Shown: piece after piece, positions 1 through 64,000 of the stretch | Layout: each line of letters starts with the position of its first letter | How positions within the stretch are numbered: position 1 is the stretch's first letter | DNA from: an uncultured bacterium | GTDB lineage: Bacteria > Patescibacteriota > Minisyncoccia > UBA6257 > 2-01-FULL-56-20 | Direction: 5' to 3' | Length of the DNA: 64,000 bases | NCBI GenBank assembly: GCA_963707865.1 | Contig: OY970175.1 | Coordinates: forward strand, 396,305-460,304 | Program-made: the position numbers and the translations under genes | The notes under the pieces: model-generated | Told to the model about the DNA's origin: nothing | Database searches by the model: none | The model's input: only the letters and a program-made list of their open reading frames with translations

Positions 1-680
1 GCGGCGGCGTAGATTACGCGAAGGGCGTCGGCGGCCGGGCGAACTACGGCGGCGACGTGAACGACACACGCACCGACGACGAGTACAAGGAATTCCTCCG
101 CAAGAGCATCGTGAACGCGCTTGCGGTCGCGAAGGACGACGTCCATGTCTTTTATTACTGCGACGCCTCGTACGTGTGGTTGCTGCAAACGCTCTACCGT
201 GAACTTGGCATTGACTACAAGCGCACGTGCCTCTGGATTAAAAACGGACTCGGGCTCACGCCGGGCATCGCGTTTAACAAGGGGTATGAGCCGTGCGTGT
301 ACGGGGTCAGGGGCCGGCCGCCGATCACGAAGGGCATTGAGAACCTCTCCGAGATCATGAACAAGGAGATCGGCACGGGCAACCGCACGCTGGACGACAT
401 CCTTGACAGTCTGGAAATATGGTTGGCAAAACGATTGCCGGGCAGCGAATATTTTCACGCCACTTCCAAGCCGCCGACGCTTCATGAACGCGCGATTCGC
501 CGTTGCACGAAGCCCGGCGACATCATTTTGGACAGTTTTTGCGGCAGCGGCAGCACGTTGATCGCCGCCCACCAACTGAAACGCCGGGTCTATACGGTCG
601 AACTTGAACCTGTCTTCTGCGACCTCACGATCGCGCGGTTTGAAAAACTCACGAACCTCCATGCCAAAAAACTCAATTAA
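1..680 (+). CDS. DNA methyltransferase (beta-class N4/N6), C-terminal part; 5' end lies outside the window
   Basis: The reading frame is open to position 1. It carries the AdoMet-binding motif SKPPTLHERAIRRCTKPGDIILDSFCGSGSTLIAA typical of the DNA methylase N-4/N-6 family. Confidence 0.7.
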   Translation, partial: GGVDYAKGVGGRANYGGDVNDTRTDDEYKEFLRKSIVNALAVAKDDVHVFYYCDASYVWLLQTLYRELGIDYKRTCLWIKNGLGLTPGIAFNKGYEPCVYGVRGRPPITKGIENLSEIMNKEIGTGNRTLDDILDSLEIWLAKRLPGSEYFHATSKPPTLHERAIRRCTKPGDIILDSFCGSGSTLIAAHQLKRRVYTVELEPVFCDLTIARFEKLTNLHAKKLN

Positions 681-1437
681 GAAAATTCAATACGGGGATA
701 TGTTCCGTATCGGGAACCACGTGCTCGCGTGCGCGGACGCGCGGGATGCCGCGTTCATCGATCGCTTCGTCGGTACGCGGAAAATCAAGCTCGTGTGCTG
801 CGATGTACCCTACTCCGTAAATTACGCGGAAGCGAAAGCGGGCTTCGCAAAAATCAGGGTGGCGAAAGATATCCTGAACGACGACCTCGGCTCAGAGAGC
901 GAATATTCCCATTTCACGCAGGAATGGCTCGCCGCGATCGTGCCGTATCTCGAGCGCAAGAACGCGATATATATCTTCAACAGCGACAAGATGCTCTTCG
1001 CGCTCCGCGACGGCATGGAGCGCGCGGGCATCCATTTCTCACAGCTTCTCATCTGGTTGAAAAGTAATAGCGTGATCGGCCGGAAGGATTATCTCCCCGC
1101 TCACGAGTTGATCGCTTACGGTTGGTTCGGAACGCATGACTTCAAGAAGGCGAAAGACAAGACGCTCTTGTACTGCCCGCGCCCCAGCCGCAGCCCCTTG
1201 CATCCGACGCAAAAACCGGTGCCGCTTATCCGCCGTTTGATTTTGAACAGCACCGACATCGACGATGTTGTGTACGACGGGTTCGCGGGATCGGGTACAT
1301 CGGGCATCGCCGCAGAGCAAACGAAACGGTCGAGCATCCTGATTGAGCGCGACGAGCAGTATGTCGCCACGATCATTGCGCGATTCCAAAAACTTTTTGG
1401 CCTTGCGGCCGAACGCATCAACCATGAAACGAGATAA
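661..1437 (+). CDS. DNA N4/N6-adenine/cytosine methyltransferase (beta-class)
   Basis: A DPPY-like catalytic motif (CCDVPYSVNY) is followed by HPTQKPVPLIRRLI...YDGFAGSGTSGIAA. The ORF-track start was trimmed to the MPKNSIKK methionine. Confidence 0.75.
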   Translation: MPKNSIKKIQYGDMFRIGNHVLACADARDAAFIDRFVGTRKIKLVCCDVPYSVNYAEAKAGFAKIRVAKDILNDDLGSESEYSHFTQEWLAAIVPYLERKNAIYIFNSDKMLFALRDGMERAGIHFSQLLIWLKSNSVIGRKDYLPAHELIAYGWFGTHDFKKAKDKTLLYCPRPSRSPLHPTQKPVPLIRRLILNSTDIDDVVYDGFAGSGTSGIAAEQTKRSSILIERDEQYVATIIARFQKLFGLAAERINHETR

Positions 1438-1891
1438 AGACCAACAGCTCATTCTGGCGCAGCTCCGCAAGATCCCAATCGTGGAGGTCGCTTGCGAGAA
1501 AGTAAAGATCGCGACGAGCACCTATTATCGATGGAGGGAAGATTTGGAATTCGCGGCGGCGGCCGATGCGGCGATGCGGGACGGCAGGCTTTTTATCAAC
1601 GATCTCAGCGAGGCACAAGTGGTGACCCTTATCAAAGAGAAAAGCTGGCCGGCTATATCCTTCTGGTTGCGTGCGAATCACCCGCGTTACGCGCACCGGC
1701 TGGAGCTGGAGGGCCGCATTGAGCATGTGGAGAAACGGGCAATGACGGCGGAGGACAAGGCGCTGATTGAAAAATCGTTGAGGCTCGCCATGCCGAGCGA
1801 AAAAAGCACCCAGGAAACCGCGAAAAGGCCGGAGGAAAAATCAACGCCGCCCGACGGCGATACCACCACACATGAACCCCAACAACCTTAA
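1424..1891 (+). CDS. terminase small subunit-like (HTH) protein
   Basis: A small protein with an N-terminal HTH-like region (IPIVEVACEKVKIATSTYYRW) lies immediately upstream of the large terminase and overlaps its start. Confidence 0.45.
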   Translation: MKRDKDQQLILAQLRKIPIVEVACEKVKIATSTYYRWREDLEFAAAADAAMRDGRLFINDLSEAQVVTLIKEKSWPAISFWLRANHPRYAHRLELEGRIEHVEKRAMTAEDKALIEKSLRLAMPSEKSTQETAKRPEEKSTPPDGDTTTHEPQQP

Positions 1892-3500
1892 CAAAGAGGA
1901 GCAGGAGGCATTCATCCAACGGATGATTGAGGACGAGACGTTCCGCCGCGCAGCGACCGCGGGAAGCCTCTTCTGGTTCATGCGCTGCTACCTTCCGCGC
2001 CACGCCACGATCGGCACGGCAGATTTTCAGAAAGAGATTCTCACCCTGCTTGAACAGAATATCCCGGGCATCACGGCGTTTGCGGCATTCAGGGAGGCAG
2101 GCAAAAGCACCATGCTGCGGGCGCACGCCATCCACCAGATCGTGACCGGCAAAAGGCATTTCGTCCTCATCGGCAGCAAGACCGAACGACAGTCGCAAGA
2201 CCACCTGAAGAGCATCAAGCGGGAATTTGAGGACCCCACGAACATCCTCCTCCAGAACGACCTCGGCCCGTTTCGCGAAGAAAGCGACGAATGGGGCAAG
2301 TGCATCGTGATCCCGCGCTACGACGCGAAGATTGCCGCGGTCTCCGTCGAGCAGACCGTGCGAGGTATCCATTACCGGCAGTACCGCCCGGATTTGATCC
2401 AGCTCGACGATATAGAAGACCTCAATTCCATCAGGTCCAAGGAGGCGACGGATAAGATCCATGAGTGGCTGGAGCGGGACGTGATCGCGGGGGGATCCAA
2501 GAATGCGCGCATCGTGATCACGAGCAACCTGCTCGCGGAGGACTCGGTTCTCACCCGCATCCGCAAGGACATTGAGGCGGGCAAGCGCGACGGCGTCTTT
2601 CACAGTTATCCTTTAATTGACGAGGAGGGAAAGGTGGCGTGGTCGGAGAAATTCCCCACGCCGGAGTCATTGGAGCAGGAGAAGCGGCGGCACACGGAAC
2701 TCGCATGGAAACAGGAATATCTCCTCCTGCCCGTGACGGACGATGAGCCCGTCGTGAGGAAGGAATGGCTGAAGTATTACCACGACCTGCCGAAGCCGGA
2801 TGACTATCCCCCGCACCGCCTCCGCCTTGTCGCGGTGGATCCGGCTTTTTCGGACAAGGAGCACGCCGATTGCACGGCAATCGTCACTGCGGATGTCTAT
2901 GGCTACGGCGACCAGCGGAAGATTTACATCCGCCGGGACCCCGTCAACAAGCGAGGGCTCTCCGTCAAGGAGATTGCCGAGTTCGCGAAGGCGTTATGCG
3001 ACGAGGCGATCAGCATGGGCCGTCAGGCGGAGGTCGTGGTGGAAACGGTCGGCGCACAGATGATCCTTCTTGAGACGATGCGGGACGCGGGCATCGTGCG
3101 CGTGCACGGGTTCAACCCCGGCAATCAGGACAAGCGGCTTCGGCTCTCCGTCGCGGGCTACACCGTGCAGCTGGGGCAGGTCCATTTCGCCGACGACGAG
3201 GCCGACGGCCCGCTCCTCCGCCAGATCCTCAACTTTGGATCAGGGCACGATGATTTGGCCGATGCCTTCAGCATGCTGATCCTCAAGCTGACCGAAATGG
3301 ATGCCAAAGCGCACGTCACCGTTCCGCGCCCTTATGCATTGATGCCAACACCTTCGCCCGACCTCACGAACCCCGACGTGCTCAAGGCCGAGATAAAGAA
3401 GCTGGATCAGCAAGCCATGGCGGACTCGGAATACGAGCGGAGCGGGTACAACCCCAAGTTCCGGAAAAAGGCCGACGGCGGGGGGAAATTAACGTTTTAA
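1872..3500 (+). CDS. phage terminase large subunit
   Basis: A 542-aa protein with an N-terminal ATPase-like region and a C-terminal RNaseH-like nuclease region (LVAVDPAFSDKEHADCTAIVTADVYGYG). It follows a small HTH protein. Confidence 0.65.
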   Translation: MNPNNLNKEEQEAFIQRMIEDETFRRAATAGSLFWFMRCYLPRHATIGTADFQKEILTLLEQNIPGITAFAAFREAGKSTMLRAHAIHQIVTGKRHFVLIGSKTERQSQDHLKSIKREFEDPTNILLQNDLGPFREESDEWGKCIVIPRYDAKIAAVSVEQTVRGIHYRQYRPDLIQLDDIEDLNSIRSKEATDKIHEWLERDVIAGGSKNARIVITSNLLAEDSVLTRIRKDIEAGKRDGVFHSYPLIDEEGKVAWSEKFPTPESLEQEKRRHTELAWKQEYLLLPVTDDEPVVRKEWLKYYHDLPKPDDYPPHRLRLVAVDPAFSDKEHADCTAIVTADVYGYGDQRKIYIRRDPVNKRGLSVKEIAEFAKALCDEAISMGRQAEVVVETVGAQMILLETMRDAGIVRVHGFNPGNQDKRLRLSVAGYTVQLGQVHFADDEADGPLLRQILNFGSGHDDLADAFSMLILKLTEMDAKAHVTVPRPYALMPTPSPDLTNPDVLKAEIKKLDQQAMADSEYERSGYNPKFRKKADGGGKLTF

Positions 3501-3504
3501 GGAG

Positions 3505-3816
3505 ATGATTTGCGCTCTTTGCGAAGAAAAGGGTTTGAAAAGCAAGGTGGTCTTGGATTGCTGCTCTTCGTACGACGAGAATGATTATTTTTCGGGAGGA
3601 AAGTATGGGCGGTGGGCAATCGGAGAACAATATTATGATACGGACGGAAAATTTCACAATCACCACCTTGCGAGATTCTGGGTGGGCGGCTGTTGCTCGA
3701 ACGGGCACAACATCATGATCCGAGAATCAACCAAGTGCCCGAGCTGCGATGACGGCGAAGGGGTAGTCATAAAGTTTTACGAACCAGCGCCTAGTGAAGA
3801 CATCGGAAGGTGGTGA
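3505..3816 (+). CDS. Cys-rich zinc-ribbon small protein
   Basis: It contains CxxC...CC...C...CPSC motifs and is preceded by an AAGGAG ribosome-binding site. Confidence 0.4.
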   Translation: MICALCEEKGLKSKVVLDCCSSYDENDYFSGGKYGRWAIGEQYYDTDGKFHNHHLARFWVGGCCSNGHNIMIRESTKCPSCDDGEGVVIKFYEPAPSEDIGRW

Positions 3817-4388
3817 ATAAAGGCGGACGTCCCCTCTGGGTGGGCAGAAATCACCAGCTTCTTAAAAACAAAAAAATGGCGAATGTAAATAATGCAATAA
3901 AAACCAAGCTTGATATACTGAAAGAGATGTATGCGGAACACCGCGTAACAAGATATTTCAAGGAATGTAGAAGTGTTGAGGATAAAAAGGGGTTTCCGTC
4001 GGAAGTCCGATGGAGTGCATTTCTTGATTTCTTATGCGATAAAACATCTTATAAAGTTTTATGGAAATACCGCCTATGGAAAAAGATGACGAAAGAATTA
4101 TCTGATGAAAGACGGAATGTTTTGGATCGCCTCATAAAAACTTGTATCCCGAAATATCTTGCCGTTGATATGAGCAAAGTTAGTCCACCGGCAACAGGGA
4201 AAGATGAAAGAGAGAGCCGAGTAATAGAAATTACTCCCGATGGAAACGATATGGCATCTATACCAGATTTCTATTTTTCTAGATTGCCCGAAAAATATCC
4301 GAGTTATGGTAAGGTATTGTCGGGTATAACTGGTATTATAATACTTATAATTGGTTTTCTTATTGGCATGTTGTCGAAATCGTTATGA
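3810..4388 (+). CDS. hypothetical protein with C-terminal transmembrane anchor (AT-rich gene)
   Basis: The ORF ends in a hydrophobic C-terminus (GITGIIILIIGFLIGML). Local GC content is clearly lower than in the flanking DNA. The true start may be MANVNN near 3876. Confidence 0.4.
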   Translation: MVNKGGRPLWVGRNHQLLKNKKMANVNNAIKTKLDILKEMYAEHRVTRYFKECRSVEDKKGFPSEVRWSAFLDFLCDKTSYKVLWKYRLWKKMTKELSDERRNVLDRLIKTCIPKYLAVDMSKVSPPATGKDERESRVIEITPDGNDMASIPDFYFSRLPEKYPSYGKVLSGITGIIILIIGFLIGMLSKSL

Positions 4389-4397
4389 GCAAGCAGA

Positions 4398-5984
4398 TTA
4401 AGGGCTCGTCACGGGAACGAAGGTTTCAGTGAAAGCACAGTTCACAACGGAGCTCGTGGGTACGCCATCGCTGCTGTGGCAAAAACCGTTATTGAGTGGA
4501 GTGTAGTTCGCGAGCGGAGAGATGTTTACGCCATAGACCATGTTTGGGACAATGAACACCTGCGTGCCTGACGCATTTCCGGGGAACGAGGAAATGCTCG
4601 GATTGCTCCCGATGATCGTCACTGTAAAATTGGAAGGTGATGCCGTCCCGCCCTGCGAGTTGTCAACCGCCACCGAAACGTTCAAGATGCTTGTATTGTT
4701 GGTTGGCATAACGAGAGCGGGAACCGATTGATTGCTTGATGCGGGCGAGTTCAAAAATGATTCAGCAACATCCGATGGCGTCGCAAAGGAAATTCCCGTT
4801 ACATTAATATCCAGTCCCAAGGTATCGGCCAATTCATTGATACCAACGACGTTTCCGTATTGATCCACGAGCGGCCCGCCGCTGTCTCCCGGGTTTATTA
4901 GCGCCGAGGTTTGCAACAATTCTCCAAGCTCTGAAAATCCCGCAACGGTCCTTCGGGCGGTTACAATCCCCGCCTCGACCTCAAGCGTCTGGTCGGTATC
5001 GCAGGTTCTGGGAAACCCGAAAGAAACGACGCTTGCGCCGAGCGGCAAACTTGCATCGCTTGAATTTCCGAAAGAAACTACCGGCAATCCGCCTCTCGCA
5101 ACTTGCAAAAGCGCCAAATCCCTGGTCGGATCTTCCTGCTGGATAGTGGCCGGGACCACCATGCCATCGTTGAAATAGACGTTGATGCTGCCCGCTCCGG
5201 TTATCACGTGGTCGTCCGTCAGAATGCCTCCGCCGCCTTGGACAACCATGCCGCTGCCGCACCCAAAATCAGTGCGAATCAAGACGACCGAGGGAGAAAG
5301 CTTCGCCACGATTTGCGCCGTTGTCAGGACTGTACCTGATTGGGAAGTCGTAGGAGAGCCGGGTCGTATCGTTATCGCCCCGGGGAACGTGAATTGACCG
5401 CCGTCAGGATTTTTCACGGTGACATCGTAAAGACCCGGGTTGAATCCTGACGGATATTGAGCCGAAATCAACGTTGGGGTAATGGAGCCCATTATTTGAA
5501 GGCCGGTATTTCCCAGCGTCACCTCCGCGTCACTTTCAAAGCCGGAACCGTTAATGGAGATGGTATTCTGATAACCTGCAATCATAATCGTCGGGTTTAC
5601 GAAAGTTATGACGGGAGCGTTGCTCGAGGCGTTTTGGAGCGCCGTCACTTGCTTTTGAAGCGTCGTTATTTGGGTGGCGGCGCCGGCAGAACTCTTTTTT
5701 GAGGATTGGACTGGCGCCGATTTTAACTGTTGTATTTCTGCTTCAAGCTCGTTGATACGCACATCAACCGTATCGCTTGCAGTTGTCGTGGCTGATTGAG
5801 CGGACGATGAGGATTGTATAATAAGAGATTGCTCAAATTGGTTTGCTTTTGCCTGAACCGCTGCGTTGATTTGGTTTTGTTCATAGCTCCGCAACGCGAT
5901 GACGCCACGATAACCACCATAACTAGTGGATAGGACTAGGAAAGTAATGATGACGACTTTATAGCTTTGCCAGAATGCGTTCAT
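4398..5984 (-). CDS. secreted trypsin-like (S1/HtrA-family) serine protease with N-terminal TM/coiled-coil and IPT/TIG-like domain
   Basis: It carries the GDSGGP active-site motif (LINPGDSGGPLVDQYGNVVGI). An Ig-like beta-rich segment and an N-terminal hydrophobic helix are also present. Confidence 0.65.
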   Translation of the reverse strand: MNAFWQSYKVVIITFLVLSTSYGGYRGVIALRSYEQNQINAAVQAKANQFEQSLIIQSSSSAQSATTTASDTVDVRINELEAEIQQLKSAPVQSSKKSSAGAATQITTLQKQVTALQNASSNAPVITFVNPTIMIAGYQNTISINGSGFESDAEVTLGNTGLQIMGSITPTLISAQYPSGFNPGLYDVTVKNPDGGQFTFPGAITIRPGSPTTSQSGTVLTTAQIVAKLSPSVVLIRTDFGCGSGMVVQGGGGILTDDHVITGAGSINVYFNDGMVVPATIQQEDPTRDLALLQVARGGLPVVSFGNSSDASLPLGASVVSFGFPRTCDTDQTLEVEAGIVTARRTVAGFSELGELLQTSALINPGDSGGPLVDQYGNVVGINELADTLGLDINVTGISFATPSDVAESFLNSPASSNQSVPALVMPTNNTSILNVSVAVDNSQGGTASPSNFTVTIIGSNPSISSFPGNASGTQVFIVPNMVYGVNISPLANYTPLNNGFCHSSDGVPTSSVVNCAFTETFVPVTSP

Positions 5985-6007
5985 GGCAGTTGCATAGTCG
6001 TTAGTCG

Positions 6008-7063
6008 TTAATAGTAATCCTCTACAGTCACTGTGTAATGAACGTTGTTTGCATCAAGATCTAGGTAATATTGACCTGGATCTTGCGAGTAAACGTAAGA
6101 AGTATTACTTGTCGGACAATTAACTATCTCCGCGAATACGTTGCCACCACCGCCGGTTGCGGAATCAACAATACCGTTAAAATTCGAATAGGAAACGCTG
6201 CTGTCCGACACGGTACAGCTATAATTTATCCGCCACTCGCTGCCCTGCATAGAAAAAGGAGGTGTTTGAATGCCGATATTATTGTTGTAAGTGTATGCCG
6301 TGTGCCAACTTTTCGGTGTTGGAGGAGGCGCTTGAGGAGTGGGAGTTTGAGTTGTCGCCGCTTGAGTCTGCGTCGAAGCAGGCTGCCTTGGCGAGGTGAT
6401 TTTAGCTGGAGCGTTTCCATCGCCGCTCGCGGGCAGATTTGCCTGAATCAACGAACAGTTTGAGAGCATCGGACTGCCCAAAATATAATTATTAATTTCG
6501 CCCTGTACCACGATCTGATCCCCATGTTGTAACGCGGATAACTGACTCTCCTGACCTTGGGCGAATGCACACTGGACGCTGTTGAAGCTATCTAGGCTCG
6601 CCTTTATAACAATGTAGGGGTTTCCAAGGATGTCTTTGTTGACCGAATCAAGTAGTCCGTTTACTTGGAGCACCGGGCCCTTATATTTGTTGTCTGCGGC
6701 CACTTGATTACTACCGTAGTCCGCGATAAGTTGCGCCGCCGAAACATCAATTGGTTGTGGGTTGGCTTGTTGACTGGACACCATCGCTGGCGTGTTGTTA
6801 TTTTGCGACCCGCCACTTACCGCGCCGATGATAATGAGAAAAGCGACGACTACGATCGCGATCGTCACAATGGGATGTCGGTTCGGCCAGCTTTTCGGCT
6901 TTACCACCGCCTCCGCGCTTTTATTTTGTTCTTCCATGAATGTTTTTGCTGATCTTCTATTTTTTTCGACTTGTTCCACTTTTTTCCTTTGCGCATACTT
7001 CTGCAATCCCTGCCCAAGAGCTATCAGAAAAATGCCGACCAAGATAATGTAAAAAAAAGTCAT
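6008..7063 (-). CDS. membrane protein, hypothetical (two TM helices, Thr/Pro/Gln-rich linker)
   Basis: Hydrophobic segments are present near the N-terminus and mid-protein. No recognisable catalytic motif was found. Confidence 0.45.
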   Translation of the reverse strand: MTFFYIILVGIFLIALGQGLQKYAQRKKVEQVEKNRRSAKTFMEEQNKSAEAVVKPKSWPNRHPIVTIAIVVVAFLIIIGAVSGGSQNNNTPAMVSSQQANPQPIDVSAAQLIADYGSNQVAADNKYKGPVLQVNGLLDSVNKDILGNPYIVIKASLDSFNSVQCAFAQGQESQLSALQHGDQIVVQGEINNYILGSPMLSNCSLIQANLPASGDGNAPAKITSPRQPASTQTQAATTQTPTPQAPPPTPKSWHTAYTYNNNIGIQTPPFSMQGSEWRINYSCTVSDSSVSYSNFNGIVDSATGGGGNVFAEIVNCPTSNTSYVYSQDPGQYYLDLDANNVHYTVTVEDYY

Positions 7064-7314
7064 TGAGTTTTGTCTCCCGCCTGTTTCTCCCGCTCCATAA
7101 TAAGCGTGATAACTTTTTCCTTTTTACCAAGGAGGGCAAGTGGCAGGAAGAGCCCGCCAAGGCAACACGTCTTACCCGCATCCCAACCTTGGTCCGTAAC
7201 CTCCTTACTCTTTATCTCCCAACCCTCATTCGCCAATTCATCAATTGCTTTTGCCATCCTCGCCCTGCCCTCAATGGTTTCTGGGAAAACGAGCGTCTTA
7301 TATTCCTTTGCCAT
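7060..7314 (-). CDS. small hypothetical protein
   Basis: An 84-aa ORF with good coding bias whose stop overlaps the start of the neighbouring gene. Confidence 0.35.
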   Translation of the reverse strand: MAKEYKTLVFPETIEGRARMAKAIDELANEGWEIKSKEVTDQGWDAGKTCCLGGLFLPLALLGKKEKVITLIMEREKQAGDKTQ

Positions 7315-7321
7315 GTTATTT

Positions 7322-7552
7322 TTATGTTTTTATTCCTATGCGCCGCGCATTGATCGGATTACAGCTTAAAAGCCGGTAGCCGATACGAAACGATGCCGTT
7401 ATAAAGTTGTGATTTTCAAGACAATGAATCGCGTAATGGGAACAGCTCTGCTCGAACAAGCATCTCACTCCCATCTTCTGAAGCTGGGGAGAAATATCCT
7501 TTTGATATTTTCGGATCAAACCGATAAAGAATGAATTTATAGTATTGGGCAT
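7322..7552 (-). CDS. yidD: membrane protein insertion efficiency factor YidD
   Basis: It contains the YidD/haemolytic-domain signature CLFEQSCSHYA...SCNP. Confidence 0.7.
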   Translation of the reverse strand: MPNTINSFFIGLIRKYQKDISPQLQKMGVRCLFEQSCSHYAIHCLENHNFITASFRIGYRLLSCNPINARRIGIKT

Positions 7553-7565
7553 TTGAGTAATGATG

Positions 7566-7889
7566 CTATTGAGGATAGAGGTGATAACAATCGTCCTTTG
7601 CGTTTTGCAGTCGGTTATCCAAAAGATTTGCCATGGCGACAGTGAGCTTACAATTCACGGATTTGTATTCATTCAGGCATTCATTATTCCAGTCGCTGAC
7701 GTAGTTACTCTGCGCCGTTGAGAGGCAGTCCGCCAGCTCGGTTTGTTTGTCGGTTGAACTACTTGATCCAGCGCCCACGATTGCTACAATCACCACCACG
7801 ACAATAACCAGTCCGACAATCACGAGTATTGAGATGCCACATCCTTTTGCAAATTGATTCCCCGTGGACGGATTAGTCTTTGCTTCCAT
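7566..7889 (-). CDS. small membrane-anchored hypothetical protein
   Basis: A single long hydrophobic stretch (ILVIVGLVIVVVVIVAIVGA) is followed by a Cys-containing extracellular tail. Confidence 0.4.
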   Translation of the reverse strand: MEAKTNPSTGNQFAKGCGISILVIVGLVIVVVVIVAIVGAGSSSSTDKQTELADCLSTAQSNYVSDWNNECLNEYKSVNCKLTVAMANLLDNRLQNAKDDCYHLYPQ

Positions 7890-7898
7890 GGGGTAAGG

Positions 7899-8891
7899 TT
7901 ATTTTGGATACTTAAAGCACCACATGGTAACCGTGCCGCATGGTTCGGGAGGAGTGCCAGTCAGCCATGTAACGCCGTTCGGCAAGTTTCCCGTGTAGCT
8001 GGACAGCATGGTTGATTGCGACGGATTTTCAAAGACGATGTCGATAGCTATTATGCTGCCGCTTGCGTTCGCCCCATAATAGTAGGGGTAGTCCGTACCA
8101 GCGAGCGGGTCGTTCTCAAGACTTACTGCGGGATCCGCAGCAATCAACGTCCTTTCCAAATCCGACCACGAAGCAACTCCTGTGGGAAAGTTACCGTTTT
8201 TCTGATTATAGAGTTCGAGGCCATCAACAATCTGCGTGTAATCCGCCCCCCGCTGTTCATCGCGCCAATTACTGCCCACGGGTAGCTCCAAGCCCTGCAT
8301 GTCCGTGACCATCCAATAATTCCCGCTCTGTTTAGTGAGAATCACGTTGACGTTATAATGGTAATCGCCGACTTGTAAGACCGCGGGGACGGCCGCAGTA
8401 GCGCCAGTCACTCTTATCTGATTCGCCGGAAGGGCGAATATACCATTCAGAATCTCTCCAACGTAGGTAGTGTTGCTGTCGCCGCTAATGTACTGATAGA
8501 AACTTTGCTCGATTGTCATTATTGTAGAACTCTGCTGGCTGTCCAACCCTACTCGTCCCAAAATAGATGAGAAATTCGGAAGTGCCAACGCGTTGCTGGC
8601 AACTCTCGGCCACATCGCATTTGCAATCGCATTTTGGTCGAGGTATTGAGATGCGGCGGCCGTGTTATGCGCGGCGATTGCGAGTTGCAATTGCTTCAAG
8701 GAATACTCGGGCGTTCCCTCCTGCTGATTCCGATAAACAATGTAGGCGCCAATGCCTACGCAGAGAAGAACCACGACTGAAACCGAAATGATAATTATTT
8801 TTTTCTTCATAAGAATTATTTTTATTTTTGCTGAACAAAAATCGGCCTTTGCTGGCCGAGGTTTTAAAATTACTGAACCCCGCTCCAGCAC
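7899..8891 (-). CDS. secreted hypothetical protein (signal peptide/TM anchor)
   Basis: The N-terminus (KKKIIIISVSVVVLLCVGIGAYIV) reads as a signal anchor. No catalytic motif was recognised. Confidence 0.45.
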   Translation of the reverse strand: MLERGSVILKPRPAKADFCSAKIKIILMKKKIIIISVSVVVLLCVGIGAYIVYRNQQEGTPEYSLKQLQLAIAAHNTAAASQYLDQNAIANAMWPRVASNALALPNFSSILGRVGLDSQQSSTIMTIEQSFYQYISGDSNTTYVGEILNGIFALPANQIRVTGATAAVPAVLQVGDYHYNVNVILTKQSGNYWMVTDMQGLELPVGSNWRDEQRGADYTQIVDGLELYNQKNGNFPTGVASWSDLERTLIAADPAVSLENDPLAGTDYPYYYGANASGSIIAIDIVFENPSQSTMLSSYTGNLPNGVTWLTGTPPEPCGTVTMWCFKYPK

Positions 8892-9323
8892 GAGCCTTGC
8901 GGCTCCATAACTCTTTCGAGCTATGACCCATAGGAGGTTGCTGAACGCGGGGTTCAGTATCTCCTATGGGGTTTTGAGCCATGCCAAGCGATGTTTGGTT
9001 TAGGCTATACAATCCGATATTGAATTGTTAAGAAAACTATACCGCTTGCGACCTTTCCCGTCCAACCCTAGCTTAGATCGTAGGCGTTGCGAAGGGGGAA
9101 GTTATCAACTTGCCTCATTCGGCATTTCGTCGCCCCGTAATGAAGCACGTTCCTAACGATTCTCAAAAAACTTGACAAATGTGGTGTTATTATGTTAAAC
9201 TTACAGCGTTCCTTAACAATGGAAAATTCAAGGTTTCCAGTGAAATGAGGCGAGCGTTGGGGAAGGCAATCAATGTGGCTTCTCGAACACTCGCCTCATA
9301 ACCTGAGCGGGTAGAAATGGAGG

Positions 9324-10247
9324 ATGATAACGATGAATACCACATCGATTACATCCATCACCGAAGGACAGAAAGAACTTTATGAACGCGTCGTCCGCGA
9401 TGCCGCGAAACACGGCACCGCGCTTGCGCTCCAGAAGACCGGCGCTGACCAGATCGGCTGGCAACGCGTCATTGAAAACGGTGACGACCTCCGCGAAGCA
9501 ATCGCGGCGACCATCGTGGCCAGAACAAGGGAACTCTCGCTTTCCAACCAGTTTGCAAACGAGGAAGTGAAATCCACCTACGGCTATCCCAGCGGCTACG
9601 CGCCGAAGCCGATCGAAGCGCAGGTTGCTATCCTGCGCGAGATCTGGCCGAAGCTCAACATCGGCGGCTGGGTCGCGCAGTTTGAACGCGCGGTCGCTCC
9701 CGGCGCCGAAGCACATTTCGTGATCGTCCGCTGGCAAGCGCTCGCGCCGTCCTACGGCGAGGGGTTGGAGAAGGAGCTGTTCCCCGCGCTTCGCGCGCAA
9801 CGGAACGGCACTTTCTACAACTACCGCAATGGCGAACTCGGCCCCGAGCAGCTGCGGCAGCACGAACGCACCATTCGCATGTTCGCGAAGTTCGATGCCG
9901 ACCAGCCTGGCGATGTACTCATTGTCTCGGCCCAGCTCGGCCTCCGTCACCGCGGACGTTCGACACGTCGGGCACATGAGGTGTTCGTCGTAAACGAGTT
10001 TGGTCTCGGCGCATTTCATGTCGGCTGCATCCTGCTGACTCACCCCGAGCGGGAAGTCCAATGGGAACAGCTCCATATGGATTGCCCCGGCGACGAATTC
10101 AGTCCGAGGGCGGATGGCCAGTTCTCGCACGCGCCGTACTTCGGCTTCGGCGACGTCAGGCTCAAGTTCAACGCCCACGGCGTGGGCTATGCTGGCGGGT
10201 ACTGTGGCTCCGCGTCCGCGCTGCTTCCGCAGTATCTGCAACCTTGA
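9324..10247 (+). CDS. DGR variable (target) protein; C-terminal ~45 aa encoded by the variable repeat (VR)
   Basis: A GGAGG motif lies 7 nt upstream of the ATG. The 3' 130 nt form a near copy of a downstream template repeat and differ from it only at positions that are adenine in the template. Confidence 0.7.
   Translation: MITMNTTSITSITEGQKELYERVVRDAAKHGTALALQKTGADQIGWQRVIENGDDLREAIAATIVARTRELSLSNQFANEEVKSTYGYPSGYAPKPIEAQVAILREIWPKLNIGGWVAQFERAVAPGAEAHFVIVRWQALAPSYGEGLEKELFPALRAQRNGTFYNYRNGELGPEQLRQHERTIRMFAKFDADQPGDVLIVSAQLGLRHRGRSTRRAHEVFVVNEFGLGAFHVGCILLTHPEREVQWEQLHMDCPGDEFSPRADGQFSHAPYFGFGDVRLKFNAHGVGYAGGYCGSASALLPQYLQP
10104..10233 (+). repeat. DGR variable repeat (VR)
   Basis: It aligns to 10717..10846 with no gaps. 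All 18 mismatches fall at TR adenines, mostly at codon positions 1-2 of TR AAC codons. The last 24 nt are identical and GC-rich, consistent with the IMH region. Confidence 0.8.
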
Positions 10248-10716
10248 ACGCTTGGATGCTTGGGACTTTTTATTCCCTTATCTTCTTGATCCCTTGCATT
10301 CGCGCAAGTTTTTTTCCAGGGGCTTCCGCACATTCATCATTCATCGCGGCGGCCCCTTTCTCTTTATATATTTAATGATGTTCACGATCCGTGATTTTTC
10401 TGCTATTCTTCTTTCGGGTCTAGGCCAATGCGCGGCCGTTCCGGTTCATGGCACTTGCCAACGGGATCGCCGTCGCCGAACCCTCTCTTCATAGAGAAGC
10501 AGCCAGAGTCCGGGCGATCATAATGGTTTCCCGGAGCGTGCCGCATTGGGGAGATACTGCTTGCTTTTGCCTAGTGCGGGTGTCCTGCGGAAGCGCGGGA
10601 CTGCCGCCGGATGAAATTCAGGGACCAGAGGATATACTTGGCTCCTTTTGAGCGGAAAACCTCAAGTCCCGGTGCTCAGAGATAGTTGCCCGTTGTGGAT
10701 GGGCGGAAGCAATATT

Positions 10717-10846
10717 CCGAAGGCGGATGGCCAGTTCTCGAACGCGCCGTACTTCAACTTCAACGACGACAAGCTCAAGTTCAACACCAACGACGTGGGC
10801 AATGCTAACGAGAACTATGGCTCCGCGTCCGCGCTGCTTCCGAAGT
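10717..10846 (+). repeat. DGR template repeat (TR), rich in AAC codons
   Basis: It is the adenine-rich partner of the VR. For example, TR ttc aac ttc aac gac gac aag corresponds to VR ttc ggc ttc ggc gac gtc agg. Confidence 0.8.
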
Positions 10847-10856
10847 CGCTTCCCAA

Positions 10857-10886
10857 GAGCAATGCCCCGACCTCGGTCGGGGCATT
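10857..10886. terminator. perfect 14-bp hairpin (gcaatgccccgacc tc ggtcggggcattgc) between TR 3' end and avd 3' end
   Basis: This inverted repeat was read directly from the sequence. It lies between convergent features and could act as a bidirectional terminator or as a structural element of the TR RNA. Confidence 0.5.
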
Positions 10887-10889
10887 GCG

Positions 10890-11237
10890 TTACTGCTTCA
10901 CTGAACGGATCCATCCGCCGAGCATCCGACCAACCTCGTCAATCGGCTCCTGAAACGCGAGGTATTTCTTCTGGTCGATGCCATCCGTCTCACGCATGAG
11001 CCGAATGAAGATACGGAGGAAATTCAGCTTCACGCTTGTTTTCTCCAACACGGAAAGCTTTGTTGCCTTCGGCATCTGGCTCGCTGCCATGATACCCTCG
11101 AGGATGTCTAGGATCATGCCGTCGCACCGCTGCCAAATCGTATAGCGATCCTGCTTCGAAATGAGATTGCGGTAGCTATAAAAGAGCTTGTAGAGATCGC
11201 ACGTCTTCTTGAAAATCGGGATGTCAAAATCGTCCAT
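10890..11237 (-). CDS. avd: Avd-like accessory variability determinant (four-helix-bundle protein family)
   Basis: A 115-aa basic helical protein (IWQRCDGMILDILEGIMAAS...KLNFLRIFIRLMRE) sits between the TR and the RT, on the opposite strand. Confidence 0.6.
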   Translation of the reverse strand: MDDFDIPIFKKTCDLYKLFYSYRNLISKQDRYTIWQRCDGMILDILEGIMAASQMPKATKLSVLEKTSVKLNFLRIFIRLMRETDGIDQKKYLAFQEPIDEVGRMLGGWIRSVKQ

Positions 11238-11249
11238 AGTATTTTATCC

Positions 11250-12324
<1,075 letters not shown>

Positions 12325-12461
12325 TAGCCATATGACTCTCCACAAAAAATTTGGATAGTATAGACTGGACTTTCATGAGCTTTTGTCGCCTCGTAGCGGT
12401 CTCTGAGTTATCAACTTGACCACTCTGGACGCCCAAGCGGGGTTGCGTCATCCCTTGTGGT

Positions 12462-13811
12462 ATGACTACCCAAACCATGGGGGCCAAGGGGACGGGAGCC
12501 CCCACAACAATCCCGTCCGAGGTAAAGGTCAAATACTGTCTGTATGCGAGAAAAAGCACGGAATCGGAAGAGCAGCAGGTGCTTTCCATTGATTCGCAGA
12601 TCAACGAGATGACGAAGATCGCGGAACGGGACGGGCTGGAGATTGTGGAGATTAGGAGGGAAAGCCACTCGGCGAAGGCGGTCGGCCAGCGGGAGATTTT
12701 CAACGGTCTCCTCGCGGACATCAAGGCCGGCAAGTTTAACGGGATCCTCACCTGGGCGCCGGACCGGTTGAGTAGGAACGCGGGTGACCTCGGCAATCTT
12801 GTGGATCTCATGGACCAGAAACACCTCATTGAAATCAGGACTTACAGCCAGAAGTTCACGAATTCGCCGAACGAGAAATTCATGCTGATGATCCTCTGCT
12901 CCCATGCAAAACTGGAGAACGACAACAAATCGGAGAACGTGAAGCGGGGCATGCGGGCGCGGTGCGAGATGGGCCTGCGGCCCACGGTCGCCCCCACGGG
13001 ATACCTGAATGAGAAGCGGACGGATCGGCCGTGCCAAGTAATCGTGGATCCCGTGCGGGCTCCGATCATAAGAAAGATATTTGAGAAAGTGGCGCACGAC
13101 CAATGGTCGGGACGGAAGCTCTACCATTGGCTCAAAGACGAGGTGAAATTCACGACGCCGTACGGGAAGCCGCTCGCGTTGAGCAACATCTATCTGATCC
13201 TCAAGAATACCTACTACTACGGCGTGTTTGAATACCCTTCCGGCAGCGGCAACTGGTATACGGGGACCCATACACCCATTATCACGAAGGAACTCTACGA
13301 TGCTGTGCAGGAGCAGCTCACGCGGAGCGAGATCACGAGAGAGAACAGAGAGTTCGCCTTCACAAAGCTCATCACCTGCGGCCTCTGCGGTTCGGGCGTC
13401 TCCGCTGGCGAGAAATGGAAGCACTTCAAGAACGGTACGAGCGCCCGATACGTCTACTACGGCTGCACAAAGTCGCGGGACAAGGAATGCCCCTGCGGGT
13501 ATATCACAGAGGAAGCCATCGTGCAGCAGATCATTGGCATTATTGATACCTTGGATATCAGCGAGCTGGGCATCAGGCACAAGTTCAAGGATGAGATCAT
13601 GCGGTACAACAAGTTCCGGAAGATTGCCTTGAAGGGCGCAGCGAAAGAAGCGGCCCAGGAGGATTTTGACCTCAAGGCCTATGCGATCTATCTCTTGACG
13701 GAGGGGTCCATCAGTGAGAAGCGGGAGCTTCTGGGCAACCTGAGGAGTCGGTTGATCCTCAAGAACAAGGTGCTGACCCTGCAAGAGGAACCGAAAGAAA
13801 AAACAGAATAG
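12462..13811 (+). CDS. large serine recombinase (resolvase/invertase N-domain + recombinase domain + zinc ribbon)
   Basis: It has the catalytic serine motif YARKSTESEEQQ, a recombinase-domain middle region, and the C-terminal CGLCGS...YYGC zinc ribbon. Confidence 0.8.
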   Translation: MTTQTMGAKGTGAPTTIPSEVKVKYCLYARKSTESEEQQVLSIDSQINEMTKIAERDGLEIVEIRRESHSAKAVGQREIFNGLLADIKAGKFNGILTWAPDRLSRNAGDLGNLVDLMDQKHLIEIRTYSQKFTNSPNEKFMLMILCSHAKLENDNKSENVKRGMRARCEMGLRPTVAPTGYLNEKRTDRPCQVIVDPVRAPIIRKIFEKVAHDQWSGRKLYHWLKDEVKFTTPYGKPLALSNIYLILKNTYYYGVFEYPSGSGNWYTGTHTPIITKELYDAVQEQLTRSEITRENREFAFTKLITCGLCGSGVSAGEKWKHFKNGTSARYVYYGCTKSRDKECPCGYITEEAIVQQIIGIIDTLDISELGIRHKFKDEIMRYNKFRKIALKGAAKEAAQEDFDLKAYAIYLLTEGSISEKRELLGNLRSRLILKNKVLTLQEEPKEKTE

Positions 13812-13825
13812 TTTACACGAAAGCA

Positions 13826-13869
13826 ATACCGCGGAAACATCCGCGGTATTGCTTTCGTGCGGGTACCGT
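13826..13869. terminator. perfect 19-bp stem hairpin (cacgaaagcaataccgcgg aaacat ccgcggtattgctttcgtg) after the recombinase
   Basis: This inverted repeat was read directly. It is not followed by a T-run, so it may be a terminator or a recombination/attachment site. Confidence 0.4.
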
Positions 13870-13927
13870 CGGCACCTCGGTCGCGCAAACAGGGCAGCCA
13901 GCTCTGTCCCTTGATAAAAAATATACT

Positions 13928-14005
13928 TGGTACCGCCATCGGGATTTGAACCCGAGTTTTCGCCGTGAGAGGGCGACGTCCTAGGCCGGGCTAGACGATG
14001 ACGGC
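13928..14005 (-). tRNA. tRNA-Glu (anticodon CUC), CCA encoded
   Basis: The sequence folds by hand into a cloverleaf with anticodon loop CU-CUC-AC. Its D-arm and anticodon arm closely resemble canonical tRNA-Glu. Confidence 0.75.
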
Positions 14006-14042
14006 ATTTACCCTGCAATCTTAGCGAAATCCGCTCCGAAAA

Positions 14043-15638
14043 TCAAAGCCGGTCCGGCGGAATATTCTCGTAATTGATGATGTACCGTGACAGTTCCTTG
14101 AATGCCGGCACGACGCTCTGTGCCGCAAGCGCGGTCGCCGGCAACGTGTTCAACCGTATGAGGGCGATGAAACGCGGGTTGGAGGTCGGCCCGAATCCCA
14201 CATATGAATCAATAAGATAGTTGGTATACCCTCCGTGCACGAGGTCGGGAATAAAGGCACTCCCCGTTTTCCCTGCCAGGGAATAACCGTTGATGTTTGC
14301 GACCTGCGCCAAGTCCACTGCGTCCACCATCATCCGGGTCACTTGCGCCGCGGTGCTCGTACTTACCACCCTTCCCTGCGACTCAGGCGAGAGCGCTGCG
14401 TTCAGGTAGGGCCGCATCATGAGGCCGCCGTTCGCGATCGCCGCAATCGCACTTACGAGCGCTATTGGCGTTACCGCCACGCCCTGACCGTATGCCGCCG
14501 TATCAAACGCGACCTGCCGCGATTTCGGATTAAGCTCGCTCAAATTCCCCGCCACTTCTCCCGGCAGGTCAATCCCCGTCTTTTGATCCAGGCGGAATTT
14601 TTTCATGTAGCTTGTAAAAATGTCGTTGCCCGTCTGGTTTTCAGCAAAGATCGCACCGGTGTTGATGGAATGCTCAATCACCTCGGTTATGGTGGTGCCC
14701 GGACCGTACGGCCCGTGCGTCAGAAGATCGTAGTTCGTGATGTGGGCGCTATTCACGTTCACGTATCCTTTGTCGTCGTACGTGGTGCTCGGCGTGATCT
14801 TCCCCGCATCAATCCCCGCTGCCATCGTAAGCACCTTGAAGATAGATCCCGGCTCATATACCGCCTGGATGTTCGGATTCAAGAAATTCGCAATGGGCGA
14901 AGCACTGTAGTCGTTCGGATCAAAATTCGGATCACCGGCCATCGCGAGAACTTTCCCCGTCCGGGGCTCTTCCACAATGATACTGCCGCCCGTGGCACTG
15001 TTCTGTGTTACAAGGTCATCCAACACTTTTTCAGCCTCAATCTGAATGTTCGGGTCAATCGTCAAATTGATGTCGGTAGCATCCGCGAGCGTGCTCTCGT
15101 AAAATCCCTCAATGCCGTAATGGCCGCTCTCGCCGTTGTTTGTCGCATTCGGACCCACGTACCCCAAGGCCTGCGACGCCACGGTCCCCAGAGGATAATA
15201 GCGATCAGGTTCAAAATCGGCGTATACTCCTTTGAGGTTCAGATCGGTAATCTTCTGCGCCACTAAGGAATCCGCCTTGTGTACCAAAAGCTCAAATTGG
15301 TCGTTCGGTTTTGAAAAAAGCTTTTGGAGCGTAGCTACGGACATGCCGAGAATTGGCGCCGCCATGTTCGCTGCCTCTTCGGCGTCCGCGATTGCCGCAG
15401 GAACCGCGTAGATCCTTGGGAATTCCCGCTCAATAGCCGCCGGCAACAGCGTGCCAGTGTCGTCCGTAAAATAAATGGATCCGCGGCTGCCACTTGTGCC
15501 CTGCGCTGTTGCTATCTCGGCCTGCGCCTTAGCGAAATAATAATCTCCTTTTGTAATTTGCAGCTCATAGAGATGGAATCCCAGCAAAAAATACGCCGCT
15601 ACGAGCACTACAATGATTATTGCGAAGCGATAGGCCAT
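14043..15638 (-). CDS. ftsI: penicillin-binding transpeptidase FtsI/PBP3-like
   Basis: It has an N-terminal TM helix, the SxxK (SIFK) and KTG (KTGSA) motifs, and sits in dcw-cluster context. Confidence 0.8.
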   Translation of the reverse strand: MAYRFAIIIVVLVAAYFLLGFHLYELQITKGDYYFAKAQAEIATAQGTSGSRGSIYFTDDTGTLLPAAIEREFPRIYAVPAAIADAEEAANMAAPILGMSVATLQKLFSKPNDQFELLVHKADSLVAQKITDLNLKGVYADFEPDRYYPLGTVASQALGYVGPNATNNGESGHYGIEGFYESTLADATDINLTIDPNIQIEAEKVLDDLVTQNSATGGSIIVEEPRTGKVLAMAGDPNFDPNDYSASPIANFLNPNIQAVYEPGSIFKVLTMAAGIDAGKITPSTTYDDKGYVNVNSAHITNYDLLTHGPYGPGTTITEVIEHSINTGAIFAENQTGNDIFTSYMKKFRLDQKTGIDLPGEVAGNLSELNPKSRQVAFDTAAYGQGVAVTPIALVSAIAAIANGGLMMRPYLNAALSPESQGRVVSTSTAAQVTRMMVDAVDLAQVANINGYSLAGKTGSAFIPDLVHGGYTNYLIDSYVGFGPTSNPRFIALIRLNTLPATALAAQSVVPAFKELSRYIINYENIPPDRL

Positions 15639-15931
15639 TGCTGATTGGCTCTCACATATTGCGGTTTTTGTTCTTGCACAAGTCCGTCCTTTGCCGCGAG
15701 CGCCGCCGCATCGTCGCTGCCCAATAGCCCTATAATCGTATTATTCAAATTGGTATTTGCCGCGCCCGTCGCGTCAAGCTGCGCCTTCGCCGTCGCGATG
15801 CCGTGGTCAAGGTTTACCGTGGCGTTATAGAGCACTACCATCCCGAACACTTCCATAGCAAGCACAACGCCGAACACCACAAGTATGGCATTCACAATGT
15901 GTCTTTTTTTGTTGGGTTGGATAAACGTCAT
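15617..15931 (-). CDS. ftsL: FtsL-like cell division membrane protein
   Basis: A small protein with a single TM helix, placed between rsmH and ftsI. Confidence 0.5.
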   Translation of the reverse strand: MTFIQPNKKRHIVNAILVVFGVVLAMEVFGMVVLYNATVNLDHGIATAKAQLDATGAANTNLNNTIIGLLGSDDAAALAAKDGLVQEQKPQYVRANQQWPIASQ

Positions 15932-15933
15932 GG

Positions 15934-16818
15934 TTATTGCACGCGGGCTGCCCGCAATTTCGCTGAACGACTCCGCGGATTTTGCATTACTTCCTCCCGC
16001 GACGCCGCGAGCGGCTTTTTAGTCAAAATTTCCATTTTTTGCTCTCTCGCCAAACCTTGGAACGATTGCTTCACAATGCGATCCTCAAGCGAATGGAACG
16101 TAACGATCACAACGCGCCCGCCCGGTTTTAAAATCTCCGTCAAATGGTGCAGCACGCTTTGCAGATTGCCGAGCTCATCGTTCGCCACGATCCGCATTGC
16201 CTGGAACGTTCTCGTCGCAGGATCAATCCGCCCACGCTCGTAATGCTTTGGCACTGCGCTCCGGACTATCCCTGCAAGCTCCCCGCTGGTTGCAATCGGA
16301 TTTTTCCGTCCATGTTCCTTGATCGCCCTTGCAATCCTCCGAGAAAATCGTTCACCGCCGAATTCAAAAATAATGTTCGCGAGTTCTTCTTCACGGAGCC
16401 CCCGGAGAATTTCCGAAACCGGCGGCCGCGTGTCGTCGTAGGTCATGATGAGCGGTTCGCCCTGGGCATCTTCGCCAAAACTGAATCCCCTTCCCGAGCG
16501 TGCAAGTTGCTCCGAAGAAAATCCGAGGTCCAAGAACAACCCGTCTGCCTTGCCCAACTTTTCTCTCTCAAGGATTGCGGGCAGATCTGCATAATTCCCC
16601 CGCACATATCGTTCACGCCTGCCATAGGTACGATGGGCTTCGCGCGCCTCAATCATTTCCCTGTCCCAGTCCACGCCGAGAAACATCCCGCCGGGCATGA
16701 TTTTCTTCACAATCGCCTCGGCATGCCCTCCGCCATCCACCGTGCCGTCGATCAGGAAATCGCCGGGCTTGGGATCAATATATTGAAGGACTTCTTTTAA
16801 AAGAACGGGGACGTGCAT
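15934..16818 (-). CDS. rsmH: 16S rRNA (cytosine1402-N4)-methyltransferase RsmH/MraW
   Basis: It begins MHVPVLLKEVLQYIDPKPGDFLIDGTVDGGGHAEAI and follows mraZ. Confidence 0.85.
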   Translation of the reverse strand: MHVPVLLKEVLQYIDPKPGDFLIDGTVDGGGHAEAIVKKIMPGGMFLGVDWDREMIEAREAHRTYGRRERYVRGNYADLPAILEREKLGKADGLFLDLGFSSEQLARSGRGFSFGEDAQGEPLIMTYDDTRPPVSEILRGLREEELANIIFEFGGERFSRRIARAIKEHGRKNPIATSGELAGIVRSAVPKHYERGRIDPATRTFQAMRIVANDELGNLQSVLHHLTEILKPGGRVVIVTFHSLEDRIVKQSFQGLAREQKMEILTKKPLAASREEVMQNPRSRSAKLRAARVQ

Positions 16819-16877
16819 GGAAATTTCTAATTGACCTAATGACTAATCTCTAAATCCCAATTGGACATTAGAAATTT

Positions 16878-17309
16878 CTAAATGCCCAGCTCGCCCAATT
16901 TTTCCGCGATCTCTTCCGAAGAACTTTCCGTTTTTGTTTTGTAGGACTGCCACGCGGCTTCATCCCAAATCTCAATGCGATTATAAAGCCCCGCAATGAC
17001 CACTTCTTTCTTGAGGGCGGCGTACTTGCGAAGATAGTCGGGGATCAGAATCCTCCCTTGGTTGTCTATCTCCACGTCCGAAGCACCTGCAAGCATGAGC
17101 CGCACGAATGCGCGTGAGTTCGCTTGAGCAAGCGGCAACGCAATGAGCTTTTTTGCGAGCACTTCCCACTCGGCGTTCGCGAACACAAAAAGACAATTGT
17201 CAATTCCGCGCGTGATGATAGCTCCGGCCGATAATTTGTCGCGGAATTTTGCCGGAATCGCCACCCGACCTTTGATGTCCAAATTGTGTTGGTATTCTCC
17301 GAGAAGCAT
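16878..17309 (-). CDS. mraZ: transcriptional regulator MraZ
   Basis: Both DXXXR halves (LDIKGRVAIP and a second copy) are present. The start was trimmed to MLLGEY. Confidence 0.8.
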   Translation of the reverse strand: MLLGEYQHNLDIKGRVAIPAKFRDKLSAGAIITRGIDNCLFVFANAEWEVLAKKLIALPLAQANSRAFVRLMLAGASDVEIDNQGRILIPDYLRKYAALKKEVVIAGLYNRIEIWDEAAWQSYKTKTESSSEEIAEKLGELGI

Positions 17310-17367
17310 GGTTTTATAAGGTGTCATTCCGAGTTCTGCACAGAAAGTGGCATTTATCCCCAGAATT

Positions 17368-17406
17368 ATCCACAACTCACCACTTTTGTTTAACTATAAA
17401 CCACCT
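17368..17406 (-). promoter_or_regulatory. putative MraZ operator (three GTGG repeats, two of them 10 bp apart) upstream of mraZ
   Basis: The minus strand reads GGTGG...GTGGTGAGTTGTGG, 60-95 nt upstream of the mraZ start. Confidence 0.3.
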
Positions 17407-17482
17407 TATCTTACTGTCAAAAAATGGACTTCGTTAAAGCAAAGCCCAAAAAGGTATTATATTTCCTATGTTTTGTCTCGCC

Positions 17483-18088
17483 CTATCCGGAAGATATACA
17501 CAATTTATCCGAAACTCGTTTCAAAAGTTTTTGATAGTATGCTTTGTTTTTTGAACCGGTGCGTACCTTGATCGCTTTCATACCAACTTTCTTTGCCTCT
17601 TTCAATGCTTCGTCTGAATCTTCAACAAGAAGCGCGCGATCCCCGTATTTCTCATAAAAAAACTTTATGTCTTCATGCTTTCCCCGACTCCTGGTGAAAA
17701 TGATGCGCTTGAAAAATGGCTTCAACTTGGATTGATCCAATTTTAAAAGCTGGTGCCCGCGGTGGCCGTGGGTAAAAAGAATAAGCTCGCAACTTTCCGA
17801 CAAGCGCCGAAGAAACATTTCAACGCCGGGAAAATTATATTTCCTCGGCACAAGATAAAAAGCATCTGCCTTCGTGATAGCCTCCATCCTCTGCTTCGGA
17901 TCGGTGATCAAATATTCAAAATATTTTTGGGGAGCGATCCCCTTTCGGCTCATAACCGCATATATTCGTTTCGCCATCGTCCGGGAAACACCGAACTCTT
18001 GGGCGAGTCCGAGACGCCCAGCCTTTATCTTGTCGGTGTCAATCAGAACGCGATCAAAGTCAAAAAGTATGATTTTCCGCTTTTTCAT
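17483..18088 (-). CDS. HAD-superfamily hydrolase
   Basis: It has the motif I sequence ILFDFDRVLIDTD. Confidence 0.55.
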   Translation of the reverse strand: MKKRKIILFDFDRVLIDTDKIKAGRLGLAQEFGVSRTMAKRIYAVMSRKGIAPQKYFEYLITDPKQRMEAITKADAFYLVPRKYNFPGVEMFLRRLSESCELILFTHGHRGHQLLKLDQSKLKPFFKRIIFTRSRGKHEDIKFFYEKYGDRALLVEDSDEALKEAKKVGMKAIKVRTGSKNKAYYQKLLKRVSDKLCISSG

Positions 18089-18091
18089 TAG

Positions 18092-18163
18092 TGCGTCTTG
18101 TAGGGATCGGACCTACGACCTTCCCGATGTGAACGGGACGCTCTGCCACTGAGCTAAAGACGC
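18092..18163 (-). tRNA. tRNA-Val (anticodon CAC)
   Basis: A hand-folded cloverleaf has acceptor stem GCGTCTT/AAGACGC, D-arm TAGCTCAGTGGCAGAGC and anticodon loop UU-CAC-AU. Confidence 0.75.
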
Positions 18164-18195
18164 AAGACGCCGTTCTCACGGCATCTTTTATTATA

Positions 18196-18561
18196 CTACT
18201 GGATTTCCACCGTTGCGCCTGCGGCTTCAAGCTTCTTCTTGATCTCCTCCGCCTCCTCTTTTTTCACGTTTTCCCTTACCGTCTTCGGCGCACCTTCCAC
18301 GAGATCCTTCGCCTCCTTAAGGCCCAACGTCGTCACTTCGCGGACCGCCTTAATAGCGTTCAACTTGTTCGCGCCGCCCGCCTTGAGGATCACATTGAAG
18401 CTGGTCTTCTCCTCCACGGCGGCCGCACCGGCCCCCGCGCCCGCCGCAACCGGCATCGCCGCCGAGATGCCGAACTTTTCCTCAAGCTTCTTCACGAGCT
18501 CCGCGAGCTCCACCACGGTGAGCGACTCTATTTTTGAAATCAACTCGTCAAAATTTGCCAT
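18196..18561 (-). CDS. rplL: 50S ribosomal protein L7/L12
   Basis: It has an Ala-rich hinge and the C-terminal motif [28 protein letters not shown]. Confidence 0.9.
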
Positions 18562-18579
18562 AAAATTATTTCGCTTGCG

Positions 18580-19101
18580 TTAGCTCGACCTTTTTGCTTT
18601 CTGATCCAGGAGATACATGAATGATCTGATTGGAGACGCGAGCATACCAAAAAGCTGTGCAAGGAGCACTTCGCGCGGAGGCAGCTTGCCGATCGAAACC
18701 ACCTGCGCCGCATCTACGGGAAGATTGCCTGTGACGTCATAGCCGCCGAGCACATGCTTAACCCATATTTGTTTATCCCCTCCTTCCGGAATTTCAAGCC
18801 CTGAAAAAAACCTAAACGCCGGTCCCGCAACCATATCAATTCCTTTTTCGGAAAAAATGGTCCCTACAGAGATTTTAAATTGCTTCAAATCAATATCCAT
18901 CCCCCGCTCTTTCAAAAGCAAGGCAAGGAGCCGCTTCTTGATCACGAGAAAACTCGCGTCAATTTTCTTGAGTTCAGCACGGAATTTGCGCACGTCTTCC
19001 GCGGTGATCTTTGTGAAATCAGCAAAGATGAGCGCCCTACTCTTCAGAAGCAGCGTTTTTGCTTTTTTTAATTCTTCGGTTTTTTGCACTTTTGTTTTCA
19101 T
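18580..19101 (-). CDS. rplJ: 50S ribosomal protein L10
   Basis: It lies immediately upstream of rplL and has an L10-like N-terminus. Confidence 0.85.
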   Translation of the reverse strand: MKTKVQKTEELKKAKTLLLKSRALIFADFTKITAEDVRKFRAELKKIDASFLVIKKRLLALLLKERGMDIDLKQFKISVGTIFSEKGIDMVAGPAFRFFSGLEIPEGGDKQIWVKHVLGGYDVTGNLPVDAAQVVSIGKLPPREVLLAQLFGMLASPIRSFMYLLDQKAKRSS

Positions 19102-19287
19102 GGCGTTGTAAAAACAAAAAAAGGCTTTCCAAAGCCGTACTCAGATTGCGTGAAAATGCCTATTTTAGAGCGCTTTCACACATTCCTCGGCAGGCCTTAT
19201 TCCCTTTTCTGCACTAACGTGCGCGGGATGCCTGTGGTCTTTGGAAGTACTTTCAGTATAATGCGCCCGCCAAGTTTGTCAACCCGC

Positions 19288-21015
19288 TCACTTACTCGCG
19301 CCCTGAAGAGTTTTCAATTGCGCCTGGAGTGCTTGTAATTGTGCCTCCAACTGCTGCAGCGTGGCTGCGGCCGCGCTTGTGCTCGCGGTGTTTGTGGATT
19401 GTCCTCCGCCATACAATGCGTTCAGTGCAATCCTTGTTTTCGCGCCCACCATGCCCCATCCAGTCACCGCAGGACTTCCCGAACACACGATATTCTGATC
19501 GCACTGGAACTGCTGGACCGCTCTCTGCGTCAATGTCCCAAAGAAACCGCTCGCGTAGCCGGAATCAAGATACCCTTTCTGGATCAAAAACGTCTGTAAA
19601 TTTTTAACGTCGCCGCTCCGAAGGCCGAGGGACAATGTTGTTGTAAACGTTGCCGATACCGATGCCGTGGGTACCGATATCACAGGTACTGGTGTTGCAG
19701 ATACCGACGTCACTGAAGAGGAAACGACGGGTGCGGAAGATGCGGCCTGGGCCGCCACCGTGGGCGCGGTCACACTTGTGGTTACGCTCGTGGTTGCTGC
19801 AACCAACTGCGGCTTCACAGGCGACGTCTGAATGCCATACTGCAATGCTTGCGCGGAGACATTACCCGCCGCGTCGTAAGCGTCAACGGCATAGTTATAG
19901 TTTGTGAGAGAAGCAAGACCCGTATCCGCATACGAGGGAGAATTCGCAATCGCAATCTGCGCCCCGTTCCGATAGACGTGGTATCCCACAACGCCCACGT
20001 TATCGTACGAAAGTGACCAAGCAAGATCTATCTCTGACATAGACACTGGTTTCGCAGAGAGATTAAAGGGTGCGCTGGGCGCCGACGTATCCGGCGGAAG
20101 CGTGGTCCCCTGCACCGGATAGCTCTCGCCGGAAAAATTCCCTGCAGCATCGTAGGCGACCACATTGTAAAGATAACTCGTAGCGGCGGCGAGGTTCGTG
20201 TTTTTATATGTCGTTGGCGTGGAAGAAACGTTTGCAACCTGCGTCCCGTTCCGATACACGTAATAGCCCGCTACTCCCACGTTGTCGGAAGAAGCCTGCC
20301 ATGTGACGTCAATCTCACTTGATGATTTAGCGGTCACGAAAAGCGAGGACGGCACGGAGGGCGGAGTGATATCTGAAATTGTTGTCGCGTTCACCTGGCT
20401 GGAATAGGAAACATTCCCTGCCGCATCATACGCTGCAACCTTATAGGTGTAGGTGAATCCCGGCGAGAGGCCGGTGTCGGTATACGTAGTTGCGGTAAAC
20501 GGGTTTGCGATGCCGGGAATTCGGTTACCGTTGCGGTAGATATAATACCCTATGAGGGCGACATTATCAGTGGAAGTATTCCAAGAAAGCACTACCGATG
20601 AGGTGGCCGGCACAACCGAAATCCACGTGGGAGAGGAAGGAGGGGTGATGTCTTTCATGACCGAAACGGGGGAAGACGGAACAGAAAGCGAAGAGACGTT
20701 TCCTGCGGCATCGTATGCAGCGACAGTATACGAATATACCGCCCCGGGATTAACTGTGTCCGTGTAACTTGTGCTTTGGATATTTGCGACCAAGGTTCCG
20801 TTGCGATAGAGATAATATCCGGCGACGCCGACGTCATCGGTAGAAGCACTCCACGAAACGCTTATCTGGTCATATTTTGATAAAGAGACCGAAACTCCGG
20901 TAGGCGCGGAAGGCGGGGCCGTGCCTGCAGACTGGGCACGAGCAACGCCGGTCATGATAAAAAGACCCAAGAGAAAAGGGATTATTAGATACTTCCCTCT
21001 TTCCATTTTCATCAT
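19288..21015 (-). CDS. secreted protein with ~5 fibronectin type III-like repeats and C-terminal peptidoglycan-binding (PG_binding_1-like) domain
   Basis: It has a signal peptide and repeated units of the form PSAPT...W...S.DNVGV.GY.VYRNG. The C-terminus contains LQTFLIQKGYLDSGYASGFFGTLTQRAVQQFQ. Confidence 0.6.
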   Translation of the reverse strand: MMKMERGKYLIIPFLLGLFIMTGVARAQSAGTAPPSAPTGVSVSLSKYDQISVSWSASTDDVGVAGYYLYRNGTLVANIQSTSYTDTVNPGAVYSYTVAAYDAAGNVSSLSVPSSPVSVMKDITPPSSPTWISVVPATSSVVLSWNTSTDNVALIGYYIYRNGNRIPGIANPFTATTYTDTGLSPGFTYTYKVAAYDAAGNVSYSSQVNATTISDITPPSVPSSLFVTAKSSSEIDVTWQASSDNVGVAGYYVYRNGTQVANVSSTPTTYKNTNLAAATSYLYNVVAYDAAGNFSGESYPVQGTTLPPDTSAPSAPFNLSAKPVSMSEIDLAWSLSYDNVGVVGYHVYRNGAQIAIANSPSYADTGLASLTNYNYAVDAYDAAGNVSAQALQYGIQTSPVKPQLVAATTSVTTSVTAPTVAAQAASSAPVVSSSVTSVSATPVPVISVPTASVSATFTTTLSLGLRSGDVKNLQTFLIQKGYLDSGYASGFFGTLTQRAVQQFQCDQNIVCSGSPAVTGWGMVGAKTRIALNALYGGGQSTNTASTSAAAATLQQLEAQLQALQAQLKTLQGASK

Positions 21016-21043
21016 TGCCTCTTATCATAACATACTAACGGGC

Positions 21044-21114
21044 GGGGGCAGTAGGAATCGAACCTACGTCGACGGTTTTGGAGACCGCCGTCCTACCACT
21101 GAACGATGCCCCCT
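21044..21114 (-). tRNA. tRNA-Trp (anticodon CCA)
   Basis: A hand-folded cloverleaf has acceptor stem GGGGGCA/TGCCCCC and anticodon loop CU-CCA-AA. Confidence 0.75.
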
Positions 21115-21128
21115 TACCGGTAATAATA

Positions 21129-21308
21129 CTATTTTCCGGTAATCCTCGCCTCCTTGTGCACCGTCTGTTTGCGGCACCACTTGCAAAATTTCTTAAACTC
21201 CAGCTTCCGCTCCACGGTCTTCTTGTTCTTGGTCGTGTAATAATTCCGCCGCTTACACACGGAACAACGGAGGGTGATCAATTTGTCGGCACGCTTCACT
21301 TTCGCCAT
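21129..21308 (-). CDS. rpmG: 50S ribosomal protein L33
   Basis: The protein reads [30 protein letters not shown]...[12 protein letters not shown]. The start was trimmed from the ORF-track call. Confidence 0.85.
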
Positions 21309-21383
21309 GGGAACTATTTTAGCCGATTCGCGGAAAATTGGCAAATCGCGCCGCACGCGCCGGCGCCGCTTTGAACCATTTTG

Positions 21384-21671
21384 AGCCGATGGTCGGATTT
21401 GAACCGACGACCTACTCCTTCATTGCTACCTCAACTTCGCAACGCTTATATGAGGATTAGACTGTATCTTGCGCATACCACTCTCGCGGCGCAGCGCCCC
21501 TTGCCAGTCGTTCGGGCGGGAAAAATAATTTTGCTCTCGCCACGGTCTTGGCCCTTGCTCCACGCATTGGCCTTTAACCGTAATTCGGGATTCGCAGGCA
21601 GGTTTCCCTACCCGTGGGCATGACCCCTTCGGTCCACCATGGAGTTGCTCTACCAGCTGAGCTACATCGGC
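21384..21671 (-). tRNA. tRNA-Thr (anticodon GGU) interrupted by a 215-nt group I intron in the anticodon loop
   Basis: The 5' half (GCCGATGTAGCTCAGCTGGTAGAGCAACTCCATGGT) and the 3' half (AAGGAGTAGGTCGTCGGTTCAAATCCGACCATCGGCT) together form a perfect cloverleaf once nucleotides 21421..21635 are removed. Confidence 0.6.
21421..21635 (-). ncRNA. group I intron (small, Azoarcus-like size) between tRNA positions 36 and 37
   Basis: The 5' exon ends in U and the intron ends in G. Intron nucleotides 12-17 (GUCAUG) can pair with the 5' exon end CAUGGU to form P1 with a U-G pair at the splice site. A GGGAAACC segment is also present. Confidence 0.5.
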
Positions 21672-22267
21672 ATTTTCTCTTTTGAAACCAAATCAACCAA
21701 GAGATCTCGCAGCTTTTTATTGTGATACATCACGGTCATAACGCCATATTGGCTCTTTTTCCTGTAAGTGCCTATGGAACCTGATTTTGTGATGATTGGT
21801 TTGTTGATTTGGTCTTTCTCTATATTAAGTTTTTTAACCCAAAAGTCCAGAGCTTCGCCTGGGTCGATATCATTAAATAGTTGCAAGCCGAATTTTAAAT
21901 CCTCCTTACGAATACCGAATATTTTCAGAAGGAATTTGATGAATATTTCAATGAGGGCTGGATCGGTATTGCCGAGTCGGACAGAAGAATGGCTTGCTTT
22001 TGTCCCCTCTCCCCAATAAAGACCAATACCCAGTCCGAACAACTTCGCCTCGTCCGGGGTCTTTGGTTCATTAAAATGGAACGGGTCGCCGTTAGGATTT
22101 TTCTTGACATAAGTTGCATCGCTGTGAGTCCGTCGAGGAATCTGATATTTTTCCATCCAATACGAGATTGTATGCAAAGAGCAACGCAAAATAGTAGCAA
22201 TATCTTGCATTGATTTTTTCTCTTCTTTATAAAGTTTGATCAAAATGAGCTTCTTAAGCACACCCAA
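21662..22267 (-). CDS. HTH + LAGLIDADG-like (GLYWGEG) putative homing endonuclease, abutting the intron-containing tRNA
   Basis: It has an N-terminal HTH (MQDIATILRCSLHTISYW) and a single LAGLIDADG-like box (FGLGIGLYWGEGTK). Its 3' end overlaps the tRNA 5' end by 10 nt. Confidence 0.35.
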   Translation of the reverse strand: MGVLKKLILIKLYKEEKKSMQDIATILRCSLHTISYWMEKYQIPRRTHSDATYVKKNPNGDPFHFNEPKTPDEAKLFGLGIGLYWGEGTKASHSSVRLGNTDPALIEIFIKFLLKIFGIRKEDLKFGLQLFNDIDPGEALDFWVKKLNIEKDQINKPIITKSGSIGTYRKKSQYGVMTVMYHNKKLRDLLVDLVSKEKMPM

Positions 22268-22305
22268 ACTTTACCAAAGAAACATTAAAAAATTATTAAA
22301 CGCTG

Positions 22306-22734
22306 ATGGGGTATAATAACGCTATGGAACTCCAGGTCGGCGTGAAAGCGCTTCTCAAAAATAAGGACGGCAAATATCTCCTTGTGCGGCGTTCGCCCAA
22401 GAAGTATCCCGAAGTCGGTGCAAAGTGGGACATCGTCGGCGGAAGGATCAATCCCGGTGCGTCGCTTCTTGATAACCTAAAAAGGGAAATTAAAGAAGAA
22501 ACGGATCTGGATCTCGCGGAAACCCCGCGACTCATAGCAGCCCAGGACATTCTACGACCTCCCGAGAAGCATATCGTGAGGTTGACTTACCTCGGGACCA
22601 TTAACGGGCAACCAAAACTTGACGATGAAAACCTGGAGTATCGCTGGTTCACGATGAACGAAATAAAGGCGCTGGACGATTTGGATTCCTACGTCAAAAA
22701 ACTGGTCAACGACGGCGAGCTTCCACTTACTTGA
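22306..22734 (+). CDS. NUDIX hydrolase
   Basis: It contains the Nudix box GGRINPGASLLDNLKREIKEETD. Confidence 0.7.
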   Translation: MGYNNAMELQVGVKALLKNKDGKYLLVRRSPKKYPEVGAKWDIVGGRINPGASLLDNLKREIKEETDLDLAETPRLIAAQDILRPPEKHIVRLTYLGTINGQPKLDDENLEYRWFTMNEIKALDDLDSYVKKLVNDGELPLT

Positions 22735-25579
22735 TTGTGATCGTTGCGAGCAGGAATGGAGTAGTGCCTAGCACTGGATCAATCGTAATCCATAACCCGT
22801 ACTTGTTTCCGATCTTTCCATTCTTGAAGGCGGACGTCAACTTGGTCGAGAGATTGTAGATGTATTGCTGACCCGTTGAATCAAAGCGGAACTGATTCAG
22901 AGTATTCGAGCCACCGCTAGATACTGCGGCGGCGGCGGTAATTCCACAGAATGTACCAGTGTCACCGGCACAAACATAAAGTTTTGCCGTCCAACCAGAA
23001 ATCGTTGAAGGGATTTTGACCGGAATAGTACTGCCGTTCTGGAAGTCCTTGTTTGAGATGGTGAGAGGAGGCTGTGCGGCAATAATCACGTCATTAACGG
23101 TCCCCGATTGGTTATTGTAGTTGCCAGTCGAACTTATAAACGTCCAAGGATCAACATACGCGCCACCCGCTGTGTGTGTAGTACCAGACAGGTTAAGGGT
23201 ATTCTGAGGGCTACCACCGACACCGATACACGAGCCGGTTGCGGTGTGAGACGTACCGTTATAAAGCACAGCGTAGCCGGTGACATGGCAGGTCGCATCG
23301 GCTTTCTTGATGTTGTCGTCAACCTTGCCGTTCGCGTCGTTATAGTTTCCTGTGACATCAGTGAATGTCCAGGCGTCGCCGGTATAGGTACCAGCATTGG
23401 TGTGAGTTGTACCGCTTAAATCAAGACCGGGTAATGCTTCACCCTTAACTCCATTTGCCGAACCATCTGCAGTGTGGGAATTGCCATCATAAGTCACATC
23501 GTAAGGAGTGACCACGATCGTCGCATCGGCTTTGCTGATATCAATGGCCACATTTCCACTGTCATCATTGTAGTTTCCGGTAACGTCTGTAAATGTCCAG
23601 TTGGCAGTCCCGCCGGGAACATCGGTGAAGGAGTCTCCGAGAACTAGGCCCGCGAGTGGTTCGCCTTTGGCGCCAGTGCAGGAGCCACTTGCTCCGTGAG
23701 CATCACCGTCATAAGTGCCGCTGTAGCCGGTGACGGTGCATGTTGCATCTGCTTTGGTGATTACAATAGATACATCGCCGCTAGCGTCGTTGTAGTTCGT
23801 TCCACCAGTAAAGGTCCAGTGAGCCGTGCCGCCAGGAACATCGGTGAAAGTAGATCCTAGATTAAGCGAACCGCTAAGGTCTTCGCCTTTTACCCCAGTT
23901 GCAGCATCAGAAGCACCGTGCGCATTGCCATCGTAGACGCCGGTGTAGCCAGTAATGTTGATCGTCGCATCGGCTTTGCTGATATCAATGGCTACACTTC
24001 CACTGTCATCATCGTAGTTTCCAGTAACGTCCGTGAATGTCCAATCCGCTGTCCCGCCGGGAACATTAGTGAAGGTTGCACCGAGGTCAAGGCCTTCGAG
24101 TGTTTCGTCTTTGGCGCCGATGCAGGAGCCTGTTGCACCATGCGGGTCACCATCATAGGTGCCGGTGTAGCCGGTGATTGTGCAGGTCGGGGCAGCCTTT
24201 GTTATGGTAATTGTTGTGCTATCACTGCTTCCATTTTGGTCGTTGTAGTTCGTCCCGCCAGAGAAAGTCCAGTGAGCAGTGCCACCGGGTACGTTCATAA
24301 AGCTGGAACCGAGGTCCACCGAAGCGCTGAGATCCGCGCCACCAACACCAAAACAGTTGCCGCTCGCGCCATGCGCATTGCCGTCATAAGCACCAGCGTA
24401 GCCAGTGATTGAAGAACAGTCTGCGGTAGCTTTGTTTATGGTGATAGAAACCGGGTCGCTCGTGGCTTGGTTGTAATTATCGTCAGCCGCTTTAGTTACG
24501 GTGATGGAACAAGTCCCCGTGCCGCTCGTGATGGTCACTGCGCCACTATTCGTGTCCACGCTGCATGCAGTGGACGCGCCCGCACTAAAGGTAACCGTAC
24601 CCGTCCCGCTGCCGCCCGACTTTCCCGCAGCGATACCTGCCTGCCCGTATGTAGCGCTTGCTGGTAGGTCGGTGGTCAATGTTGCTTGATCGGCTTTCTG
24701 TGCCGTTGTATTTTCTGTAACTTCAGGAGCGGGATTATAGCTTCCATTTCCCGCTTGGTTATAGTGAACCGTGCAAGTGCCCGTACCGCTCGTCATTGTG
24801 ATCGTGGCCGAACCGCTGCCGCTGCCGGAACAGACACCGCTCGTTGTAATAGCAACGGTCAAGCCAGAATCCGCAGTTGCCGCGACTGGAAATGTGGTGT
24901 TGTAAACCGCACTTGCCGGTGCGTGCGTAGTGACCGTGATTGTCTGATTCGCCTTCGCAATCAAATTAAACGTGGCTGTCTCAATGACAGTTTTGTTTCC
25001 CGTTAGGCCAGAAGGAGAGCAAGTTCCTGTCCCACTACAATCTCCGCCGCTCCAACCAACAAAACTTGAACCCCCATCCGCCGCAGCGGTTAAGGTTACA
25101 GAAGGGTTATTACTGTTGAATGTTTGAGTGCATGATCCAGACGTTGCCCCCGCTGCAACTATACAGTCGATGGTGGTGCCGGTGCCTGTTATGGCGCCAT
25201 TACCAGTGCCCGCTCCGTTCACTTGTAAGACAGGATGGTTTGCGTCGGTGAAGTTGCCACTCTGCGTCACGCCCGAGGTCTCGCCGGTCACAGTGTAGGG
25301 ATAGGAACCACCCGCTGTGTCATCGGTCGGGAGCGTGAACTGCCAGCTGAACGCTCCGCTCTCGTCAACAGTGGTTTCGCCCGTCACCGCGCCGTACGGC
25401 GCTTGGATGTTTATATCAACTGTTTCTCCCGCCACGTATCCGGCACCATCGCTATTGTTACCGGAAATAACGACCGTACTGCCGGGGCTGTAATCCGCCT
25501 GGTTTGTGGAAACGTATGCCAGAGCCGGCATCGTACCCGCGACCAACAAAACAAGGGAAACAATTAATGTTTTTTTCAT
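22727..25579 (-). CDS. large secreted adhesin-like protein with ~6 tandem MBG/Ig-like repeats
   Basis: It has a signal peptide and repeated ~90-aa units of the form TGYTGTYDG.aHGA.G...G.....L.LG.tFTnVPGGTA.WTFT....NYND.sG.V.I.I.KA. Confidence 0.6.
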   Translation of the reverse strand: MKKTLIVSLVLLVAGTMPALAYVSTNQADYSPGSTVVISGNNSDGAGYVAGETVDINIQAPYGAVTGETTVDESGAFSWQFTLPTDDTAGGSYPYTVTGETSGVTQSGNFTDANHPVLQVNGAGTGNGAITGTGTTIDCIVAAGATSGSCTQTFNSNNPSVTLTAAADGGSSFVGWSGGDCSGTGTCSPSGLTGNKTVIETATFNLIAKANQTITVTTHAPASAVYNTTFPVAATADSGLTVAITTSGVCSGSGSGSATITMTSGTGTCTVHYNQAGNGSYNPAPEVTENTTAQKADQATLTTDLPASATYGQAGIAAGKSGGSGTGTVTFSAGASTACSVDTNSGAVTITSGTGTCSITVTKAADDNYNQATSDPVSITINKATADCSSITGYAGAYDGNAHGASGNCFGVGGADLSASVDLGSSFMNVPGGTAHWTFSGGTNYNDQNGSSDSTTITITKAAPTCTITGYTGTYDGDPHGATGSCIGAKDETLEGLDLGATFTNVPGGTADWTFTDVTGNYDDDSGSVAIDISKADATINITGYTGVYDGNAHGASDAATGVKGEDLSGSLNLGSTFTDVPGGTAHWTFTGGTNYNDASGDVSIVITKADATCTVTGYSGTYDGDAHGASGSCTGAKGEPLAGLVLGDSFTDVPGGTANWTFTDVTGNYNDDSGNVAIDISKADATIVVTPYDVTYDGNSHTADGSANGVKGEALPGLDLSGTTHTNAGTYTGDAWTFTDVTGNYNDANGKVDDNIKKADATCHVTGYAVLYNGTSHTATGSCIGVGGSPQNTLNLSGTTHTAGGAYVDPWTFISSTGNYNNQSGTVNDVIIAAQPPLTISNKDFQNGSTIPVKIPSTISGWTAKLYVCAGDTGTFCGITAAAAVSSGGSNTLNQFRFDSTGQQYIYNLSTKLTSAFKNGKIGNKYGLWITIDPVLGTTPFLLATITIK

Positions 25580-25669
25580 ACCACATGTATAGCATGCCCC
25601 CAGAACGGCGGCAAGCCCCTAAAGGGATGGCCTGTGCAGAAGTCGCAAAAACCAATCAAAATGTGGTGT

Positions 25670-26236
25670 TTAACGATTATTCAAACCGATGAGCCCTTCC
25701 ACCGCTCGCGCAACATTCTCATTCCAATCGTGGCCGGCATCTACTTCAACAAGTTTGATGCCATTGTTCCTTATAATCTCCGCCGATCTTTCATCGCAAA
25801 AGTAGTGATCGTCTTTGCCCCTGATGACGACCAAATCCTTTTGGGGAATTTTTTGAATGATATCAAAAACATCAACCTTCAGTAGCGCTAAAATCTGCCG
25901 AAGCCCGTACGGCCAATTATTTATGGGAACCAATTTCCTTAATGGTATGCCCTCTCCAAAAAAGAATTTGATCCACTCCCAAAATAAAACCAAAAGGCTT
26001 CTTTTTTTGATAAGAGGATTCACAAAAATAAACTTGCCGTTTCGAATCGCGTCATAGTGGGAAAGGATAAAATTCACTCCCCCGCTGTGCCCGACATAAT
26101 ATCGCGCGGCCGGAATTTCTTTTATAGAACAGGATTTCAGCCAAATATCCAAGCCGTCGTAATTTCCATAGTTCTTTACCATCTGGAACGCTCCGGGAAA
26201 GATAAGGACTCTGGGCGTGATTGATGGTTTTCCCAT
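25670..26236 (-). CDS. alpha/beta-hydrolase fold protein
   Basis: It has a GHSGG nucleophile elbow. Confidence 0.5.
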   Translation of the reverse strand: MGKPSITPRVLIFPGAFQMVKNYGNYDGLDIWLKSCSIKEIPAARYYVGHSGGVNFILSHYDAIRNGKFIFVNPLIKKRSLLVLFWEWIKFFFGEGIPLRKLVPINNWPYGLRQILALLKVDVFDIIQKIPQKDLVVIRGKDDHYFCDERSAEIIRNNGIKLVEVDAGHDWNENVARAVEGLIGLNNR

Positions 26237-26238
26237 AT

Positions 26239-26312
26239 TGGAGCCGGAGAGAGGAATCGAACCCCCGTCCTTGCTTTACAAAAGCATTGCTCTGCCATTG
26301 AGCTACTCCGGC
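26239..26312 (-). tRNA. tRNA-Thr (anticodon UGU), CCA encoded
   Basis: A hand-folded cloverleaf has acceptor stem GCCGGAG/CTCCGGC and anticodon loop UU-UGU-AA. Confidence 0.75.
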
Positions 26313-26370
26313 GGCTTTTTGATGCTTCCCTATATTATAGGACGATAACAGTTCTGTAAACATGGCAGTT

Positions 26371-26476
26371 AGGTATCCCGTTGGACTTTGTTTTGGAGAG
26401 CATCCCGGAGCCACGGCGGCTTGAAGCAACCTTTAGGTTGCTTGCCGTGGCGAGGGCGAGCGGCGTTTTCCCGCCG
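26371..26476 (+). repeat. structured repeat family B, copy 1 (upstream of dnaE)
   Basis: It is about 85% identical to 61884..61988. The differences are concentrated in two stems and are compensatory. Confidence 0.6.
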
Positions 26477-26607
26477 GAGAAAACGACCGCGTCTCCATAA
26501 AGGGAAATCTGGCGAAGCGATCACTATCTTTTTAATGAATGGTTTAGTATCATGTAATAGAAATTTAATGTTCTGCATCCTCGCTTGCGGGGGCAACATC
26601 AAGAACA

Positions 26608-29600
26608 ATGAGCAATAAATTCGTCCACCTTCATACACACTCTCACTATTCCCTCCTCGACGGTCTCTCAAAGATTGACGACCTTGTAAAGCGCACAAAA
26701 GAGCTCGGCATGGATGCCGTTGCGCTCACCGACCATGGCGTGCTCTACGGTGCCGTGGAATTTTATAAATCGGCAAAAAAGAGCGGCATAAAGCCGATCC
26801 TCGGCGTGGAAACCTACGTAGCGCCCCGCGATCGATTCTCAAAAGAGGCCACCGAAAAGTATTACCACCTTGTCCTGCTCGCCGAAAACCAAACAGGGTG
26901 GAAAAATTTGATCAAGCTCGTTTCCAAGGCTCATTTGGAAGGTTTTTACTATCGCCCGCGCGTGGACAAAGATCTCCTGCACACGCACCACGAAGGAATC
27001 ATCGCGCTCTCGGCCTGTCTCGGCGGCGAGATCGGGCAAGCGCTTTTCGCCGGGCGACTCGACGAAGCAAAGCGGATCGCGCAGGACTATGAGGCGATCT
27101 TCGGCAAGGGAAATTATTTCTTGGAAATCCAAAAACACCCGCACATTCCCGAGTCGGAAAAGATAGAAGAAGGACTCATTGCACTTTCAAGAGAAACGGA
27201 CATCCCGCTCGTCGCCACCCAAGACAGCCACTATCTCCGCCCGGAGGACAACGAATACCACGACGTGCTCCTTGCCGTGCAAACCGGCAATAAATTGGCG
27301 GATGACGACCGCATGACCATGAAAATGGACGACTTCTCCCTGCCCTCGCCGGAAGCGATGGCGGAAAAATTCGCTGCGATGCCGGGCGGTACCGAAGCGC
27401 TTGAACGCACCGCAGAGATCGCGTCGCGATGCAACGTGGAGCTTGAATTGGGGAAAGTGCTCCTCCCCAGCTTCCCGAAGCCGGATGGGAAAACGGCCAG
27501 CGGCTACCTTCGCGAATTGATTGAGGAACGCTTGCAAAAAAAATTCCCGTCTGAGGCGGACACGAAGGAAGTGCGCGATCGCCTGGAATACGAATTGGGC
27601 GTCATTGAAAAAACGGGTTTTGCGAATTATTTTTTGATCGTCCAAGACCTCATCACGTGGGCCAAGGCGCACGGCATCGCCGTGGGACCTGGCAGAGGCT
27701 CGGCCGCTGGCAGCTTGGTCTCTTATGTCTTGGACATCACCGACCTTAATCCCCTCACCTACGGATTGCTCTTTGAACGGTTCCTGAATCCCGAACGTAT
27801 CCAAATGCCGGACATTGACATTGACTTTGCGGACGCGCGGCGGGACGAAGTGCTTGCCTACGCGCGCGAGAAGTACGGCGAGGACCGCGTAGCACGCATC
27901 ATCACATTCGGAACGATGGCGGCACGCGCGGCGATCCGCGATGCCGGCCGCGCCATGGGTTACTCCTATGCCTTCTGCGACCAGATCGCGAAACTGATCC
28001 CTTTCAATCCTACGCAGGGCATGAAGGAAGGATGGCTTGATGAATGCCTGGCACGGGTACAGGAATTGAAGGCGCTCTACGATACCAATCCCGAAGCAAA
28101 AAAACTGATCGACACCGCGCGCCATCTTGAGGGCGTCGCACGGCACGCGTCGGTCCACGCCTGCGGCACCGTGATCGCGAAAGAACCGCTTATGGAACGG
28201 GTGCCGTTACAGTTCGCCCCGCAGGAAAAAAACATCATTATTACCCAGTTTGAGATGCATGCAATCGAGGATCTCGGTCTTTTGAAAATCGATCTTCTTG
28301 GATTGAAAAACCTCACCATCATTGAAGATGCGATCCGCCTCGTAAAAGAACTGCGCGGTGAAACAGTAAATATTTCTCAAATACCGCTTGACGACAAGAA
28401 AACCTTTGCGCTGCTTCAGAAGGCCGATACGACCGGCGTGTTTCAATTTGAATCAAGTGGTATGCGACGTTACATGAAAGAAATCGGCCCTACGGTGTTG
28501 GAAGATCTCATTGCGTTGGTAGCGCTCTTCCGTCCAGGACCCATGGAGCTTATTCCTTCCTTCATCAAACGGAAGCACGGAGAAGAAAAAATCGCCTACC
28601 TGCATCCCAAGCTTGAACCCATCCTCAAGAACACCTACGGCATCGGCGTCTATCAAGAGCAAATGATGCAGATCGCCCGCGACCTTGCAGGCTACACACT
28701 CCCCGAAGCCGACACGTTGCGCAAGGCGATCGGCAAAAAAATAAAGTCGCTCTTGGACGAACAGGGCGCAAAACTCGTAAAAGGGATGCTGAAGAACGGT
28801 ATCCCCGAGAAGACGGCGAAAGCGATCTGGGAACTCTTCCCGCCATTCGCACGCTATGGCTTCAACCGGAGCCATGCAGCGTGCTATGCGCTCATCGGCT
28901 ACCAAACGGCATATCTAAAGGCGCACTATCCGGAAGAATTTACGGCAGCGCTTTTGAATGCCGAGGTGAGCGATATTGAGCGCATTTCGTTCTTCATCCA
29001 GGAAGCAAAGCAATCGGGCATTGATATTTTGCCGCCTGACATCAATAAGAGTTTCATGAGCTTCACGCCGGAAGGGGAAAAGATCCGTTTCGGGCTTGAA
29101 GCGGTAAAGAACGTCGGCTCTGAAATCACGAGGGCAATCATTGAGGAACGCACGCGCCGCGGGCCGTTCAAAAATTTTGAAGACGTCCTTATGCGCATCC
29201 AACATAAAGACCTGAATAAAAAATCTCTGGAAAGCCTTGTGAAAGCGGGCGCGTTTGACTCCCTTGGCATTGAGCGCAACCAGGCGCTCGCGAACATGGA
29301 CGATATTTTGCGTTTCGCGAATGCCGCAAGGAAGATGGGCAATCAAAACAGCGGCGGCTCGCTCTTTGGCGATACTATAGGAACGGCGGCGCTCAAATTG
29401 AAACCGGCCCCGCCCGCAACGAACGCCGAGAGGCTTGCGTGGGAAAAAGAGCTCATCGGCTTTTATCTTTCCGAGCATCCGCTCACGGCGCACGCGGAAA
29501 AACTGAAGGCCGCGGGGGTAAAACCGATCGCCGAACTGATAGCCATCAAAAACGAACGGCTCATCGTACGCACCGCGGGCGTCATCACGAAACTACGCAA

Positions 29601-29808
29601 GATTATCACGAAGAACGGCCAGCCGATGATCTTCGCGACGATTGAAGACGCCTCGCAAAAGCCGTTGGAGGTCGTGGTGTTCAATAGCGTTCTTGAAAAG
29701 ACCGCGCCCGCGTGGGTGATGAACGCCGCGATTATCGTCCAGGGGAGAATCTCGCCGCGCGACGGCGAGGCGAAGTTGATCTGCGACAACGCGAAGCGGC
29801 TTAGTTAG
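26608..29808 (+). CDS. dnaE: DNA polymerase III alpha subunit
   Basis: It has the PHP-domain N-terminus HLHTHSHYSLLDGLSKIDDLVKRTKELGMDAVALTDHG and is 1066 aa long. Confidence 0.9.
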   Translation: MSNKFVHLHTHSHYSLLDGLSKIDDLVKRTKELGMDAVALTDHGVLYGAVEFYKSAKKSGIKPILGVETYVAPRDRFSKEATEKYYHLVLLAENQTGWKNLIKLVSKAHLEGFYYRPRVDKDLLHTHHEGIIALSACLGGEIGQALFAGRLDEAKRIAQDYEAIFGKGNYFLEIQKHPHIPESEKIEEGLIALSRETDIPLVATQDSHYLRPEDNEYHDVLLAVQTGNKLADDDRMTMKMDDFSLPSPEAMAEKFAAMPGGTEALERTAEIASRCNVELELGKVLLPSFPKPDGKTASGYLRELIEERLQKKFPSEADTKEVRDRLEYELGVIEKTGFANYFLIVQDLITWAKAHGIAVGPGRGSAAGSLVSYVLDITDLNPLTYGLLFERFLNPERIQMPDIDIDFADARRDEVLAYAREKYGEDRVARIITFGTMAARAAIRDAGRAMGYSYAFCDQIAKLIPFNPTQGMKEGWLDECLARVQELKALYDTNPEAKKLIDTARHLEGVARHASVHACGTVIAKEPLMERVPLQFAPQEKNIIITQFEMHAIEDLGLLKIDLLGLKNLTIIEDAIRLVKELRGETVNISQIPLDDKKTFALLQKADTTGVFQFESSGMRRYMKEIGPTVLEDLIALVALFRPGPMELIPSFIKRKHGEEKIAYLHPKLEPILKNTYGIGVYQEQMMQIARDLAGYTLPEADTLRKAIGKKIKSLLDEQGAKLVKGMLKNGIPEKTAKAIWELFPPFARYGFNRSHAACYALIGYQTAYLKAHYPEEFTAALLNAEVSDIERISFFIQEAKQSGIDILPPDINKSFMSFTPEGEKIRFGLEAVKNVGSEITRAIIEERTRRGPFKNFEDVLMRIQHKDLNKKSLESLVKAGAFDSLGIERNQALANMDDILRFANAARKMGNQNSGGSLFGDTIGTAALKLKPAPPATNAERLAWEKELIGFYLSEHPLTAHAEKLKAAGVKPIAELIAIKNERLIVRTAGVITKLRKIITKNGQPMIFATIEDASQKPLEVVVFNSVLEKTAPAWVMNAAIIVQGRISPRDGEAKLICDNAKRLS

Positions 29809-30214
29809 ACCCCTTGTGCTGCAGGCCGCTGTGATATTTCGCGGGCCCGTGGGGCACGAGGACCGCAATCTCCACATACCAACCGAAGTCCAAGAGGTGT
29901 CGTTCCACGTCCCCTTTTAGCGCCGTTTGGTCATATCCCAAGGCGATCACGTCGGGACGGTAATTTCTTACCACTTCATAGGTGCCGAGCTGCGCATCGC
30001 CGGGGACGACGAGGTCGGCCAGTATTTCGGCTTTAAGCGCGTTAATTCTTGTCTCTAGGTTGCGGCGCGGCGGATGGTGTTTTAGCTGCCCCACAACCTC
30101 GTCCTGCGCAACGGCGACGATCAAACGGTCGCCGTATGCCCGCGCCTGCCTTAAAAACGCGCGATGGCCTTCGTGAATCCCATCAAATGTCCCAAACACC
30201 AAAACTTTCCGCAT
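29801..30214 (-). CDS. HxGH-motif nucleotidyltransferase (cytidylyl/adenylyltransferase-like)
   Basis: The N-terminus reads FGTFDGIHEGH. Confidence 0.55.
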   Translation of the reverse strand: MRKVLVFGTFDGIHEGHRAFLRQARAYGDRLIVAVAQDEVVGQLKHHPPRRNLETRINALKAEILADLVVPGDAQLGTYEVVRNYRPDVIALGYDQTALKGDVERHLLDFGWYVEIAVLVPHGPAKYHSGLQHKGSN

Positions 30215-30223
30215 GTGGGGACG

Positions 30224-31693
30224 TTATTTCTTCAGCCGCATGAGCGGGAAAAACACACATTCGCGCATCGGCCGATCCATAAGCACCGCAAAGAGCCGCT
30301 CAGAAACGCCGAGTCCGCCCGCGGGCGGCATGCCATACGAAAGCGCTTCCAAAAAATCCTCGTCCAAAAATTGTGCTTCTCTGTCCCCCGCCGCTCGAAG
30401 CTCCATCTGCTCTTCAAAACGCACGCGCTGGTCAATCGGGTCGTTCAGCTCCGAGAAACCCTTGCCGAGCTCCGTGCCCACAGCCATAATTTGGAACCGT
30501 TCCACCACGTTTGGATTCCCGGGTTTGCGCTTCGCAAGCGGTTCGATCGCGACCGGCGGATCTACGAGGAAACACGGCTCAACTAAGTGAGGACGCACAG
30601 TTTTTTTGTAGATAAGATCAATAAGGCGCCCCTTGCCCAGATTCTTTTCCGGCTCAAGTTTCAATTCCTTTGCCTTCTTGAACAACGCGTCGCGCGTCGC
30701 AGCGGCCGGATCAATGCCGTTCGCGGCTTTGAACGCTTCAACGTAATCCACTTTCTTCCATTTTTTTGACCAGTCAATCTTTTTGCCGAGGTACTCCGTC
30801 GCAAGCCCGCCGCATGTTTTTTTAATAACTTCCTTATAAACTTTTTCGGTAAGCTCCATTGTGTCGTTATAGTCGCGGTACGCCCAATAGAACTCCAGTT
30901 GGGTGTAATCTTGTAGGTGCTCGCGATCAATGCCTTCGTTCCTAAAAATGTGGCCGATCTCAAAAACCTTTTCAAAACCGCCCACAAGGAGCCGCTTCAG
31001 CGGCAATTCCAACGAAATTCTCAAATAAAAATCCGTATCCAGCGCGTTGTGATGTGTTTTGAACGGTTCCGCTTCCGCGCCGCCCGGCAGCTGCTCCAAA
31101 ACCGGCGTTTCCACCTCCAAAAATCCCTCTTGTTTCAATGCGTTCCGAAACGTTTCCCAAAACACCGTCTTCTTCCTAAACAGCTCCCGTAGCTCAGGTG
31201 TCGCGATAAGATCAAGATATCGCTTCCGCAAACGAACCTCTGGATCTTCAAGTCCCTCCCACTTATCCGGCAACGGCAATAAACTTTTCGCCGCCATCGC
31301 GAGCCCCTGCGCTTCCAAACTTTTCTCGCCGCGCTTCGTGGTAAAGAGAACACCCGTCACCGAAATAAAATCGCCGATGTCCAGAACCGATCGCCAGAAC
31401 TCCAAACCGCGCGCGTCCTTGAGCGCATCTTCCTTCAAAACAACCTGAATCTTCCCACTCTCGTCTTCTAAGTCAACGAATGCGATCTTCCCCTGATCGC
31501 GCAGACTCCGCAACCGTCCCGCGAGCGAAACGCTCTTCTTTGATTTCTCCAGCTCCTCAAAATCACGAAGGGCCTCCGCGATCACAAACGTCCGCACCAC
31601 CCGCGCCGGATAAGGATCTATCCCCGCCTTTCGTAAAAGTTCCAGTTTCTTCTGCCGCTCCTTGATAATATCTTCCAGCATCCTTTCCATCAT
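30224..31693 (-). CDS. lysS: lysyl-tRNA synthetase (class II)
   Basis: It contains the class II motifs FRNEGIDREHLQDYTQLEFYWAY and GGLGVSERLF. Confidence 0.9.
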   Translation of the reverse strand: MMERMLEDIIKERQKKLELLRKAGIDPYPARVVRTFVIAEALRDFEELEKSKKSVSLAGRLRSLRDQGKIAFVDLEDESGKIQVVLKEDALKDARGLEFWRSVLDIGDFISVTGVLFTTKRGEKSLEAQGLAMAAKSLLPLPDKWEGLEDPEVRLRKRYLDLIATPELRELFRKKTVFWETFRNALKQEGFLEVETPVLEQLPGGAEAEPFKTHHNALDTDFYLRISLELPLKRLLVGGFEKVFEIGHIFRNEGIDREHLQDYTQLEFYWAYRDYNDTMELTEKVYKEVIKKTCGGLATEYLGKKIDWSKKWKKVDYVEAFKAANGIDPAAATRDALFKKAKELKLEPEKNLGKGRLIDLIYKKTVRPHLVEPCFLVDPPVAIEPLAKRKPGNPNVVERFQIMAVGTELGKGFSELNDPIDQRVRFEEQMELRAAGDREAQFLDEDFLEALSYGMPPAGGLGVSERLFAVLMDRPMRECVFFPLMRLKK

Positions 31694-31771
31694 ACCACTG
31701 ATTTAAAAATTTTTTAATGACCCGCATGAAATGATATCTGGATAAGCTACGAAAAGGAAAAATGCGCGGCA

Positions 31772-32218
31772 ATGCAGCGCTACAGAAGGATTGAGCGAAT
31801 ATGGTGTCCCGCGCTTCGAGAATATGTTGTGTTCAACAGAATCGGATTTCAGCATCTCGTTCGCGGGGGAAGCGTCCAACGGCCAAAAAGCGAGCAAAAA
31901 CGAAGATTCAAATTAATTCCTTACATAACGGACATCCTTACCGATCCGAACGCCAGTATCACTGAAAAAGAAGGGACTATCAAACACCAAATGAAAATCC
32001 GAGGAGAGAAAATCCCCGTGGCATCGCCGGCACATTTCTGGGTATTCACCAATCGGCGTAATGGGCAAACAATCAAGCTCGTAGTCAGGCAATTCAACGG
32101 CAAAGAAAAACATTTTCTTAGCATTTATGCTAAAAAACCCTCCAAAAATGAAGGGTTCCTTAGCATGCCTGCTGTCGACAATGAAACATCGACAGGGACA
32201 ACCGCCCCGCAGGCATAG
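31772..32218 (+). CDS. hypothetical protein
   Basis: The ORF has moderate coding bias and no recognisable motif. Confidence 0.35.
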   Translation: MQRYRRIERIWCPALREYVVFNRIGFQHLVRGGSVQRPKSEQKRRFKLIPYITDILTDPNASITEKEGTIKHQMKIRGEKIPVASPAHFWVFTNRRNGQTIKLVVRQFNGKEKHFLSIYAKKPSKNEGFLSMPAVDNETSTGTTAPQA

Positions 32219-32282
32219 TTTTATATTAGGACACCGTATCCTAAAGTCAAATATCTTTTAAGAATTTTTTAATGAAAATCAA

Positions 32283-32520
32283 GCGCACAGGCCTGGATTC
32301 GAACGGAGGAATAAGCGTCCCTTTCCACTTTTGGGAAATCTAGCGGAGTGGCGAGGAAAATCAACGGGGCATAAGCTGCCTGCCCGCCTTTGCGAACCGT
32401 GCGGAGGCCGAGCTAAAAATCCGCGAGCGAAAAGAAAATCCGCCGGGTGCCCCCGCCGAAGGCGAGAGGGTGGCAGATTTTCGTTGCGAGCGGGTTCCGA
32501 AAAAGCGGAAGGGGTGCTTA
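32283..32520 (+). repeat. repeat family A, long copy A (head motif + core), 3' end overlaps greA stop
   Basis: It has the head motif GCGCACAGGCCTGGATTCGAAC, and its core shares the sequence cccccgccgaaggcgagagggtggca...gggttccgaaaaagcggaagggg.gcttattctatc with copies B and C. Confidence 0.65.
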
Positions 32521-32976
32521 TTCTATCTTCACGATCTCATACGTCGCCGCCCCTGCCGGCGTCGCAACCTCCACCGTCTCCCCCACTTTTTTCTTTAAAA
32601 ACGCCTTGCCGAGCGGCGATTCGTCGGAGATGCGACCCTCCTCCGGCTTCGCTTCATACGAACCGACAATGGTGTACGCCACAGTTTTCTCCCCCCGCCG
32701 CGCTGTTACAGTAGAACCAACGGTTACGGTGTCGCTCCCTTCCGTTTTTTTAATTGTCACCGCCTGTTTCAAAAGATCCTCAAGCTCGGCGATCCGCGTT
32801 TCCACGTTCGCCTGTTCCTCGCGCGCTTCGGCATACTCCGAGTTCTCGGAAAGGTCGCCGTATTCCTTCGCCTGCTTCAAACGTTCGGCCACTTCCACGC
32901 GCTTTTTACTTTTGAGTTTTTCCAGCTCCTCCGCAAATTCTTCAAAGCGCTCTTTCGTAAGATATTGTTTCGTCAT
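32518..32976 (-). CDS. greA: transcription elongation factor GreA
   Basis: It has a coiled-coil N-terminus and the C-terminal domain GSTVTARRGEKTVAYTIVGSYEA. Confidence 0.85.
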   Translation of the reverse strand: MTKQYLTKERFEEFAEELEKLKSKKRVEVAERLKQAKEYGDLSENSEYAEAREEQANVETRIAELEDLLKQAVTIKKTEGSDTVTVGSTVTARRGEKTVAYTIVGSYEAKPEEGRISDESPLGKAFLKKKVGETVEVATPAGAATYEIVKIE

Positions 32977-32999
32977 TGTTAATAGCTACTAAGGATACA

Positions 33000-33728
33000 C
33001 TACTTGTATTTTCCTGTCCACAACCACCAACGAACTCTTGCCATATCCCGCAAAAACTGCACACCGCCCGAGAATTTTACATGCGAACTGGCATCGTTCA
33101 CCCAATGGACAGGCACTTGCGCGATTTTATATCCCATCGTCTTTGCAAGCGCAAGCGCCTCAAAATCAAATCCCCAACCGGGGAGCTGCGATTTTTCGAA
33201 CACTTTCATCGCAGCGTCTGCCGTAAACGCCTTAAAACCGCACTGGGTATCCCAAATGCCCGGGAGGAGCAGGAGCTGGACGAGGAGATTCAACGCCTTC
33301 CCGATAAGCTGGCGCCACCATGGTTCCGGAGGGTCAAGTTTGGCACCTGCGACCGCCCGCGAGCCAATCACCACTTCATATCCTTCTTTAAAGAGCGGGA
33401 TCATCTGATCAAACTGGTCAATAGAAGTAGAGTTATCAGCATCGGTAAAAAGCCGGATAGTGCCGCTTGCAAGGAGCATCCCCTGCCGCACGACACCTCC
33501 TTTGCCCTTATTCTCTACGTTGTCTATAAGTTTCAAATTCCTCACAAGCTTTTTCATCTTCTCCACAACCTCCGCCGTGTTGTCTTTTGAACCATCGTTC
33601 ACCACCAAAATCTCATACGAATATGCGGGGTGTTCCAAACGTCTGCCGATATCAAGCAACGTTTTTGGGAGCCGCTCCGCCTCGTTGTAGGCCGGTACGA
33701 TGATGGAAAGATAAGGTTGTGCCATTGT
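33000..33728 (-). CDS. family 2 glycosyltransferase (Dpm1-like)
   Basis: It begins LSIIVPAYNEAERLPKTL and contains VNDGSKDNT. The start was trimmed to MAQPYL to remove overlap with map. Confidence 0.7.
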   Translation of the reverse strand, partial: TMAQPYLSIIVPAYNEAERLPKTLLDIGRRLEHPAYSYEILVVNDGSKDNTAEVVEKMKKLVRNLKLIDNVENKGKGGVVRQGMLLASGTIRLFTDADNSTSIDQFDQMIPLFKEGYEVVIGSRAVAGAKLDPPEPWWRQLIGKALNLLVQLLLLPGIWDTQCGFKAFTADAAMKVFEKSQLPGWGFDFEALALAKTMGYKIAQVPVHWVNDASSHVKFSGGVQFLRDMARVRWWLWTGKYK

Positions 33729-33747
33729 TGGAAAATTATAGCATGAA

Positions 33748-34503
33748 TCAGACAGTGAGAATCCACGGGCCGTTCTTGGTGACCGCCACGGTATGCTCAA
33801 AATGCGCCGCGAGCGATCCGTCGGCTGTGGCCCAGCTCTCGTCGCGCAATTGTTTGAGGGGGGAATTACCAAGCACGAGCATCGGCTCTATCGCAAGCAC
33901 TATGCCCTCCTGCAGTTCTTCGCCTTCTCCCTTACGGCCCACATTGAGCACGGTCGGATCTTCGTGGAGCGAGCGGCCGATACCGTGTCCCGTAAGTCCG
34001 TCCGCAACGCTGCACCTATTCTTTTTTGCCGTCTTTTCTACTGTGTAACCGATGTCGCCCAATGTCTTGCCAATCCTTACCTCCGAAATCGCAGCGCGGA
34101 GCGCTTCTTTTGTGGTCACAACGAGCCGCTCCGCCTCCTTGCCGACCTTCCCTACTGCCACGGTAAGCGCCGCGTCAAGATAAAATCCTTTGTACAAAAG
34201 ACCGAGATCCAGTTTCACGAGATCGCCATCTTTCACAACGTAATCGGCTGGCTGGCCATGCACAACGACATCGTTCAACGAAGTACAGAGCGAATACGGA
34301 TAGGCACGGCGCGCGCCGGCGGGCCGATAGTGCAAAAACGCCGGCTTCGCTCCGGATGTATGGATGAGTTGATACGCCAGCCGGTCAAGGTGCTTCGTCG
34401 TTACGCCCGCACGCGTTTCTTCCGCGAGACGTCGTAGCACCTCTCCAAGCCGCCGACCGCCTTCCGCCATCACCTCAATCTCTTCAGGCGTCTTGAGGAT
34501 CAT
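33748..34503 (-). CDS. map: methionine aminopeptidase type I
   Basis: Pita-bread fold metal-ligand motifs are present (DLVKLDLG, GHGIG, EPM). Confidence 0.85.
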   Translation of the reverse strand: MILKTPEEIEVMAEGGRRLGEVLRRLAEETRAGVTTKHLDRLAYQLIHTSGAKPAFLHYRPAGARRAYPYSLCTSLNDVVVHGQPADYVVKDGDLVKLDLGLLYKGFYLDAALTVAVGKVGKEAERLVVTTKEALRAAISEVRIGKTLGDIGYTVEKTAKKNRCSVADGLTGHGIGRSLHEDPTVLNVGRKGEGEELQEGIVLAIEPMLVLGNSPLKQLRDESWATADGSLAAHFEHTVAVTKNGPWILTV

Positions 34504-35098
34504 ATTTGTTTACGGCCGCAGCGATCCTTTTCCAAACCTCGGCCCGAGTTCCCAAGCCAGAGATCTTTTTAAAGACGTATTTCTTTTTAAAGAACGCCAC
34601 CACGCGCGTAACCTGCTCTGCATAATACCGTCTCCGGTTTTTGATCGCCCGTTCCCGATCATCGCTCCGCTTTATCAGTTTTCCTCCTGCGTATTCCCTC
34701 CGTTTTTCCGCCCGCTTTATAGTTTCAGACATCGGAACGCTCAAATAAATGACCTTCGGATCGCTTCGCTTATGCTGCCTGAGCAATCTTGCAACCAGCT
34801 TTGCTTCTCCGATCATTTTTGGAGTGCCATCGAAAAGAATGCCCTGCCCGCGAGGAACGGCGCGGATGACATGCCGGTGAATGTCCCGCACGAGCCATGT
34901 GGGAGTGAGCTTTCCCATGCCAGCGGTCCGCGCATAGTCAAACCTCCTCCGCACCGTGGGCTTCCTCAATTCCCGTCCCATATCAAAATCATAAAAGCTA
35001 TACTTCTTCACAAGGCGGGCTGCTTGCGTCGCTTTTCCGGACGCCGGATCCCCCAGCAAAATAAGATTAAAAGGTTTTTTGCTCGTACTTTTGTTCAT
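34484..35098 (-). CDS. adk: adenylate kinase paralog 2 (short, no lid zinc motif)
   Basis: It has the P-loop LLGDPASGKATQA. The start was trimmed to MNKSTSKK. Confidence 0.7.
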   Translation of the reverse strand: MNKSTSKKPFNLILLGDPASGKATQAARLVKKYSFYDFDMGRELRKPTVRRRFDYARTAGMGKLTPTWLVRDIHRHVIRAVPRGQGILFDGTPKMIGEAKLVARLLRQHKRSDPKVIYLSVPMSETIKRAEKRREYAGGKLIKRSDDRERAIKNRRRYYAEQVTRVVAFFKKKYVFKKISGLGTRAEVWKRIAAAVNKYDPQDA

Positions 35099-35681
35099 GC
35101 GCGTGCGCACCCGCGATCCCCAGCGCGGCATCAATGTTCTTCTCGATCTCTTCGATTGAAGGTCGCCCGTCAACTGCAATAAAAGTTGTCTCTTTCTTCA
35201 AATACTCTGTCATTGGCACCGTCGCCTCCTCATAGGCGCGGAGGCGCTCATTGATGCCTTCGGGCGTGTCGTCCGCCCTCCCCTCCTTTTGGGCACGGAG
35301 CAACAACCGTTTGAAGGTTTCCTCCCTCGGCAGGTCCAGAAAAACAGTCAAAGGTTTTTTCCTGTTCTGGCTTTTGAGAAAACCGATCAAAAACTCCGCC
35401 TGCCCAATCCGCCTCGGAATACCGTCAAAAACGATTCCCTGGTCGGCAGGAATGGTCGCGAGCTTAGCCTTCGCAACTTCAATAATGAGCTCGTCGGAAA
35501 GCAACACTCCCTGGTCAATGACGGAAATCTTTTTAGCGAGAGGAGTATCTCCCGCTCTTATCTCCCGGAGGATCCCACCCATCTCCCAAAACAAAAATCC
35601 CAGCTTCTCCGCCAGTAATTTTCCCTGCGTCCCCTTCCCCGATCCCTGCGGGCCGAGGACAAGTACGGTGTCAAAATCCAT
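35067..35681 (-). CDS. adk: adenylate kinase paralog 1
   Basis: It has the P-loop LVLGPQGSGKGTQG and the NMP-binding region GGILRE. Confidence 0.8.
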   Translation of the reverse strand: MDFDTVLVLGPQGSGKGTQGKLLAEKLGFLFWEMGGILREIRAGDTPLAKKISVIDQGVLLSDELIIEVAKAKLATIPADQGIVFDGIPRRIGQAEFLIGFLKSQNRKKPLTVFLDLPREETFKRLLLRAQKEGRADDTPEGINERLRAYEEATVPMTEYLKKETTFIAVDGRPSIEEIEKNIDAALGIAGAHAHEQKYEQKTF

Positions 35682-35696
35682 GTTACTATCATAAAG

Positions 35697-36413
35697 ATGA
35701 ATGTGGTTCCCGTCAAAACCCGCATCTTTAAGGAAGGAGATGACCTCCTCGCCTTCATACGAAAATACGTGAAGACGCTCCCCGAGCGGTCGCTTCTCGT
35801 CGTCACGTCAAAGATCGTCGCGCTCGCCGAAGGCCGAAGCGCAATCGCAAAAACGGAACGGGAAAAGGGGCGGCTCATCAAACAAGAAAGCGAGTGGGCC
35901 ATGCGCACCAAATATGTCTGGCTTACCATCCGCGACAGGATGGTGATGGCGTCGGCGGGTATTGACGAGTCCAACGGGAACGGAAAACTAATCCTTCTGC
36001 CAAAAGACAGCTTTGCCGCCGCCGCGCACATGCGAAAGCAATTGCAAAAGCACTATGGCGTGAAAAAACTCGGCGTGATCGTGAGCGACAGCCGCGCCTT
36101 TCCGCTCCGCAGCGGCATCGTGGGCGTCGCATTGGGCTACGCAGGATTTAAGGGCATAAAGAACTATTGCGGGAAACCCGACATCTTTGGCCGTAAGTTT
36201 CTATTTTCCAAGGTAGATATCGCCGACAGCCTCGCGACCGCCGCGGTCCTCACGATGGGTGAGGGCAACGAACGCCAGCCGCTCGCCGTCATCAAAGATC
36301 CTCCCGTGCAATTTGTGAATCGCATCTCCCGCCACGAACTGGAAATAAACCTCGCCGACGACCTCTACCAGCCATTCTTTGAGAACATCAAAACGTTGCA
36401 CTTGAAGAAGTGA
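35697..36413 (+). CDS. CofE-like (F420-0:gamma-glutamyl ligase family) protein
   Basis: It contains VVTSKIVALAEGR and a Gly-rich core typical of the CofE/FbiB N-domain family. Confidence 0.55.
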   Translation: MNVVPVKTRIFKEGDDLLAFIRKYVKTLPERSLLVVTSKIVALAEGRSAIAKTEREKGRLIKQESEWAMRTKYVWLTIRDRMVMASAGIDESNGNGKLILLPKDSFAAAAHMRKQLQKHYGVKKLGVIVSDSRAFPLRSGIVGVALGYAGFKGIKNYCGKPDIFGRKFLFSKVDIADSLATAAVLTMGEGNERQPLAVIKDPPVQFVNRISRHELEINLADDLYQPFFENIKTLHLKK

Positions 36414-36416
36414 GCA

Positions 36417-36869
36417 CTACCCTCGGTATTTTTCAAACTGATCTTTGTAAAGTTGAAGTGCGCGCACGACGCCCTGGTGAAGCGGCCGCGGCAAAGCATC
36501 CAGGCGGAACCATCCGATCTCGTCTATCTTTTCCCGCTCGTTGTTTTTCACCTCTCTCGGGTCAACTTTGATGAAAAAAGGGATGAGGACCCAGTGCGTC
36601 TTCTTCCCATTCCATTCCCTCACCATGGAGTACGGCGGAAGCTGTTCCTGAATGCTCCCCGCACAACCATATTCTTCAAGTAGCTCTTTTAAAACATTTT
36701 CTTCAGGCGAAAGACCGAATTCCAACTTTCCGCCTCCTACCTCCCACCGGCCATGCTCATCCCGCGTTTTATTGCTCCGTTTCTGAAACAAAAAATTTCC
36801 CTTCCCATCGTTGCAGTAAAAAAGGGTTGAAATGCCCGTATAATCAACGCCGATTTCCATGGCTTTCAA
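36417..36869 (-). CDS. NUDIX hydrolase
   Basis: It contains the Nudix box GGGKLEFGLSPEENVLKELLEEYG. Confidence 0.65.
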   Translation of the reverse strand: MKAMEIGVDYTGISTLFYCNDGKGNFLFQKRSNKTRDEHGRWEVGGGKLEFGLSPEENVLKELLEEYGCAGSIQEQLPPYSMVREWNGKKTHWVLIPFFIKVDPREVKNNEREKIDEIGWFRLDALPRPLHQGVVRALQLYKDQFEKYRG

Positions 36870-37011
36870 AAACTATACCACAACACCGGGAGAACGGGTC
36901 TTTCGTTCTATTTAGCGCACAGGCCCGGACGATCTTCGAACAGTCCTTTCCGTGGGTATCCCAAGCTGTGAAAAGATGCCGATTTTTCATTAGGATGGTA
37001 AGATACGAAAT

Positions 37012-37311
37012 ATGAAAGAATCTTTTCCGGATTCATCGGGAAGTGCTCTCACAGAACACGATTCTCAAAAAGAGCATCGAACACCAATGGAAATTACGAC
37101 CGCCAAAGGGTCTGTTTATAAATATTTGCCAGATGGGCGTACTCAGCGCTTTAAGCAGGCAACGGGAGAATTAAACGATCCTCAGGATTCCATCGTTTTT
37201 ATACCTCCTTGGGACATGATAAAAGCACCCGCCATGAAAGCGTATCCAGAAATATTTGGGCATATTGAAAACGAAGCTCAATACGAACAAGTCTTATTGG
37301 AATACGCATAA
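37012..37311 (+). CDS. hypothetical protein (AT-richer islet)
   Basis: An ORF with no recognisable motif. Confidence 0.3.
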   Translation: MKESFPDSSGSALTEHDSQKEHRTPMEITTAKGSVYKYLPDGRTQRFKQATGELNDPQDSIVFIPPWDMIKAPAMKAYPEIFGHIENEAQYEQVLLEYA

Positions 37312-37335
37312 CTGAGTGGTCGTACCATAAGGATA

Positions 37336-37572
37336 ATGGACGAAAATAGCAAAGAGTTTTTCAGTAATCAGGAAATAGCCGCAGCCACTAATATCTTTTT
37401 GGCTTTTATTGATAGAGCTAATTCCAAAAATACCTTCACCTTACCGGCGTCAAAAGAACCCAAAATCGGATACGAAACTTATGATACGCGGAAATTCATC
37501 GGCAAAGATGGGCAAACTTATCGTGAACGGCATATCGGCAATAAAGTTGTCGACATTAAATACTCATCATAA
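37336..37572 (+). CDS. hypothetical protein (AT-richer islet)
   Basis: An ORF with no recognisable motif. Confidence 0.3.
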   Translation: MDENSKEFFSNQEIAAATNIFLAFIDRANSKNTFTLPASKEPKIGYETYDTRKFIGKDGQTYRERHIGNKVVDIKYSS

Positions 37573-37580
37573 GAATTCTC

Positions 37581-37830
37581 GTGCACGGGACAGGATTCGA
37601 ACCATAGATAGTTCAGAGTGGAAGATCTGAGAGCAAACACAAAAGAAAAGAGCGCCCTCCTCCGCTTTTGAGGAACCTAGCGGAGGCGAGGAATAAGCGC
37701 GCTCCGAGTGAGCAGAAAATTTGACGGGACCCCCGCCGAAGGCGAGAGGGTGGCAAATTTTCGTAAGCGAGCGAGGAGAGCGCCCGAGCCGAAGCGGGTT
37801 CCGAAAAAGCGGAAGGGGGCGCTTATTCTA
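37581..37830 (+). repeat. repeat family A, long copy B, 3' end overlaps secY stop
   Basis: It has the head motif GTGCACGGGACAGGATTCGAAC and a conserved 165-nt core. It ends gcgcttattctatcc, which supplies secY's final codons (IE) and stop. Confidence 0.65.
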
Positions 37831-39094
37831 TCCCCTCGTATTCCCTCACCGTCAGCTGCGAGTCCACCTGCCGCATTGTCTCAAGTGCAACGGCCACCAC
37901 GATCAGGATCGCAGTCCCACTGATCGTCAAAACTGCCACGCCCGTGACCGCCTGGACGATGATCGGCAGAATCGCCACGAGTCCCAAGAATGTCGCACCC
38001 CAAAGTGTGATACGATTCACAACACTCCCAAAGAATTTTTCGGTGCTCTCGCCCGGACGGATGCCCGGCACGAATCCCCCGCTCCGCTGCAAGTTTTTCG
38101 CCACCTCTTCCGGATTGAACGTGATGGACGTATAGAAATACGTAAATGCAAAAACGAGCAGGAAATAGAATATGCCGTACCAGAGCTGATTCCCAACGAA
38201 CGCCGTCGCGAACGCGTTGATCTTCAACCCCCAGGAAGCGGAAAAAATGGAAACGATCCACGCGGCGAATTGCGGGAAAAGCAAGACCGAAATTGCAAAA
38301 ATGAGCGGAATCATGCCCGCCTGGTTCACTTTCAAAGGCAAATAGCTTTGTGCGCCACCGTACATCTTGTTCCCGCGCACGCGCCGTGCATAGGCCACCG
38401 GGATCTTCCGTTCTCCCTCGTTCAAATACACGATGCCGCCAATGAGGAGCACCGCGACCACCGCAAATCCAAGATAGGTAGTTAAAAGCGACGGCGTATA
38501 GGATACAACCGCCGTTCCTACGAACGAAGGAATGCGCGCGAGAATTCCCGCCAAAATGATGAGCGAGATCCCGTTGCCCACTTTCTGCTCAGTGATGAGC
38601 TCGCCGAGCCAGAGCGCGATCATGGAGCCGCACGCAACCACCGCGATGTTCGTCACGAAGGCGAACGGTGCCGGGCGGTCGATGACCCCCTGCGAGATGA
38701 GTAACGTCAAAAACCCGTACGCGTTCACGATGGCCAATGGCACGGTGAGAAGCCGCGAGTACTGGTTGAACTTCGCCTGCCCGCGCGCCCCTTCTTCGTA
38801 ATACATCTCTTTGAAACTTGGAAAGATGATCGTCAAAAGCTGCATGATGATCGTTGCCGTGATGTAGGGACCAACGCCCAACATCATGATGGAAAGGTTC
38901 GCAAGTCCGCCGCCGGAAAAGAAGTTCAGAAACCCGAAGAGCTGGTTGGAATTGAAATAGTTCGCGAGCCGCGCCGCGTCCACACCCGGGATCGGAATCG
39001 CTGCGAAGACGCGATACGCAACGAGCAAACCTGCGACAATCAAAACTTTGTTGCGAAGATCCGTAATCTTGAATATTTGCAAAAATCTGTTCAT
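37823..39094 (-). CDS. secY: preprotein translocase SecY
   Basis: It has ten predicted TM helices and conserved SecY segments. Confidence 0.9.
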   Translation of the reverse strand: MNRFLQIFKITDLRNKVLIVAGLLVAYRVFAAIPIPGVDAARLANYFNSNQLFGFLNFFSGGGLANLSIMMLGVGPYITATIIMQLLTIIFPSFKEMYYEEGARGQAKFNQYSRLLTVPLAIVNAYGFLTLLISQGVIDRPAPFAFVTNIAVVACGSMIALWLGELITEQKVGNGISLIILAGILARIPSFVGTAVVSYTPSLLTTYLGFAVVAVLLIGGIVYLNEGERKIPVAYARRVRGNKMYGGAQSYLPLKVNQAGMIPLIFAISVLLFPQFAAWIVSIFSASWGLKINAFATAFVGNQLWYGIFYFLLVFAFTYFYTSITFNPEEVAKNLQRSGGFVPGIRPGESTEKFFGSVVNRITLWGATFLGLVAILPIIVQAVTGVAVLTISGTAILIVVAVALETMRQVDSQLTVREYEGIE

Positions 39095-39558
39095 GATGCG
39101 TCGCTCTCAAGTTTATCAGGTTCGTGAATACTACCTCCTGCTTTCTCAATCTTCTTCTTGGCCCCCTCCGATACGCGCATGCCCGTGACGAGCAAAGGAA
39201 ACGTTACTTCCCCGCCGGCAAGCAACTTCACTTCGCCGGAAAAATTCTTTTTCAAAAGTCCGGCGGTAACGAGGAGGGCCCGATCAAGCGTGAGAGGCGC
39301 ACTTCCGCGCATAAATGATTTAAGTGCGCGCGAAAGGTCTCCCACATTGAAGATCGCATGATTTCTCGCCATTGGTATGTTCCTGAACCCGCGCCGCTTC
39401 GGGATGCGCAGAATGATGTCCCGCTCTGCGGGCCGCATCCGCCGCCCGGCGCGGGATTTTTGGCCTTTCACACCGCGCCCGGAATAACTGCCGCGCTTGC
39501 CGCTGCGACCGATCCGCTGCTTCCTCTTTTTAATTGATTTCAATTCGTGAAGCTGCAT
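39091..39558 (-). CDS. rplO: 50S ribosomal protein L15
   Basis: It has a Gly/Arg-rich N-terminus and lies in spc operon order. Confidence 0.85.
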   Translation of the reverse strand: MQLHELKSIKKRKQRIGRSGKRGSYSGRGVKGQKSRAGRRMRPAERDIILRIPKRRGFRNIPMARNHAIFNVGDLSRALKSFMRGSAPLTLDRALLVTAGLLKKNFSGEVKLLAGGEVTFPLLVTGMRVSEGAKKKIEKAGGSIHEPDKLESDAS

Positions 39559-39573
39559 GGAGATGTGTGAAAA

Positions 39574-40059
39574 TTACGCTTTCAACATTTTGAGCGCTTC
39601 AATGGTTGCCATCGCGTTCGTGAGTTTGTTCGGCGTGCGCCCGAGGCATTTCGCCGTCGCATCTTTGACGCCCGCGAATGCAAGCACAAAACGGACGGCG
39701 CCGCCCGCGCGAAGGCCATGCCCCATATTCCCCGGCTTCAAAAGCACTTTCGCCGCGCTGTACTTCGCCATCACCTCATGCGCGATTGTACGATTGTCTT
39801 TTAGATTCACTGCGATTATATTCTTTTTTGCTTCGGTCTTTGCCTTCGCGATCGCTTGTTGGACGTCCACTCCTTTCGCGATGCCGATGCCCACGCGCCC
39901 CTTCTCGTCGCCCAGGACGAGCGTGCAGCGGAAACGGAAGCGCTTGCCGCCCGCAACGACACGCGTCACGCGCCGCATGTCAAGCACGCGCTCTTTGAAT
40001 TCTTCTTTCCTGACCGGCATCATCCTCCGATCGTGCCTTGGTTTTTGGGGCAATGGCAT
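39574..40059 (-). CDS. rpsE: 30S ribosomal protein S5
   Basis: It contains VTRVVAGGKRFRFRCTLVLGDEKGRVGIG. Confidence 0.9.
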   Translation of the reverse strand: MPLPQKPRHDRRMMPVRKEEFKERVLDMRRVTRVVAGGKRFRFRCTLVLGDEKGRVGIGIAKGVDVQQAIAKAKTEAKKNIIAVNLKDNRTIAHEVMAKYSAAKVLLKPGNMGHGLRAGGAVRFVLAFAGVKDATAKCLGRTPNKLTNAMATIEALKMLKA

Positions 40060-40073
40060 GGAATTATTATAGC

Positions 40074-40436
40074 CTATAAGGTAAGGCCGCCTTTTTTTGC
40101 CCCTTCGGCAAACTGTTTCACCCGGCCGTGGAACTTCGCTTCGCGCCGGTCAAACACGGCGCGCGTGATTCCTATCTCCAACGCTTTCTTTGCAAGGGCT
40201 TCTCCTGCGGCGAACGCTTGTACGCTTTTGGTTTTCTTTCCTGCCGCGTTGCTTTTGCCAAAACTTGAAACGGCCGCAAGCGTCTTTCCCTTCACGTCGT
40301 CAATCAATTGGGCGTAAACGTAACGGTTGCTTCGGTTTACCACGAGTCGCGGCACGGAAGCGTTACCGAAAATCTTCGCACGTACGCGTGCCACCCGGCG
40401 TATCCTCTTCTGATTAAGTTTTTTCTTTGTTTTCAT
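40074..40436 (-). CDS. rplR: 50S ribosomal protein L18
   Basis: It contains RLVVNRSNRYVYAQLIDD. Confidence 0.85.
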   Translation of the reverse strand: MKTKKKLNQKRIRRVARVRAKIFGNASVPRLVVNRSNRYVYAQLIDDVKGKTLAAVSSFGKSNAAGKKTKSVQAFAAGEALAKKALEIGITRAVFDRREAKFHGRVKQFAEGAKKGGLTL

Positions 40437-40457
40437 ATTATCCAGGATTACCCCACG

Positions 40458-40976
40458 CTACGCGGCCGCTCCAGTTGTTGCGGCCTTTTTCCCCACTTTC
40501 CTGCGAATGACCTCTCCCTGATAGCGAATACCCTTACCTTTATAAGGCTCTGGTTTTTTCAATGCGCGAATCGCAGCCGCCGTACGTCCCACCCGATCTT
40601 TGCTGATGCCAGATATTTTGATCACGTTTTTCTCAATAGCAATGGAAATTCCCTCAGGAACCTTCATGCGCACCGGTTTCGCATAGCCGAGATAGAGCAC
40701 CAATTCATTTCCTTCCAAAACCGCGCGGTAGCCGACGCCTTCTATCTCCAGCAATCTTACGAACCCTTCGGTCACGCCCTGTATCGCATTCCGCGCAAGG
40801 GCCCATTCAGTCCCAGAGGATACCCAAAGATTCTCTTCCATAACCTTCGCTGTGCCCTGCGGCGGAAGCTTTATCTTCTCTTCCCCTTTTGGCCCCCTAA
40901 CCATAAGAAAACCGTCAGTTGTGGTGGCAGTCACCCCCTTCGGTATCGTTATTGGTTTTTTCACAAGCCGGCTCAT
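40458..40976 (-). CDS. rplF: 50S ribosomal protein L6
   Basis: It has both L6 repeats and lies in spc operon order. Confidence 0.85.
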   Translation of the reverse strand: MSRLVKKPITIPKGVTATTTDGFLMVRGPKGEEKIKLPPQGTAKVMEENLWVSSGTEWALARNAIQGVTEGFVRLLEIEGVGYRAVLEGNELVLYLGYAKPVRMKVPEGISIAIEKNVIKISGISKDRVGRTAAAIRALKKPEPYKGKGIRYQGEVIRRKVGKKAATTGAAA

Positions 40977-40980
40977 GATA

Positions 40981-41361
40981 TTACCAAATTTTGAACAAAT
41001 ATTCTCCCCCGATTTTTTGCTTCTTCGCTTCCCGGTCGGTCATAATTCCCTTTGAGGTCGAAAGGATGCCCAAGCCGTGTCCCTGCATGACCGTCCGCAG
41101 GCTGCGGTAGTCCACATACTGATGGCGGCTGGGCTTGCTCACAAACGCAAATCCGCTCGTCGCGCCCTGTTTCGCAGGGGGGGCGAGGCGGATCGCGATC
41201 ACGTTCTTTCCTCCAATCGCTTCCTTCTCCGCGCTTTTCACGTATCCCGCATCGGTAAGAACCTTCAAGATCGCAAAGTCCATCATTGAGAATGGCACGG
41301 ATATCTTCCCTTTCCGGGCCCGCATCGCATTTTTGATTTTCGGCAAAAGATCGTAATACAT
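40981..41361 (-). CDS. rpsH: 30S ribosomal protein S8
   Basis: It has the S8 signature and lies in operon order. Confidence 0.85.
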   Translation of the reverse strand: MYYDLLPKIKNAMRARKGKISVPFSMMDFAILKVLTDAGYVKSAEKEAIGGKNVIAIRLAPPAKQGATSGFAFVSKPSRHQYVDYRSLRTVMQGHGLGILSTSKGIMTDREAKKQKIGGEYLFKIW

Positions 41362-41369
41362 AATAGTAG

Positions 41370-41555
41370 TTACCAGCTTGCTTTCTTTATGCCCGGAATT
41401 TCTTGGTTCGTCGCCATCTCACGAAAACAGATCCGGCAGAGGCCGAAATCGCGCATGTATCCCCGCTTGCGGCCACAACGGAAGCAGCGCCGCACGATGC
41501 GGGTCGTATATTTCGGGCGCTTTTTGCTACGCGCAATGACGGATTCTTTTGCCAT
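41370..41555 (-). CDS. rpsZ: 30S ribosomal protein S14 type Z (zinc-binding)
   Basis: The protein reads [46 protein letters not shown]. The start was trimmed from the ORF-track call. Confidence 0.85.
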
Positions 41556-41556
41556 G

Positions 41557-42048
41557 TTATTTCTTCTTGAACGGAACGCCCTGCGCGCGGAACGCCGCGA
41601 TGGTCGCTGCGCGGTCTCTTTTGCGCGGCACGATGGCAATCCCAAGCGAAAACGAAACAGGCGACTGCTCGGGCACTACTTCGGGAAAGACAAAATGATC
41701 CCGTATGCCAAGATTCAAAACGCCGCCTTCGTCAACGTTTTTAAGATCCAAGCCATTAAAGTCCCTCACGCGAGGCAATACTATAGTAATCAATCGCTCA
41801 AAAAAATCAACCATTTTATCGCGGCGGAGCGTGACGCGCAACCCCACGATCTGTCCCTCGCGCAGCTTGAATCCCGCGATGGATTTCTTCGCGCGGCGCA
41901 CCTCGGGTTTCTGTCCCGTCACAAGCCCGAGGTCACGCATAACCTGAACAAGCGCTTTTTCTTCAAAGCCGGGCGTCTGGCCCAAGCGACCGACCCCCGC
42001 ATCAACTACGATTTTCTCCAAAAATTTTCTTGCCTCTTTTCTATCCAT
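41557..42048 (-). CDS. rplE: 50S ribosomal protein L5
   Basis: It contains [13 protein letters not shown]. Confidence 0.85.
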
Positions 42049-42056
42049 GATACGTA

Positions 42057-42359
42057 TTAGGTAATTGCTTTACATTTTTTGCAGTAGCGGGTCTTCCGCG
42101 GACCGTCCATGCGGAAACCCACGCGCGTCGGATTCTTGCAATTCACACACACGAGCATCACTTTGGACGCAGGCATCGGCCGCGGGACGTTCACAACCTC
42201 GCCTTTCTGCCCCTGCTTTTTCGGCCGCGCGCGCTTTTTAAACACGTTCAATCCGTCAATGATGACACGCGCTTCGCGAGGGTACGCATGCAAAACTGTC
42301 CCGGTCTTCCCGCAATCTTTTCCGGACAGAATTTTTACATTGTCTCCCTTTCTTATGTT
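42057..42359 (-). CDS. rplX: 50S ribosomal protein L24
   Basis: It has the KOW motif MNIRKGDNVKILSGKDCGKTGTV. Confidence 0.85.
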   Translation of the reverse strand, partial: NIRKGDNVKILSGKDCGKTGTVLHAYPREARVIIDGLNVFKKRARPKKQGQKGEVVNVPRPMPASKVMLVCVNCKNPTRVGFRMDGPRKTRYCKKCKAIT

Positions 42360-42415
42360 CATGTAAGTATTTTTTTGGTTGCTATGTTTCCCGGTTACCA
42401 AATCTACCGGATTTC

Positions 42416-42784
42416 CTAAACAATTTCTTCGGCCATCGTCATCAATTTCTCGTATCCGCGTTCCTTGAGCTCGCGCGGCAAGGGACCAAAGATGCGCGTC
42501 GCAATCGGTTCTTTCTTCGCATCAATGAGAACTACCGCGTTCTCGTCAAAACGCACATACGAACCGTCGGGGCGGCGCATCGCGTTCTTTGTGCGGACTA
42601 CGAGCACCTTCACTACGTCTTTTTTCTTTACGGCCTTCCGCGGCTCCGCCGCCTGAACTGATGCGACGATGAGGTCGCCCACGCCCGCGTAGCGGTGCCT
42701 GGTGCCGCCCAAGATGCGGAAACACCGCACGGTCTTCGCACCGCTGTTATCCGCCACTTTTAAAATGGAGCGTTCCTGGATCAT
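42416..42784 (-). CDS. rplN: 50S ribosomal protein L14
   Basis: It begins [17 protein letters not shown]. Confidence 0.9.
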
Positions 42785-43047
42785 GGTTCTTGCGAAATCC
42801 TTCCGACAATCTTCCATCGCTTTCCCCGCGACAGCGGGCGCGTTTCTTCTATCACCACGAGATCACCCTTCTTGTATTCGTTCTTTTCGTCATGTGCTTT
42901 GAACTTCGTTGTCACCCGATAATATTTCAAATACTTGGAGTGTTTCTTGAGACGGTGTACCGCAACCACGCGCGTTTTCTGCATCTTGTCAGAAACCACG
43001 ACCCCGGTTATTCTCCGCTTTTTATTTTCCTTGTTTTGCTCGTTCAT
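42781..43047 (-). CDS. rpsQ: 30S ribosomal protein S17
   Basis: It contains [20 protein letters not shown]. Confidence 0.85.
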
Positions 43048-43228
43048 GGATGAAGGTTTTTATCCTCGCCACTTTTTTCTTGAGCTCCTTGATCCCGCTT
43101 ATATCTTTCACCTTTCCCGCCGCAAGATCAAACCGAAGCTTCCGCAGGGTTTCCTTCGCTTCTTTCATCACATGCTCAAGTTCCGCGGTCGGACGGTGCT
43201 TTAATTCCTGGATATCTTTTTTCTTCAT
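43022..43228 (-). CDS. rpmC: 50S ribosomal protein L29
   Basis: It has a coiled-coil L29 signature and lies in operon order. Confidence 0.8.
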
Positions 43229-43244
43229 GGTTATAGCGTCGCGA

Positions 43245-43655
43245 TTATTTCGTGATAATCTTACTTTTCACCGGAAGTTTAAAAGAGGCCAAACGGAGCG
43301 CTTCCCTCGCGGTCGCTTCAGGAACGCCATCAATCTCAAAAAGGACGCGTCCGGGACGGACCGGGAACACGTAATGGTCCACGCTTCCCTTGCCGCCGCC
43401 CATCGTGGTCTCGGGAGGCCTGAGTGTGACCGGCTTATCGGGAAACACGCGGATCCAAAGGCGCCCGCTCCGCTTCAAAAAGTTCGTAATGGTCTTCCGC
43501 GCAGCTTCAACCTGGCGCGCGGTGAGCCACGCCGCCTCAAGCGCCTTGATGCCGTAGGCGCCGTACGCAAGCGCGAGGCCGCGCGTTTCAACCTGGCGTT
43601 TCCGCGAGCGTCCTTTCTGCCACTTCCTGTGTTTTACTTTCTTTGGAATAAGCAT
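43245..43655 (-). CDS. rplP: 50S ribosomal protein L16
   Basis: It begins MLIPKKVKHRKWQKGR. Confidence 0.9.
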   Translation of the reverse strand: MLIPKKVKHRKWQKGRSRKRQVETRGLALAYGAYGIKALEAAWLTARQVEAARKTITNFLKRSGRLWIRVFPDKPVTLRPPETTMGGGKGSVDHYVFPVRPGRVLFEIDGVPEATAREALRLASFKLPVKSKIITK

Positions 43656-43658
43656 GAT

Positions 43659-44330
43659 TTATTTCTCATTCTTCACCTTGTCAAAAATCTCTCCCTTATA
43701 AATCCACACTTTGATGCCGATCGTGCCGTAGGTCGTGAATGCGGTCGCCGTCCCGTAATCAATGTCTGCGCGGAGGGTCTGGAGCGGAAGCGATCCGCGC
43801 ACGAGCCGCTCACGGCGCGCGATCTCGTTCCCGTCCAATCGCCCGGAAAGAAAAATTTTCGCTCCTTTCACTTCTTTGTTCTGCATCACCTGTTCAAGAT
43901 ACTTCTTCATGGTGCGGCGGAAGGACATGCGCTTTTCCAAATCCCACGCGATCTGTTGCGCCACGTACTGCGCCGCGATCTCCGACCGCTTCAATTCCTC
44001 CACATTCACGGAGAGCGCGACCGGCGCCTTGTTCTTGCGCACCTTGCGCACCGCATCCGCGATCGCCTTGTTCAATTCTTCCACGCCTTTCCCGCCGCGG
44101 CCAATGACGAGCCCTGGCCTTGCAGCCTTGATGAAGATGCGCAGGTTGCCCTGTGTACGTTCAATTTCCACCGCGGAAACTCCCGCGAGGCCGATTCTTT
44201 TCTTGATCACTCTACGGATCGCCTCGTCCTCTTCAAGATACTTCGCGTATCCGCCCTTGATAAACCAGCGCACCGGCCAGTTCTTAGTAATTCCTAAGCG
44301 ATATGAAAGTGGGTTAATTTTCTGTCCCAT
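43659..44330 (-). CDS. rpsC: 30S ribosomal protein S3
   Basis: It has a KH domain, begins MGQKINPLSYRLGI and contains GRLDGNEIARRE. Confidence 0.9.
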   Translation of the reverse strand: MGQKINPLSYRLGITKNWPVRWFIKGGYAKYLEEDEAIRRVIKKRIGLAGVSAVEIERTQGNLRIFIKAARPGLVIGRGGKGVEELNKAIADAVRKVRKNKAPVALSVNVEELKRSEIAAQYVAQQIAWDLEKRMSFRRTMKKYLEQVMQNKEVKGAKIFLSGRLDGNEIARRERLVRGSLPLQTLRADIDYGTATAFTTYGTIGIKVWIYKGEIFDKVKNEK

Positions 44331-44332
44331 GA

Positions 44333-44845
44333 TTATTTGGATGCGCGTGATTTCGGATTGAACATCCGCTTGAAGAAGCCCGGTTTCTTTTTCTCCGTAA
44401 CCTCCTGCTCCGGCTTCTGCTTTTCGCGCTTGCTTTTCTTGGGCCTTTCCTCTCCGGGCGGCAGCTTCACCTTCTTCAACACGACAATCTTGTACTTCGG
44501 CTTTAGATTTTCATTGAGACCGAGGACAAGCGTCACGTTGCTCATTTTCTTTTGGATCGGCGATGCCGAACCGCGCGCACGCGGCAAACGCCGCTTGAGC
44601 ATCGGCCCTTGGTCCACGCGAAAATCGGCAATATAAAGATGGTCCGCGTTCCACCGTTTGTTGTTTTTAGCATCCGCGACCGCAGAACGCAAGAGTTTGA
44701 GAAGGGCCTTTGCCGGCCGGCGGCGTTGTGCCATAAGCTGCGCCTCCGCGTCGTTCACGGACATTCCCTTCACAAGGTCTGAAACGCTGCGCACCTTCCG
44801 TGGCGCAATCTTCAAGTAATTTAACTTTGCGGTTTGTTGTTCCAT
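44333..44845 (-). CDS. rplV: 50S ribosomal protein L22 with C-terminal Lys/Glu-rich extension
   Basis: The core reads MEQQTAKLNYLKIAPRKVR... and is followed by a ~60-aa K/E-rich tail. The start was trimmed from the ORF-track call. Confidence 0.8.
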   Translation of the reverse strand: MEQQTAKLNYLKIAPRKVRSVSDLVKGMSVNDAEAQLMAQRRRPAKALLKLLRSAVADAKNNKRWNADHLYIADFRVDQGPMLKRRLPRARGSASPIQKKMSNVTLVLGLNENLKPKYKIVVLKKVKLPPGEERPKKSKREKQKPEQEVTEKKKPGFFKRMFNPKSRASK

Positions 44846-44855
44846 GTTTAGTAAT

Positions 44856-45188
44856 TTATTTGGACGGCGCTTTTGCGGCGGTGGCCTGGGCCTTTTGAGT
44901 TTCCGCGGCCTTGATTTCCAATTCCTTCTGTATCTTACCGCCGTGTTTTGTGAACTTTCGCGTCGGCGCGAATTCGCCCAAGCGGTGTCCCACCATCTCT
45001 TCCGCAATCTTCACCTCCACAAAGATCTTGCCGTTATGCACGCCGAACGTATATCCCACCATCTCCGGCGCGATCTCCGAAGCGCGTGACCACGTTTTAA
45101 TGACCGGCGCGTTCTCCGGCTTCGCCTTGGAGATCTTCTGGAGAAGTCTTGGGTCAACGTAGGGACCCTTTTTGAGCGAGCGAGACAT
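44856..45188 (-). CDS. rpsS: 30S ribosomal protein S19
   Basis: It begins [12 protein letters not shown] and contains [13 protein letters not shown]. Confidence 0.9.
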
Positions 45189-45193
45189 GTAAC

Positions 45194-46015
45194 CTATTTC
45201 CTGCGTTTGACAATAAACTTACTCGACTTTTTCTTCCGATTGCGCGTTTTGTGCCCACCCGTCACCTTACCCCACATGGTTTTCGGCTTCCTTGTGCCGC
45301 GCGGCTGACTGCCTTCACCGCCGCCGTAGGGGTGATCCACTGGGTTCATCGCCTTGCCACGGACAGTCGGCCGGATGCCGAGCCACCGCGAACGGCCCGC
45401 TTTCCCAATCGTAATCAAATTCCATTCGGCATTGGAAACCTGCCCGAGCGAGGCGAATCCCTCCCATTGCACACGCCGCACCTCGCCTGAAGACAATTTC
45501 AAATCCGTGTATCCATCGGCATTCGCAAGCACTTCCGCATAGGAACCCGCCGAGCGCGCGAGCTGACCGCCGCGGCCGGGCGTGAGTTCTATATTGTGCA
45601 CCTGATAACCGACCGGAATGTTTTTTAGCTTCATCCGATTGCCGATCTTCAACGGCGCTGATTCAGCAGTAAGAATCTCCGTGCCCACCGTCATGCCTTC
45701 CGGCGCCAAAAGATACGCGCGACTGCCATCGGCGTATTTCACGCGCGCAATGAATGCCGTACGGTACGGATCGTACTCCACGGTTTCTACGGTCGCTTTC
45801 GCGTTCAAACGGTTCTGCTTAAAGTCAACCGTGCGGTACAATTTCTTGTTGCCGCCGCCCTGGTGGCGCACCGTAATGCGGCCCTGCGCGTTGCGACCCG
45901 CATGGGACGTGAGCCGCTTCAAAAGCGGTTTCCACGGCTGCACGTGAGAGAGCACCTTGTAATCAGAAGTGGTCATGCTGCGGCGCGATGGGGTTGTTGG
46001 TTTATAGCTTTTCAT
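45194..46015 (-). CDS. rplB: 50S ribosomal protein L2
   Basis: It has the L2 signature. Confidence 0.9.
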
Positions 46016-46016
46016 A

Positions 46017-46295
46017 TTATTGTACGTCTATTTTCTGGCCGGCTTTCAAAGTGACGATCGCCTTCCGATACCCTTCCTGCGAACCTTTTATGTTCGCGCC
46101 AAACCGTTTCCGTTTTGGCGGACGGTTTACCACATTCACTGCGATCGCATCCACCTTATAAATTTCTTTCACCGCTTTTTTGACCTCCTGCTTGGTCGTC
46201 TTTGGTTTCACGATAAAAACGTACTTGCCAAGCGTGGAGAGTCCGGTGGATTTTTCCGTCACCCAAGGCTTTTTGATAAGAAATATGTCGGTCAT
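46017..46295 (-). CDS. rplW: 50S ribosomal protein L23
   Basis: It lies in operon order and has L23-like length and sequence. Confidence 0.8.
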   Translation of the reverse strand: MTDIFLIKKPWVTEKSTGLSTLGKYVFIVKPKTTKQEVKKAVKEIYKVDAIAVNVVNRPPKRKRFGANIKGSQEGYRKAIVTLKAGQKIDVQ

Positions 46296-46303
46296 GGCAA
46301 TTT

Positions 46304-46954
46304 CTAATTTCCAATCTTGTAGTGCTTTGCAATAGTTGCGACCGCATCCTTCTCAAGAAAAAGATTCTTGTGGTCCAAAACGTCTATGACGTTCAGCGAT
46401 GCCGCGTCAATTGCCTTCGCTTTTTGCAAATTAGCCGAGGCGCGGAACAGATTTTTGTTCGCCGCGGCATCTACTAAGAGCACGTCATACCGCTTGGCCT
46501 TCTTTTTCATATTTAAAACTGTGGCGAGCGCAGAAGCCAGCATCTTTGTTTTAGACATCTCAAGCGCAAACGATTCAAAAATTTTCATTTCGCCGTCCTT
46601 CATTTTCCGCGAAAGAACAGAGAAGAGCGCAAGGCGTCTCATTTTTTTGTTTACTTTTTGCGAATAATCGCGCTCCTTGCGCGGTCCATGCGCCTTGCCG
46701 CCGCCTATCCATAAGGGCGACCGGATGGAGCCGTGCCGCGCGCGGCCGGTCCCCTTCTGGCGCCACGGCTTCCTGCCGCCGCCGCGCACTTCACCGCGTC
46801 CCTTCACGTGCGCCCACGGGTCGCGCGCGTTTGCGCGTTGCGCGTTCACTACCTGCTTCACCAAAACCGGACTCCATTTGGCACCGAAGACATTTTCCGG
46901 CAATTCCACCGTTCCCACTTTCTCGTTCTTCAAATTGTAGACGTCGGCGTTCAT
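46304..46954 (-). CDS. rplD: 50S ribosomal protein L4
   Basis: It has the L4 signature and lies in operon order. Confidence 0.85.
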   Translation of the reverse strand: MNADVYNLKNEKVGTVELPENVFGAKWSPVLVKQVVNAQRANARDPWAHVKGRGEVRGGGRKPWRQKGTGRARHGSIRSPLWIGGGKAHGPRKERDYSQKVNKKMRRLALFSVLSRKMKDGEMKIFESFALEMSKTKMLASALATVLNMKKKAKRYDVLLVDAAANKNLFRASANLQKAKAIDAASLNVIDVLDHKNLFLEKDAVATIAKHYKIGN

Positions 46955-46955
46955 G

Positions 46956-47513
46956 TTATTTTCTTATCTCAAGCAGCCCACCGCGCGCGCCCGGCACGGC
47001 GCCGCGGAGGAATATCAAATTTTTTTCTTTATCAACGTCCGCCACCACAAGATTCTTGATCGTCACCCGCTCCGTGCCCATATGCCCCGCCATACGGCGA
47101 CCGGGTACGACGCGCTGGAACGCCGTGGAACCGATGGAACCTGGCGCGCGGAAACGGTTCTTCTGCCCATGCGTCTTCGGCCCACCGTGGAAACCGTGCC
47201 GCTTCACGACACCCTGGAATCCGCGTCCTTTCGTGAGCCCGCTCACGCGGACTTTTTCGCCGGCCGCGAACGCTTCCACCGTCACCGCATCGCCCACCTT
47301 GAACTTTCCCATCTCGATCGGATGCCACTCGCGGTTTCTAAATTCACGCTTCGTCTTTCCAGCCGAAATCTGAATGGCTTCATAGCCATCTTTATCTTTA
47401 CTGCGTACCGTAGTCACCTTGTTTGGCTCCGCATGGATCACGGTCACGGGAACCACCTTCCCGTCTTTCCAAATCTGCGTCATTTTAAGTTTTTTGCCGA
47501 GAATAAATGACAT
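46956..47513 (-). CDS. rplC: 50S ribosomal protein L3
   Basis: It has the L3 signature. It is the first gene of this block and is not preceded by rpsJ. Confidence 0.85.
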   Translation of the reverse strand: MSFILGKKLKMTQIWKDGKVVPVTVIHAEPNKVTTVRSKDKDGYEAIQISAGKTKREFRNREWHPIEMGKFKVGDAVTVEAFAAGEKVRVSGLTKGRGFQGVVKRHGFHGGPKTHGQKNRFRAPGSIGSTAFQRVVPGRRMAGHMGTERVTIKNLVVADVDKEKNLIFLRGAVPGARGGLLEIRK

Positions 47514-47696
47514 GGAACAAAAAACCGGCTCTTCGCCGGAAGTTCATGCAAATATCCGACCAAACCCTGCCCTCAAGCGGGGTCGTCCTTCACAAAAACG
47601 AAAGACGTCTTCCGAGGCGCCAAAGCGCGATAGATATTGGCATAAAACTTCCGAGGAAACCTTAGGGAAAAGTATAACAAAACAGGGCCCGCCGTG

Positions 47697-48005
47697 TCAA
47701 TTGATCGGCAAAAGCCGGCGTTTAAAGGCGTCGAATTCCTCACAATCCACCTTTTTATCCAATATTTCTATGATGCGCGTGAACCATCCTTCCATCTCGT
47801 TTTTGGTAGGCAACATCGCGATTTTCTGTTCCAAAGCGTCCATACGCCCCTCAACTTTATCCAATATCTTGCCAACAGCAATATAGCCTTCCAGAGTTAT
47901 TTTGAATTTCGCCTCTGTTTCCTCAAATAAAATCATCGTCTTCGGATCTTTGACGGGAAACGTGAATGTTTTCGTAAGATGCCGGACCTCAATCGCCTTT
48001 TCCAT
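47697..48005 (-). CDS. small coiled-coil protein, paralog family member 1
   Basis: It is similar to 48122..48400 and 60699..60980, sharing an ...E.KF.....EG......K.D... pattern. Confidence 0.4.
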   Translation of the reverse strand: MEKAIEVRHLTKTFTFPVKDPKTMILFEETEAKFKITLEGYIAVGKILDKVEGRMDALEQKIAMLPTKNEMEGWFTRIIEILDKKVDCEEFDAFKRRLLPIN

Positions 48006-48121
48006 ATTTCGTCAGTATAAAGGGTAAAACGTTTCTCTCCAAGAAGGAGCGTGAACGCGATCAAACCGCCTTTCCTCGATGCTCTCCATTAATCCTTGCA
48101 ATAGTGCTCCGTAAATTACCT

Positions 48122-48400
48122 TCACCCACGATCCTGTCTTCCCAACTTTATCGCAATGACGTCCAATCGGGCATCCATCTTATCAAACCGCTCAATTAAA
48201 TAATCAAACTTATAATCTATCTCCTCAAACTTTTTATTCATCGAAACTTCCACATTGTCGAATTTCTTATGCAAGGCTCCGAAACCTTCCATCAACAGCC
48301 TGAACTTGGTATCAATTTCTTCGTAAAGCACTCCCAACTTTCGCTGGTTTTTATCCAATCGCCCTAGTTCCAGTTCAACAGAAACTCTTTCCATAACCAA
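48122..48400 (-). CDS. small coiled-coil protein, paralog family member 2
   Basis: It is a paralog of 47697..48005. The family A head motif lies 55 nt upstream of its start. Confidence 0.4.
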   Translation of the reverse strand: MVMERVSVELELGRLDKNQRKLGVLYEEIDTKFRLLMEGFGALHKKFDNVEVSMNKKFEEIDYKFDYLIERFDKMDARLDVIAIKLGRQDRG

Positions 48401-48491
48401 ATCTTAAAAGGTTGGGCAAAATAGTCAAAGGTTCTTTAATAATTTTTTAATCCTGTGCACAGGCCTGGACGATTTTCGAACGATTTTAGGC

Positions 48492-48830
48492 CTAATATGG
48501 CCGATAAAGAAATACGATTGCTAAGACAATGATTATCCCAATGACGGCGGTAATCCCGTGTATCCACCGCAGCAATGTTATACGCTTCTTAATGTTTATA
48601 TCTCGTGCAAGAGATTCGTGTGTTTCGGCAAATTGTATAAAGTATCCAAATCGGAGATTGATGATCCCCTTACTGAGCGGGAGAATTTTATAGAGCACCG
48701 GCTTTTTATATTCTTCCCAATCGGCAGGGTGAGATTTTTTGAAATAGGACTTCAGGCTTCCCCATAAAATGAAATGGGCTATTACGAGCAGCACGAATAT
48801 TCCACCTAAAATGGCCATTCCCAGATTCAT
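48492..48830 (-). CDS. small membrane protein (2 TM)
   Basis: It has hydrophobic N- and C-terminal helices. A head motif lies 39 nt upstream of its start. Confidence 0.4.
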   Translation of the reverse strand: MNLGMAILGGIFVLLVIAHFILWGSLKSYFKKSHPADWEEYKKPVLYKILPLSKGIINLRFGYFIQFAETHESLARDINIKKRITLLRWIHGITAVIGIIIVLAIVFLYRPY

Positions 48831-48915
48831 ATGACTATTCTATCACAAGCTCTAAAAACAAAATCATAGCGCACCGGCCTGGACGATTTTCGAACAGTTC
48901 TGATTGTGATGCAGG

Positions 48916-49182
48916 TTGGCAGATGATAAACTAGATAGCATGGATTGGCGGAATACCCCGGTGCGAGCTAGTTGGGGCATTAGTTACTTTCAGCGAGCCG
49001 TTATTGGATTGGCTTTAATTCTCATTGGGGTTATATCCAGCGCCTTCGTTCAATTCCTATCTGGACTCTTCCTTGGAATAGATTTAGACCCTTTCACGGC
49101 TGGTCTTATTGGGGTGTTGATTGTTGGGGTTGTGATTCTGATTTACGCCGTTTCTCTCAATTTTCACAAGAGAAAGAAATAG
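48916..49182 (+). CDS. small membrane protein (2 TM)
   Basis: It has two hydrophobic helices. Confidence 0.35.
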   Translation: MADDKLDSMDWRNTPVRASWGISYFQRAVIGLALILIGVISSAFVQFLSGLFLGIDLDPFTAGLIGVLIVGVVILIYAVSLNFHKRKK

Positions 49183-49265
49183 CAACATAACATGCACAGG
49201 CCTGGACGATTTTCGAACGATTCTTTCTCTTTCCCAATATCTAGGGAATTGTAGTCTTTTCTAAG

Positions 49266-50268
49266 ATGTTTCATGTCCGCACATTTGTCCCCTCGATAGC
49301 TTGAAGATATTCAACCGGCGTCTTTCCCGCAAGGGCAAGATGAGGACAGACCGTGTTGTACCAGGCGCAGTACGCGGCCTGTTTTTGTTTCGCTTCGGCC
49401 ACCGTGCGGAATGATATCTTGTTCCAGAACCGTTCGCGGTCATTGCGATGCGACCGCTCCACCTTGCCGTTCTGCGCAGGATGCCCCGGGGCGATGAGAT
49501 AGTGCGTCATTTTTTGTTTTTCACAAGTAACATCAAAAGGATGCAACCGCGGCTTCAGGGGATCTGCTGACTTCGGATATCCCACGTACCGGTTCGTGAA
49601 GATTGATCCGTTATCGGTCTTCACCGCACGGATGCGGAAGGGTGCCGTAGCAATGACTTTCTCGAGAAACAAGATCGCGGTCCGCGTGGATTGTTCTTGG
49701 GTCACCCAGAGATGCCGCCACCGCGTGCAGCAATCAATCGCGGTGAACTGGTAGAGCCATTGCCCCTTGAATCTCCGCACATAAACGACATCAATCTCGA
49801 TGATCTCTCCGGGAAACGTGGCGGTCGGTTTCCACTTTGCTTTGGGCACCAACCGTTTTTTGGTTCTTGAGAGCCCCTCACGTTTCAGGACTTTGGCAAT
49901 ACCCCGCACGGAGAGCTTCAGGCCCTCGCGGGCGAGGAGATACATGAGGACATCAGGACCCAGATCCGTTGCTGTTCGCAACGATCTGATCCGATTCACG
50001 ATGGTCTGTGAGAATTGTTTCGGATGCGTGTGCGGCCTGCGCGAGTGCGACACGAGCGCATCGATCCCGCCCCTGCGATATGCCGCCACCCACCGCTTGA
50101 GCGTGCGATATGAAAACGGCGCGTGGGCAGCAATGTCCTTGATACTCATCTCTTTCTCAAGATGCGGGGTGATCCACCGCATCCGTTCCTCTGCTGCGTC
50201 TTTTGCGAGTGTTTGTGGCATATTCCCCAGCTTACACTTCAAGGGGCCATATGTATGTGCAGAGTACC
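49266..50268 (-). mobile_element. IS481-family insertion sequence (~1.0 kb) with imperfect terminal inverted repeats
   Basis: A single DDE transposase is flanked by GGGGACAAATGTGCGGACAT (left end, reverse complement) and GGGGCCATATGTATGTGCAG (right end). Confidence 0.6.
49271..50221 (-). CDS. IS481-family DDE transposase (rve integrase core)
   Basis: It has an N-terminal HTH and a DDE core (IDVVYV...AVKTDNGSIF...HPAQNGKVERSHR). Confidence 0.75.
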   Translation of the reverse strand: MPQTLAKDAAEERMRWITPHLEKEMSIKDIAAHAPFSYRTLKRWVAAYRRGGIDALVSHSRRPHTHPKQFSQTIVNRIRSLRTATDLGPDVLMYLLAREGLKLSVRGIAKVLKREGLSRTKKRLVPKAKWKPTATFPGEIIEIDVVYVRRFKGQWLYQFTAIDCCTRWRHLWVTQEQSTRTAILFLEKVIATAPFRIRAVKTDNGSIFTNRYVGYPKSADPLKPRLHPFDVTCEKQKMTHYLIAPGHPAQNGKVERSHRNDRERFWNKISFRTVAEAKQKQAAYCAWYNTVCPHLALAGKTPVEYLQAIEGTNVRT

Positions 50269-50358
50269 AAGAAGAATTGACTACGAGCAATATTTATGCT
50301 ATAAATCCTCGCAGAAAGACGCACTATCGGAATCAAAACTTAAAAGGAAAGGTGCCTT

Positions 50359-51249
50359 ATGAGTCAAATTAATGTGGTCGTTCCGGATGGTTCCATGCAG
50401 GCCGTCATTACCGACCTTTTTGCAAAGGCAGGGTTGCCTGTGGCGATAGAGAAAAGACGGACGAAAGAAGGTAGGGTCGGGGTTGACTGGATCAAGCGAG
50501 TTGCCTTCCAGAGGCCGCAGGAAATCCCGCAATATCTCGACGCCGGTCATTTTGACGTTGCCGTCGTGGGCGAGGATTGGATCGCTAACTGGGGCTTAAC
50601 ATTCCCCGTTCTGCTCAAACTGCCCATCGGCCGCAGCGGCAACAAGCCCGTCAAAATCGTTCTGGCGGTGAATCAAGCCAGTGGTTTTCGACGGGTGGAA
50701 GAGCTGCCTCAAGGCTGTGAAGTGGCAACTGAATACGTCCAACTAGTCGAGAGGTTCTTCGCTAGGCAGGGAAGGGCTGACATCGAGGTTGTCCCATCCT
50801 TTGGCAACACCGAACACAAGATTGGATTCGGTGCGACGGCAATCGTTGACGTGACAGAGAGCGGCGATTCTCTGAAAGAAAATGGACTCGAAGTGATTCA
50901 CGAAATAATGGAGTCCAATACCGTTGTCGTGGCGAACCATGATTCGCTGGCCGATGAATCTAAGCGTCCATACATCGATTGTCTCGTCCAACTCATCAAG
51001 GGTGCATTTCAGGCATCGCAACACGTAATGCTTGTAGCCAATGTACCCAAGAAGGTTCTGGGCGATGCGAGTCGCATCATCGGAGGACTCAAGGGGCCTT
51101 CCTGTTCGCCGCTCATGGGTATCATAGGATGGTTCGCCCTCCAATCTGTTGTGGCTCGAAAAGACGAACAAAAGATAATTTTCGAGTTGCTGCAGATAGG
51201 AGTCACCGACATCCTCGTTAATCGAGACATTCCCTTGATGATGTCTTAG
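50359..51249 (+). CDS. hisG: ATP phosphoribosyltransferase (long form HisG)-like
   Basis: It contains EIPQYLDAGHFDVAVVGEDWI and AIVDVTESGDSLKENGLEVI, which resemble the HisG catalytic core, and has a C-terminal regulatory-like domain. Confidence 0.55.
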   Translation: MSQINVVVPDGSMQAVITDLFAKAGLPVAIEKRRTKEGRVGVDWIKRVAFQRPQEIPQYLDAGHFDVAVVGEDWIANWGLTFPVLLKLPIGRSGNKPVKIVLAVNQASGFRRVEELPQGCEVATEYVQLVERFFARQGRADIEVVPSFGNTEHKIGFGATAIVDVTESGDSLKENGLEVIHEIMESNTVVVANHDSLADESKRPYIDCLVQLIKGAFQASQHVMLVANVPKKVLGDASRIIGGLKGPSCSPLMGIIGWFALQSVVARKDEQKIIFELLQIGVTDILVNRDIPLMMS

Positions 51250-51348
51250 ACGCCGCAAAGGCAACATGGCTTTCGGGCGGTCGCCAAATCATAAAGTACC
51301 GCCCACAACACACCACCTCAGACGTGGTGTTGCGCATTTTTATATTTT

Positions 51349-51590
51349 GTGCGCAGGCCAGGATTCGAACAACTAATCTCATTAATATAAACCGTGCCGG
51401 CAGGGGTGTTGGGGTCTCCTGTGTTTTTGTTTTCGAAGAACCTAGCGGAGGCGAGGAATCAGCGCTCTCCGAGCGAGCAGAAAATTTGACAGGACCCCCG
51501 CCGAAGGCGAGAGGGTGGCAAATTTTTGTAAGCGAGCGAGGAGAGCGCCCGAGCCGAAGCGGGTTCGAGAAAACAAAAACACAGGAGACC
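51349..51590 (+). repeat. repeat family A, long copy C (between hisG and rpsJ terminator)
   Basis: It has the head motif GTGCGCAGGCCAGGATTCGAAC and a core almost identical to copy B (cctagcggaggcgaggaat.agcgc...gggttc). Confidence 0.65.
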
Positions 51591-51618
51591 AAAAACTCCC
51601 GCCGAAGCGGGAGTTTTT
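51591..51618 (-). terminator. rho-independent terminator immediately after rpsJ
   Basis: The minus-strand RNA reads AAAAACUCCCGC UUCG GCGGGAGUUUUU, starting 1 nt after the rpsJ stop. Confidence 0.7.
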
Positions 51619-51619
51619 G

Positions 51620-51949
51620 TTAGACCATTTTCACTTCCACGTCCACCCCGGCGGGAAGATTGAGGTTCGTGAGCGATTCAATGATCTTCTGGCTCGGATT
51701 CAGGATCTCCACAAGGCGCTTGTGCACGCGGAGCTCAAATTGTTCGCGCGAGTCCTTATGGACGAAGGTTGATCGGTTCACGGTATAGTGCCTGATCTCC
51801 GTGGGCAGCGGAATCGGACCGTTAACCTTCGCGTCGTTCCGTTCAGCGGTCTCAATGATCTGGCGCGCCGAATTGTCAATCAGCTTGTGGTCGTAGGATT
51901 TGATCCGCAACCGGATCTTTTGTGGCGTTTCCGATTCCTTCTTTGCCAT
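51620..51949 (-). CDS. rpsJ: 30S ribosomal protein S10
   Basis: It contains [27 protein letters not shown] and lies immediately downstream of tuf. Confidence 0.9.
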
Positions 51950-51950
51950 A

Positions 51951-53150
51951 TTATTTGATGATCTTTGTAACCGCGCCGGCGCCTACGGTGTGGCCGCCTT
52001 CGCGAATGGCGAAGCGCTGTTTGTCCTCAAGCGCGACCGGAGAGATAAGCTTCACAGTGATTTTCACGGTGTCGCCTGGCATTACCATCTCCATGCCCTG
52101 CGGCAAGGTTACTTCACCAGTCACGTCGGTCGTCCGGATATAGAACTGCGGCTTATAGCCCGAGAAGAACGGCGAGTGCCTGCCTCCTTCCTCTTTGGAA
52201 AGCACGTACACCTCCGCCTCAAATTCAGAGTGTGGCGTGACGGAACCCGGCTTTGCAATCACCTGACCGCGCTCAACATCCTCTTTCTTCAATCCGCGGA
52301 GCAGGGCACCGATGTTGTCGCCCGCCATGCCTTCATCCAAAAGCTTGTTGAACATTTCAATACCCGTGATGACGGTCTTCGCCGTTGGCCGAAGGCCCAC
52401 GATCTCAACCTCTTCGTTCACTTTCACTTTCCCGCGCTCTACGCGGCCGGTTACGACCGTGCCGCGGCCCTCAATAGAAAAGATGTCTTCAATCGGCATG
52501 AGGAACGGCTTATCAATGTCGCGGACCGGCGTCGGAATGTAGTCGTCCAGGGCCTTTACGAGATCCAAGATCGGCTTCGCGTCCGGGTCGTCCGGCGATT
52601 TCACATTCAATGCCTTCAATGCAGAACCACGGATAACGGGGGCGCTGTCGCCGTCAAAGTGATATTTCTTCAAGAGCTCGCGTACCTCGGATTCCACGAG
52701 ATCAATCAATTCCGGATCGTCCACCTGGTCGCACTTGTTCAAGAACACCACGATCTTCGGCACGCCCACCTGATACGCAAGCAGGATGTGCTCGCGTGTC
52801 TGCGGCATCGGACCGTCGGTCGCAGCGACCACAAGGATCGCACCGTCCATCTGGGCGGCACCCGTGATCATGTTCTTGATGTAGTCCGCGTGTCCCGGTG
52901 CGTCAATGTGCGCGTAGTGCCGCTTCTCCGAAGAATATTCAGAGTGGTGTAGCGCAATGGTAATACCGCGCGCTTTCTCTTCGGGAGCATTGTCAATCTG
53001 GTCAACGCCCTCTTCTTTCTTGGCCAGACCCTTCATGAACAAAATGTGTGTGATCGCGGCGGTCAAGGTCGTCTTTCCGTGATCCACGTGCCCGATCGTG
53101 CCCACGTTCACGTGCGGCTTGGATCGGTCAAATTTTTCTTTTTCTGCCAT
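51951..53150 (-). CDS. tuf: elongation factor Tu
   Basis: It contains the G-domain motifs [15 protein letters not shown] and NKCD. The start was trimmed to MAEKEKF. Confidence 0.95.
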
Positions 53151-53283
53151 ATTGTTGTTTGTTAATTTTTTTATTTTGACCCGCGTCACTTCGCAAAAAA
53201 GCAATAGCCAATCGACCTAAAACACTCCCTTGCGAAGGATAACAAAAGCTATTGTACTCCCTACGCCCCCGCGCGTCAAATCC

Positions 53284-53449
53284 GCAGAGCCCATTCCAGA
53301 ACGCAGCAGCATGAGGATTATAAATCATTTTCGAGCGAGCAACGTGAATCCCGACGAAGGAATACCCTTGTGGTATTGCGAGGAGGGATTCGCGTTGCGC
53401 AGCCGAAAATGGACATAAGAGTCATACGGCTACGTTCTGGAATGGGCTC
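53284..53449 (+). ncRNA. candidate structured RNA: 18-bp outer stem enclosing nested hairpins, followed by T7 run (between rplU and tuf)
   Basis: The arm agagcccattccagaacg (53286-53303) pairs perfectly with cgttctggaatgggctct (53421-53438), and a ttttttt run follows. An inner stem pairs cgtgaatccc with gggattcgcg. Confidence 0.35.
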
Positions 53450-53760
53450 TAGACTTTTTTAACCCGAACCTCCGCATATTCCTGCCGATGTCCCTTCTTT
53501 TTGCGAAACCGCGTTTTGGAATGATACTTAAAAACGATCTTTTTTTTCTCGCGCCCCACGCCGAGCAATTCCGCTTCCACCGAAATATTCGTAAGGTAGG
53601 GAGTACCGATTTCCACACGGCCGTCCTCGGACCGCAAAAGCACCTTATCAAAAACCACGGCGCCGCCTTCGGCGCTTGTCTTTTCTATTTTTAGCTTCTC
53701 CCCGGCGGAAACTTTGTATTGCTTCCCGCCAGTTTGAATCACCGCGAAGTCCTGTGCCAT
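53449..53760 (-). CDS. rplU: 50S ribosomal protein L21
   Basis: It begins MAQDFAVIQTGGKQYKVSAGEKLKIEK. The start was trimmed from the ORF-track call. Confidence 0.85.
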   Translation of the reverse strand: MAQDFAVIQTGGKQYKVSAGEKLKIEKTSAEGGAVVFDKVLLRSEDGRVEIGTPYLTNISVEAELLGVGREKKKIVFKYHSKTRFRKKKGHRQEYAEVRVKKV

Positions 53761-53764
53761 GCCA

Positions 53765-54115
53765 TCAATTAACGCTAATGATAGCCGCAAAGCCGATAAA
53801 AAGCAAGATGGCGAGGACGAGGGTAACCGCAGCGGCGCACTTCCCCAAAAAGCGGCTCCTCTCCTCAAGCTCAAGCGCGATAACGAAATTCATGATGACG
53901 GCCGCGATCCCAAACGCTGCGATAAAGACGAAATTCGCCGGCGTGCCGACGGCAGTGATTCCCTCAAGATCGTTGTAATGAAGAATCATCGGAGAACTCA
54001 TGGAAGTAGTATGCAGCGCGAGGCGCGACCACAAGGCGCCGCCCGCCACGAAAAGAAGCGCCGCAAGCGACATTACGCTGACTTCCCTGTGCTTAAGCAT
54101 TTTCTTCCACATCAT
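53765..54115 (-). CDS. small membrane protein (3 TM), hypothetical
   Basis: It has three hydrophobic helices. Confidence 0.4.
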   Translation of the reverse strand: MMWKKMLKHREVSVMSLAALLFVAGGALWSRLALHTTSMSSPMILHYNDLEGITAVGTPANFVFIAAFGIAAVIMNFVIALELEERSRFLGKCAAAVTLVLAILLFIGFAAIISVN

Positions 54116-55125
54116 AACCCCAATGATGATCCGACCCTCTCCCCTCGCAGCACCGCAGCGGCGGCGTCCGGCGGAACGACGTTGATATTCACGATGGTGG
54201 AGATCTCAAATCCTCCCGGAGGAGAAATCACGTCCACCGGCACGACTTCAATATGCCAGTGATGATATGGATATTTGCGACCGTCCACGGGGGCGTCGTG
54301 GATAAAGAAATTGATGTCCGGATCATGGAGATACTTCTTTATCCGGCGCATCACGGACCGCAGCAAGCGTGCGGTATCTCCAAGAACCGCATCCGGGGTC
54401 TTCACGAAATATGACGCGTGGCGTCGCGGAAGAATGCTCACTTCAAAGGGGCGCTTAGCCGCATAGGGAACGAATGCGATTGCATGGCGGTTCTCCGCCA
54501 CTATCCGCGTTTTCTCCTTCCGCTCCTCCGCGACGATGTCGCAGCGCACACAACGGCGGTGCTGCTTGAAATACTGCAGGGCACCATGAAGAGATTTCAT
54601 AGCGTGCGGAGGAATGATCGGCAACGCAAGGATCTGGTAGTGGGGGTGCGAAAGTGAAGCGCCCGCCCCCCGTCCCCAATTAAAGAATGCGGAAGTGTAT
54701 GCGCTGCACGCATCCTTCGCGATTGCCCGGTATCGTTCCCGGATTGCCGTAAAGACATTGCACGCTTCCCCTGTGGCGAGTTCAGAAAAATTTTTCCGGT
54801 GGTCGCGGGTGATGACAATCTCGTGGTCCCCCACGCCGGTCTTTACATGATACAAGCCGCGCGAAATACCCGTAGCGCAACGCGCGCCATGCGCGAGCGC
54901 AGGGTACTTATTGTGGATGATGGCAATCTTCCAGTGCGCTTCGTCGGGATACATTGCGATCGGCGGCCAGTTTCCGGATTTTTTCAGATCTTCAAATGGA
55001 CATCCGCGTTTGGGCGATGTCTCGCGCGGTCCTCTGCGCGCGAAAAGTTCTTCGGGACGCTTGGCGCGCCCGGGCGCAATAATGGTCCAATCGCCGGAAA
55101 CGGGGTCTTCGCGAAATTCACTCAT
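54112..55125 (-). CDS. galT: galactose-1-phosphate uridylyltransferase-like (HIT superfamily)
   Basis: It contains a CPFE...HPHYQ...HWH histidine-triad arrangement. Confidence 0.6.
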   Translation of the reverse strand: MSEFREDPVSGDWTIIAPGRAKRPEELFARRGPRETSPKRGCPFEDLKKSGNWPPIAMYPDEAHWKIAIIHNKYPALAHGARCATGISRGLYHVKTGVGDHEIVITRDHRKNFSELATGEACNVFTAIRERYRAIAKDACSAYTSAFFNWGRGAGASLSHPHYQILALPIIPPHAMKSLHGALQYFKQHRRCVRCDIVAEERKEKTRIVAENRHAIAFVPYAAKRPFEVSILPRRHASYFVKTPDAVLGDTARLLRSVMRRIKKYLHDPDINFFIHDAPVDGRKYPYHHWHIEVVPVDVISPPGGFEISTIVNINVVPPDAAAAVLRGERVGSSLGL

Positions 55126-55132
55126 AGAAAAT

Positions 55133-57085
55133 TTATTGGTGGACGCCGGGGGTGCTGCTCGGTGAATTCGCAGCCGGCTGCGCGACGATCCTATTCCAAT
55201 AATACCAACTCATCACATCCTTTGCTATCGGCACCGCATTCAAGCTTCCTTCCTTTGAGTTCTCAATAAGGACAAGGATGGACACCTGCGGATTCTCGCA
55301 CGGCATATAGCCCACAAAGAGCGCGTTCTCCTGCTGGTTGTTCGCTACTTGCGCGCTGCCGGTCTTCGCACACACATCTATCGGCAAATCATGCAATGAA
55401 TACGCCGTTCCCTGCGGCGACGCTACCCCTTCCCGCATCCCCTGCTGCACTTCTTGTATCTGCGGAAGAAGGCCCACGAGATCCTCCGTGATCTGTAGAG
55501 TGGAAGCGGCATTCAGGAACGGCCGGTAAATTTTTCCGCCGTTGCCAATGGCGCCGATGTAGTCCAAAAGCTGGAGCGGACCCATAAGCAGGTCGCCTTG
55601 GCCAATGGAAACATTGTAGGTGTCGCCGAGGAGCCAGGGCGTTCCCATGCGTTTCTGTTTCCAATCCGGCGTGGGCAGGAATCCATCCGCTTCGTCCGGC
55701 ATGTCAATGCCGGTCGGCTTCCCGAGGCCGAATGTTTCCCACCATTTGTGCAATCGATCAATACCGAGACCCGAAATGCCGTAGTCGCTCGGATCATTCA
55801 AAGACGGCGTGCTTGCCGGCGGCGAACCGCCACCGACAACGTAGAAATACACGTCCGACGATTGCGCGAGCGCGGATGCCAAGTCCACGCTTCCCTGATA
55901 ACGCCAGTCCAGATACCGGCTCGGCGTTGAAGAATTGTACGGATTTGGCACAAAGAGATAGCCGGGTGAAAAGATGGTGCGTTGCGGGTCGATCACGCCT
56001 TCTTTGAGCGCCGCCACGGCATCCAGGGGCTTCACGGTGGAACCGGGATTGTAGAACCCACTCACGGCACGGTTGAAAAGCGGCTTGTCGGAGGAAGAAA
56101 GCAAACGCGCTATCTCCGCCGTCCCGTCGGCACTGGATTGCGAGAACACATTGTTGTCAAAACCAGGAAGATTGATGAGCGAAAGCACTTCGCCCGTCTG
56201 CGGATCTATCGCGAGGCCCACGCCCACGGTCCTCCCGAGCGACCGCAAACCGCTTGCGAGGCGCGAATAGAAATACGACTGCAGCTCTCCGTCAATCGTA
56301 AGATGAAGCGAGTCACCGACCTGCGGCGCGGATCGTTGTTCTTCGCGGAGCAACGCACCCTGCGCATTCTTGTATTGCACCGTCACTCCGGGCTTTCCGC
56401 GCACCGCATCGTCGTAGTATGCCTCAACACCCATTTTGCCTATGAAATCGGTGCCATTTAAGGATGGATTTGTCTTTAGGTCGCTTCCGCTCACGCGGCC
56501 CGTATAACCGATAACCGAGGAGAACACGGGCCCTTTGGGATAGTCGCGGATGAATTCGCTCTCCACTTTGATCGTCGCGAGGTTCGTTGCTTGGAGATTC
56601 ACAAGCTCGTTCTGCGTAAGGTTTTCCGCAAGGACGACCGGCGTCGCGAAATCCTGCGCGGCGGCCTGATTCACAAGGTTCGTGAAATCGTAGGAAGTGA
56701 TACCGAGCACGCTTTGCGCGATGCGCGCGGTATCTGCGCGAAGCGACTCGTCGTTCACATATGCGCGCGTGTCAAGCACCGCCGCGAACGCCGCCTTGCT
56801 TTCCGCGAGCACGTCGCCTTCGCGGTCGTAGATCGTGCCGCGCGGCGCCGGCGCCATTTTGTATTCTGCCACATTGTCTTCCGCCCGCGCCGCGTAATAC
56901 GCGCCGCTTGCCCAATTAAGATAGATAATCCGCGCCGCGACCGCGAGCGTAACGCAAAAAACAGCTGCCCCAAGCCAAAGGAATGGCCGGTGTCCAATGG
57001 GAACCTCCGCCATGTCCAAATCGCGGCTCCAATCGTCGTGCAACGAATCTTCAAAAGCGACTTCGCGGAAACGATCCTGCTTCAT
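55133..57085 (-). CDS. mrdA: penicillin-binding protein 2 (elongasome transpeptidase)
   Basis: It has an N-terminal TM helix, the STVK (SxxK) and KTGSA (KTG) motifs, and lies downstream of mreBCD. Confidence 0.8.
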   Translation of the reverse strand: MKQDRFREVAFEDSLHDDWSRDLDMAEVPIGHRPFLWLGAAVFCVTLAVAARIIYLNWASGAYYAARAEDNVAEYKMAPAPRGTIYDREGDVLAESKAAFAAVLDTRAYVNDESLRADTARIAQSVLGITSYDFTNLVNQAAAQDFATPVVLAENLTQNELVNLQATNLATIKVESEFIRDYPKGPVFSSVIGYTGRVSGSDLKTNPSLNGTDFIGKMGVEAYYDDAVRGKPGVTVQYKNAQGALLREEQRSAPQVGDSLHLTIDGELQSYFYSRLASGLRSLGRTVGVGLAIDPQTGEVLSLINLPGFDNNVFSQSSADGTAEIARLLSSSDKPLFNRAVSGFYNPGSTVKPLDAVAALKEGVIDPQRTIFSPGYLFVPNPYNSSTPSRYLDWRYQGSVDLASALAQSSDVYFYVVGGGSPPASTPSLNDPSDYGISGLGIDRLHKWWETFGLGKPTGIDMPDEADGFLPTPDWKQKRMGTPWLLGDTYNVSIGQGDLLMGPLQLLDYIGAIGNGGKIYRPFLNAASTLQITEDLVGLLPQIQEVQQGMREGVASPQGTAYSLHDLPIDVCAKTGSAQVANNQQENALFVGYMPCENPQVSILVLIENSKEGSLNAVPIAKDVMSWYYWNRIVAQPAANSPSSTPGVHQ

Positions 57086-57184
57086 CGGTTCTTAGCATAG
57101 AACCCATCTCACAAATAGGCAATCACATATCGCGAGGGATTTTCGAGCGAGAGCAGCCGAAACTGGCCGGAAGAGACGAATATC

Positions 57185-57622
57185 CTACTTTTGAAATGAG
57201 TTCTGGAGCAGGAAGAAAACGCACGTGCCGAAAAGCAAACCTGCCGCGAGATCCGGCAAAAACAGCCGCCACGATGCGAGGAATGCCGCGGGCGCAGCCG
57301 CGATGGCAAGCGTAAGAAATCCGAGGAAGATCGCGACGAGGTTTTCAAACCACGGCTGCGAGCGGAACGCATCGCGCAAAAAGTAGACTGCAAAAGGAAA
57401 CAATGCGAACACGAGTATCTCCGCGCTCACGGCCGGCTGCCAGTTGATGATAAAAACCGCGACGAGGACAAGAAATGCCAATTCCCAAAATCCGAATACC
57501 AACGCGAACGCAATGAGCGCGGCGAAAGAAAAATCAAAATACACGTTCGCCGCGGCAAGCGAGAACTGGAGCGCAAGCGCGATGAGCAGGAGCACGAGGC
57601 CGGCAAGCAGTTTTAGGGTCAT
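57185..57622 (-). CDS. mreD: rod shape-determining protein MreD-like
   Basis: A polytopic small membrane protein placed after mreC. Confidence 0.5.
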   Translation of the reverse strand: MTLKLLAGLVLLLIALALQFSLAAANVYFDFSFAALIAFALVFGFWELAFLVLVAVFIINWQPAVSAEILVFALFPFAVYFLRDAFRSQPWFENLVAIFLGFLTLAIAAAPAAFLASWRLFLPDLAAGLLFGTCVFFLLQNSFQK

Positions 57623-58287
57623 CGGGCGATGGCAACGACTTGCATGCCGTTGCTGTCGTAGGCGAACGTGAGGGCCGCTTCTTCAAAAAGATTGTCTGCG
57701 GATGTGGTCGTGCTTTGGACAGTGGCAACTGGAAGTCCGTATGGCAATCCCTCCGCCGCGGCATAGACGATATCGCCCGCATGCACCGTGGCACTTTTCG
57801 CCATAGAAGCAACTAAGGGAGATGCGCCGCCTACAAGCAGGCCGTCATTCCCCGCCGCGCCGACGCGCACTGGTAGTTTAAAGTTGCCGTCAAACACCGT
57901 CCGAATGAGCGAGGAATCAGGAAACGTTTTTTCTACGACGCCGACGAGGATTCCTTGAAACACCACTGCCTTGCCCCCCGCGACGCCCTCGTTCGCGCCT
58001 GCATCAACAAGAAATTCATTTTTGAAATTAAAAGGGTAGCGCGAATACACCATGGCAGAAAGGTACGCGGGCGAGGAACTGGGCAATTGCGCGGCGACGC
58101 GCGCGAGTTGCGCAAGCTCGGCTTTCAACTCCTCGTTTTCCGCGACGAGAACGCTACTGCTCGCTTGGGGTGCCGCAAGAGGATCGAGCCACGCCCGTAC
58201 CCGCGCGCCGTACTGCGGCGCAAGAAACACAAGCACGATCAAGATGACAATGCATGCTACGAGAGACCATCCGTCACGCTTCTTCAC
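57619..58287 (-). CDS. mreC: rod shape-determining protein MreC
   Basis: It has an N-terminal TM helix, a coiled-coil region and a beta domain, and lies after mreB. Confidence 0.7.
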   Translation of the reverse strand: MKKRDGWSLVACIVILIVLVFLAPQYGARVRAWLDPLAAPQASSSVLVAENEELKAELAQLARVAAQLPSSSPAYLSAMVYSRYPFNFKNEFLVDAGANEGVAGGKAVVFQGILVGVVEKTFPDSSLIRTVFDGNFKLPVRVGAAGNDGLLVGGASPLVASMAKSATVHAGDIVYAAAEGLPYGLPVATVQSTTTSADNLFEEAALTFAYDSNGMQVVAIAR

Positions 58288-58299
58288 ATTAGAAGAAAA

Positions 58300-59343
58300 T
58301 TAAAGGTTGATTGACAACGGTTTCAAGGGATTATCCAAAAGTTCGCGGTGGGCCTCAAAATCGTCCACCATCTGCCCCAGGCCGCGCGCAACGCAGGTCA
58401 ACGGATCTTCCGCGATGCGGACCGGAACGCCGGTTTCCTTTTCCAAAAGCTCTCCCAGCCCCCGGAGAAGTGCGCCTCCGCCACAAAGCGCGATACCCTG
58501 TTGAAGGATATCCCCCGCAAGCTCCGGCGGCGTTTCCTCAATCACCTCCCGCACTGCCTCCACCACGGCGTGGAGGGATTTCGCAAGCGCCACGCGCACA
58601 TGATTGTTTTTCAGACTGATCTCACGCGGCAAGCCGCTCGTGACGTCGCGGCCGCGGATCGGCACCTCTAACCGCTCGTCCATCGGAACGGCTGACCCCA
58701 CCGCGATCTTCGCGAACTCCGCCGTCGGTTCGCCGATCGCCAAATGGAACTCGTCGCGCACGAAATGTATGATATCTTCGTTAAACCGATCACCCGCTAA
58801 CTTGAGTGTCCGCGCAACCACAGTACCTCCCATGGAAATGACCGCGACATCAGTCGTACCGCCGCCGACGTCCACAATCAGGCTCGCAACGGGAGCCATG
58901 ATGGACAAGCCCGCGCCGAGTGCCGCCGCCGTGGGCGATTCCACGAGATACACTTTTGAGCATCCCGCGTTCAGCGCCGCGTCCTCCACCGATTTCCGTT
59001 CCACTTCCGTCAAATTGTTCGGGATCGAGAGGATCGCCCGCCGGTACGACGTGATCGGGCTCGCCTGCGGCCGGCGCAGGAAATGTCGCAGCATCTCTTC
59101 CGTCATTTCAAAATCGGAGATCACACCGTTCACGAGCGGCCGCACCACATTGATGTGCGCGGGCGTCCGGCCGAGCATCTTCTTTGCTTCGTCGCCCACC
59201 GCGAGAATATGGTTCGTCTTCGTGTTCACTGCCGCGACCGACGGCTCGTTCACCACGATACCCTTTCCCTTAAGATAGATAAGGGAATTGGCCGTCCCGA
59301 GGTCAATGCCGATGTCTTTGAAAATGTTACTGAAAAAAGCCAT
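58300..59343 (-). CDS. mreB: rod shape-determining protein MreB
   Basis: It has an actin-like ATPase fold, with DLGTANSLIY and VDVGGGTTDVAV. Confidence 0.9.
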   Translation of the reverse strand: MAFFSNIFKDIGIDLGTANSLIYLKGKGIVVNEPSVAAVNTKTNHILAVGDEAKKMLGRTPAHINVVRPLVNGVISDFEMTEEMLRHFLRRPQASPITSYRRAILSIPNNLTEVERKSVEDAALNAGCSKVYLVESPTAAALGAGLSIMAPVASLIVDVGGGTTDVAVISMGGTVVARTLKLAGDRFNEDIIHFVRDEFHLAIGEPTAEFAKIAVGSAVPMDERLEVPIRGRDVTSGLPREISLKNNHVRVALAKSLHAVVEAVREVIEETPPELAGDILQQGIALCGGGALLRGLGELLEKETGVPVRIAEDPLTCVARGLGQMVDDFEAHRELLDNPLKPLSINL

Positions 59344-59353
59344 ATTCCACTAA

Positions 59354-60628
59354 TTAGTTTGATAATTTCTTCACCGCTGCTTTAATATCCATGATTTCTG
59401 TGTCGGGTTTGCTGCGTCGCTTCATCTCCACCTGACCCTCGCCTAATTTCGGGCTTACGACAAGGCGCCACGGGATGCCGATCAGGTCCGCTTCCGCGAA
59501 CTTTTCGCCCGCGGAGAGGCTCCTGTCGTCATAAAGTACTTCAATTTTTTCATCCTGTAAAGCGCGATATACCGCATCGCCGCGCGCGCCGTTCAAGGCA
59601 AGGAGATGCGCGTGGAACGGAGCCACATTCGCGGGCCAAACGATGCCATTTTTGTCGCTCATGACCTCCACAATCGTAGCCATCACGCGACCAAGCCCGA
59701 TGCCGTATGACCCCATCACCACATATTTTTTTCTGCCTTTCTCGTCGGCGAATTGAAGATTGAACGCCTCGGAATATTTCGTGCCGAGCGGGAAAATATT
59801 GCCGACCTCAATCGCCTTTTCTTCGCTTATGCCGGCGCCACACTTCGGACATTTACCGTGAGCGTTGAGTTTTGAAATCTCCTTGTTCTCTGCGTATTCG
59901 CATTTCTTGCAGAGATAAATCGTATCTTCACCGACATCCGCGACCACCTGGAATTCGTGCGTGTTGCTTGCGGTGAAATCGCCGCCCGCGGCAAGCGTGT
60001 AATACGCCTTCAAACCGCATCGCGCAAAGATCTTTTGATACGCCGCGGCCACGCGATCGTAATATTTGAAGAGGTCCTCCTCGGATGCATGGAAACTATA
60101 GAGGTCCTTCATCAAAAATTCGCGGCCCCGTAAAAGCCCCGACTTCGCGCGCGGCTCGTTCCTGAACTTCGTTTGTATCTGGTACGCCGCGAACGGAAGA
60201 TCTTTATAGGAACTGATGTACTTCGTGCCGATCTCCGCCATGATCTCCTCGTGCGTCCAACTGATGTTGAATCCGGGTTCTTTTTCGCCGGCATCCTTTC
60301 CGCCCGAGATCACTTTGAACACCACATCCACATCCCAGCGTTTCGTCGCCTTCAAATAACGCTTGTCGTGCAGTGCCGCCATAAAGAGCTCCTGGCCGCC
60401 GATCGCATTCATCTCCTCGCGGATGATCCCCGCGATCTTCTGGATCACGCGCCACCCGAGCGGCAGGAACGAGTACACTCCCGCGGAATTTTTATAAATA
60501 AACCCGCCGCGCGTAAGGAGCTCGGCGTTCAATGCCACTTCGTCCTTCGGCGCGGCCCGTGATACCTTCGTAAAAAGCTCCGACTGGCGCATTACCCATA
60601 GGTTATCACCGAAACTTCCGATTGGCAA
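59354..60628 (-). CDS. proS: prolyl-tRNA synthetase (archaeal/eukaryotic-type, no editing insertion)
   Basis: It has class II motifs, a C-terminal zinc ribbon (CKKCEYAEN...CPKCG), and a length of 424 aa. Confidence 0.8.
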   Translation of the reverse strand: MPIGSFGDNLWVMRQSELFTKVSRAAPKDEVALNAELLTRGGFIYKNSAGVYSFLPLGWRVIQKIAGIIREEMNAIGGQELFMAALHDKRYLKATKRWDVDVVFKVISGGKDAGEKEPGFNISWTHEEIMAEIGTKYISSYKDLPFAAYQIQTKFRNEPRAKSGLLRGREFLMKDLYSFHASEEDLFKYYDRVAAAYQKIFARCGLKAYYTLAAGGDFTASNTHEFQVVADVGEDTIYLCKKCEYAENKEISKLNAHGKCPKCGAGISEEKAIEVGNIFPLGTKYSEAFNLQFADEKGRKKYVVMGSYGIGLGRVMATIVEVMSDKNGIVWPANVAPFHAHLLALNGARGDAVYRALQDEKIEVLYDDRSLSAGEKFAEADLIGIPWRLVVSPKLGEGQVEMKRRSKPDTEIMDIKAAVKKLSN

Positions 60629-60698
60629 AATAACTGAGATGGATTCTAGTGCTTTGTTTCAAGAGCGCAAACGCGTCGGTCAAGTATAACCATATCCT

Positions 60699-60980
60699 TC
60701 ACACGGCTTTTCCCCTAAGATCGGTTTTAATGGATGCAGTGTCGCCTTTTACCACTTTAATGTCACGTCTCAAAAGTCCCATCTCAATAGATAAAAGATC
60801 AACCTTGCCGCCATATGAATCTATTTTCGCATCCATCCCGTCCATGCGGCTAACAAGGTCGCCATATTGCTCGGCAATTAAAGCAGCTTGGCCCTTGAAA
60901 CATTCCATGGCCACCCCGACAATCTGCCGGAGTTCGGTTTTCAATTCTTCTTTTTCCGATTGTTCCATTACGATCAACAT
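60699..60980 (-). CDS. small coiled-coil protein, paralog family member 3
   Basis: Its pattern resembles 47697..48005 and 48122..48400. Confidence 0.35.
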   Translation of the reverse strand: MLIVMEQSEKEELKTELRQIVGVAMECFKGQAALIAEQYGDLVSRMDGMDAKIDSYGGKVDLLSIEMGLLRRDIKVVKGDTASIKTDLRGKAV

Positions 60981-61338
60981 AGCATACGGATGATTAAAAT
61001 TATATAAAAAAATTGTTAAATTTTTATTAAAAACTATTTGACTTTTGAAACACTTTCTTTATCCTGAAAGTAGGTTCCTGCCTCAGGAATAAGGAGTAAT
61101 TCTTACTCTTAGATTTCGACCCTACCGGGGCAATACGTTCATTTCTTATTTGTCGACGAATAAGAAATGAATCAGGAACGTGTCGCCTATCCAACGGTTG
61201 AGGCCACCACCCTACCCCGCCCGATCGTCTTTTTTCCGCGGGGAGGGTAAACCGCAAAAGGATAAAAAGCTCCAAGCGTCTGCCCCTGAAGGTCAGAAAG
61301 CCGCCGTGCACTGCGGGCGCCAATCGAAAGATTGGTGG

Positions 61339-61791
61339 TCAATGGGAGGATCGCTCATCCGAGCGTGGCGTCTCCCCAGAGGCAGATTCTTGGAGCTTTT
61401 TCTTTTTGAGCGATTTGATACCTCTTGGGCTGCGCGAAAACGCCGTTATTATTTCCCTCGCCGGACCTATCTTTTTATTCACAACTACAACAACATCCGC
61501 GCGCACTCTCATCACGCTGCCCGAATAATCTTTTTGATTTTTATTTGGTATCTCAAAGTCAAAATTAACTACTGCATTCGGTATTTGATCAAAAAGCTGT
61601 TTCACTTCTTCAACAGTCCTGCCATCTTCTTTGCGACGCTTGATGACATGAAGTATCCGTTCCTGCGGGAACCACGCATCGCCAAAACACAGTTCGGGAA
61701 ATGAATACGCTATATCAATATATGCGTGGAAAATTTTCCTTATATTTTCTACGGTGCTTACAGCATCCATAATGCCACCGTAGCAAATCAC
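61339..61791 (-). CDS. hypothetical protein
   Basis: A 150-aa ORF. The family A head motif lies 20 nt upstream of its start. Confidence 0.4.
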   Translation of the reverse strand: MICYGGIMDAVSTVENIRKIFHAYIDIAYSFPELCFGDAWFPQERILHVIKRRKEDGRTVEEVKQLFDQIPNAVVNFDFEIPNKNQKDYSGSVMRVRADVVVVVNKKIGPAREIITAFSRSPRGIKSLKKKKLQESASGETPRSDERSSH

Positions 61792-61867
61792 CGATTAAAT
61801 TTTTCTAAACCACGCGGGTCTGGACGATTTTCGAACAGTTCTCGGACTTGGCTTTGACAAAGTAGCT

Positions 61868-62008
61868 GCGCATGAGCGTTGGTTTTTCGGAGCATCCCGG
61901 AGCCGCAACGGCTTGAGGCGACCCTCAGGTCGCCTGTTGCGGCGAGGGCGAGCGGCGTTTCCCCGCTGGAGGAAACGACCGCGTCTCCGAAAAACCAACG
62001 CTCATGCG
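61868..62008 (+). repeat. structured repeat family B, copy 2, enclosed by a 25-bp perfect outer stem, abutting fusA stop
   Basis: The core 61884..61988 matches copy 1. The outer arms are gcgcatgagcgttggtttttcggag and ctccgaaaaaccaacgctcatgcgc. Confidence 0.6.
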
Positions 62009-64000
62009 CTAGCGCTTCTTCCCCTCTATAATAAGCTGCGCCACGTTCTGCGGCGTCGGCTCATAGTGATCAAATTCCATAGTAAACGAACCACGGCCCT
62101 GTGACATTGAACGGAGCTCGGTCGCATAGCCGAACATTTCGGAAAGCGGGACTTTCGCGTCAATCACCTTCAGCCCCGGCCGGTCACCAAGCGATTCGAT
62201 GCGGCCACGCTTCGCATTCAATTGTCCGGTCACTTCGCCCAAAAAGTCCGGCGGCACAAGCACCTGCAATTTCATAATCGGTTCCAAAATCACTGGCCTC
62301 GCGCGCTTCGCGGCCTCCTGGAACGCAATGGAACCCGCGATTTTGAATGCCGCCTCCGAGGAGTCCACTTCGTGGAACGAACCGTCGTACAAAGTCACCT
62401 CAACGTCCGTCACGGGATAGTGCGCGAGAATTCCTTTGTCCAGCGCTTCCTTCACGCCCTTCTCTGTCGCCGGAATGAATTCATGAGGGATAACGCCTCC
62501 TTTGATCTCATCCAGAAACACAAAACCCGTTCCGCGCGGAAGGGGCGTCACGCGGAGCCATACATGTCCGTACTGACCGCGGCCACCGGACTGACGGATA
62601 TACTTTCCTTCCGCTTCCGCCTCGCCCATAATTGTTTCTTTGTATGCCACTTGAGGCCGGCCCACGTTCGCTTCCACGCCAAACTCCCGCTTCATGCGAT
62701 CCACAATAATCTCCAAGTGTAGCTCGCCCATGCCAGAAATGATCGTCTCGCCGGTGTCCGGATCCCCCGCCACCCGGAAAGTCGGGTCCTCCTCGGCCAA
62801 ACGGTGCAGGGCTGTGCCCATTTTTTCCTGGTCTGCCTTTGTTTTCGGTTCAATGCGGATACCGATCACGGGTTCGGGGAAAGTGATGCGCTCCAAGACG
62901 ATGGGCGTTTCTGGATCGCAAAGCGTGTCCCCTGTCGTCGTATTTTTCAAACCAACGATCGCCGCAATCTCGCCCGCATAAACCTCTTCCACCTCCTCGC
63001 GATCGTTCGCATGCATGCGGACCACGCGACCGATGCGCTCCTGGTTGTTCTTGGTGGAATTCAAAATGTACGAACCGCGCTTCAGGACGCCGGAATAGTT
63101 TCTGAAATATGCGAGCGTGCCTACGTAAGGGTCGGTCGCGATTTTGAACGCGAGTGCCGAGAACGGCTCTTCGTCTTTTGGATAGCGCTCCACCTCTGCA
63201 CCCGTCTTTAGGTCGTGGCCCTTCACAGGTGGCAGGTCTGTCGGCGCCGGCAAGTATTCAACCACCGCATCCAGCACGAACTGCACCCCCTTGTTCTTCA
63301 ATGCCGAGCCGCAGAAGACCGGTACGATCTTGTTCGCGATCACCGCTTTGCGCAGCACGCGGCGAAGCTCTTCAATACCGATCTCCTTTCCGTCCAGATA
63401 TGCTGCCATCGCTTCGTCGTCGTTTTCAGCAATTTTTTCAATCAGCTCGTGGCGGCGCTTTGCAATGTCTGCCTTCATATCGTCCGGGATCGTGATTTCA
63501 ACTATCTTCTCACCATGCTCGCCCTCAGAGGTATATGCCTTGTTTGAAAGGAGGTCTACGATCCCCTTAAAATTTTCTTCCAAACCGATTGGCAGCTGCA
63601 CCGGGATGGCATGCGGCGTGAGCCGGTCAAGAATTGATTGAAAACTCCCCATAAAGTTCGCGCCCATCCGATCGAGTTTATTGATAAAGCAGATGCGCGG
63701 CACGTTGTATTCGTCCGCATAGCGCCAATTCGTCTCCGACTGCGGCTCAACGCCCGCGACACCGTCAAACACGACGACTGCGCCGTCGAGAACCCTAAGC
63801 GACCGCTTCACCTCTACCGTAAAGTCAATGTGTCCCGGCGTATCAATAAGGTTGATGCGGTGCTCATACTTTTTGTCGTGGTTGCGGTAGGTCGGCGTCC
63901 AGAACGCGGTCGTCGCGGCGGACGTGATCGTAATGCCGCGCTCGCGCTCCTGTTCCATCCAGTCCATCACGGTATCCCCCGTGTGCACCTCGCCGATCTT
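62009..64000 (-). CDS. fusA: elongation factor G (N-terminus beyond window end)
   Basis: It contains [17 protein letters not shown] and conserved domain IV-V motifs. The frame is open at position 64000. Confidence 0.9.

Follow-up and report, generated by a model that had tools for sequence, protein, structure and literature searches.

What does a sequence of about 240 nt do at the ends of three housekeeping genes in a genome of the Minisyncoccia? Across the window, by which we mean the whole 64,000-nt stretch of DNA that was analyzed, copies lie behind greA, secY, and rpsJ, and an earlier note interpreted them as a single family of structured RNA or MITE-like elements that target gene 3′ ends. 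We consider it probable that this "240-nt family A repeat" is really two independent recurrent features of one Minisyncoccia (CPR/Patescibacteria) lineage lying side by side: a hairpin at gene ends and a recombination site derived from tRNA-Tyr. The structured, RNA-like recurrent core thus survives from the original interpretation, while the union of head, spacer, and core in one element does not. CPR bacteria have tiny, streamlined genomes in which both gene gain and loss and the ending of transcripts are little understood, and the locus bears on both.

The basic observations were borne out. Copies with head, spacer, and core lie on one strand at 32283..32520 (copy A), 37581..37830 (copy B), and 51349..51590 (copy C), as previously described. 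Exact matches to a 26-nt stretch of the core, CCCCCGCCGAAGGCGAGAGGGTGGCA, number three in the window where shuffles predict none, and those to GGATTCGAAC likewise number three, against 0.26 expected. As had been claimed, the cores of B and C are nearly identical, with 143 nt in common at 93% identity; copy A is more diverged, a decayed and nested copy. Copy C indeed sits past the rpsJ terminator, the sequence GATAGAATAAGC is common to copies A and B, where it overlaps the greA and secY stop codons, and the internal inverted repeats reported earlier form one long hairpin in every copy (Table 1).

Table 1. Hairpins, tails, and cassettes in the window, with what is found at the corresponding places in relatives
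Feature	Position (strand)	Sequence or score	Placement or content	In relatives
22-nt tail, B-type	32283..32304 (-)	GTTCGAATCCAGGCCTGTGCGC	Abuts hairpin A; upstream of a conserved promoter	Ortholog in L075 of 27-nt type, 18780-18805; L075 homology restarts at 32297, inside the tail
Family-A hairpin, copy A	32305..32523 (-)	z -2.4; 64.8 bits (model R1)	Decayed, nested	Unique inner-element sequence in common with the nested secY-site copy of L091
27-nt tail, D6-type	36915..36941 (-)	GTTCGAAGATCGTCCGGGCCTGTGCGC	Closes cassette V2; upstream of the NUDIX promoter	Ortholog in L091, 4017-4043
Cassette V2	36942..37580		ORF99 (37012-37311) and ORF78 (37336-37572), both +	Window-specific
22-nt tail, B-type	37581..37602 (-)	GTTCGAATCCTGTCCCGTGCAC	Opens the secY-adk cassette array	L075 homology ends ~8 nt before the tail; L091 has this site in the corresponding place
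Spacer between hairpin B and tail	37603..37650 (-)	Conserved loop AUCUUCCR	Small stem-loop	Homologous in L075 and L091; stem covaries
Family-A hairpin, copy B	37651..37823 (-)	z -4.6; 140 bits	Begins at the secY stop codon	Ortholog in L075, 11279-11434
Array V1	48455..51348		Three tail-bounded units; D6-type tails at 49193-49218, 48869-48895, and 48455-48481	Entire block missing from L075, with tRNA-Asp at that position instead
Array V1, unit 3	48482-48868		112-aa ORF	
Array V1, unit 2	48896-49192		88-aa ORF	
Array V1, unit 1	49219-51348		hisG-like gene and IS481-type transposase	
22-nt tail, B-type	51349..51370 (-)	GTTCGAATCCTGGCCTGCGCAC	Opens the rpsJ-rplC array	One base off the L096 tRNA-Tyr 3′ end
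Family-A hairpin, copy C	51413..51590 (-)	z -6.7; 150.6 bits	Past the rpsJ terminator	L075 homology stops at 51591
Tail, D6-type	61811..61836 (-)		Adjoins a hairpin of a different family (61868-62009)	Orthologous locus in L099 has a 5-site array

The core, referred to here as family A, is a rod-like hairpin of ~153 nt on the gene-sense (minus) strand. Across 10 copies, 94.6% of the cells in its 47-pair consensus structure are paired, against 41-56% in slid controls. Double-sided changes affect 20 hairpin pairs, against 3-7 in the slid controls, a level that 0 of 500 shuffles reached, and G-U cells outnumber A-C cells by 47 to 6. Models of the hairpin score sense matches at 140-175 bits and antisense matches at ~19 bits, with copy A scoring lower in the sense direction. 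That the structure is under selection is shown by this pattern of change. Sequence is conserved mainly at the apex and inside the hairpin, less at its ends, and most strongly in the apical ~45 nt; a ~12-nt inverted terminus (TTTTCTTGAACC / GGTTCTTCGAAAA) is also conserved. Each copy carries its own locus-specific outer stem: that of copy A, GAATAAGC/GCTTATTC, takes in the greA stop codon and last codon, and that of copy C is a perfect stem of 22 bp (inverted repeat I9). The flanks are inverted complements forming this outer stem, not direct repeats, and no direct target-site duplications were found around the copies. Because a U-rich tract (CUUUUCUUUUGUGUUU) lies 3′ of the hairpin in secY-lineage copies only, being absent from copies C, L017, L029, L041, and L045, family A is probably not a canonical intrinsic terminator or SPRITE-like element, in which a U tract would directly follow a G+C-rich stem. 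Scanning the window with Rfam 15 at gathering thresholds gave no match at the three sites, and a permissive scan of those sites gave chance-level matches only, at no more than 23 bits against cut-offs of at least 35 bits. The family-A hairpin is well supported as a previously undescribed structured element, strongly covarying and without an Rfam family.

Homologs of family A occur in related Minisyncoccia, namely in contigs from peat and in the genomes SPRUCE 501 and MFD03726, giving a small sample of 12 copies in about 5 genomes. A scan of the genome collection for the core returned 74 loci, 68 of them chance matches in GC-rich genomes and 6 real; the core pattern found no match in JGI metagenomes or viral contigs. 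Three copies lie in the 64-kb window, and three in 37 kb of the 888-kb MFD03726 genome (L041, L062, and L075). Copies lie in gene sense where transcription units end, 0-45 nt past a stop codon or terminator. Their presence differs among close relatives, and other hairpin families take identical sites. For instance, the secY end carries, depending on the relative, a family-A hairpin (of two subfamilies, with one nested copy besides), a long hairpin from one of two further families, a 9-bp hairpin alone, or no hairpin; these states show that the occupancy of a site by hairpins is dynamic among relatives. Short-word BLAST between the different long-hairpin families detected no similarity past the known pairs. 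Because presence varies in close relatives, one copy is nested, and arrivals at the secY end are repeated and independent, the family-A core probably behaves as an interspersed, mobile repeat.

Interspersed structured repeats between genes include REP/BIME, ERIC, the Correia elements of Neisseria, pneumococcal BOX/RUP/SPRITE, and Bacillus bcr1 (PMC3184786, for part of these). Like them, family A belongs with non-coding intergenic repeats of 100-170 nt that form stable hairpins, often lie between convergent genes or at 3′ ends, and vary among strains. Repeats of the REP/ERIC/Correia/BOX type are co-transcribed with the neighboring gene and can affect termination or mRNA stability. Family A differs from them in having no sequence in common, no Rfam match, and a low copy number; in conserving its apex and interior instead of its termini, with an outer stem that is locus-specific and may include the upstream stop codon; and in having neither target-site duplications nor a known partner transposase. 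Nor is it a RAYT-mobilized REP/BIME, with a unit of ~153 nt compared with palindromes of 20-40 nt and three copies in 64 kb compared with hundreds. It is probably not a MITE either, since direct target-site duplications are lacking; no resident insertion sequence with ends matching the family-A terminus was seen, and the IS481-type element of the window lacks such ends.

Covariation and the G-U bias are equally compatible with RNA and with a hairpin in single-stranded DNA of the same strand. The hairpin might accordingly be a selfish element acting only as DNA, of the REP/RAYT or IS200/IS605 type (PATE-like), whose apical hairpin is recognized by an HUH/Y1 transposase. We think this unlikely. 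In its favor, the apical ~45 nt are conserved far past the needs of stability, orientation is strictly strand-specific without target-site duplication, single-stranded DNA tolerates G-T pairs, and insertion sequences that target hairpin loops are on record (PMC3184786). However, the DNA analyzed, whose annotation is incomplete, showed no Y1/RAYT gene. The placement of the hairpin, always at transcription-unit ends and in gene sense, also argues against this reading, as does compensatory change that keeps whole helices between orthologs; the latter fits selection on a transcript but does not decide against single-stranded DNA.

The 22-nt head, hereafter the tail, can be traced to a tRNA. Its reverse complement corresponds to the tRNA-Tyr(GUA) 3′ end over positions 53-73, T-loop through discriminator. 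The arrays of L096 and L097 start from an intact tRNA-Tyr(GUA), with the tail site forming its 3′ end, and a tRNA-Leu(UAG) in L086 ends in exactly the site sequence. Five further head-like motifs in the window, at 36915, 48455, 48869, 49193, and 61811, have no core. Tails lie on one strand in tandem arrays, the first site always being of the 22-nt type and later ones of the 27-nt type, and the 22-nt sites at non-tRNA loci each have a sharp left edge. Between successive sites lies one small cassette of 0.35-2.1 kb, most often a single gene that brings its own promoter and terminator, in either orientation. The cargo is accessory, comprising NUDIX, HD, GrpB, inositol monophosphatase, HisG, and hypothetical proteins; the ORFs of cassette V2 matched no Pfam family. 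While an intact tRNA stands at the array end in L096/L097, the window's arrays and most others begin at a free-standing 22-nt site, and the window contains no intact tRNA-Tyr.

Comparison with relatives places these tails at the edges of variable DNA. Those of the window sit at breakpoints of DNA missing from L075, the relative with 97% SecY identity, which has one tail where the window has seven. Cassette V2 is absent from L075, and L091 carries a different one-gene cassette between the two orthologous sites. A cassette matching at 95% is found at two unrelated loci with unrelated flanks (L093:158-548 and L102:1677-2064). Judged by sequence comparison, the anatomy of the arrays, the coincidence of tails with breakpoints, the exchange of cargo between one pair of sites, and the presence of one cassette at two loci are all shown. 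The tails are thus direct repeats of a tRNA 3′ end bounding lineage-specific DNA, as in a tRNA-targeting island, and partial tRNAs are known as integration scars in islands (bioRxiv 10.1101/2020.12.28.424599).

ORF clustering and Pfam turned up no tyrosine or serine recombinase within or next to the arrays sampled; NUDIX, other cargo, and housekeeping genes are all that appear. Recombinases in the window are limited to the IS481-type DDE transposase of one unit and, at a distance of 18 kb, a large serine recombinase. The former is rejected as the mobilizer, as no inverted repeats link its ends to tails or hairpins. Several other identities for the tail were likewise set aside: the dyad symmetry of a Xer/dif site (28 bp, two imperfectly palindromic 11-bp arms around a 6-bp spacer) is not seen in its consensus on inspection by eye, a retroviral-type primer-binding site would bring a TGG complementary to CCA, which is lacking, and for a DNA-uptake sequence it has one orientation, is too rare, and is nearly missing from the close relative. 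The tail pattern found no match in viral contigs, and collections of phages and plasmids matched neither the element nor a cassette.

It is improbable that the tails are regulatory or uptake motifs, such as a transcription-factor site or DNA-uptake sequence, or the inert scars of long-dead prophages. In favor of such a reading, several lie 27-40 nt upstream of promoters and no recombinase is nearby, but many others lie behind terminators, all share one orientation in arrays with one gene per interval, and they fall exactly at synteny breakpoints. The different cargo of L091 between the same two sites, the identical cassette at two unrelated loci, and the single tail of the close relative where the window has seven weigh against it further.

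Could hairpin and tail instead form a tRNA-related gene or RNA, whether a tRNA-Tyr interrupted by a giant insertion, a split half, or a "t-element" acting as an RNase P/Z signal at mRNA 3′ ends? The tail is in perfect register with a tRNA from T-loop to discriminator, the stem-loop of the spacer covaries, and the window has a tRNA-Thr that carries a large insertion. We nevertheless regard this as very improbable. ARAGORN in its standard and intron modes (introns up to 400 nt) and the Rfam tRNA model were blank at the three sites, and the 5′ strands of the T-stem and acceptor stem are missing. Moreover, the 27-nt variant of the tail breaks the T-loop, and the orthologous secY site of L075 has no tail at all.

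The proposal that one MITE-like element of ~240 nt inserts at gene 3′ ends, supplying the last codons and the stop, fares worse still, and we find it scarcely credible. It has in its favor that all three window copies show the three parts in one order and that A and B share GATAGAATAAGC. Yet at the L075 secY end the hairpin and a homologous spacer occur without the head, most other family-A copies (L017, L029, L041, L045, and L062) likewise have a core and no head, and heads occur without family A past a 5S rRNA gene, a tRNA-Asp, and protein genes, as well as in the form of a real tRNA-Tyr 3′ end. The absence of direct target-site duplications points the same way. The associated claim that insertion rewrote the 3′ ends of greA and secY is refuted by the comparison of orthologs that the note itself had proposed, in which relatives without the element keep identical ends. 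Of 120 relatives, 105 have a SecY terminating in VREYEGIE, at identities as low as 79% and also where the element is missing, and GreA terminates in K[IV]E-stop in the three relatives read (L075, L076, and L077), one of which is an empty site; in L077 the lysS start lies 17 nt past the greA stop. The exact GreA sequence of the window is absent from the contig index. The two C-termini are ancestral, and copy A is a relocated paralog of the secY-site composite. The sequence GATAGAATAAGC is common to A and B because both genes naturally end in ATAGAATAR and because of this relocation.

To the idea that the core encodes a small plus-strand protein with the motif PPPKARGWQIFV we give practically no credence: an ORF with that peptide is callable in each of the three copies, as reported, but Pfam recognizes no family in the core, both greA and secY are entered in antisense by these ORFs, and the substitutions are compensatory for base-pairing. 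In L075, moreover, exactly that segment has gained a +1 indel and a rewritten apical stem; the hairpin is kept, while any reading frame would be shifted. The core is no fragment of a protein gene.

The reading we favor, two independent features side by side, accounts for their joint appearance: three times, at the greA, secY, and rpsJ ends, a cassette array starts immediately behind a hairpin, which brings hairpin and tail into contact. The hairpin would be a structured, mobile, interspersed repeat for which hairpins close to stop codons serve as landing places or as a base to build on; once in place, it may end or insulate transcription and shield the mRNA 3′ end. Insertion into or beside an existing stem-loop would explain why the outer stems are continuous yet peculiar to each locus, why the same secY-end hairpin was reached repeatedly, and why L078 has an "empty" hairpin of 9 bp at its secY end. 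Counting against our reading of the hairpin is that no standard transposition mechanism accounts for perfect, locus-specific outer stems. Precedents for insertion at hairpins include IS1397/ISKpn1 in REP loops and IS110/IS621 at REPs (PMC3184786, in part). Those insertion sequences encode their own enzyme, whereas family A is non-coding and its mechanism is one that we infer. Group IIC introns, too, insert after terminator stems and encode their own enzyme.

The tail, in turn, would serve as an attachment-type site for site-specific recombination, with the first, 22-nt member of an array resembling attB/attL and the later, 27-nt members derived from attP. A recombinase supplied in trans could act on these tails with crossover toward the acceptor end of the site; the likeliest candidate is a tyrosine integrase whose original target was tRNA-Tyr.

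Such arrays invite comparison with the tycheposons of Prochlorococcus, tRNA-targeting integrative elements that build islands (bioRxiv 10.1101/2020.12.28.424599). In both tycheposons and CIMEs, as here, direct repeats of a tRNA 3′ end flank the inserts, successive integrations give tandem arrays, partial tRNAs lie in variable regions, some units lack an integrase, and the genome is streamlined. CIMEs are cis-mobilizable elements formed by accretion. What sets the present arrays apart is the much smaller size of their units, mostly single genes of 0.35-1.2 kb, the lack of an integrase in any array sampled, and a start that for most arrays is a 22-nt mimic of a tRNA end, outside any tRNA, behind housekeeping genes and even inside the S10/spc ribosomal operon. 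Integrons and CALINs, the latter being clusters of attC sites that have no integrase, offer a second parallel, with single-gene cassettes, a repeated site in one orientation, small accessory cargo including NUDIX-type genes, and an adjacent integrase that is optional. However, the arrays are not integrons: the IntI gene is absent, each cassette brings its own promoter and may face either way, and the tail is a conserved tRNA-derived sequence of 22-27 nt with neither the boxes nor the fold of attC, whereas attC is defined by structure over 57-141 nt with R″/L″/L′/R′ boxes (RYYYAAC...GTTRRRY). The literature on MITEs, repeats, integrons, and islands in CPR yielded no prior description.

A bolder extension, which we put forward tentatively and consider doubtful, is that this CPR subclade has an undescribed system of cassette exchange, in which free-standing 22-nt tRNA-Tyr-end mimics behind the long hairpins of essential operons, even between rpsJ and rplC and between secY and adk, act as landing pads, a trans-acting recombinase shuffles self-promoted single-gene cassettes, and the hairpins provide insulation that renders insertion harmless. 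If true, this would amount to integron- or tycheposon-like gene flux in genomes below 1 Mb that otherwise have no obvious mobile-element machinery. Single-gene cassettes bounded by tRNA-Tyr sites already offer a testable mechanism of micro-scale gene flux inside the most conserved bacterial operon, and the idea that an element had rewritten the greA and secY ends stands corrected. Hairpin and tail both yield sequence models with which CPR genomes and metatranscriptomes can be searched. The family-A hairpin marks the ends of transcription units, where relatives have other hairpin families at identical sites; within the window itself, other long gene-end hairpins lie at 26387-26501, 53286-53450, 61249-61416, and 61868-62009.

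The repeat described in the earlier note as a single ~240-nt element, MITE-like or a structured RNA, appears on comparison with relatives to comprise two separable parts: a family-A hairpin of ~153 nt (the core) and a 22-nt site resembling the 3' end of a tRNA-Tyr (the head, or tail). The three copies do lie on one strand at the positions first reported (copies A, B and C; see table). In the window, the most conserved core 26-mer occurs exactly three times and never in shuffles; GGATTCGAAC, within the head, likewise has exactly three occurrences, where 0.26 would be expected. Cores B and C are 93% identical over 143 nt, copy A being more diverged, and on the minus strand—sense for greA, secY and rpsJ—each copy folds into a single long hairpin, with z-scores of -2.4, -4.6 and -6.7 in A, B and C.

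To find homologues, one genome per species was scanned with a semi-degenerate pattern based on the apical stem. Only six of the 74 loci returned were true homologues, four in the Minisyncoccia MAG SPRUCE 501 and two in MFD03726.bin.c.5, an 888-kb chromosome whose SecY is 97% identical to that of the window. A 21-kb locus from an MFD03726 contig (L075) is syntenic with window positions 29.8-52.3 kb, all three sites included. Further SecY relatives supplied loci L076-L078 and L110-L113, and a metagenome scan with the tail pattern supplied L079-L109, which come from related CPR bacteria and are for the most part peat contigs.

Alignment of eight, later ten, copies yields one rod-like structure of ~153 nt with 47 pairs. 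Across ten distinct copies, standard pairs fill 94.6% of cells, against 41-56% with slid partners; double-sided changes occur in 20 pairs, against 3-7 in slid controls; and none of 500 column shuffles reached any observed measure. Together these results bear out the core as a conserved structured element. Entire helices are swapped in compensatory fashion between subfamilies (for example, GGGCGCUCUCC/GGAGAGCGCU versus GGAAAAUCUAAC/GUUGAUUUUCC), whereas variation is almost absent from the apical ~45 nt and from two internal-loop motifs (UCGCUC). G-U cells outnumber A-C cells by 47 to 6, and the family-A model (R1) scores 140-175 bits on the sense strand versus ~19 bits on the antisense, so that folding belongs to the gene-sense strand; the covariation fits RNA or single-stranded DNA of that strand alike and cannot separate them. 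Rfam holds no match for the core. A protein-coding reading fails, because the L075 copy keeps its hairpin although, exactly in the 'PPPKARGWQIFV' segment, it has a +1 indel and an apical stem of altered sequence; nor do ORFs on either core strand match a Pfam family.

All copies share the sense of the upstream gene and lie 0-45 nt past its stop codon or terminator, usually with a promoter or convergent gene downstream. Beyond the conserved termini, TTTTCTTGAACC...GGTTCTTCGAAAA, lies a near-perfect outer stem individual to each copy; its 5' strand is often the very end of the upstream gene, final codons and stop included (window A, L017/L062, L034, L045). Relatives with SecY identity of 86-97% reveal the secY end as a hot spot. 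Family A occupies it in the window, L075, L091 and L111, in two subfamilies and with the L091 copy nested; two other long hairpin families occur there in L110 and in L113/L076; L078 has a bare 9-bp hairpin (GATAGAATA-AGCCG-TATTCTATC); and in L077 and L112 this end carries no element. Behind greA, L075 carries a hairpin with another core (z = -9.2), its outer stem once more pairing with GAATAG; L076 has an ordinary terminator, and in L077 lysS begins 17 nt past the greA stop. That hairpins are gained, lost and exchanged at fixed positions, and in one case nested, speaks for their mobility. The outer stems would fit a palindrome growing outward via template switching, and would also fit an element that entered the loop of a stop-codon hairpin already in place; the bare hairpin of L078 and the repeated arrivals at one site favor loop insertion.

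The earlier proposal that insertion rewrote the 3' ends of greA and secY does not survive comparison with relatives, where the same endings occur without an element or beside other elements. The 423-aa SecY has the ending VREYEGIE in 105 of the 120 relatives compared, whose identity reaches down to 79%, some of them without the element and some with others; GreA ends in YEIVKIE, YEIVKVE or YEILKIE in L075, L076 and L077; and ATAGAATAR is a natural ending common to both genes. Copy A and the nested secY-site copy of L091 have unique sequences in common, namely the outer stem that belongs to the inner element and the outer element's 3' half; copy A is accordingly a relocated, partly deleted paralogue of a secY-end composite. 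Its left junction lies in this shared microhomology.

The minus-strand sequence of the head is GTTCGAATCC-NGNCC-NGNGC-R-C: T-loop, 3' strand of the T-stem, 3' strand of the acceptor, and discriminator. The 5' strands that would pair with these are missing, and no tRNA is called at the three sites, even with introns allowed. A 27-nt variant, GTTCGAA-nATCG-TCCAGGCCTGTGCRC, occupies five further window sites, all intergenic and on the same strand. In related contigs both forms stand in tandem arrays of up to five sites, spaced 370-1160 nt, the first site always of the 22-nt form and the others of the 27-nt form. The arrays of L096/L097 open with an intact tRNA-Tyr(GUA) (acceptor GCGCAGG/CCTGCGC), whose 3' end is the first site and differs from window tail C by one base; the last 22 nt of a tRNA-Leu(UAG) in the unrelated contig L086 are identical to the tail. 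Elsewhere the 22-nt site lies behind a 5S rRNA gene, tRNA-Asp, protein genes or other hairpins, so the head is not tied to family A, and its union with spacer and core as one element cannot stand. The head is a separate entity, a tRNA-Tyr 3' end that probably serves as an att-type site.

Window-L075 homology breaks off at three points: 51591, where hairpin C has its base; 37610, ~8 nt short of tail B; and 32297, within tail A. Over the syntenic stretch the window has seven tails and L075 one. The window-specific sequence consists of cassettes between tails (see table); at its rpsJ junction L075 has a tRNA-Asp in their place. Between the same two secY-side sites, L091 carries another cassette, which has one gene and lies in the opposite orientation. 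L093:158-548 matches L102:1677-2064 at 95% identity over exactly one tail-to-tail interval, both bounding tails included, and the flanks are unrelated. Cargo comprises NUDIX (several), HD, GrpB, inositol monophosphatase, HisG and small hypothetical proteins, and housekeeping genes border the arrays. Site-specific integration at a tRNA-derived attachment site leaves like anatomy in tRNA-targeting islands (bioRxiv 10.1101/2020.12.28.424599), and by their anatomy the tail arrays appear to have arisen in the same way. The left part is of tRNA type in the first site and variant in later sites, a pattern that would place the crossover nearer the acceptor end. The sampled arrays and their flanks yielded no recombinase, the window's large serine recombinase (12462-13811) lying 18 kb from the closest tail.

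The apparent head-spacer-core unit reflects three window arrays that start directly behind family-A hairpins, copy A being a duplicate of another composite. At the secY site the spacer is conserved in L075 and L091 and forms a small stem-loop with a covarying stem.

The hairpin resembles structured intergenic repeats such as REP, ERIC, Correia and SPRITE-type elements (PMC3184786), although by size and copy number it is no REP. Its likeness to a terminator is ambiguous, and the absence of direct target duplications at family-A hairpins speaks against a MITE-like element. The tail arrays recall tRNA-targeting island accretion or integron cassette arrays, but differ in having no integrase, in consisting mostly of single-gene units and in starting mostly at free-standing tRNA-end mimics. 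A search of the accessible literature turned up no earlier description of either, and phage and plasmid collections gave no match. The structures of hairpin and tail are well supported; their functions and enzymes we infer.

Coordinates of repeats, cassettes and neighboring features
Feature	Source	Position (strand)	Detail
Copy A	window	32283..32520	greA end
Copy B	window	37581..37830	secY end
Copy C	window	51349..51590	rpsJ end
rpsJ-rplC junction	window	47514-51619	4.1 kb of cassettes; order: hairpin C / tail / hisG + IS481-type transposase / tail / 88-aa ORF / tail / 112-aa ORF / tail
secY-adk junction	window		tail / ORF78 + ORF99 / tail
tRNA-Asp(GUC) + promoter-terminator unit	L075	735-806	between rpsJ and rplC; both lost from this position in window
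Two adjacent ADK-domain genes	window	34484-35681 (-)	adenylate-kinase-like; downstream of secY cassette region
Two ADK-domain genes	L075	14468-15666	
Other hairpins	window	53286-53450; 61249-61416; 61868-62009; 26387-26501 (-)	
Other hairpins	relatives	L075 17630-17775; L076 11270-11420; L110 3765-3935; L113 2070-2235; L083	
Weak R1 match	window	53293-53443	E 3e-4
Small-RNA-like unit	window	~32130-32222 (-)	antisense to 3' end of conserved 148-aa ORF 31772-32218
Small-RNA-like unit	L075	18860-18950	
Small-RNA-like unit	L017		divergent from homologue of the ORF
AT-rich box TTTAAnAATTTTTTAAT(G)	window	31702, 32257, 48435 (+); 22284 (-)	
AT-rich box TTTAAnAATTTTTTAAT(G)	relatives	L045 7179, 7756; L062 2650; L017 6334	
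LOOT RNA	window	8892-9006 (-)	Rfam, 85.6 bits
Diversity-generating retroelement	window	9324-11915 (+)	
131-nt repeats	window	10103-10233; 10716-10846	first at 3' end of ORF 9324-10247
RT-like ORF	window	11250-11915	RVT_1, E 9.5e-6
Large serine recombinase	window	12462-13811 (+)	Resolvase + Recombinase + Zn_ribbon_recom
Palindrome	window	13816-13859	perfect, 20 bp
tRNA-Glu	window	13928-14005	
tRNA-Thr(GGU)	window	21383-21671 (-)	215-nt insertion
tRNA-Leu(UAG)	L086	12812-12929 (-)	33-nt intron at canonical 37/38; metagenome contig, 39% G+C

Several further features were noted in the window and related loci. L088/L099 have, at the orthologue of window ~60.6-62 kb, a tail array that opens with a tRNA-Asp. 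At least five further gene-end hairpin families, of 130-170 nt, share the architecture of family A, with a conserved core and a near-perfect locus-specific outer stem often enclosing the stop codon; sequence similarity to family A or to each other is undetectable, save for the pair 61868/26387. The small-RNA-like unit is conserved and has its own UP-element/TTGACT-16-TAATAT promoter, a ~60-nt structured body and an intrinsic terminator, and matches nothing in Rfam at gathering score. In the tRNA-Thr, ARAGORN's intron mode places the insertion after anticodon-loop position 37; Rfam, group I intron models included, gave no match to it at E<=1.

The diversity-generating retroelement is a textbook case: its repeats differ at 18 positions, all 18 of them adenine in the second copy (the template repeat), the RT-like ORF follows, and the LOOT RNA lies just upstream. 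The serine recombinase, which adjoins the tRNA-Glu and the palindrome, probably belongs to an integrated element that includes this region. Finally, the recurrent AT-rich box, probably a lineage promoter or UP element, sits ~9-11 nt upstream of -10 hexamers; an ATG often stands ~7 nt beyond the -10, suggesting leaderless genes; reversed, it precedes TTGACT -35 boxes too.

Follow-up and report, generated by a model that had tools for sequence, protein, structure and literature searches.

A tRNA-3'-end-like repeat as the probable recombination site of small gene cassettes in Minisyncoccia

The window analysed here, a stretch of 64,000 nucleotides in all, contains five copies of a short repeat which, judging from its sequence and from the loci at which it recurs, is very probably a recombination site bounding mobile gene cassettes. 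We refer to this motif as F2 and to the related 'family A head' as F1, and give both sequences for the minus strand, on which the neighbouring genes lie. The explanation that we favour overall, and regard as probable with rather less assurance, is that F2 is an attachment (att) site carried by small mobile cassettes, that F1 is the matching landing site on the chromosome and that a putative large serine recombinase (LSR) acts on the two in trans.

The window was searched for the 24-mer CACAGGCCTGGACGATTTTCGAAC with up to three mismatches permitted, and 100 shuffled windows served as the control. There are exactly five matches, all on the plus strand (at 36918, 48458, 48872, 49195 and 61813), compared with none in any of the 100 shuffles and a chance expectation of 0, which confirms the five near-identical copies described in an earlier note on this DNA. 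Alignment of the copies reveals a conserved block of about 33 nt in common, AAAATC-GTTCGAA-nATCG-TCCAGGCCnGYG^CRC on the minus strand, between flanks that are unrelated. F1 has the sequence GTTCGAA TCC(T/A)G(T/G)CC n G(T/C)G C(A/G)C and corresponds to F2 minus nATCG. The description of the motif as the family A head with a 5-nt insertion is therefore accurate, the three heads in the window being identical to it once CGATn is removed, but the further suggestion that it is an autonomous head of family A is not, as F1 and F2 are two forms of one site and not pieces of one transposable element. Two palindromes had been reported within the motif. TTCGAA is present in all five copies, whereas CAGGCCTG is intact in only two (48458 and 49195) and is no conserved feature, since its central position is free (CCnG) in the wider family.

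The positions of the sites and of the units between them are collected in Table 1. Pfam identifies the ORFs beside the family A hairpins as SecY, L15, EF-Tu and GreA, and the three F1 sites of the window therefore sit just 3' of housekeeping genes. Given these neighbours, the ends of a TnpB/omega-RNA (IS605) element, considered for family A and its guide-like heads, were rejected. Across the loci surveyed F1 is found beside greA, secY, rpsJ, fusA, tRNA or 5S rRNA genes, and at some F1 sites the family A hairpin is missing. There are four arrays in this 64-kb window.

Table 1 Sites, cassettes and associated features of the window
Feature	Coordinates	Strand	Sequence, contents or setting
LSR gene	12462..13811	plus	Resolvase, Recombinase and Zn_ribbon_recom domains; candidate enzyme family
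F1	32283..32304	minus	GTTCGAATCCAGGCCTGTG^CGC; 213 nt past the greA stop codon; 'empty' here
Hairpin similar to family A	32305-32517
F2, copy 1	36915..36947	minus	AGGACT GTTCGAAGATCGTCCGGGCCTGTG^CGC; ends the cassette behind the secY-side F1
Cassette	36948..37580		Bounded by F1 and F2; ORFs on the opposite (plus) strand, 37012-37311 and 37336-37572, without Pfam match
F1	37581..37602	minus	Behind secY and the family A hairpin; opens the array closed by F2 36915-36947
Family A long hairpin	37603..37822	minus	Between the secY stop codon and F1
F2, copy 2	48455..48487	minus	Ends the 112-aa cassette
Cassette	48488..48868	minus	112-aa membrane ORF, 48492-48830
F2, copy 3	48869..48901	minus
Cassette	48902..49191		Reversed (plus-strand) 88-aa membrane-like ORF, 48916-49182
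F2, copy 4	49192..49224	minus	Ends the 2.1-kb first cassette, which includes the IS481-like transposase gene
Cassette	49225..51348		First of the rpsJ array; ORFs 50743-51267 (minus) and 50299-50550 (minus), IS481-like transposase 49271-50290 (minus)
F1	51349..51370	minus	Behind rpsJ and the family A hairpin; opens F1 - F2(49192) - F2(48869) - F2(48455)
Hairpin similar to family A	51371-51600
F2, copy 5	61810..61842	minus	fusA-proximal variable region; no F1 upstream in this genome

One genome per species was scanned for exact matches to the pattern, which turned up in four Minisyncoccia (Patescibacteria/CPR) MAGs, together with one probable chance match in Actinomadura, and a metagenome scan contributed 77 further loci. 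With fuzzy matching, 28 F1 and 131 F2 sites were located in 93 sequences drawn from related Minisyncoccia genomes and metagenomes. About a dozen G+C-rich matches look like chance occurrences and lie within genes; removal of duplicates and of the G+C-rich chance matches left a non-redundant set of 76 F2 and 19 F1 (95 sites). Across the family F2 takes the form AAAATC GTTCGAA nATCG TCCAGGCC n G(T/C)G C(A/G)C, a conservation that is in part a matter of ascertainment because the loci were collected with the F2 pattern; the same core is present in ten secondary F2 copies outside the retrieval pattern. A hairpin beginning CCCCGCGAAC... was rejected as a conserved part of the site, being present at only five of the 95, as was an integron attC, REP or MITE hairpin, there being no palindrome and all copies being direct. 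We also note a second F2-like set, GTTCGAAnATCGTCC...CCGGGG^AGCCA, which is likewise arrayed (e.g. L074) and occurs in A+T-rich contigs; in sites of this type nucleotide 72, G73 and CCA come from the cassette edge.

The order of the sites is strict. In each of the 21 non-redundant arrays that contain F1, this site stands first and only F2 copies follow (chance probability about 3e-9), the layouts seen being 12, 122, 1222 and 12222, where 1 denotes F1 and 2 denotes F2. Wherever a locus has at least two sites they all lie on a single strand (38 of 38 loci), and the arrangement of an integron-like array, with the primary site first, each cassette terminated by a site and one orientation throughout, thus holds for every array (21 of 21) and every locus (38 of 38). 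The units between sites are 276-1258 nt long, the exceptions being one of 2133 nt, which carries the transposase gene, and, in the outlying contig L090, a gap of 2890 nt. Most contain one ORF, and the encoded proteins are mutually unrelated, including NUDIX, HAD, dCMP deaminase, IMPase (inositol monophosphatase) and NYN proteins, many without a Pfam match and one with an N-terminus that appears pilin-like by eye; no recombinase gene of the tyrosine or serine family is encoded inside the cassettes. About two-thirds of the top cassette ORFs are co-oriented with the sites and about one-third are reversed.

This mixture of gene orientations bears on the role that the earlier note had placed first, that of a shared operator or promoter. 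Spelled out as a promoter-proximal operator or activator site, the motif would bind a transcription factor at about -38 to -65, which would control a regulon of small accessory genes. The positional evidence that prompted the proposal stands. Four window copies out of five are indeed followed, 19-58 nt downstream, by the start of a co-oriented minus-strand ORF (36869/36860, 48400, 48830 and 61791), the ORFs after the window copies being a NUDIX gene and small ORFs without Pfam match, and the fifth copy does adjoin an insertion sequence, 46 nt beyond the stop codon of the IS481-like DDE transposase ORF; at this copy (49195) the next ORF is on the plus strand. A -35-like TTGACn hexamer also follows the site within 16 nt at 21 of the 95 non-redundant sites, compared with 7.9 expected, an enrichment that fits cassettes having their own promoter at the left edge. 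However, the orientation of the sites is constant although about one-third of the neighbouring genes are reversed, and the reversed terminator of a convergent gene directly follows the site in 19-21 of 72 cases, compared with two in shuffles. Promoter-like hexamers occur at distances varying from 3 to more than 60 nt, the spacing to the start codon varies as well, dyad symmetry is absent and the CAGGCCTG palindrome is not conserved. An operator would also leave unexplained the strict F1-first order and, as described below, the tRNA identity of F1 and the indel breakpoints at G^C. Units that carry their own expression signals in either orientation, behind sites of constant orientation, argue against an operator or promoter role; as the primary role of the motif we consider it very unlikely. 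The motif itself was rejected as a sigma-70 promoter, as there is no conserved -10 element at a fixed distance and the spacing to -35 and -10 elements and to the start codon is variable. By a strict criterion an intrinsic terminator precedes F2 in only 4-8 of 72 cases and is therefore not usual. Nor does the motif correspond to the terminal repeat of an insertion sequence, since its copies are all direct and on one strand; an IS481 terminal repeat was rejected because the transposase gene has no flanking inverted repeats, and a guess at a CTAG target site was dropped with it.

The comparison of syntenic loci is more informative. Downstream of greA the window has family A, an empty F1 and then TTGATTTTCATT..., whereas two 92%-identical sequences (L003 and L088) have family A, F1, 489 nt containing a tiny ORF, F2 and then TTGACTTTCATT..., with the right flank as in the window. 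In the interval between secY and the NUDIX gene the flanks of the window and of L040 are 90% identical, while the F1-F2 units that they enclose (642 and 420 nt, respectively) are unrelated. Individual cassettes also recur in different settings. The 112-aa cassette of the window (48488-48868) is found again, bounded by F2 but in other array contexts, in L053 and L049, with homology that stops at the sites, and L007 and L048 have the same cassette behind F1 sites in unrelated surroundings. Genome OY970382.1 contains one cassette both behind F1 (L010) and behind F2 (L015), and identity between the two copies starts immediately past GTG, at a rare CAG. At the right end of this cassette both copies (L010 and L013) have the same rare AGACC variant of F2, and identity ends past GTGCAC. 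Units have thus been gained, lost or swapped between syntenic genomes with breakpoints at G^C. From the synteny and recurrence cases the mobile unit therefore appears to be C(A/G)C-body-F2-G(T/C)G, with exchange at G^C, which corresponds to tRNA positions 71/72. Ordinary homologous recombination would need longer and less interrupted homology than F1 and F2 offer to the left of the junction, so we infer the action of a site-specific enzyme. Together, array order, synteny breakpoints and cassette recurrence favour the third reading offered in the earlier note, that of an att-like target sequence.

The same comparisons weigh on the view that the sites are inert scars, partial-tRNA att remnants left by full-size elements that integrated repeatedly and then decayed, with cassettes that do not themselves move. 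Tycheposon islands are a documented case in which one integration after another has left partial tRNAs scattered about (bioRxiv 10.1101/2020.12.28.424599), and no integrase gene lies in the arrays described here. Decay, however, predicts ragged left boundaries, and the recurring cassettes have both boundaries exactly at sites. The full 33-nt F2, including the 5-nt insertion, is moreover preserved between genomes in which cassette identity is down to about 70%, and cassettes have been swapped between genomes that are 90% identical. We consider scars of this kind decidedly improbable, and return to F2 as the site of a mobile cassette.

F1 corresponds to tRNA positions 53-74, comprising the T loop, the 3' strands of the T and acceptor stems, the discriminator base and C74. 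In two related contigs it is the 3' end of a real tRNA, tRNA-Leu(gag) in L016 and tRNA-Tyr in L071, and there the junction at an intact tRNA is accompanied by a partial 3'-end copy; the first site of the window is instead a free-standing mimic of a tRNA 3' end. In six further loci (L020, L082, L058, L014, L017 and L046) the first F2 is preceded, at a distance of 340-2300 nt, by a co-oriented tRNA, and of the eight tRNAs in all, five contain GTTCGAATCC exactly. The tRNAs of these genomes typically end ...GCAC with no encoded CCA, in agreement with the G^CAC right edge of F1 and F2. The window repeat differs from a plain partial tRNA copy in its 5-nt insertion, and no tRNA is predicted by ARAGORN at the sites in the window. 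L010 has, at the tRNA-Thr locus, 16 nt, F1 and two cassettes, all of which are missing from the window and from L003, and the F1 landing pads can therefore themselves be gained or lost.

Because the sequence is the 3' third of a tRNA, it could in principle punctuate transcripts as a tRNA-like signal for RNA processing or stability. The T stem and acceptor stem would have no partner strand, however, and the copies have neither a common nor an unusually stable fold on either strand (z-scores of -1.2 to +2.5). Rfam gave no match, at gathering or E-value thresholds, at any window site or in 20 loci. A function at the RNA level is in our estimation extremely unlikely.

If F2 is instead the att site of a mobile cassette, the unit in motion would consist of C(A/G)C, one or two genes equipped with expression signals of their own and then F2 ending in G(T/C)G. 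As the crossover at G^C falls at tRNA positions 71/72, the CRC brought in by the cassette would thus rebuild nucleotide 72, the discriminator base and C74. Each new cassette would enter directly 3' of F1 and displace older ones outward, giving F1-[cassette-F2]n, and arrays would form in this way behind housekeeping genes, tRNAs or rRNA.

The chance that the enzyme moving these cassettes is an LSR supplied in trans seems to us about even. The rest of the window was annotated with Pfam after the 5-bp difference between F1 and F2 had been noticed, and the LSR gene listed in Table 1 was found in this way. Its 3' end converges on that of a tRNA-Glu gene (13928-14005, minus strand), with 116 nt between them, and a paralogue of 70% identity is recorded on the same 898,885-nt contig. 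The family to which it belongs is very common and unusually conserved in Patescibacteria, the best 120 matches having 63-84% identity, and its members converge on tRNA 3' ends in six independent contexts (Glu, His, Val, Lys, Lys and, for a distant member, Ala). The one viral LSR relative (L097) added nothing to this picture.

The spacing of the site motifs is of particular relevance here. From GTTCGAA to the mapped crossover there are 19 nt in F1 and 24 nt in F2, and the proximal 12 nt are alike. In LSR sites a ZD (zinc-ribbon-domain) motif is found at positions 11-19 of the attB half-site and at 16-24 of the attP half-site (PMC3783163), and the 19-nt and 24-nt geometry of F1 and F2 agrees with this spacing rule. 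Junctions of the window LSR family can be compared directly. In L095, where tRNA-His is followed by the element, the junction is GTTCAATTCCCGTTAGGCA^CCCCAAGTATTTGAGTTATCGAGGG and GTTC lies 19 nt from the point at which the two junctions become alike; in L096, where there is no tRNA, it is GTTCTAAACACATCCAACAAGACA^CCCCAAATAATTTTTTTATCGAGGG and GTTC lies 24 nt from that point. F1 and F2 thus have the geometry found at real sites of the window's recombinase family. The left half-site of L096 and F2 have GTTC.AA...C.TCCA in common, and the element side carries TTATCGAGG at positions 16'-24' in L095 and L096 and likewise at the tRNA-Glu junction of the window. Viral-contig scans for F2 and for the element-side motif of the LSR gave 0 matches each.

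Read in these terms, F1 would be a half-site of the attB type whose distal motif, GTTCGAAT, occupies positions 19-11 counted from the crossover, and F2 one of the attP type, in which GTTCGAAT lies 5 bp further out, at positions 24-16. Only the left half-site would matter, so that any F1 and F2 would behave as attB and attP whatever the sequence on the right. Under the attB x attP rule a circular cassette would insert at F1 only, excision would take place only between F1 and a downstream F2, and F1 x F1 and F2 x F2 joining would never occur. Such a left-half-only model predicts F1 first, no internal F1, a single orientation and the newest cassette beside F1, as observed.

Several observations sit less easily with an LSR. 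There is no recombinase gene inside or beside any array, the nearest LSR gene being at a distance of 18 kb in the window and of 3.5 kb in L015; a regular-expression screen of all loci for tyrosine and serine recombinases gave no match, but the same screen also missed the window LSR later found by Pfam. LSR sites normally show two recognizable half-sites with imperfect dyad symmetry around a central dinucleotide. Here, no second half-site is apparent, since conservation right of the crossover is limited to CRC, with about 0 bits of information at positions 4'-25'. The sole invariant dinucleotide at the mapped crossover is the palindromic GC, and the flanking Y and R vary within arrays. In LSR sites polarity is set by a central dinucleotide that is non-palindromic and identical in both partners, and in the serine integrases that have been studied a palindromic one abolishes it; in the arrays polarity is strict, with single-strand sites in all 38 loci and no inverted composite sites seen. 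The window's own LSR element has a different sequence on its element side, and neither F2 nor a P-type half-site was found at the far end of the LSR elements of the window and L095.

The unconserved right halves, the GC palindrome, the varying Y and R and the missing far-end F2 keep a tyrosine recombinase acting in trans as a live alternative. The cassette system would be the same and the enzyme either integron-like (attI x attC) or a tRNA-targeting integrase. The array grammar, with the primary site first and cassettes terminated by sites, is that of integrons; tyrosine integrases classically act at tRNA 3' ends; and the Y/R variation around GC could reflect an overlap region of 6-7 bp. On the other hand, no tyrosine recombinase is present among the window ORFs scanned or near the arrays, the site has no hairpin, the cassettes bring their own promoters and a conserved distal motif that moves by exactly 5 bp from one site type to the other is familiar from serine integrases. 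We consider a tyrosine recombinase unlikely.

Keeping to the LSR, we put forward tentatively, as somewhat short of an even chance, the fuller picture of an integron-like capture system of the CPR. In this system a conserved chromosomal LSR would act on F1 landing pads that mimic tRNA 3' ends and on single-gene cassettes that lack an integrase and carry half an attP (F2), with one half-site setting both identity and polarity.

CPR bacteria have tiny, host-dependent genomes in which gene gain and loss are little understood, and a cassette system operating at many loci would account for the small variable regions beside core genes. F1 and F2 provide a simple sequence tag with which the flexible gene pool may be located in metagenomes. 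Should the enzyme be the conserved LSR, att sites for which one cognate half-site is enough would be of interest to those who engineer serine integrases, and a 5-bp shift of the motif would alone tell 'B' from 'P'. Were the capture system of the CPR to operate as proposed, it would offer a route to fast turnover of accessory genes in genomes of less than 1 Mb.

We found no description of such arrays in the literature on integrons, cassettes or tRNA islands in Patescibacteria, but the arrays resemble several known systems in part. In the A118/LI integrase model of LSR att sites (Rutherford et al. 2013, PMC3783163) there are, as with F1 and F2, two site types with a common proximal segment and a distal 7-9-bp motif that lies 5 bp nearer the crossover in one type than in the other (11-19 compared with 16-24); the half-sites are similarly about 19 and 24 nt long and extended identity at the crossover is not needed. 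The window also contains an LSR gene, of a Patescibacteria-wide family that adjoins tRNA 3' ends. Unlike LSR att sites, F1 and F2 conserve one half-site only and their invariant central dinucleotide would be the palindrome GC, and unlike LSR elements the units are single-gene cassettes without an integrase, occupy many loci per genome and have a mimic of a tRNA 3' end as their target.

Staphylococcal cassette chromosome (SCC) elements form tandem arrays at the 3' end of rlmH/orfX and are moved by the Ccr large serine recombinases. Between their units, which are 3-60 kb in size and confined to a single locus, lie short, directly repeated copies of the integration site, and the arrays include recombinase-less pseudo-SCC units that rely on a recombinase in trans. 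The arrays described here share with SCC the anchoring of tandem units at housekeeping genes, the short direct site repeats and the units without a recombinase. They differ from it in that the units are 0.3-1.3 kb long (one of 2.1 kb), occupy several loci (four in 64 kb) and have a site derived from a tRNA.

The likeness to integrons extends to the primary site standing first, the cassettes each ending in their own site, the newest cassette lying beside the primary site, the crossover at the 3' edge of the site, where the first bases of the next cassette complete it, and the diverse accessory cargo. In integrons, however, an IntI tyrosine recombinase adjoins the primary site, which is not so at F1, and attC is a structured imperfect palindrome (a hairpin with R'' and R' boxes), whereas F2 is a conserved linear sequence; the cassettes here also have their own promoters and terminators and are sometimes reversed. 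With no IntI, no attC hairpin and cassettes that have promoters, this is not an integron.

A classical tRNA-targeting integrative element was rejected, as there is no integrase inside the cassettes. Among tRNA-targeting elements the closest parallel is with tycheposons, in which successive integrations displace older elements and partial tRNA copies mark the junctions (bioRxiv 10.1101/2020.12.28.424599). Integration at tRNAs, outward displacement and partial tRNA copies at old junctions are features that the arrays would share with the elements described by Hackl et al. Those elements, however, are kilobases long and have their own, mostly tyrosine, integrases, whereas the cassettes here are single-gene and integrase-less, and the repeat that separates them has a fixed 5-nt insertion common to all arrays, whichever tRNA or pseudo-site starts them.

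Family A is an imperfect long hairpin of approximately 170-180 nt which is very stable, with minimum free energy (MFE) z-scores of -5.0 and -8.1. The core is conserved, and the outer stem varies in sequence between copies while its pairing is kept. In the rpsJ copy the arms are perfect over 22 nt, and the greA and secY copies have the last codons and the stop codon (ATAGAATAA) in common.

Conserved pieces are also found immediately after the sites. A piece of approximately 85 nt, containing the hairpins CACCACGTCT.AGGTGGTG and GGGCGG...CCGCCC, directly follows the site in three different arrays, twice at F1 (the proposed landing site resembling a tRNA 3' end) and once at F2 (the site that ends each cassette). 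A long hairpin, AAAG-CCCCGCGAAC...GTTGCGGGG, recurs just after five of the 95 sites. In appearance it is either a small palindromic element or a terminator in reversed orientation that has been conserved.

The A+T-rich contigs hold a second lineage of F2-like sites, which end in ...CCGGGG^AGCCA (the proposed crossover is marked ^), so that nucleotide 72, G73 and CCA come from the edge of the cassette. Some of these sites form arrays, as in L074. In L090 a truncated ORF lies between the sites; judged by eye from its sequence, this ORF looked IS91-like (Y2 transposase).

Features in the window and in related genome or metagenome sequences (L numbers); coordinates without an L number are window positions
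Feature	Location	Strand	Remarks
LOOT RNA	8892-9006	-	Rfam RF03000, 85.6 bits
DGR target ORF	9324-10247	+	
DGR variable repeat	10103-10233		inside target ORF
DGR template repeat	10716-10846		
bAvd	10890-11237	-	
DGR reverse transcriptase	11250-12324	+	interrupted by (AG)14 run, 11803-11830
950-aa ORF	22727-25579	-	without Pfam match
Repeat family B	26387-26501 and 61868-62009		second repeat family, 82% alike
Family A hairpin copies	37603-37822, 51371-51600, 32305-32517		between housekeeping gene and F1
Conserved ~85-nt piece	51268-51351; L001 3517-3615; L073 about 266-340		two hairpins
Recurrent AAAG- long hairpin	L002, L015, L016, L021, L023		right flanks of sites
Second-lineage F2-like sites	L028, L039, L050, L059, L076, L037, L042, L074, L078, L083, L090, L033		

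Repeats of other kinds are present in the window. The fusA copy of family B consists of 92 nt enclosed by perfect 25-nt inverted arms, and relatives of this family adjoin tRNA-Met in L014, L025 and L092 and are also found in L003. The 950-aa ORF carries tandem repeat units of 222 nt (repeat families D1, D5 and D8) at 23516-24409.

Window positions 9324-12324 are a complete diversity-generating retroelement (DGR), in which the template repeat has an A at all 18 of its 18 mismatches with the variable repeat. We note that the target gene is adjoined by a LOOT RNA. The gene for the large serine recombinase (LSR), the candidate enzyme family for the sites, lies immediately downstream of the DGR. 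The same pairing of DGR and LSR is found in L098/L099, and a reverse transcriptase (RT) gene adjoins the LSR in L096 too.

A leader of approximately 100 nt upstream of the LSR start codon is conserved (window 12340-12461; L093 9800-10000). This leader, with the sequence GTCGCCTYGTAG.GGTCT.TGAGTTA.CAA...GTTGCG.CATCCCTTG.GGTATG, is common to LSR genes that are 70% identical, and it possibly acts as a regulatory RNA or as a region for binding.

The LSR genes of L095, L096, L098 and L100 are housed in islands rich in defence-type genes, which include type I restriction-modification (R-M) systems, N6/N4 methylases, an SNF2/PLD helicase-nuclease, RT and SduA_C. Small ORFs of L096 encode domains of the HTH_17/MerR type, and in L098/L099 the type I R-M methylase adjoining the LSR carries such a domain as a fusion; the HTH_17/MerR-type fold occurs among excisionases.

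Follow-up and report, generated by a model that had tools for sequence, protein, structure and literature searches.

The window analysed here is a 64-kb stretch of DNA (64,000 nucleotides), in which the genes rpsJ and rplC, both on the minus strand, are separated by a gap of 4,106 nt (47514-51619). On one side of the gap, tuf (EF-Tu; 51951..53204, minus strand; Pfam GTP_EFTU with domains D2 and D3) precedes rpsJ (S10; 51620..51949, minus strand; Pfam Ribosomal_S10, E 4.5e-35), and direct reading of the sequence places a single nucleotide between the TAA stop of tuf and the ATG of rpsJ. This tuf-rpsJ transcription unit, of which rpsJ is the final gene, is followed by an intrinsic terminator (51591..51618, minus strand) with the hairpin AAAAACTCCCGC-TTCG-GCGGGAGTTTTT, which is conserved in the relatives L001 and L002 and forms the conserved right-hand edge of a variable islet. 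On the other side, rplC (L3; 46956..47513, minus strand; Pfam Ribosomal_L3 and ORF list) opens the rplC-rplD-rplW-rplB-... unit, with rplD and the remaining operon genes downstream of it in the window. Inside the gap lie one intact IS481-family element, a long-form hisG standing alone, small ORFs of two kinds (two membrane, two coiled-coil) and dispersed repeats; its GC content is 0.38-0.45 over 47.8-49.2 kb, versus 0.52-0.60 in the flanks. The initial annotation had described about 4.1 kb of accessory DNA between rpsJ and rplC and a strong intrinsic terminator at the end of tuf-rpsJ, in agreement with the measured gap and the located hairpin, and every feature that it had listed was found in place or within a few bases.

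The IS481-family insertion sequence (49267..50270, minus strand, about 1,004 bp) encodes a 316-aa transposase (ORF 49271-50221, ATG at 50221) with the Pfam domains rve, rve_3 and LZ_Tnp_IS481, scoring 233.4 bits against the NCBIfam IS481 profile NF033577 (cutoff 224). Comparison with three related copies (L091-L093) sets the boundaries of the element near 49267 and near 50268-50270, which, together with the profile score, confirms the family and the ends proposed initially. A search for target-site duplications at these ends, as had also been suggested, gave nothing convincing (the repeat is limited to TCT). The element lies within a 12-bp imperfect palindrome (49251-49262 / 50273-50284), and no second copy is present in the 64-kb window. 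With one DDE transposase that passes the NCBIfam cutoff, a length of about 1 kb and imperfect terminal inverted repeats, it resembles other members of the family, from which it differs in lacking a detectable target-site duplication and in that the nearest of its more than 100 homologues (314-316 aa long) shares only 71% protein identity.

The hisG gene (50359..51249, plus strand; ATP phosphoribosyltransferase, 296 aa; Pfam HisG and HisG_C) is oriented opposite to the ribosomal operon. What had been annotated as a long-form hisG-like gene scores above the cutoffs of both TIGR00070 (127.5, cutoff 75.75) and TIGR03455 (60.8, cutoff 40.05). Orthologues sharing 72-86% identity occur as solitary genes in four other neighbourhoods, and the nucleotide homology to them is confined to the ORF and its ribosome-binding site (50333-51249); hisG thus appears to move as a bare gene.

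Between hisG and the rpsJ terminator lies repeat A (51413..51590, minus strand), a hairpin element closed by a perfect 22-nt stem (terminal inverted repeat), 93-95% identical to 37666-37808. The copies at about 37640-37815 and about 32340-32515 share its core and have different closing stems, and repeat A is missing at the corresponding site in L001 and L002. Three solo copies of a long-form head motif, annotated earlier along with repeat A, are found on the plus strand at 48455..48481, 48869..48895 and 49192..49218, and a short form, GTGCGCAGGCCAGGATTCGAAC, at 51349..51370 (plus strand). All head motifs in the islet share one orientation, and further copies occur far outside it. Read on the minus strand, the short form resembles the 3' half of a tRNA. 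Bases 48418-48459, which overlap the first long-form copy, share homology with the region that precedes the L002 coiled-coil gene. The two ORFs previously taken for small membrane-protein genes do have hydrophobic segments, two in the 88-aa ORF (48916..49182, plus strand) and one at each terminus of the 112-aa ORF (48492..48830, minus strand); homology and family searches detected neither homologues nor family matches for either, and both orphans are bracketed by the dispersed 27-nt motif.

The first coiled-coil ORF (48122..48400, minus strand; 90 aa from the ATG at 48394), with a promoter-like site at 48428..48401, clusters with gap ORFs of L002, L020, L025 and L027. Its family recurs in the rpsJ-rplC gap of relatives, and only one further database homologue was found. 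The second is a 102-aa ORF (47697..48005, minus strand), in which residues 1-21 match the N-terminus of the L001 ABC-transporter ATPase and residues 22-102 the C-terminal part of a 128-aa coiled-coil protein of L002. The fusion is in frame, with the deletion junction at about 47940 (between GATCC and GAAGACG), and the ORF is a deletion chimera of L001-type and L002-type genes; lost in the deletion would be an ABC-transporter operon together with the 5' part of a second coiled-coil gene. The two ORFs had been regarded as paralogous genes. Both are present and similar, but they share only 32% identity across 63 aa (E about 1e-4), and one is chimeric.

In the closest relatives (L001, L002 and L041), the flanks of the gap show 76-92% nucleotide identity to the window. 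Homology breaks at 51588-51621 on the rpsJ side, where the terminator lies, and at 47683-47688 on the rplC side, where the promoter lies, or at 47943 in the case of L002, which retains the coiled-coil gene. The DNA between these edges is strain-specific and, as initially described, accessory. At the same site L041 has a 250-nt gap with no cargo, L002 one coiled-coil gene, and L001 an ABC ATPase with two ABC-2 permeases; the cargo of other relatives is mixed (Ddl, LiaF-like, BacA, restriction-modification methylase, reverse transcriptase, NUDIX). The cargo of the window is a patchwork of a hairpin repeat, a wandering hisG, one IS481-family element, membrane ORFs, a coiled-coil gene and a fusion ORF.

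The junction was compared in the 55 relatives having both rpsJ and rplC. The smallest gap is 75 nt and the largest 5.7 kb, with a median of about 870 nt; the gap exceeds 100 nt in 53 of them; in 27 it reaches at least 870 nt and contains genes. At 17 further loci, rpsJ is absent from at least 2.2 kb upstream of rplC. The initial annotation had assumed an insertion into a conserved junction and had named separation across the lineage as the observation that would speak against it; such separation is what most relatives show. A terminator-like hairpin is found 3' of rpsJ, at the same place as in the window, in at least 35 of the 55 relatives, and a sigma-70 promoter with a conserved leader lies ahead of rplC in 65 of 81 sources. 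Even where the gap is short (about 250 nt, e.g. L041 and L014), rpsJ terminator, rplC promoter and structured leader are all kept, which argues that boundary and promoter alike are ancestral and that the cargo alone is new. A promoter, as anticipated earlier for 47514..47696, is predicted at 47700..47671, but it is not new. The shortest gaps (81 nt in L050 and 75 nt in L062, the only two below 100 nt) belong to the most distant short-gap relatives, and with this near-contiguity the polarity at the deepest node could run either way. With that node excepted, the split and the rplC promoter appear to be ancestral in the clade, and the cargo alone recent.

It is therefore very probable that the interval 47.7-51.6 kb, rather than marking a recent break in a contiguous S10 operon, is an accessory islet of hypervariable content located at the ancestral border of the tuf-rpsJ and rplC-rplD-...-secY units. 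Throughout this Paceibacteria-level clade of the tiny-genome Patescibacteria, rpsJ would be closely linked to tuf, with an intrinsic terminator behind it, and rplC would be served by a strong sigma-70-type promoter of its own and by a structured leader about 150 nt long. DNA that arrives between this terminator and this promoter would disturb neither transcription unit, so that cargo would accumulate and be lost at this site.

An IS481-driven insertion of about 4 kb that recently split contiguous rpsJ and rplC, after which rplC-secY gained a new promoter, would account for the intact IS and for cargo missing from the closest relatives, and most bacteria do keep the two genes contiguous (PMC3616713). 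It is very unlikely given that 53 of the 55 gaps exceed 100 nt and that promoter, leader and rpsJ terminator are conserved at gaps of 250-300 nt and in two leader types; moreover, the IS makes up only 1 kb of the 3.9-kb cargo, with no target-site duplication and no second copy in the window, where a second, contiguous rpsJ-rplC copy is likewise absent. The gap sizes and the conserved promoter and leader largely refute this reading. The single IS copy, the failure to find an integrase or flanking direct repeats, and the end of hisG homology to other genomes at the ORF also make it improbable that the islet is one functional mobile unit, a genomic island or composite transposon carrying hisG with its neighbours. 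The 88-nt distance from the IS to hisG, the four tRNA-3'-end-like motifs within the islet and the serine recombinase adjoining hisG in one relative would suit such a unit, but GC content varies from segment to segment, individual segments have their own counterparts in L001 and L002, and the uniformly oriented head motifs occur far outside the islet too. A chimeric join in this metagenome-assembled contig is hardly credible, even though the IS and the several repeats of this region are the kind of place where misjoins tend to arise: L001 and L002 are collinear with the window on both sides of the islet, the junction of the 102-aa ORF is in frame with homology on either side, and proteins identical to hisG and the transposase are recorded together on one 898,885-bp contig. 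The joins of the IS end, hisG and repeat A are further supported by an independent Logan assembly (L081), 100% identical over 50239-51521.

At the left edge of this islet, a sigma-70-type promoter of rplC is predicted at 47671..47700 (minus strand; TTGACA, 18 nt, TG-n-TATACT), with the stop codon of the upstream ORF falling within its -35 box. It is conserved in relatives: TTGACA-N17-TGcTATAmT followed by the leader start AAGGTTTCCTCGG is found in 39 sources, and a second leader type (type 2) with its own promoter in 26 more. The leader (47514..47663, minus strand), defined by a single-sequence fold and a covariance model, has a long helix P1 (5' strand 47654-47640, 3' strand 47552-47537) that encloses the hairpins P2 and P3, and this P1 recurs in the minimum-free-energy structures of 33 of 35 truncated leaders from relatives. 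The covariance model gave 39 matches in 1.37 Mb (E up to 6e-4), one per locus and always upstream of rplC, with no match elsewhere in the 1.37 Mb. In an alignment fitted to the leader model, and hence biased towards the structure, 85.7% of cells are paired, versus 33-57% in slid controls, with double changes at 7 pairs. The covariation lies mostly in two P1 pairs, P2 varying on one side only, and RNAalifold found nothing on the raw MAFFT alignment of 35 leaders. No Rfam match was obtained at E up to 5. Towards rplC the leader has a putative terminator hairpin, CCGGC GAAGA GCCGG followed by UUUUUU (47518..47540, minus strand), which stops 5 nt short of the rplC ATG and uses the 3' end of P1 as its 5' arm. 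The U-run is interrupted in the L017-L029 subgroup, and termination there is doubtful. This previously uncatalogued leader is a candidate attenuator of the L3-L4 operon.

The leader also contains a putative uORF, MPISIALWRLGRRLSFL (47590..47643, minus strand), whose AUG lies in the P1 5' strand. The ATG is conserved in 38 of 39 leaders, with a GGAG-like element 4-6 nt upstream, and 37 of the 38 leader sequences examined from the window and its relatives have both the ATG and an ORF of 14-42 codons. Nine length classes between the ATG and P2 (33 of 37 sequences) keep one reading frame (binomial P about 0.009), and three break it. The peptide-coding stretch overlaps the P2 and P3 stems and codon 2 varies at its second position, which means that peptide conservation may be a by-product of RNA constraints.

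From these elements, as read from the sequence, transcription is predicted to start near 47664, and the nascent leader would fold P1 as a long-range antiterminator, sequestering the CCGG 5' arm of the rplC-proximal terminator. If P1 were blocked, the terminator would form and transcription would halt. With the uORF starting inside the P1 5' strand, ribosomes loading there would favour termination, as would a ribosomal protein binding the leader; the translating ribosome and a ribosomal protein are both candidate sensors. A possible alternative, to which we give appreciable but lesser weight, is an autoregulatory RNA in which a ribosomal protein (e.g. L4 or L3) promotes termination and the uORF is incidental. 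The position ahead of the L3-L4 genes, with a terminator and a conserved multi-helix fold, fits a protein-binding RNA, as does the precedent of L4-mediated attenuation in the E. coli S10 leader (PMC3616713), and the variable codon 2 favours an incidental uORF. The conserved ATG with its GGAG-like element and the reading frame kept over nine indel classes argue against it, as do the 5'-proximal mini-ORF that the type-2 leader carries too and the lack of similarity to any Rfam leader. Were the antiterminator mechanism true, it would amount to negative feedback on the L3-L4-L23-L2... operon.

Among known arrangements, cyanobacteria and plastids have tufA-rps10, and the window is similar in that rpsJ travels with tuf and does not head the L3 cluster. 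The uS10 gene of archaea likewise stands apart from the uL3-uL4-uL23 cluster (PMC10833476), but the present lineage is bacterial (Patescibacteria), and its rpsJ generally still lies upstream of rplC on the same strand, within a few kb. In Gammaproteobacteria, multigene insertions occur between adjacent operons of the ribosomal supercluster, e.g. bfd-bfr-hopD between str and S10 of Salmonella (PMC6735719). There, as here, accessory genes gather at a terminator/promoter boundary of a collinear translation-gene cluster and the flanking operons stay intact; in the window, however, the boundary lies one gene further in (rpsJ/rplC), the content varies at the species level, and the islet holds an IS, decaying gene fragments and dispersed repeats.

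The leader resembles that of the E. coli S10 operon, which acts in L4-dependent transcription attenuation and in translational control (PMC3616713), in that each is structured and carries an intrinsic terminator immediately ahead of the first gene of an operon encoding L3 and L4, and feedback control would be the expected outcome. It differs in preceding rplC, not rpsJ, in having no sequence or structure match in Rfam, and in its explicit antiterminator/terminator pair and conserved uORF, both missing from the E. coli leader; binding of L4 to it is putative. With the ribosome-mediated leader-peptide attenuators of trp, his and pheA it has in common a short uORF near the 5' end, antiterminator and terminator helices that exclude each other, and the position of an intrinsic terminator ahead of the first structural gene. 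Unlike in those systems, the uORF contains no run of regulatory codons and its start codon lies within the antiterminator strand. The regulated genes here encode ribosomal proteins, and the signal would thus be ribosome availability, not charged tRNA.

The window derives from a genome of the Patescibacteria (Minisyncoccia/Paceibacteria), and its rplC finds its best matches in three MAGs: JBEKRC010000003 (L001, 99% L3 identity), OY970382 (L002, 96%), and JBEKML010000002 (L041, 87%). Of the minus-strand genes, tuf (51951-53204) stops a single nucleotide short of rpsJ (51620-51949), behind which stands an intrinsic terminator that is strong and symmetric (51591-51618). The rplC gene starts at 47513 on the same strand and is succeeded by rplD, rplW, rplB and so on. 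An accessory interval (the islet), measured at 4,106 nt, separates rpsJ from rplC as the initial annotation described, and every feature listed there was found. From the rpsJ side, the islet comprises repeat A, a hairpin element (51413-51590); a short head motif (51349); hisG (50359-51249, plus strand); an IS481-family element (~49267 to ~50268-50270); two small hydrophobic (membrane) ORFs (48916-49182, plus strand, and 48492-48830, minus strand, 112 aa), both bracketed by three plus-strand copies of the 27-nt head motif (48455, 48869, 49192); and two small coiled-coil ORFs, one of 90 aa (48122-48400) and a chimeric one of 102 aa (47697-48005). The GC content is 0.38-0.45 over 47.8-49.2 kb, versus 0.52-0.60 in the flanks. 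With its single IS, no integrase and no direct repeats flanking it, the islet qualifies neither as a genomic island nor as a composite transposon.

Exact-protein look-ups returned no record for rplC, the chimeric ORF or the 112-aa ORF. For the small ORFs and hisG, PADLOC gave no match and PHROGs only a weak coiled-coil match, to a family of unknown function. For the 90-aa coiled-coil protein the homologue search gave one relative only; the gene for this protein appears leaderless, with a -10 box (TAAGAT) ending at 48401 and the ATG at 48394. Two further features were observed outside the islet. Between an L21-like gene and tuf lies a 166-nt near-perfect palindromic insert (53284-53449, 36-nt arms, predicted folding energy -93 kcal/mol), in place of which L001 and L002 have ~5 nt, and a LOOT RNA (Rfam RF03000) is matched at 8892-9006 on the minus strand (85.6 bits versus a gathering score of 46.4).

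The initial annotation took the interval for an insertion into a conserved, contiguous gene junction, and the comparison with relatives speaks against this. Eighty loci were fetched around rplC homologues (62-99% identity), and tuf, rpsJ, rplC, and rplD were located in each. Among the 55 loci with rpsJ upstream on the same strand, the rpsJ-rplC gap varies between 75 and 5,720 nt (median ~870 nt); it is below 100 nt in two, at least 100 nt in 53, and above 2 kb in 11. In 17 further loci no rpsJ at all was found in the 2.2-10 kb of sequence upstream of rplC. By a strict scan, 35 of the 55 loci have a hairpin with a T-run no more than 75 nt from the stop codon of rpsJ, and several more show one by eye. 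Gap sizes and terminators across the relatives thus mark the rpsJ-rplC split as a lineage property, which is the outcome that the initial annotation had itself named as refuting its reading. In the canonical S10 operon rpsJ stands immediately upstream, with no terminator or promoter between; here both intervene. The islet insertion is real yet ordinary in its context: the cargo is recent and the gap old and lineage-wide. The adjacency of rpsJ and rplC, commonly taken for granted where ribosomal-protein blocks serve as markers, fails in this large uncultured clade, and a 4-kb interruption at this junction should not be taken for a misassembly or a recent catastrophe. In one subclade (loci L017-L029) the tuf-rpsJ junction is opened as well, by 0.4-2.4 kb (e.g. 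L022 4759-5723, L029 3375-5776), leaving rpsJ alone between two variable gaps; its rpsJ-rplC gap carries recurring genes for a 334-359-aa protein of unknown family, a coiled-coil protein, LiaF-like proteins, and Ddl.

The flanks of the islet are homologous to those of the close relatives on both sides (76-92% nt identity). Homology to L001 and L041 stops at 51588-51621 and 47683-47688, and that to L002 at 51591 and 47943, the latter because L002 retains a coiled-coil gene. At the same site L041 is empty, L002 holds one coiled-coil gene (128 aa), and L001 an ABC ATPase with two ABC-2 permeases. Residues 1-21 of the 102-aa ORF, together with 70 nt upstream, correspond to the ABC ATPase gene of L001 (84% nt identity), and from codon 22 on the ORF corresponds to the 3' part of the L002 gene (95% aa identity), the junction being in frame (GATCC|GAAGACG). 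Since the chimeric ORF matches both, an ancestor carried both genes, and a deletion took out the transporter operon along with the coiled-coil gene's 5' end. The cargo of other relatives is unrelated (D-Ala-D-Ala ligase, LiaF-like, BacA, Eco57I/MmeI-type methylase, reverse transcriptase, NUDIX). In genomes of <1 Mb the site is a naturally occurring, neutral landing pad, which within roughly 90% nt identity shows both gain (IS, hisG) and loss (the deleted ABC operon).

The transposase of the IS element, a DDE enzyme, passes the IS481 family cutoff (NF033577 of NCBIfam, 233.4 bits versus 224). It is 316 aa long from the ATG at 50221, a length shared by >100 homologues; the nearest shares 71% identity, and one carries an annotation from Candidatus Portnoybacteria. 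In an alignment with three related copies (L091-L093) the ends fall at ~49267 and ~50268-50270, the coordinates of the initial annotation, with imperfect terminal inverted repeats of ~26 nt (TGGTACTCTGCACAT... / ...ATGTGCGGACATGAAACA). The flanks, proposed as the place to look for target-site duplications, have no convincing duplication, only TCT being common to both. The element interrupts a 12-bp imperfect palindrome (49251/50284), which was considered as the IS ends and rejected after comparison with the related copies; it is target sequence, not inverted repeat. No second copy was found in the window, and a plasmid search with the IS region gave no match.

The hisG product scores above the cutoffs of TIGR00070 (127.5, cutoff 75.75) and TIGR03455 (60.8, cutoff 40.05) and carries the Pfam HisG and HisG_C domains, which identifies it as long-form HisG; it is predicted to be an ATP phosphoribosyltransferase converting ATP and PRPP to PR-ATP. 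The exact protein is on record in one 898,885-bp contig and a short Logan contig, the latter 100% identical to 50239-51521, which lends independent support to the joins in that stretch. Orthologues with 72-86% identity are common in Patescibacteria. No other his genes were found beside hisG here, as anticipated, or in the four other neighbourhoods of orthologues, which are unrelated to one another; solitary orthologues elsewhere make the orphan hisG a clade-wide habit, not a peculiarity of this locus. Nucleotide homology among the copies covers the ORF and the ribosome-binding site only, one orthologue adjoins a serine recombinase, and one homologue (P0044, 412 aa) carries a fused HisI (PRA-CH) domain. 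Across Patescibacteria the solitary long-form gene is kept at 65-86% identity (loci L082-L090), in hosts thought to lack amino-acid biosynthesis. A literature search found nothing on solitary or orphan hisG in Patescibacteria.

Dispersed repeats occur inside and outside the islet. The head motif, G(T/C)GCACAGGCCTGGA(CGATTT)TTCGAAC, of 22 or 27 nt, is present at 32283, 36915, 37581, 48455, 48869, 49192, 51349, and 61810, always in one orientation (plus strand), and is found in the nearest relatives only. On the minus strand it resembles a tRNA 3' half (T-loop and acceptor 3' strand). The readings as a genuine tRNA, an att site, a promoter and a terminator were each rejected, given the missing 5' half, the absence of an ARAGORN call, inconsistent gene spacing, and that narrow distribution. 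Two families of long hairpins lie directly 3' of minus-strand genes (51413-51590, ~37640-37815, ~32340-32515; also 61868-62009 and 26387-26501). In each the core is conserved and the long closing stems differ, pairing being kept while the sequence changes, which suggests structured 3'-UTR RNAs or MITE-like elements; Rfam gave no match for either family.

A new promoter for rplC had been postulated as a consequence of the insertion. A promoter is indeed present (TTGACA-18 nt-(TG)TATACT, 47700..47671), but it is not new: the same extended -10 promoter, followed after 5-7 nt by the invariant start AAGGTTTCCTCGGA.GTTTTATGC, occurs in 39 of 81 sources. In the short gaps of L041 (250 nt) and L014 (264 nt) the rpsJ terminator and this promoter stand almost back to back. 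In 26 more distant loci the leader is of a second type (CTCTTTAATGG-hairpin-TTTCACAAGGAYAGCC-terminator), preceded at a constant 39-41 nt by a TTGACA-N17-TAnnAT promoter of its own. Both types together give 65 of the 81 sources a dedicated rplC promoter and leader; several of those with neither type are truncated contigs.

The type-1 leader of the window (47663-47514, minus strand) folds with a long-range helix, P1, enclosing hairpins P2 and P3. P1 is formed by its 5' strand, CUCGGAAGUUUUAUGC, and the partner GCAUGAACUUCCGG; the 3' strand ends in CCGG, four bases that are also the 5' arm of a hairpin, CCGGC-GAAGA-GCCGG-UUUUUU, which ends 5 nt before the rplC AUG. Antiterminator and terminator are therefore predicted to be mutually exclusive, the CCGG of the terminator arm being paired in P1. 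Of 35 cores of type-1 leaders, the majority have both hairpin and U-run, the latter being interrupted in the L017-L029 subgroup. The rplC gene itself has no Shine-Dalgarno sequence, and the terminator U-run abuts its ATG (47513).

When cut at the terminator 5' arm, 33 of 35 leaders of relatives have the same P1 as their minimum-free-energy fold, and the two exceptions reflect a wrong truncation point. P1 covaries (CGGAAG/CUUCCG, CGGAC/GUCCG, CUGGAG/CUCCGG). RNAalifold found no structure in the raw 35-sequence MAFFT alignment because it is too gappy, and recovered P1 and P2 from 12 equal-length leaders. Over 1.37 Mb the covariance model R1, built from these 12 seeds, gave 39 matches (E up to 6e-4), one per locus; all lie a short way ahead of rplC and on its strand, and there was none elsewhere. 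In the R1 alignment 85.7% of cells are paired versus 33-57% with the partners slid. Double changes occur in seven pairs, and the observed covariation score was not reached by any shuffle; the alignment is fitted to the model, so these pair counts lean in its favour. For the leaders of the window, L041 and L056, Rfam 15 gave no family at E up to 5, and a literature search found no paper on ribosomal leaders in Patescibacteria. R1 now lets the leader be sought elsewhere.

A conserved AUG lies in the P1 5' strand (47643-47641 in the window). The ATG is kept in 38 of 39 leaders, preceded at 4-6 nt by a GGAG/GGAAG element, and opens a short ORF (uORF) of 14-42 codons in 37 of the 38 window and relative leaders examined. 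By the spacing between the AUG and the 3' arm of P2 the sequences form 12 length classes, nine of which (31, 34, 37, 43, 46, 52, 55, 73, 76 nt) share one frame and account for 33 of 37 sequences (binomial P ~0.009 for at least 8 of 11 further classes in frame, by our own calculation, with classes treated as independent). The uORF consensus is M(P/Q/R)I..G(R/K)R.SFSLDP(A/V) followed by a stop; the shared-frame peptide ends in ...SPFSLDP(A/V) and its stop codon falls within the P3 loop, and the uORF of the window, MPISIALWRLGRRLSFL, stops earlier. The coding stretch of the peptide overlaps with the stems of P2 and P3, and the second position of codon 2 is variable; selection may act on translation as such, not on the peptide sequence, and it is possible that the uORF is incidental. 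Type-2 leaders carry a 5'-proximal mini-ORF, mostly of seven codons (MD...).

Comparison of the loci shows two seemingly insulated transcription units, with a variable islet between them and a conserved, putative antiterminator/terminator leader. The P1 helix would permit read-through into rplC, and anything occupying its 5' strand would favour termination. Candidates for the occupying agent are a ribosome that starts translation on the uORF and a bound ribosomal protein, L4 for instance; either would provide feedback on the L3-L4... operon. The kept AUG, the GGAG/GGAAG element, and the shared frame would fit the ribosome, and ribosome-mediated control is a tentative reading, roughly graded somewhat short of probable. 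With a ribosomal protein bound to the leader as the agent, the uORF would be incidental; this protein-mediated control is graded, again roughly, slightly lower. The full ribosome-based model would have an undescribed leader on the main ribosomal-protein operon, L3-L4-L23-L2-..., of Paceibacteria-type Patescibacteria, in which a ribosome initiating on the uORF melts the antiterminator and the terminator forms, the abundance of free ribosomes throttles r-protein transcription, and the terminator-promoter pair makes the rpsJ/rplC junction a safe harbour for keeping and exchanging accessory genes; we consider this model rather unlikely. The promoter-leader-uORF-terminator module ahead of rplC is a more interesting result than the insertion. 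It is absent from Rfam and directly testable, and it is a concrete candidate for ribosomal-protein control in organisms without most known regulators.

As regards gene order, multigene insertions have been documented at operon borders of the ribosomal supercluster in Gammaproteobacteria (PMC6735719), and in Archaea the location of uS10 apart from the uL3 cluster is the rule (PMC10833476). The closest regulatory analogue is the E. coli S10 leader, whose L4-mediated attenuation is confined to Gammaproteobacteria (PMC3616713); that leader lies upstream of rpsJ, whereas the one described here lies upstream of rplC and has no Rfam match that would make it a homologue of the E. coli-type L4-interacting RNA. 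With leader-peptide attenuators it has in common the exclusive antiterminator and terminator helices, but unlike them it has no run of regulatory codons for sensing charged tRNA, nor any repeated codon class in the uORF consensus.
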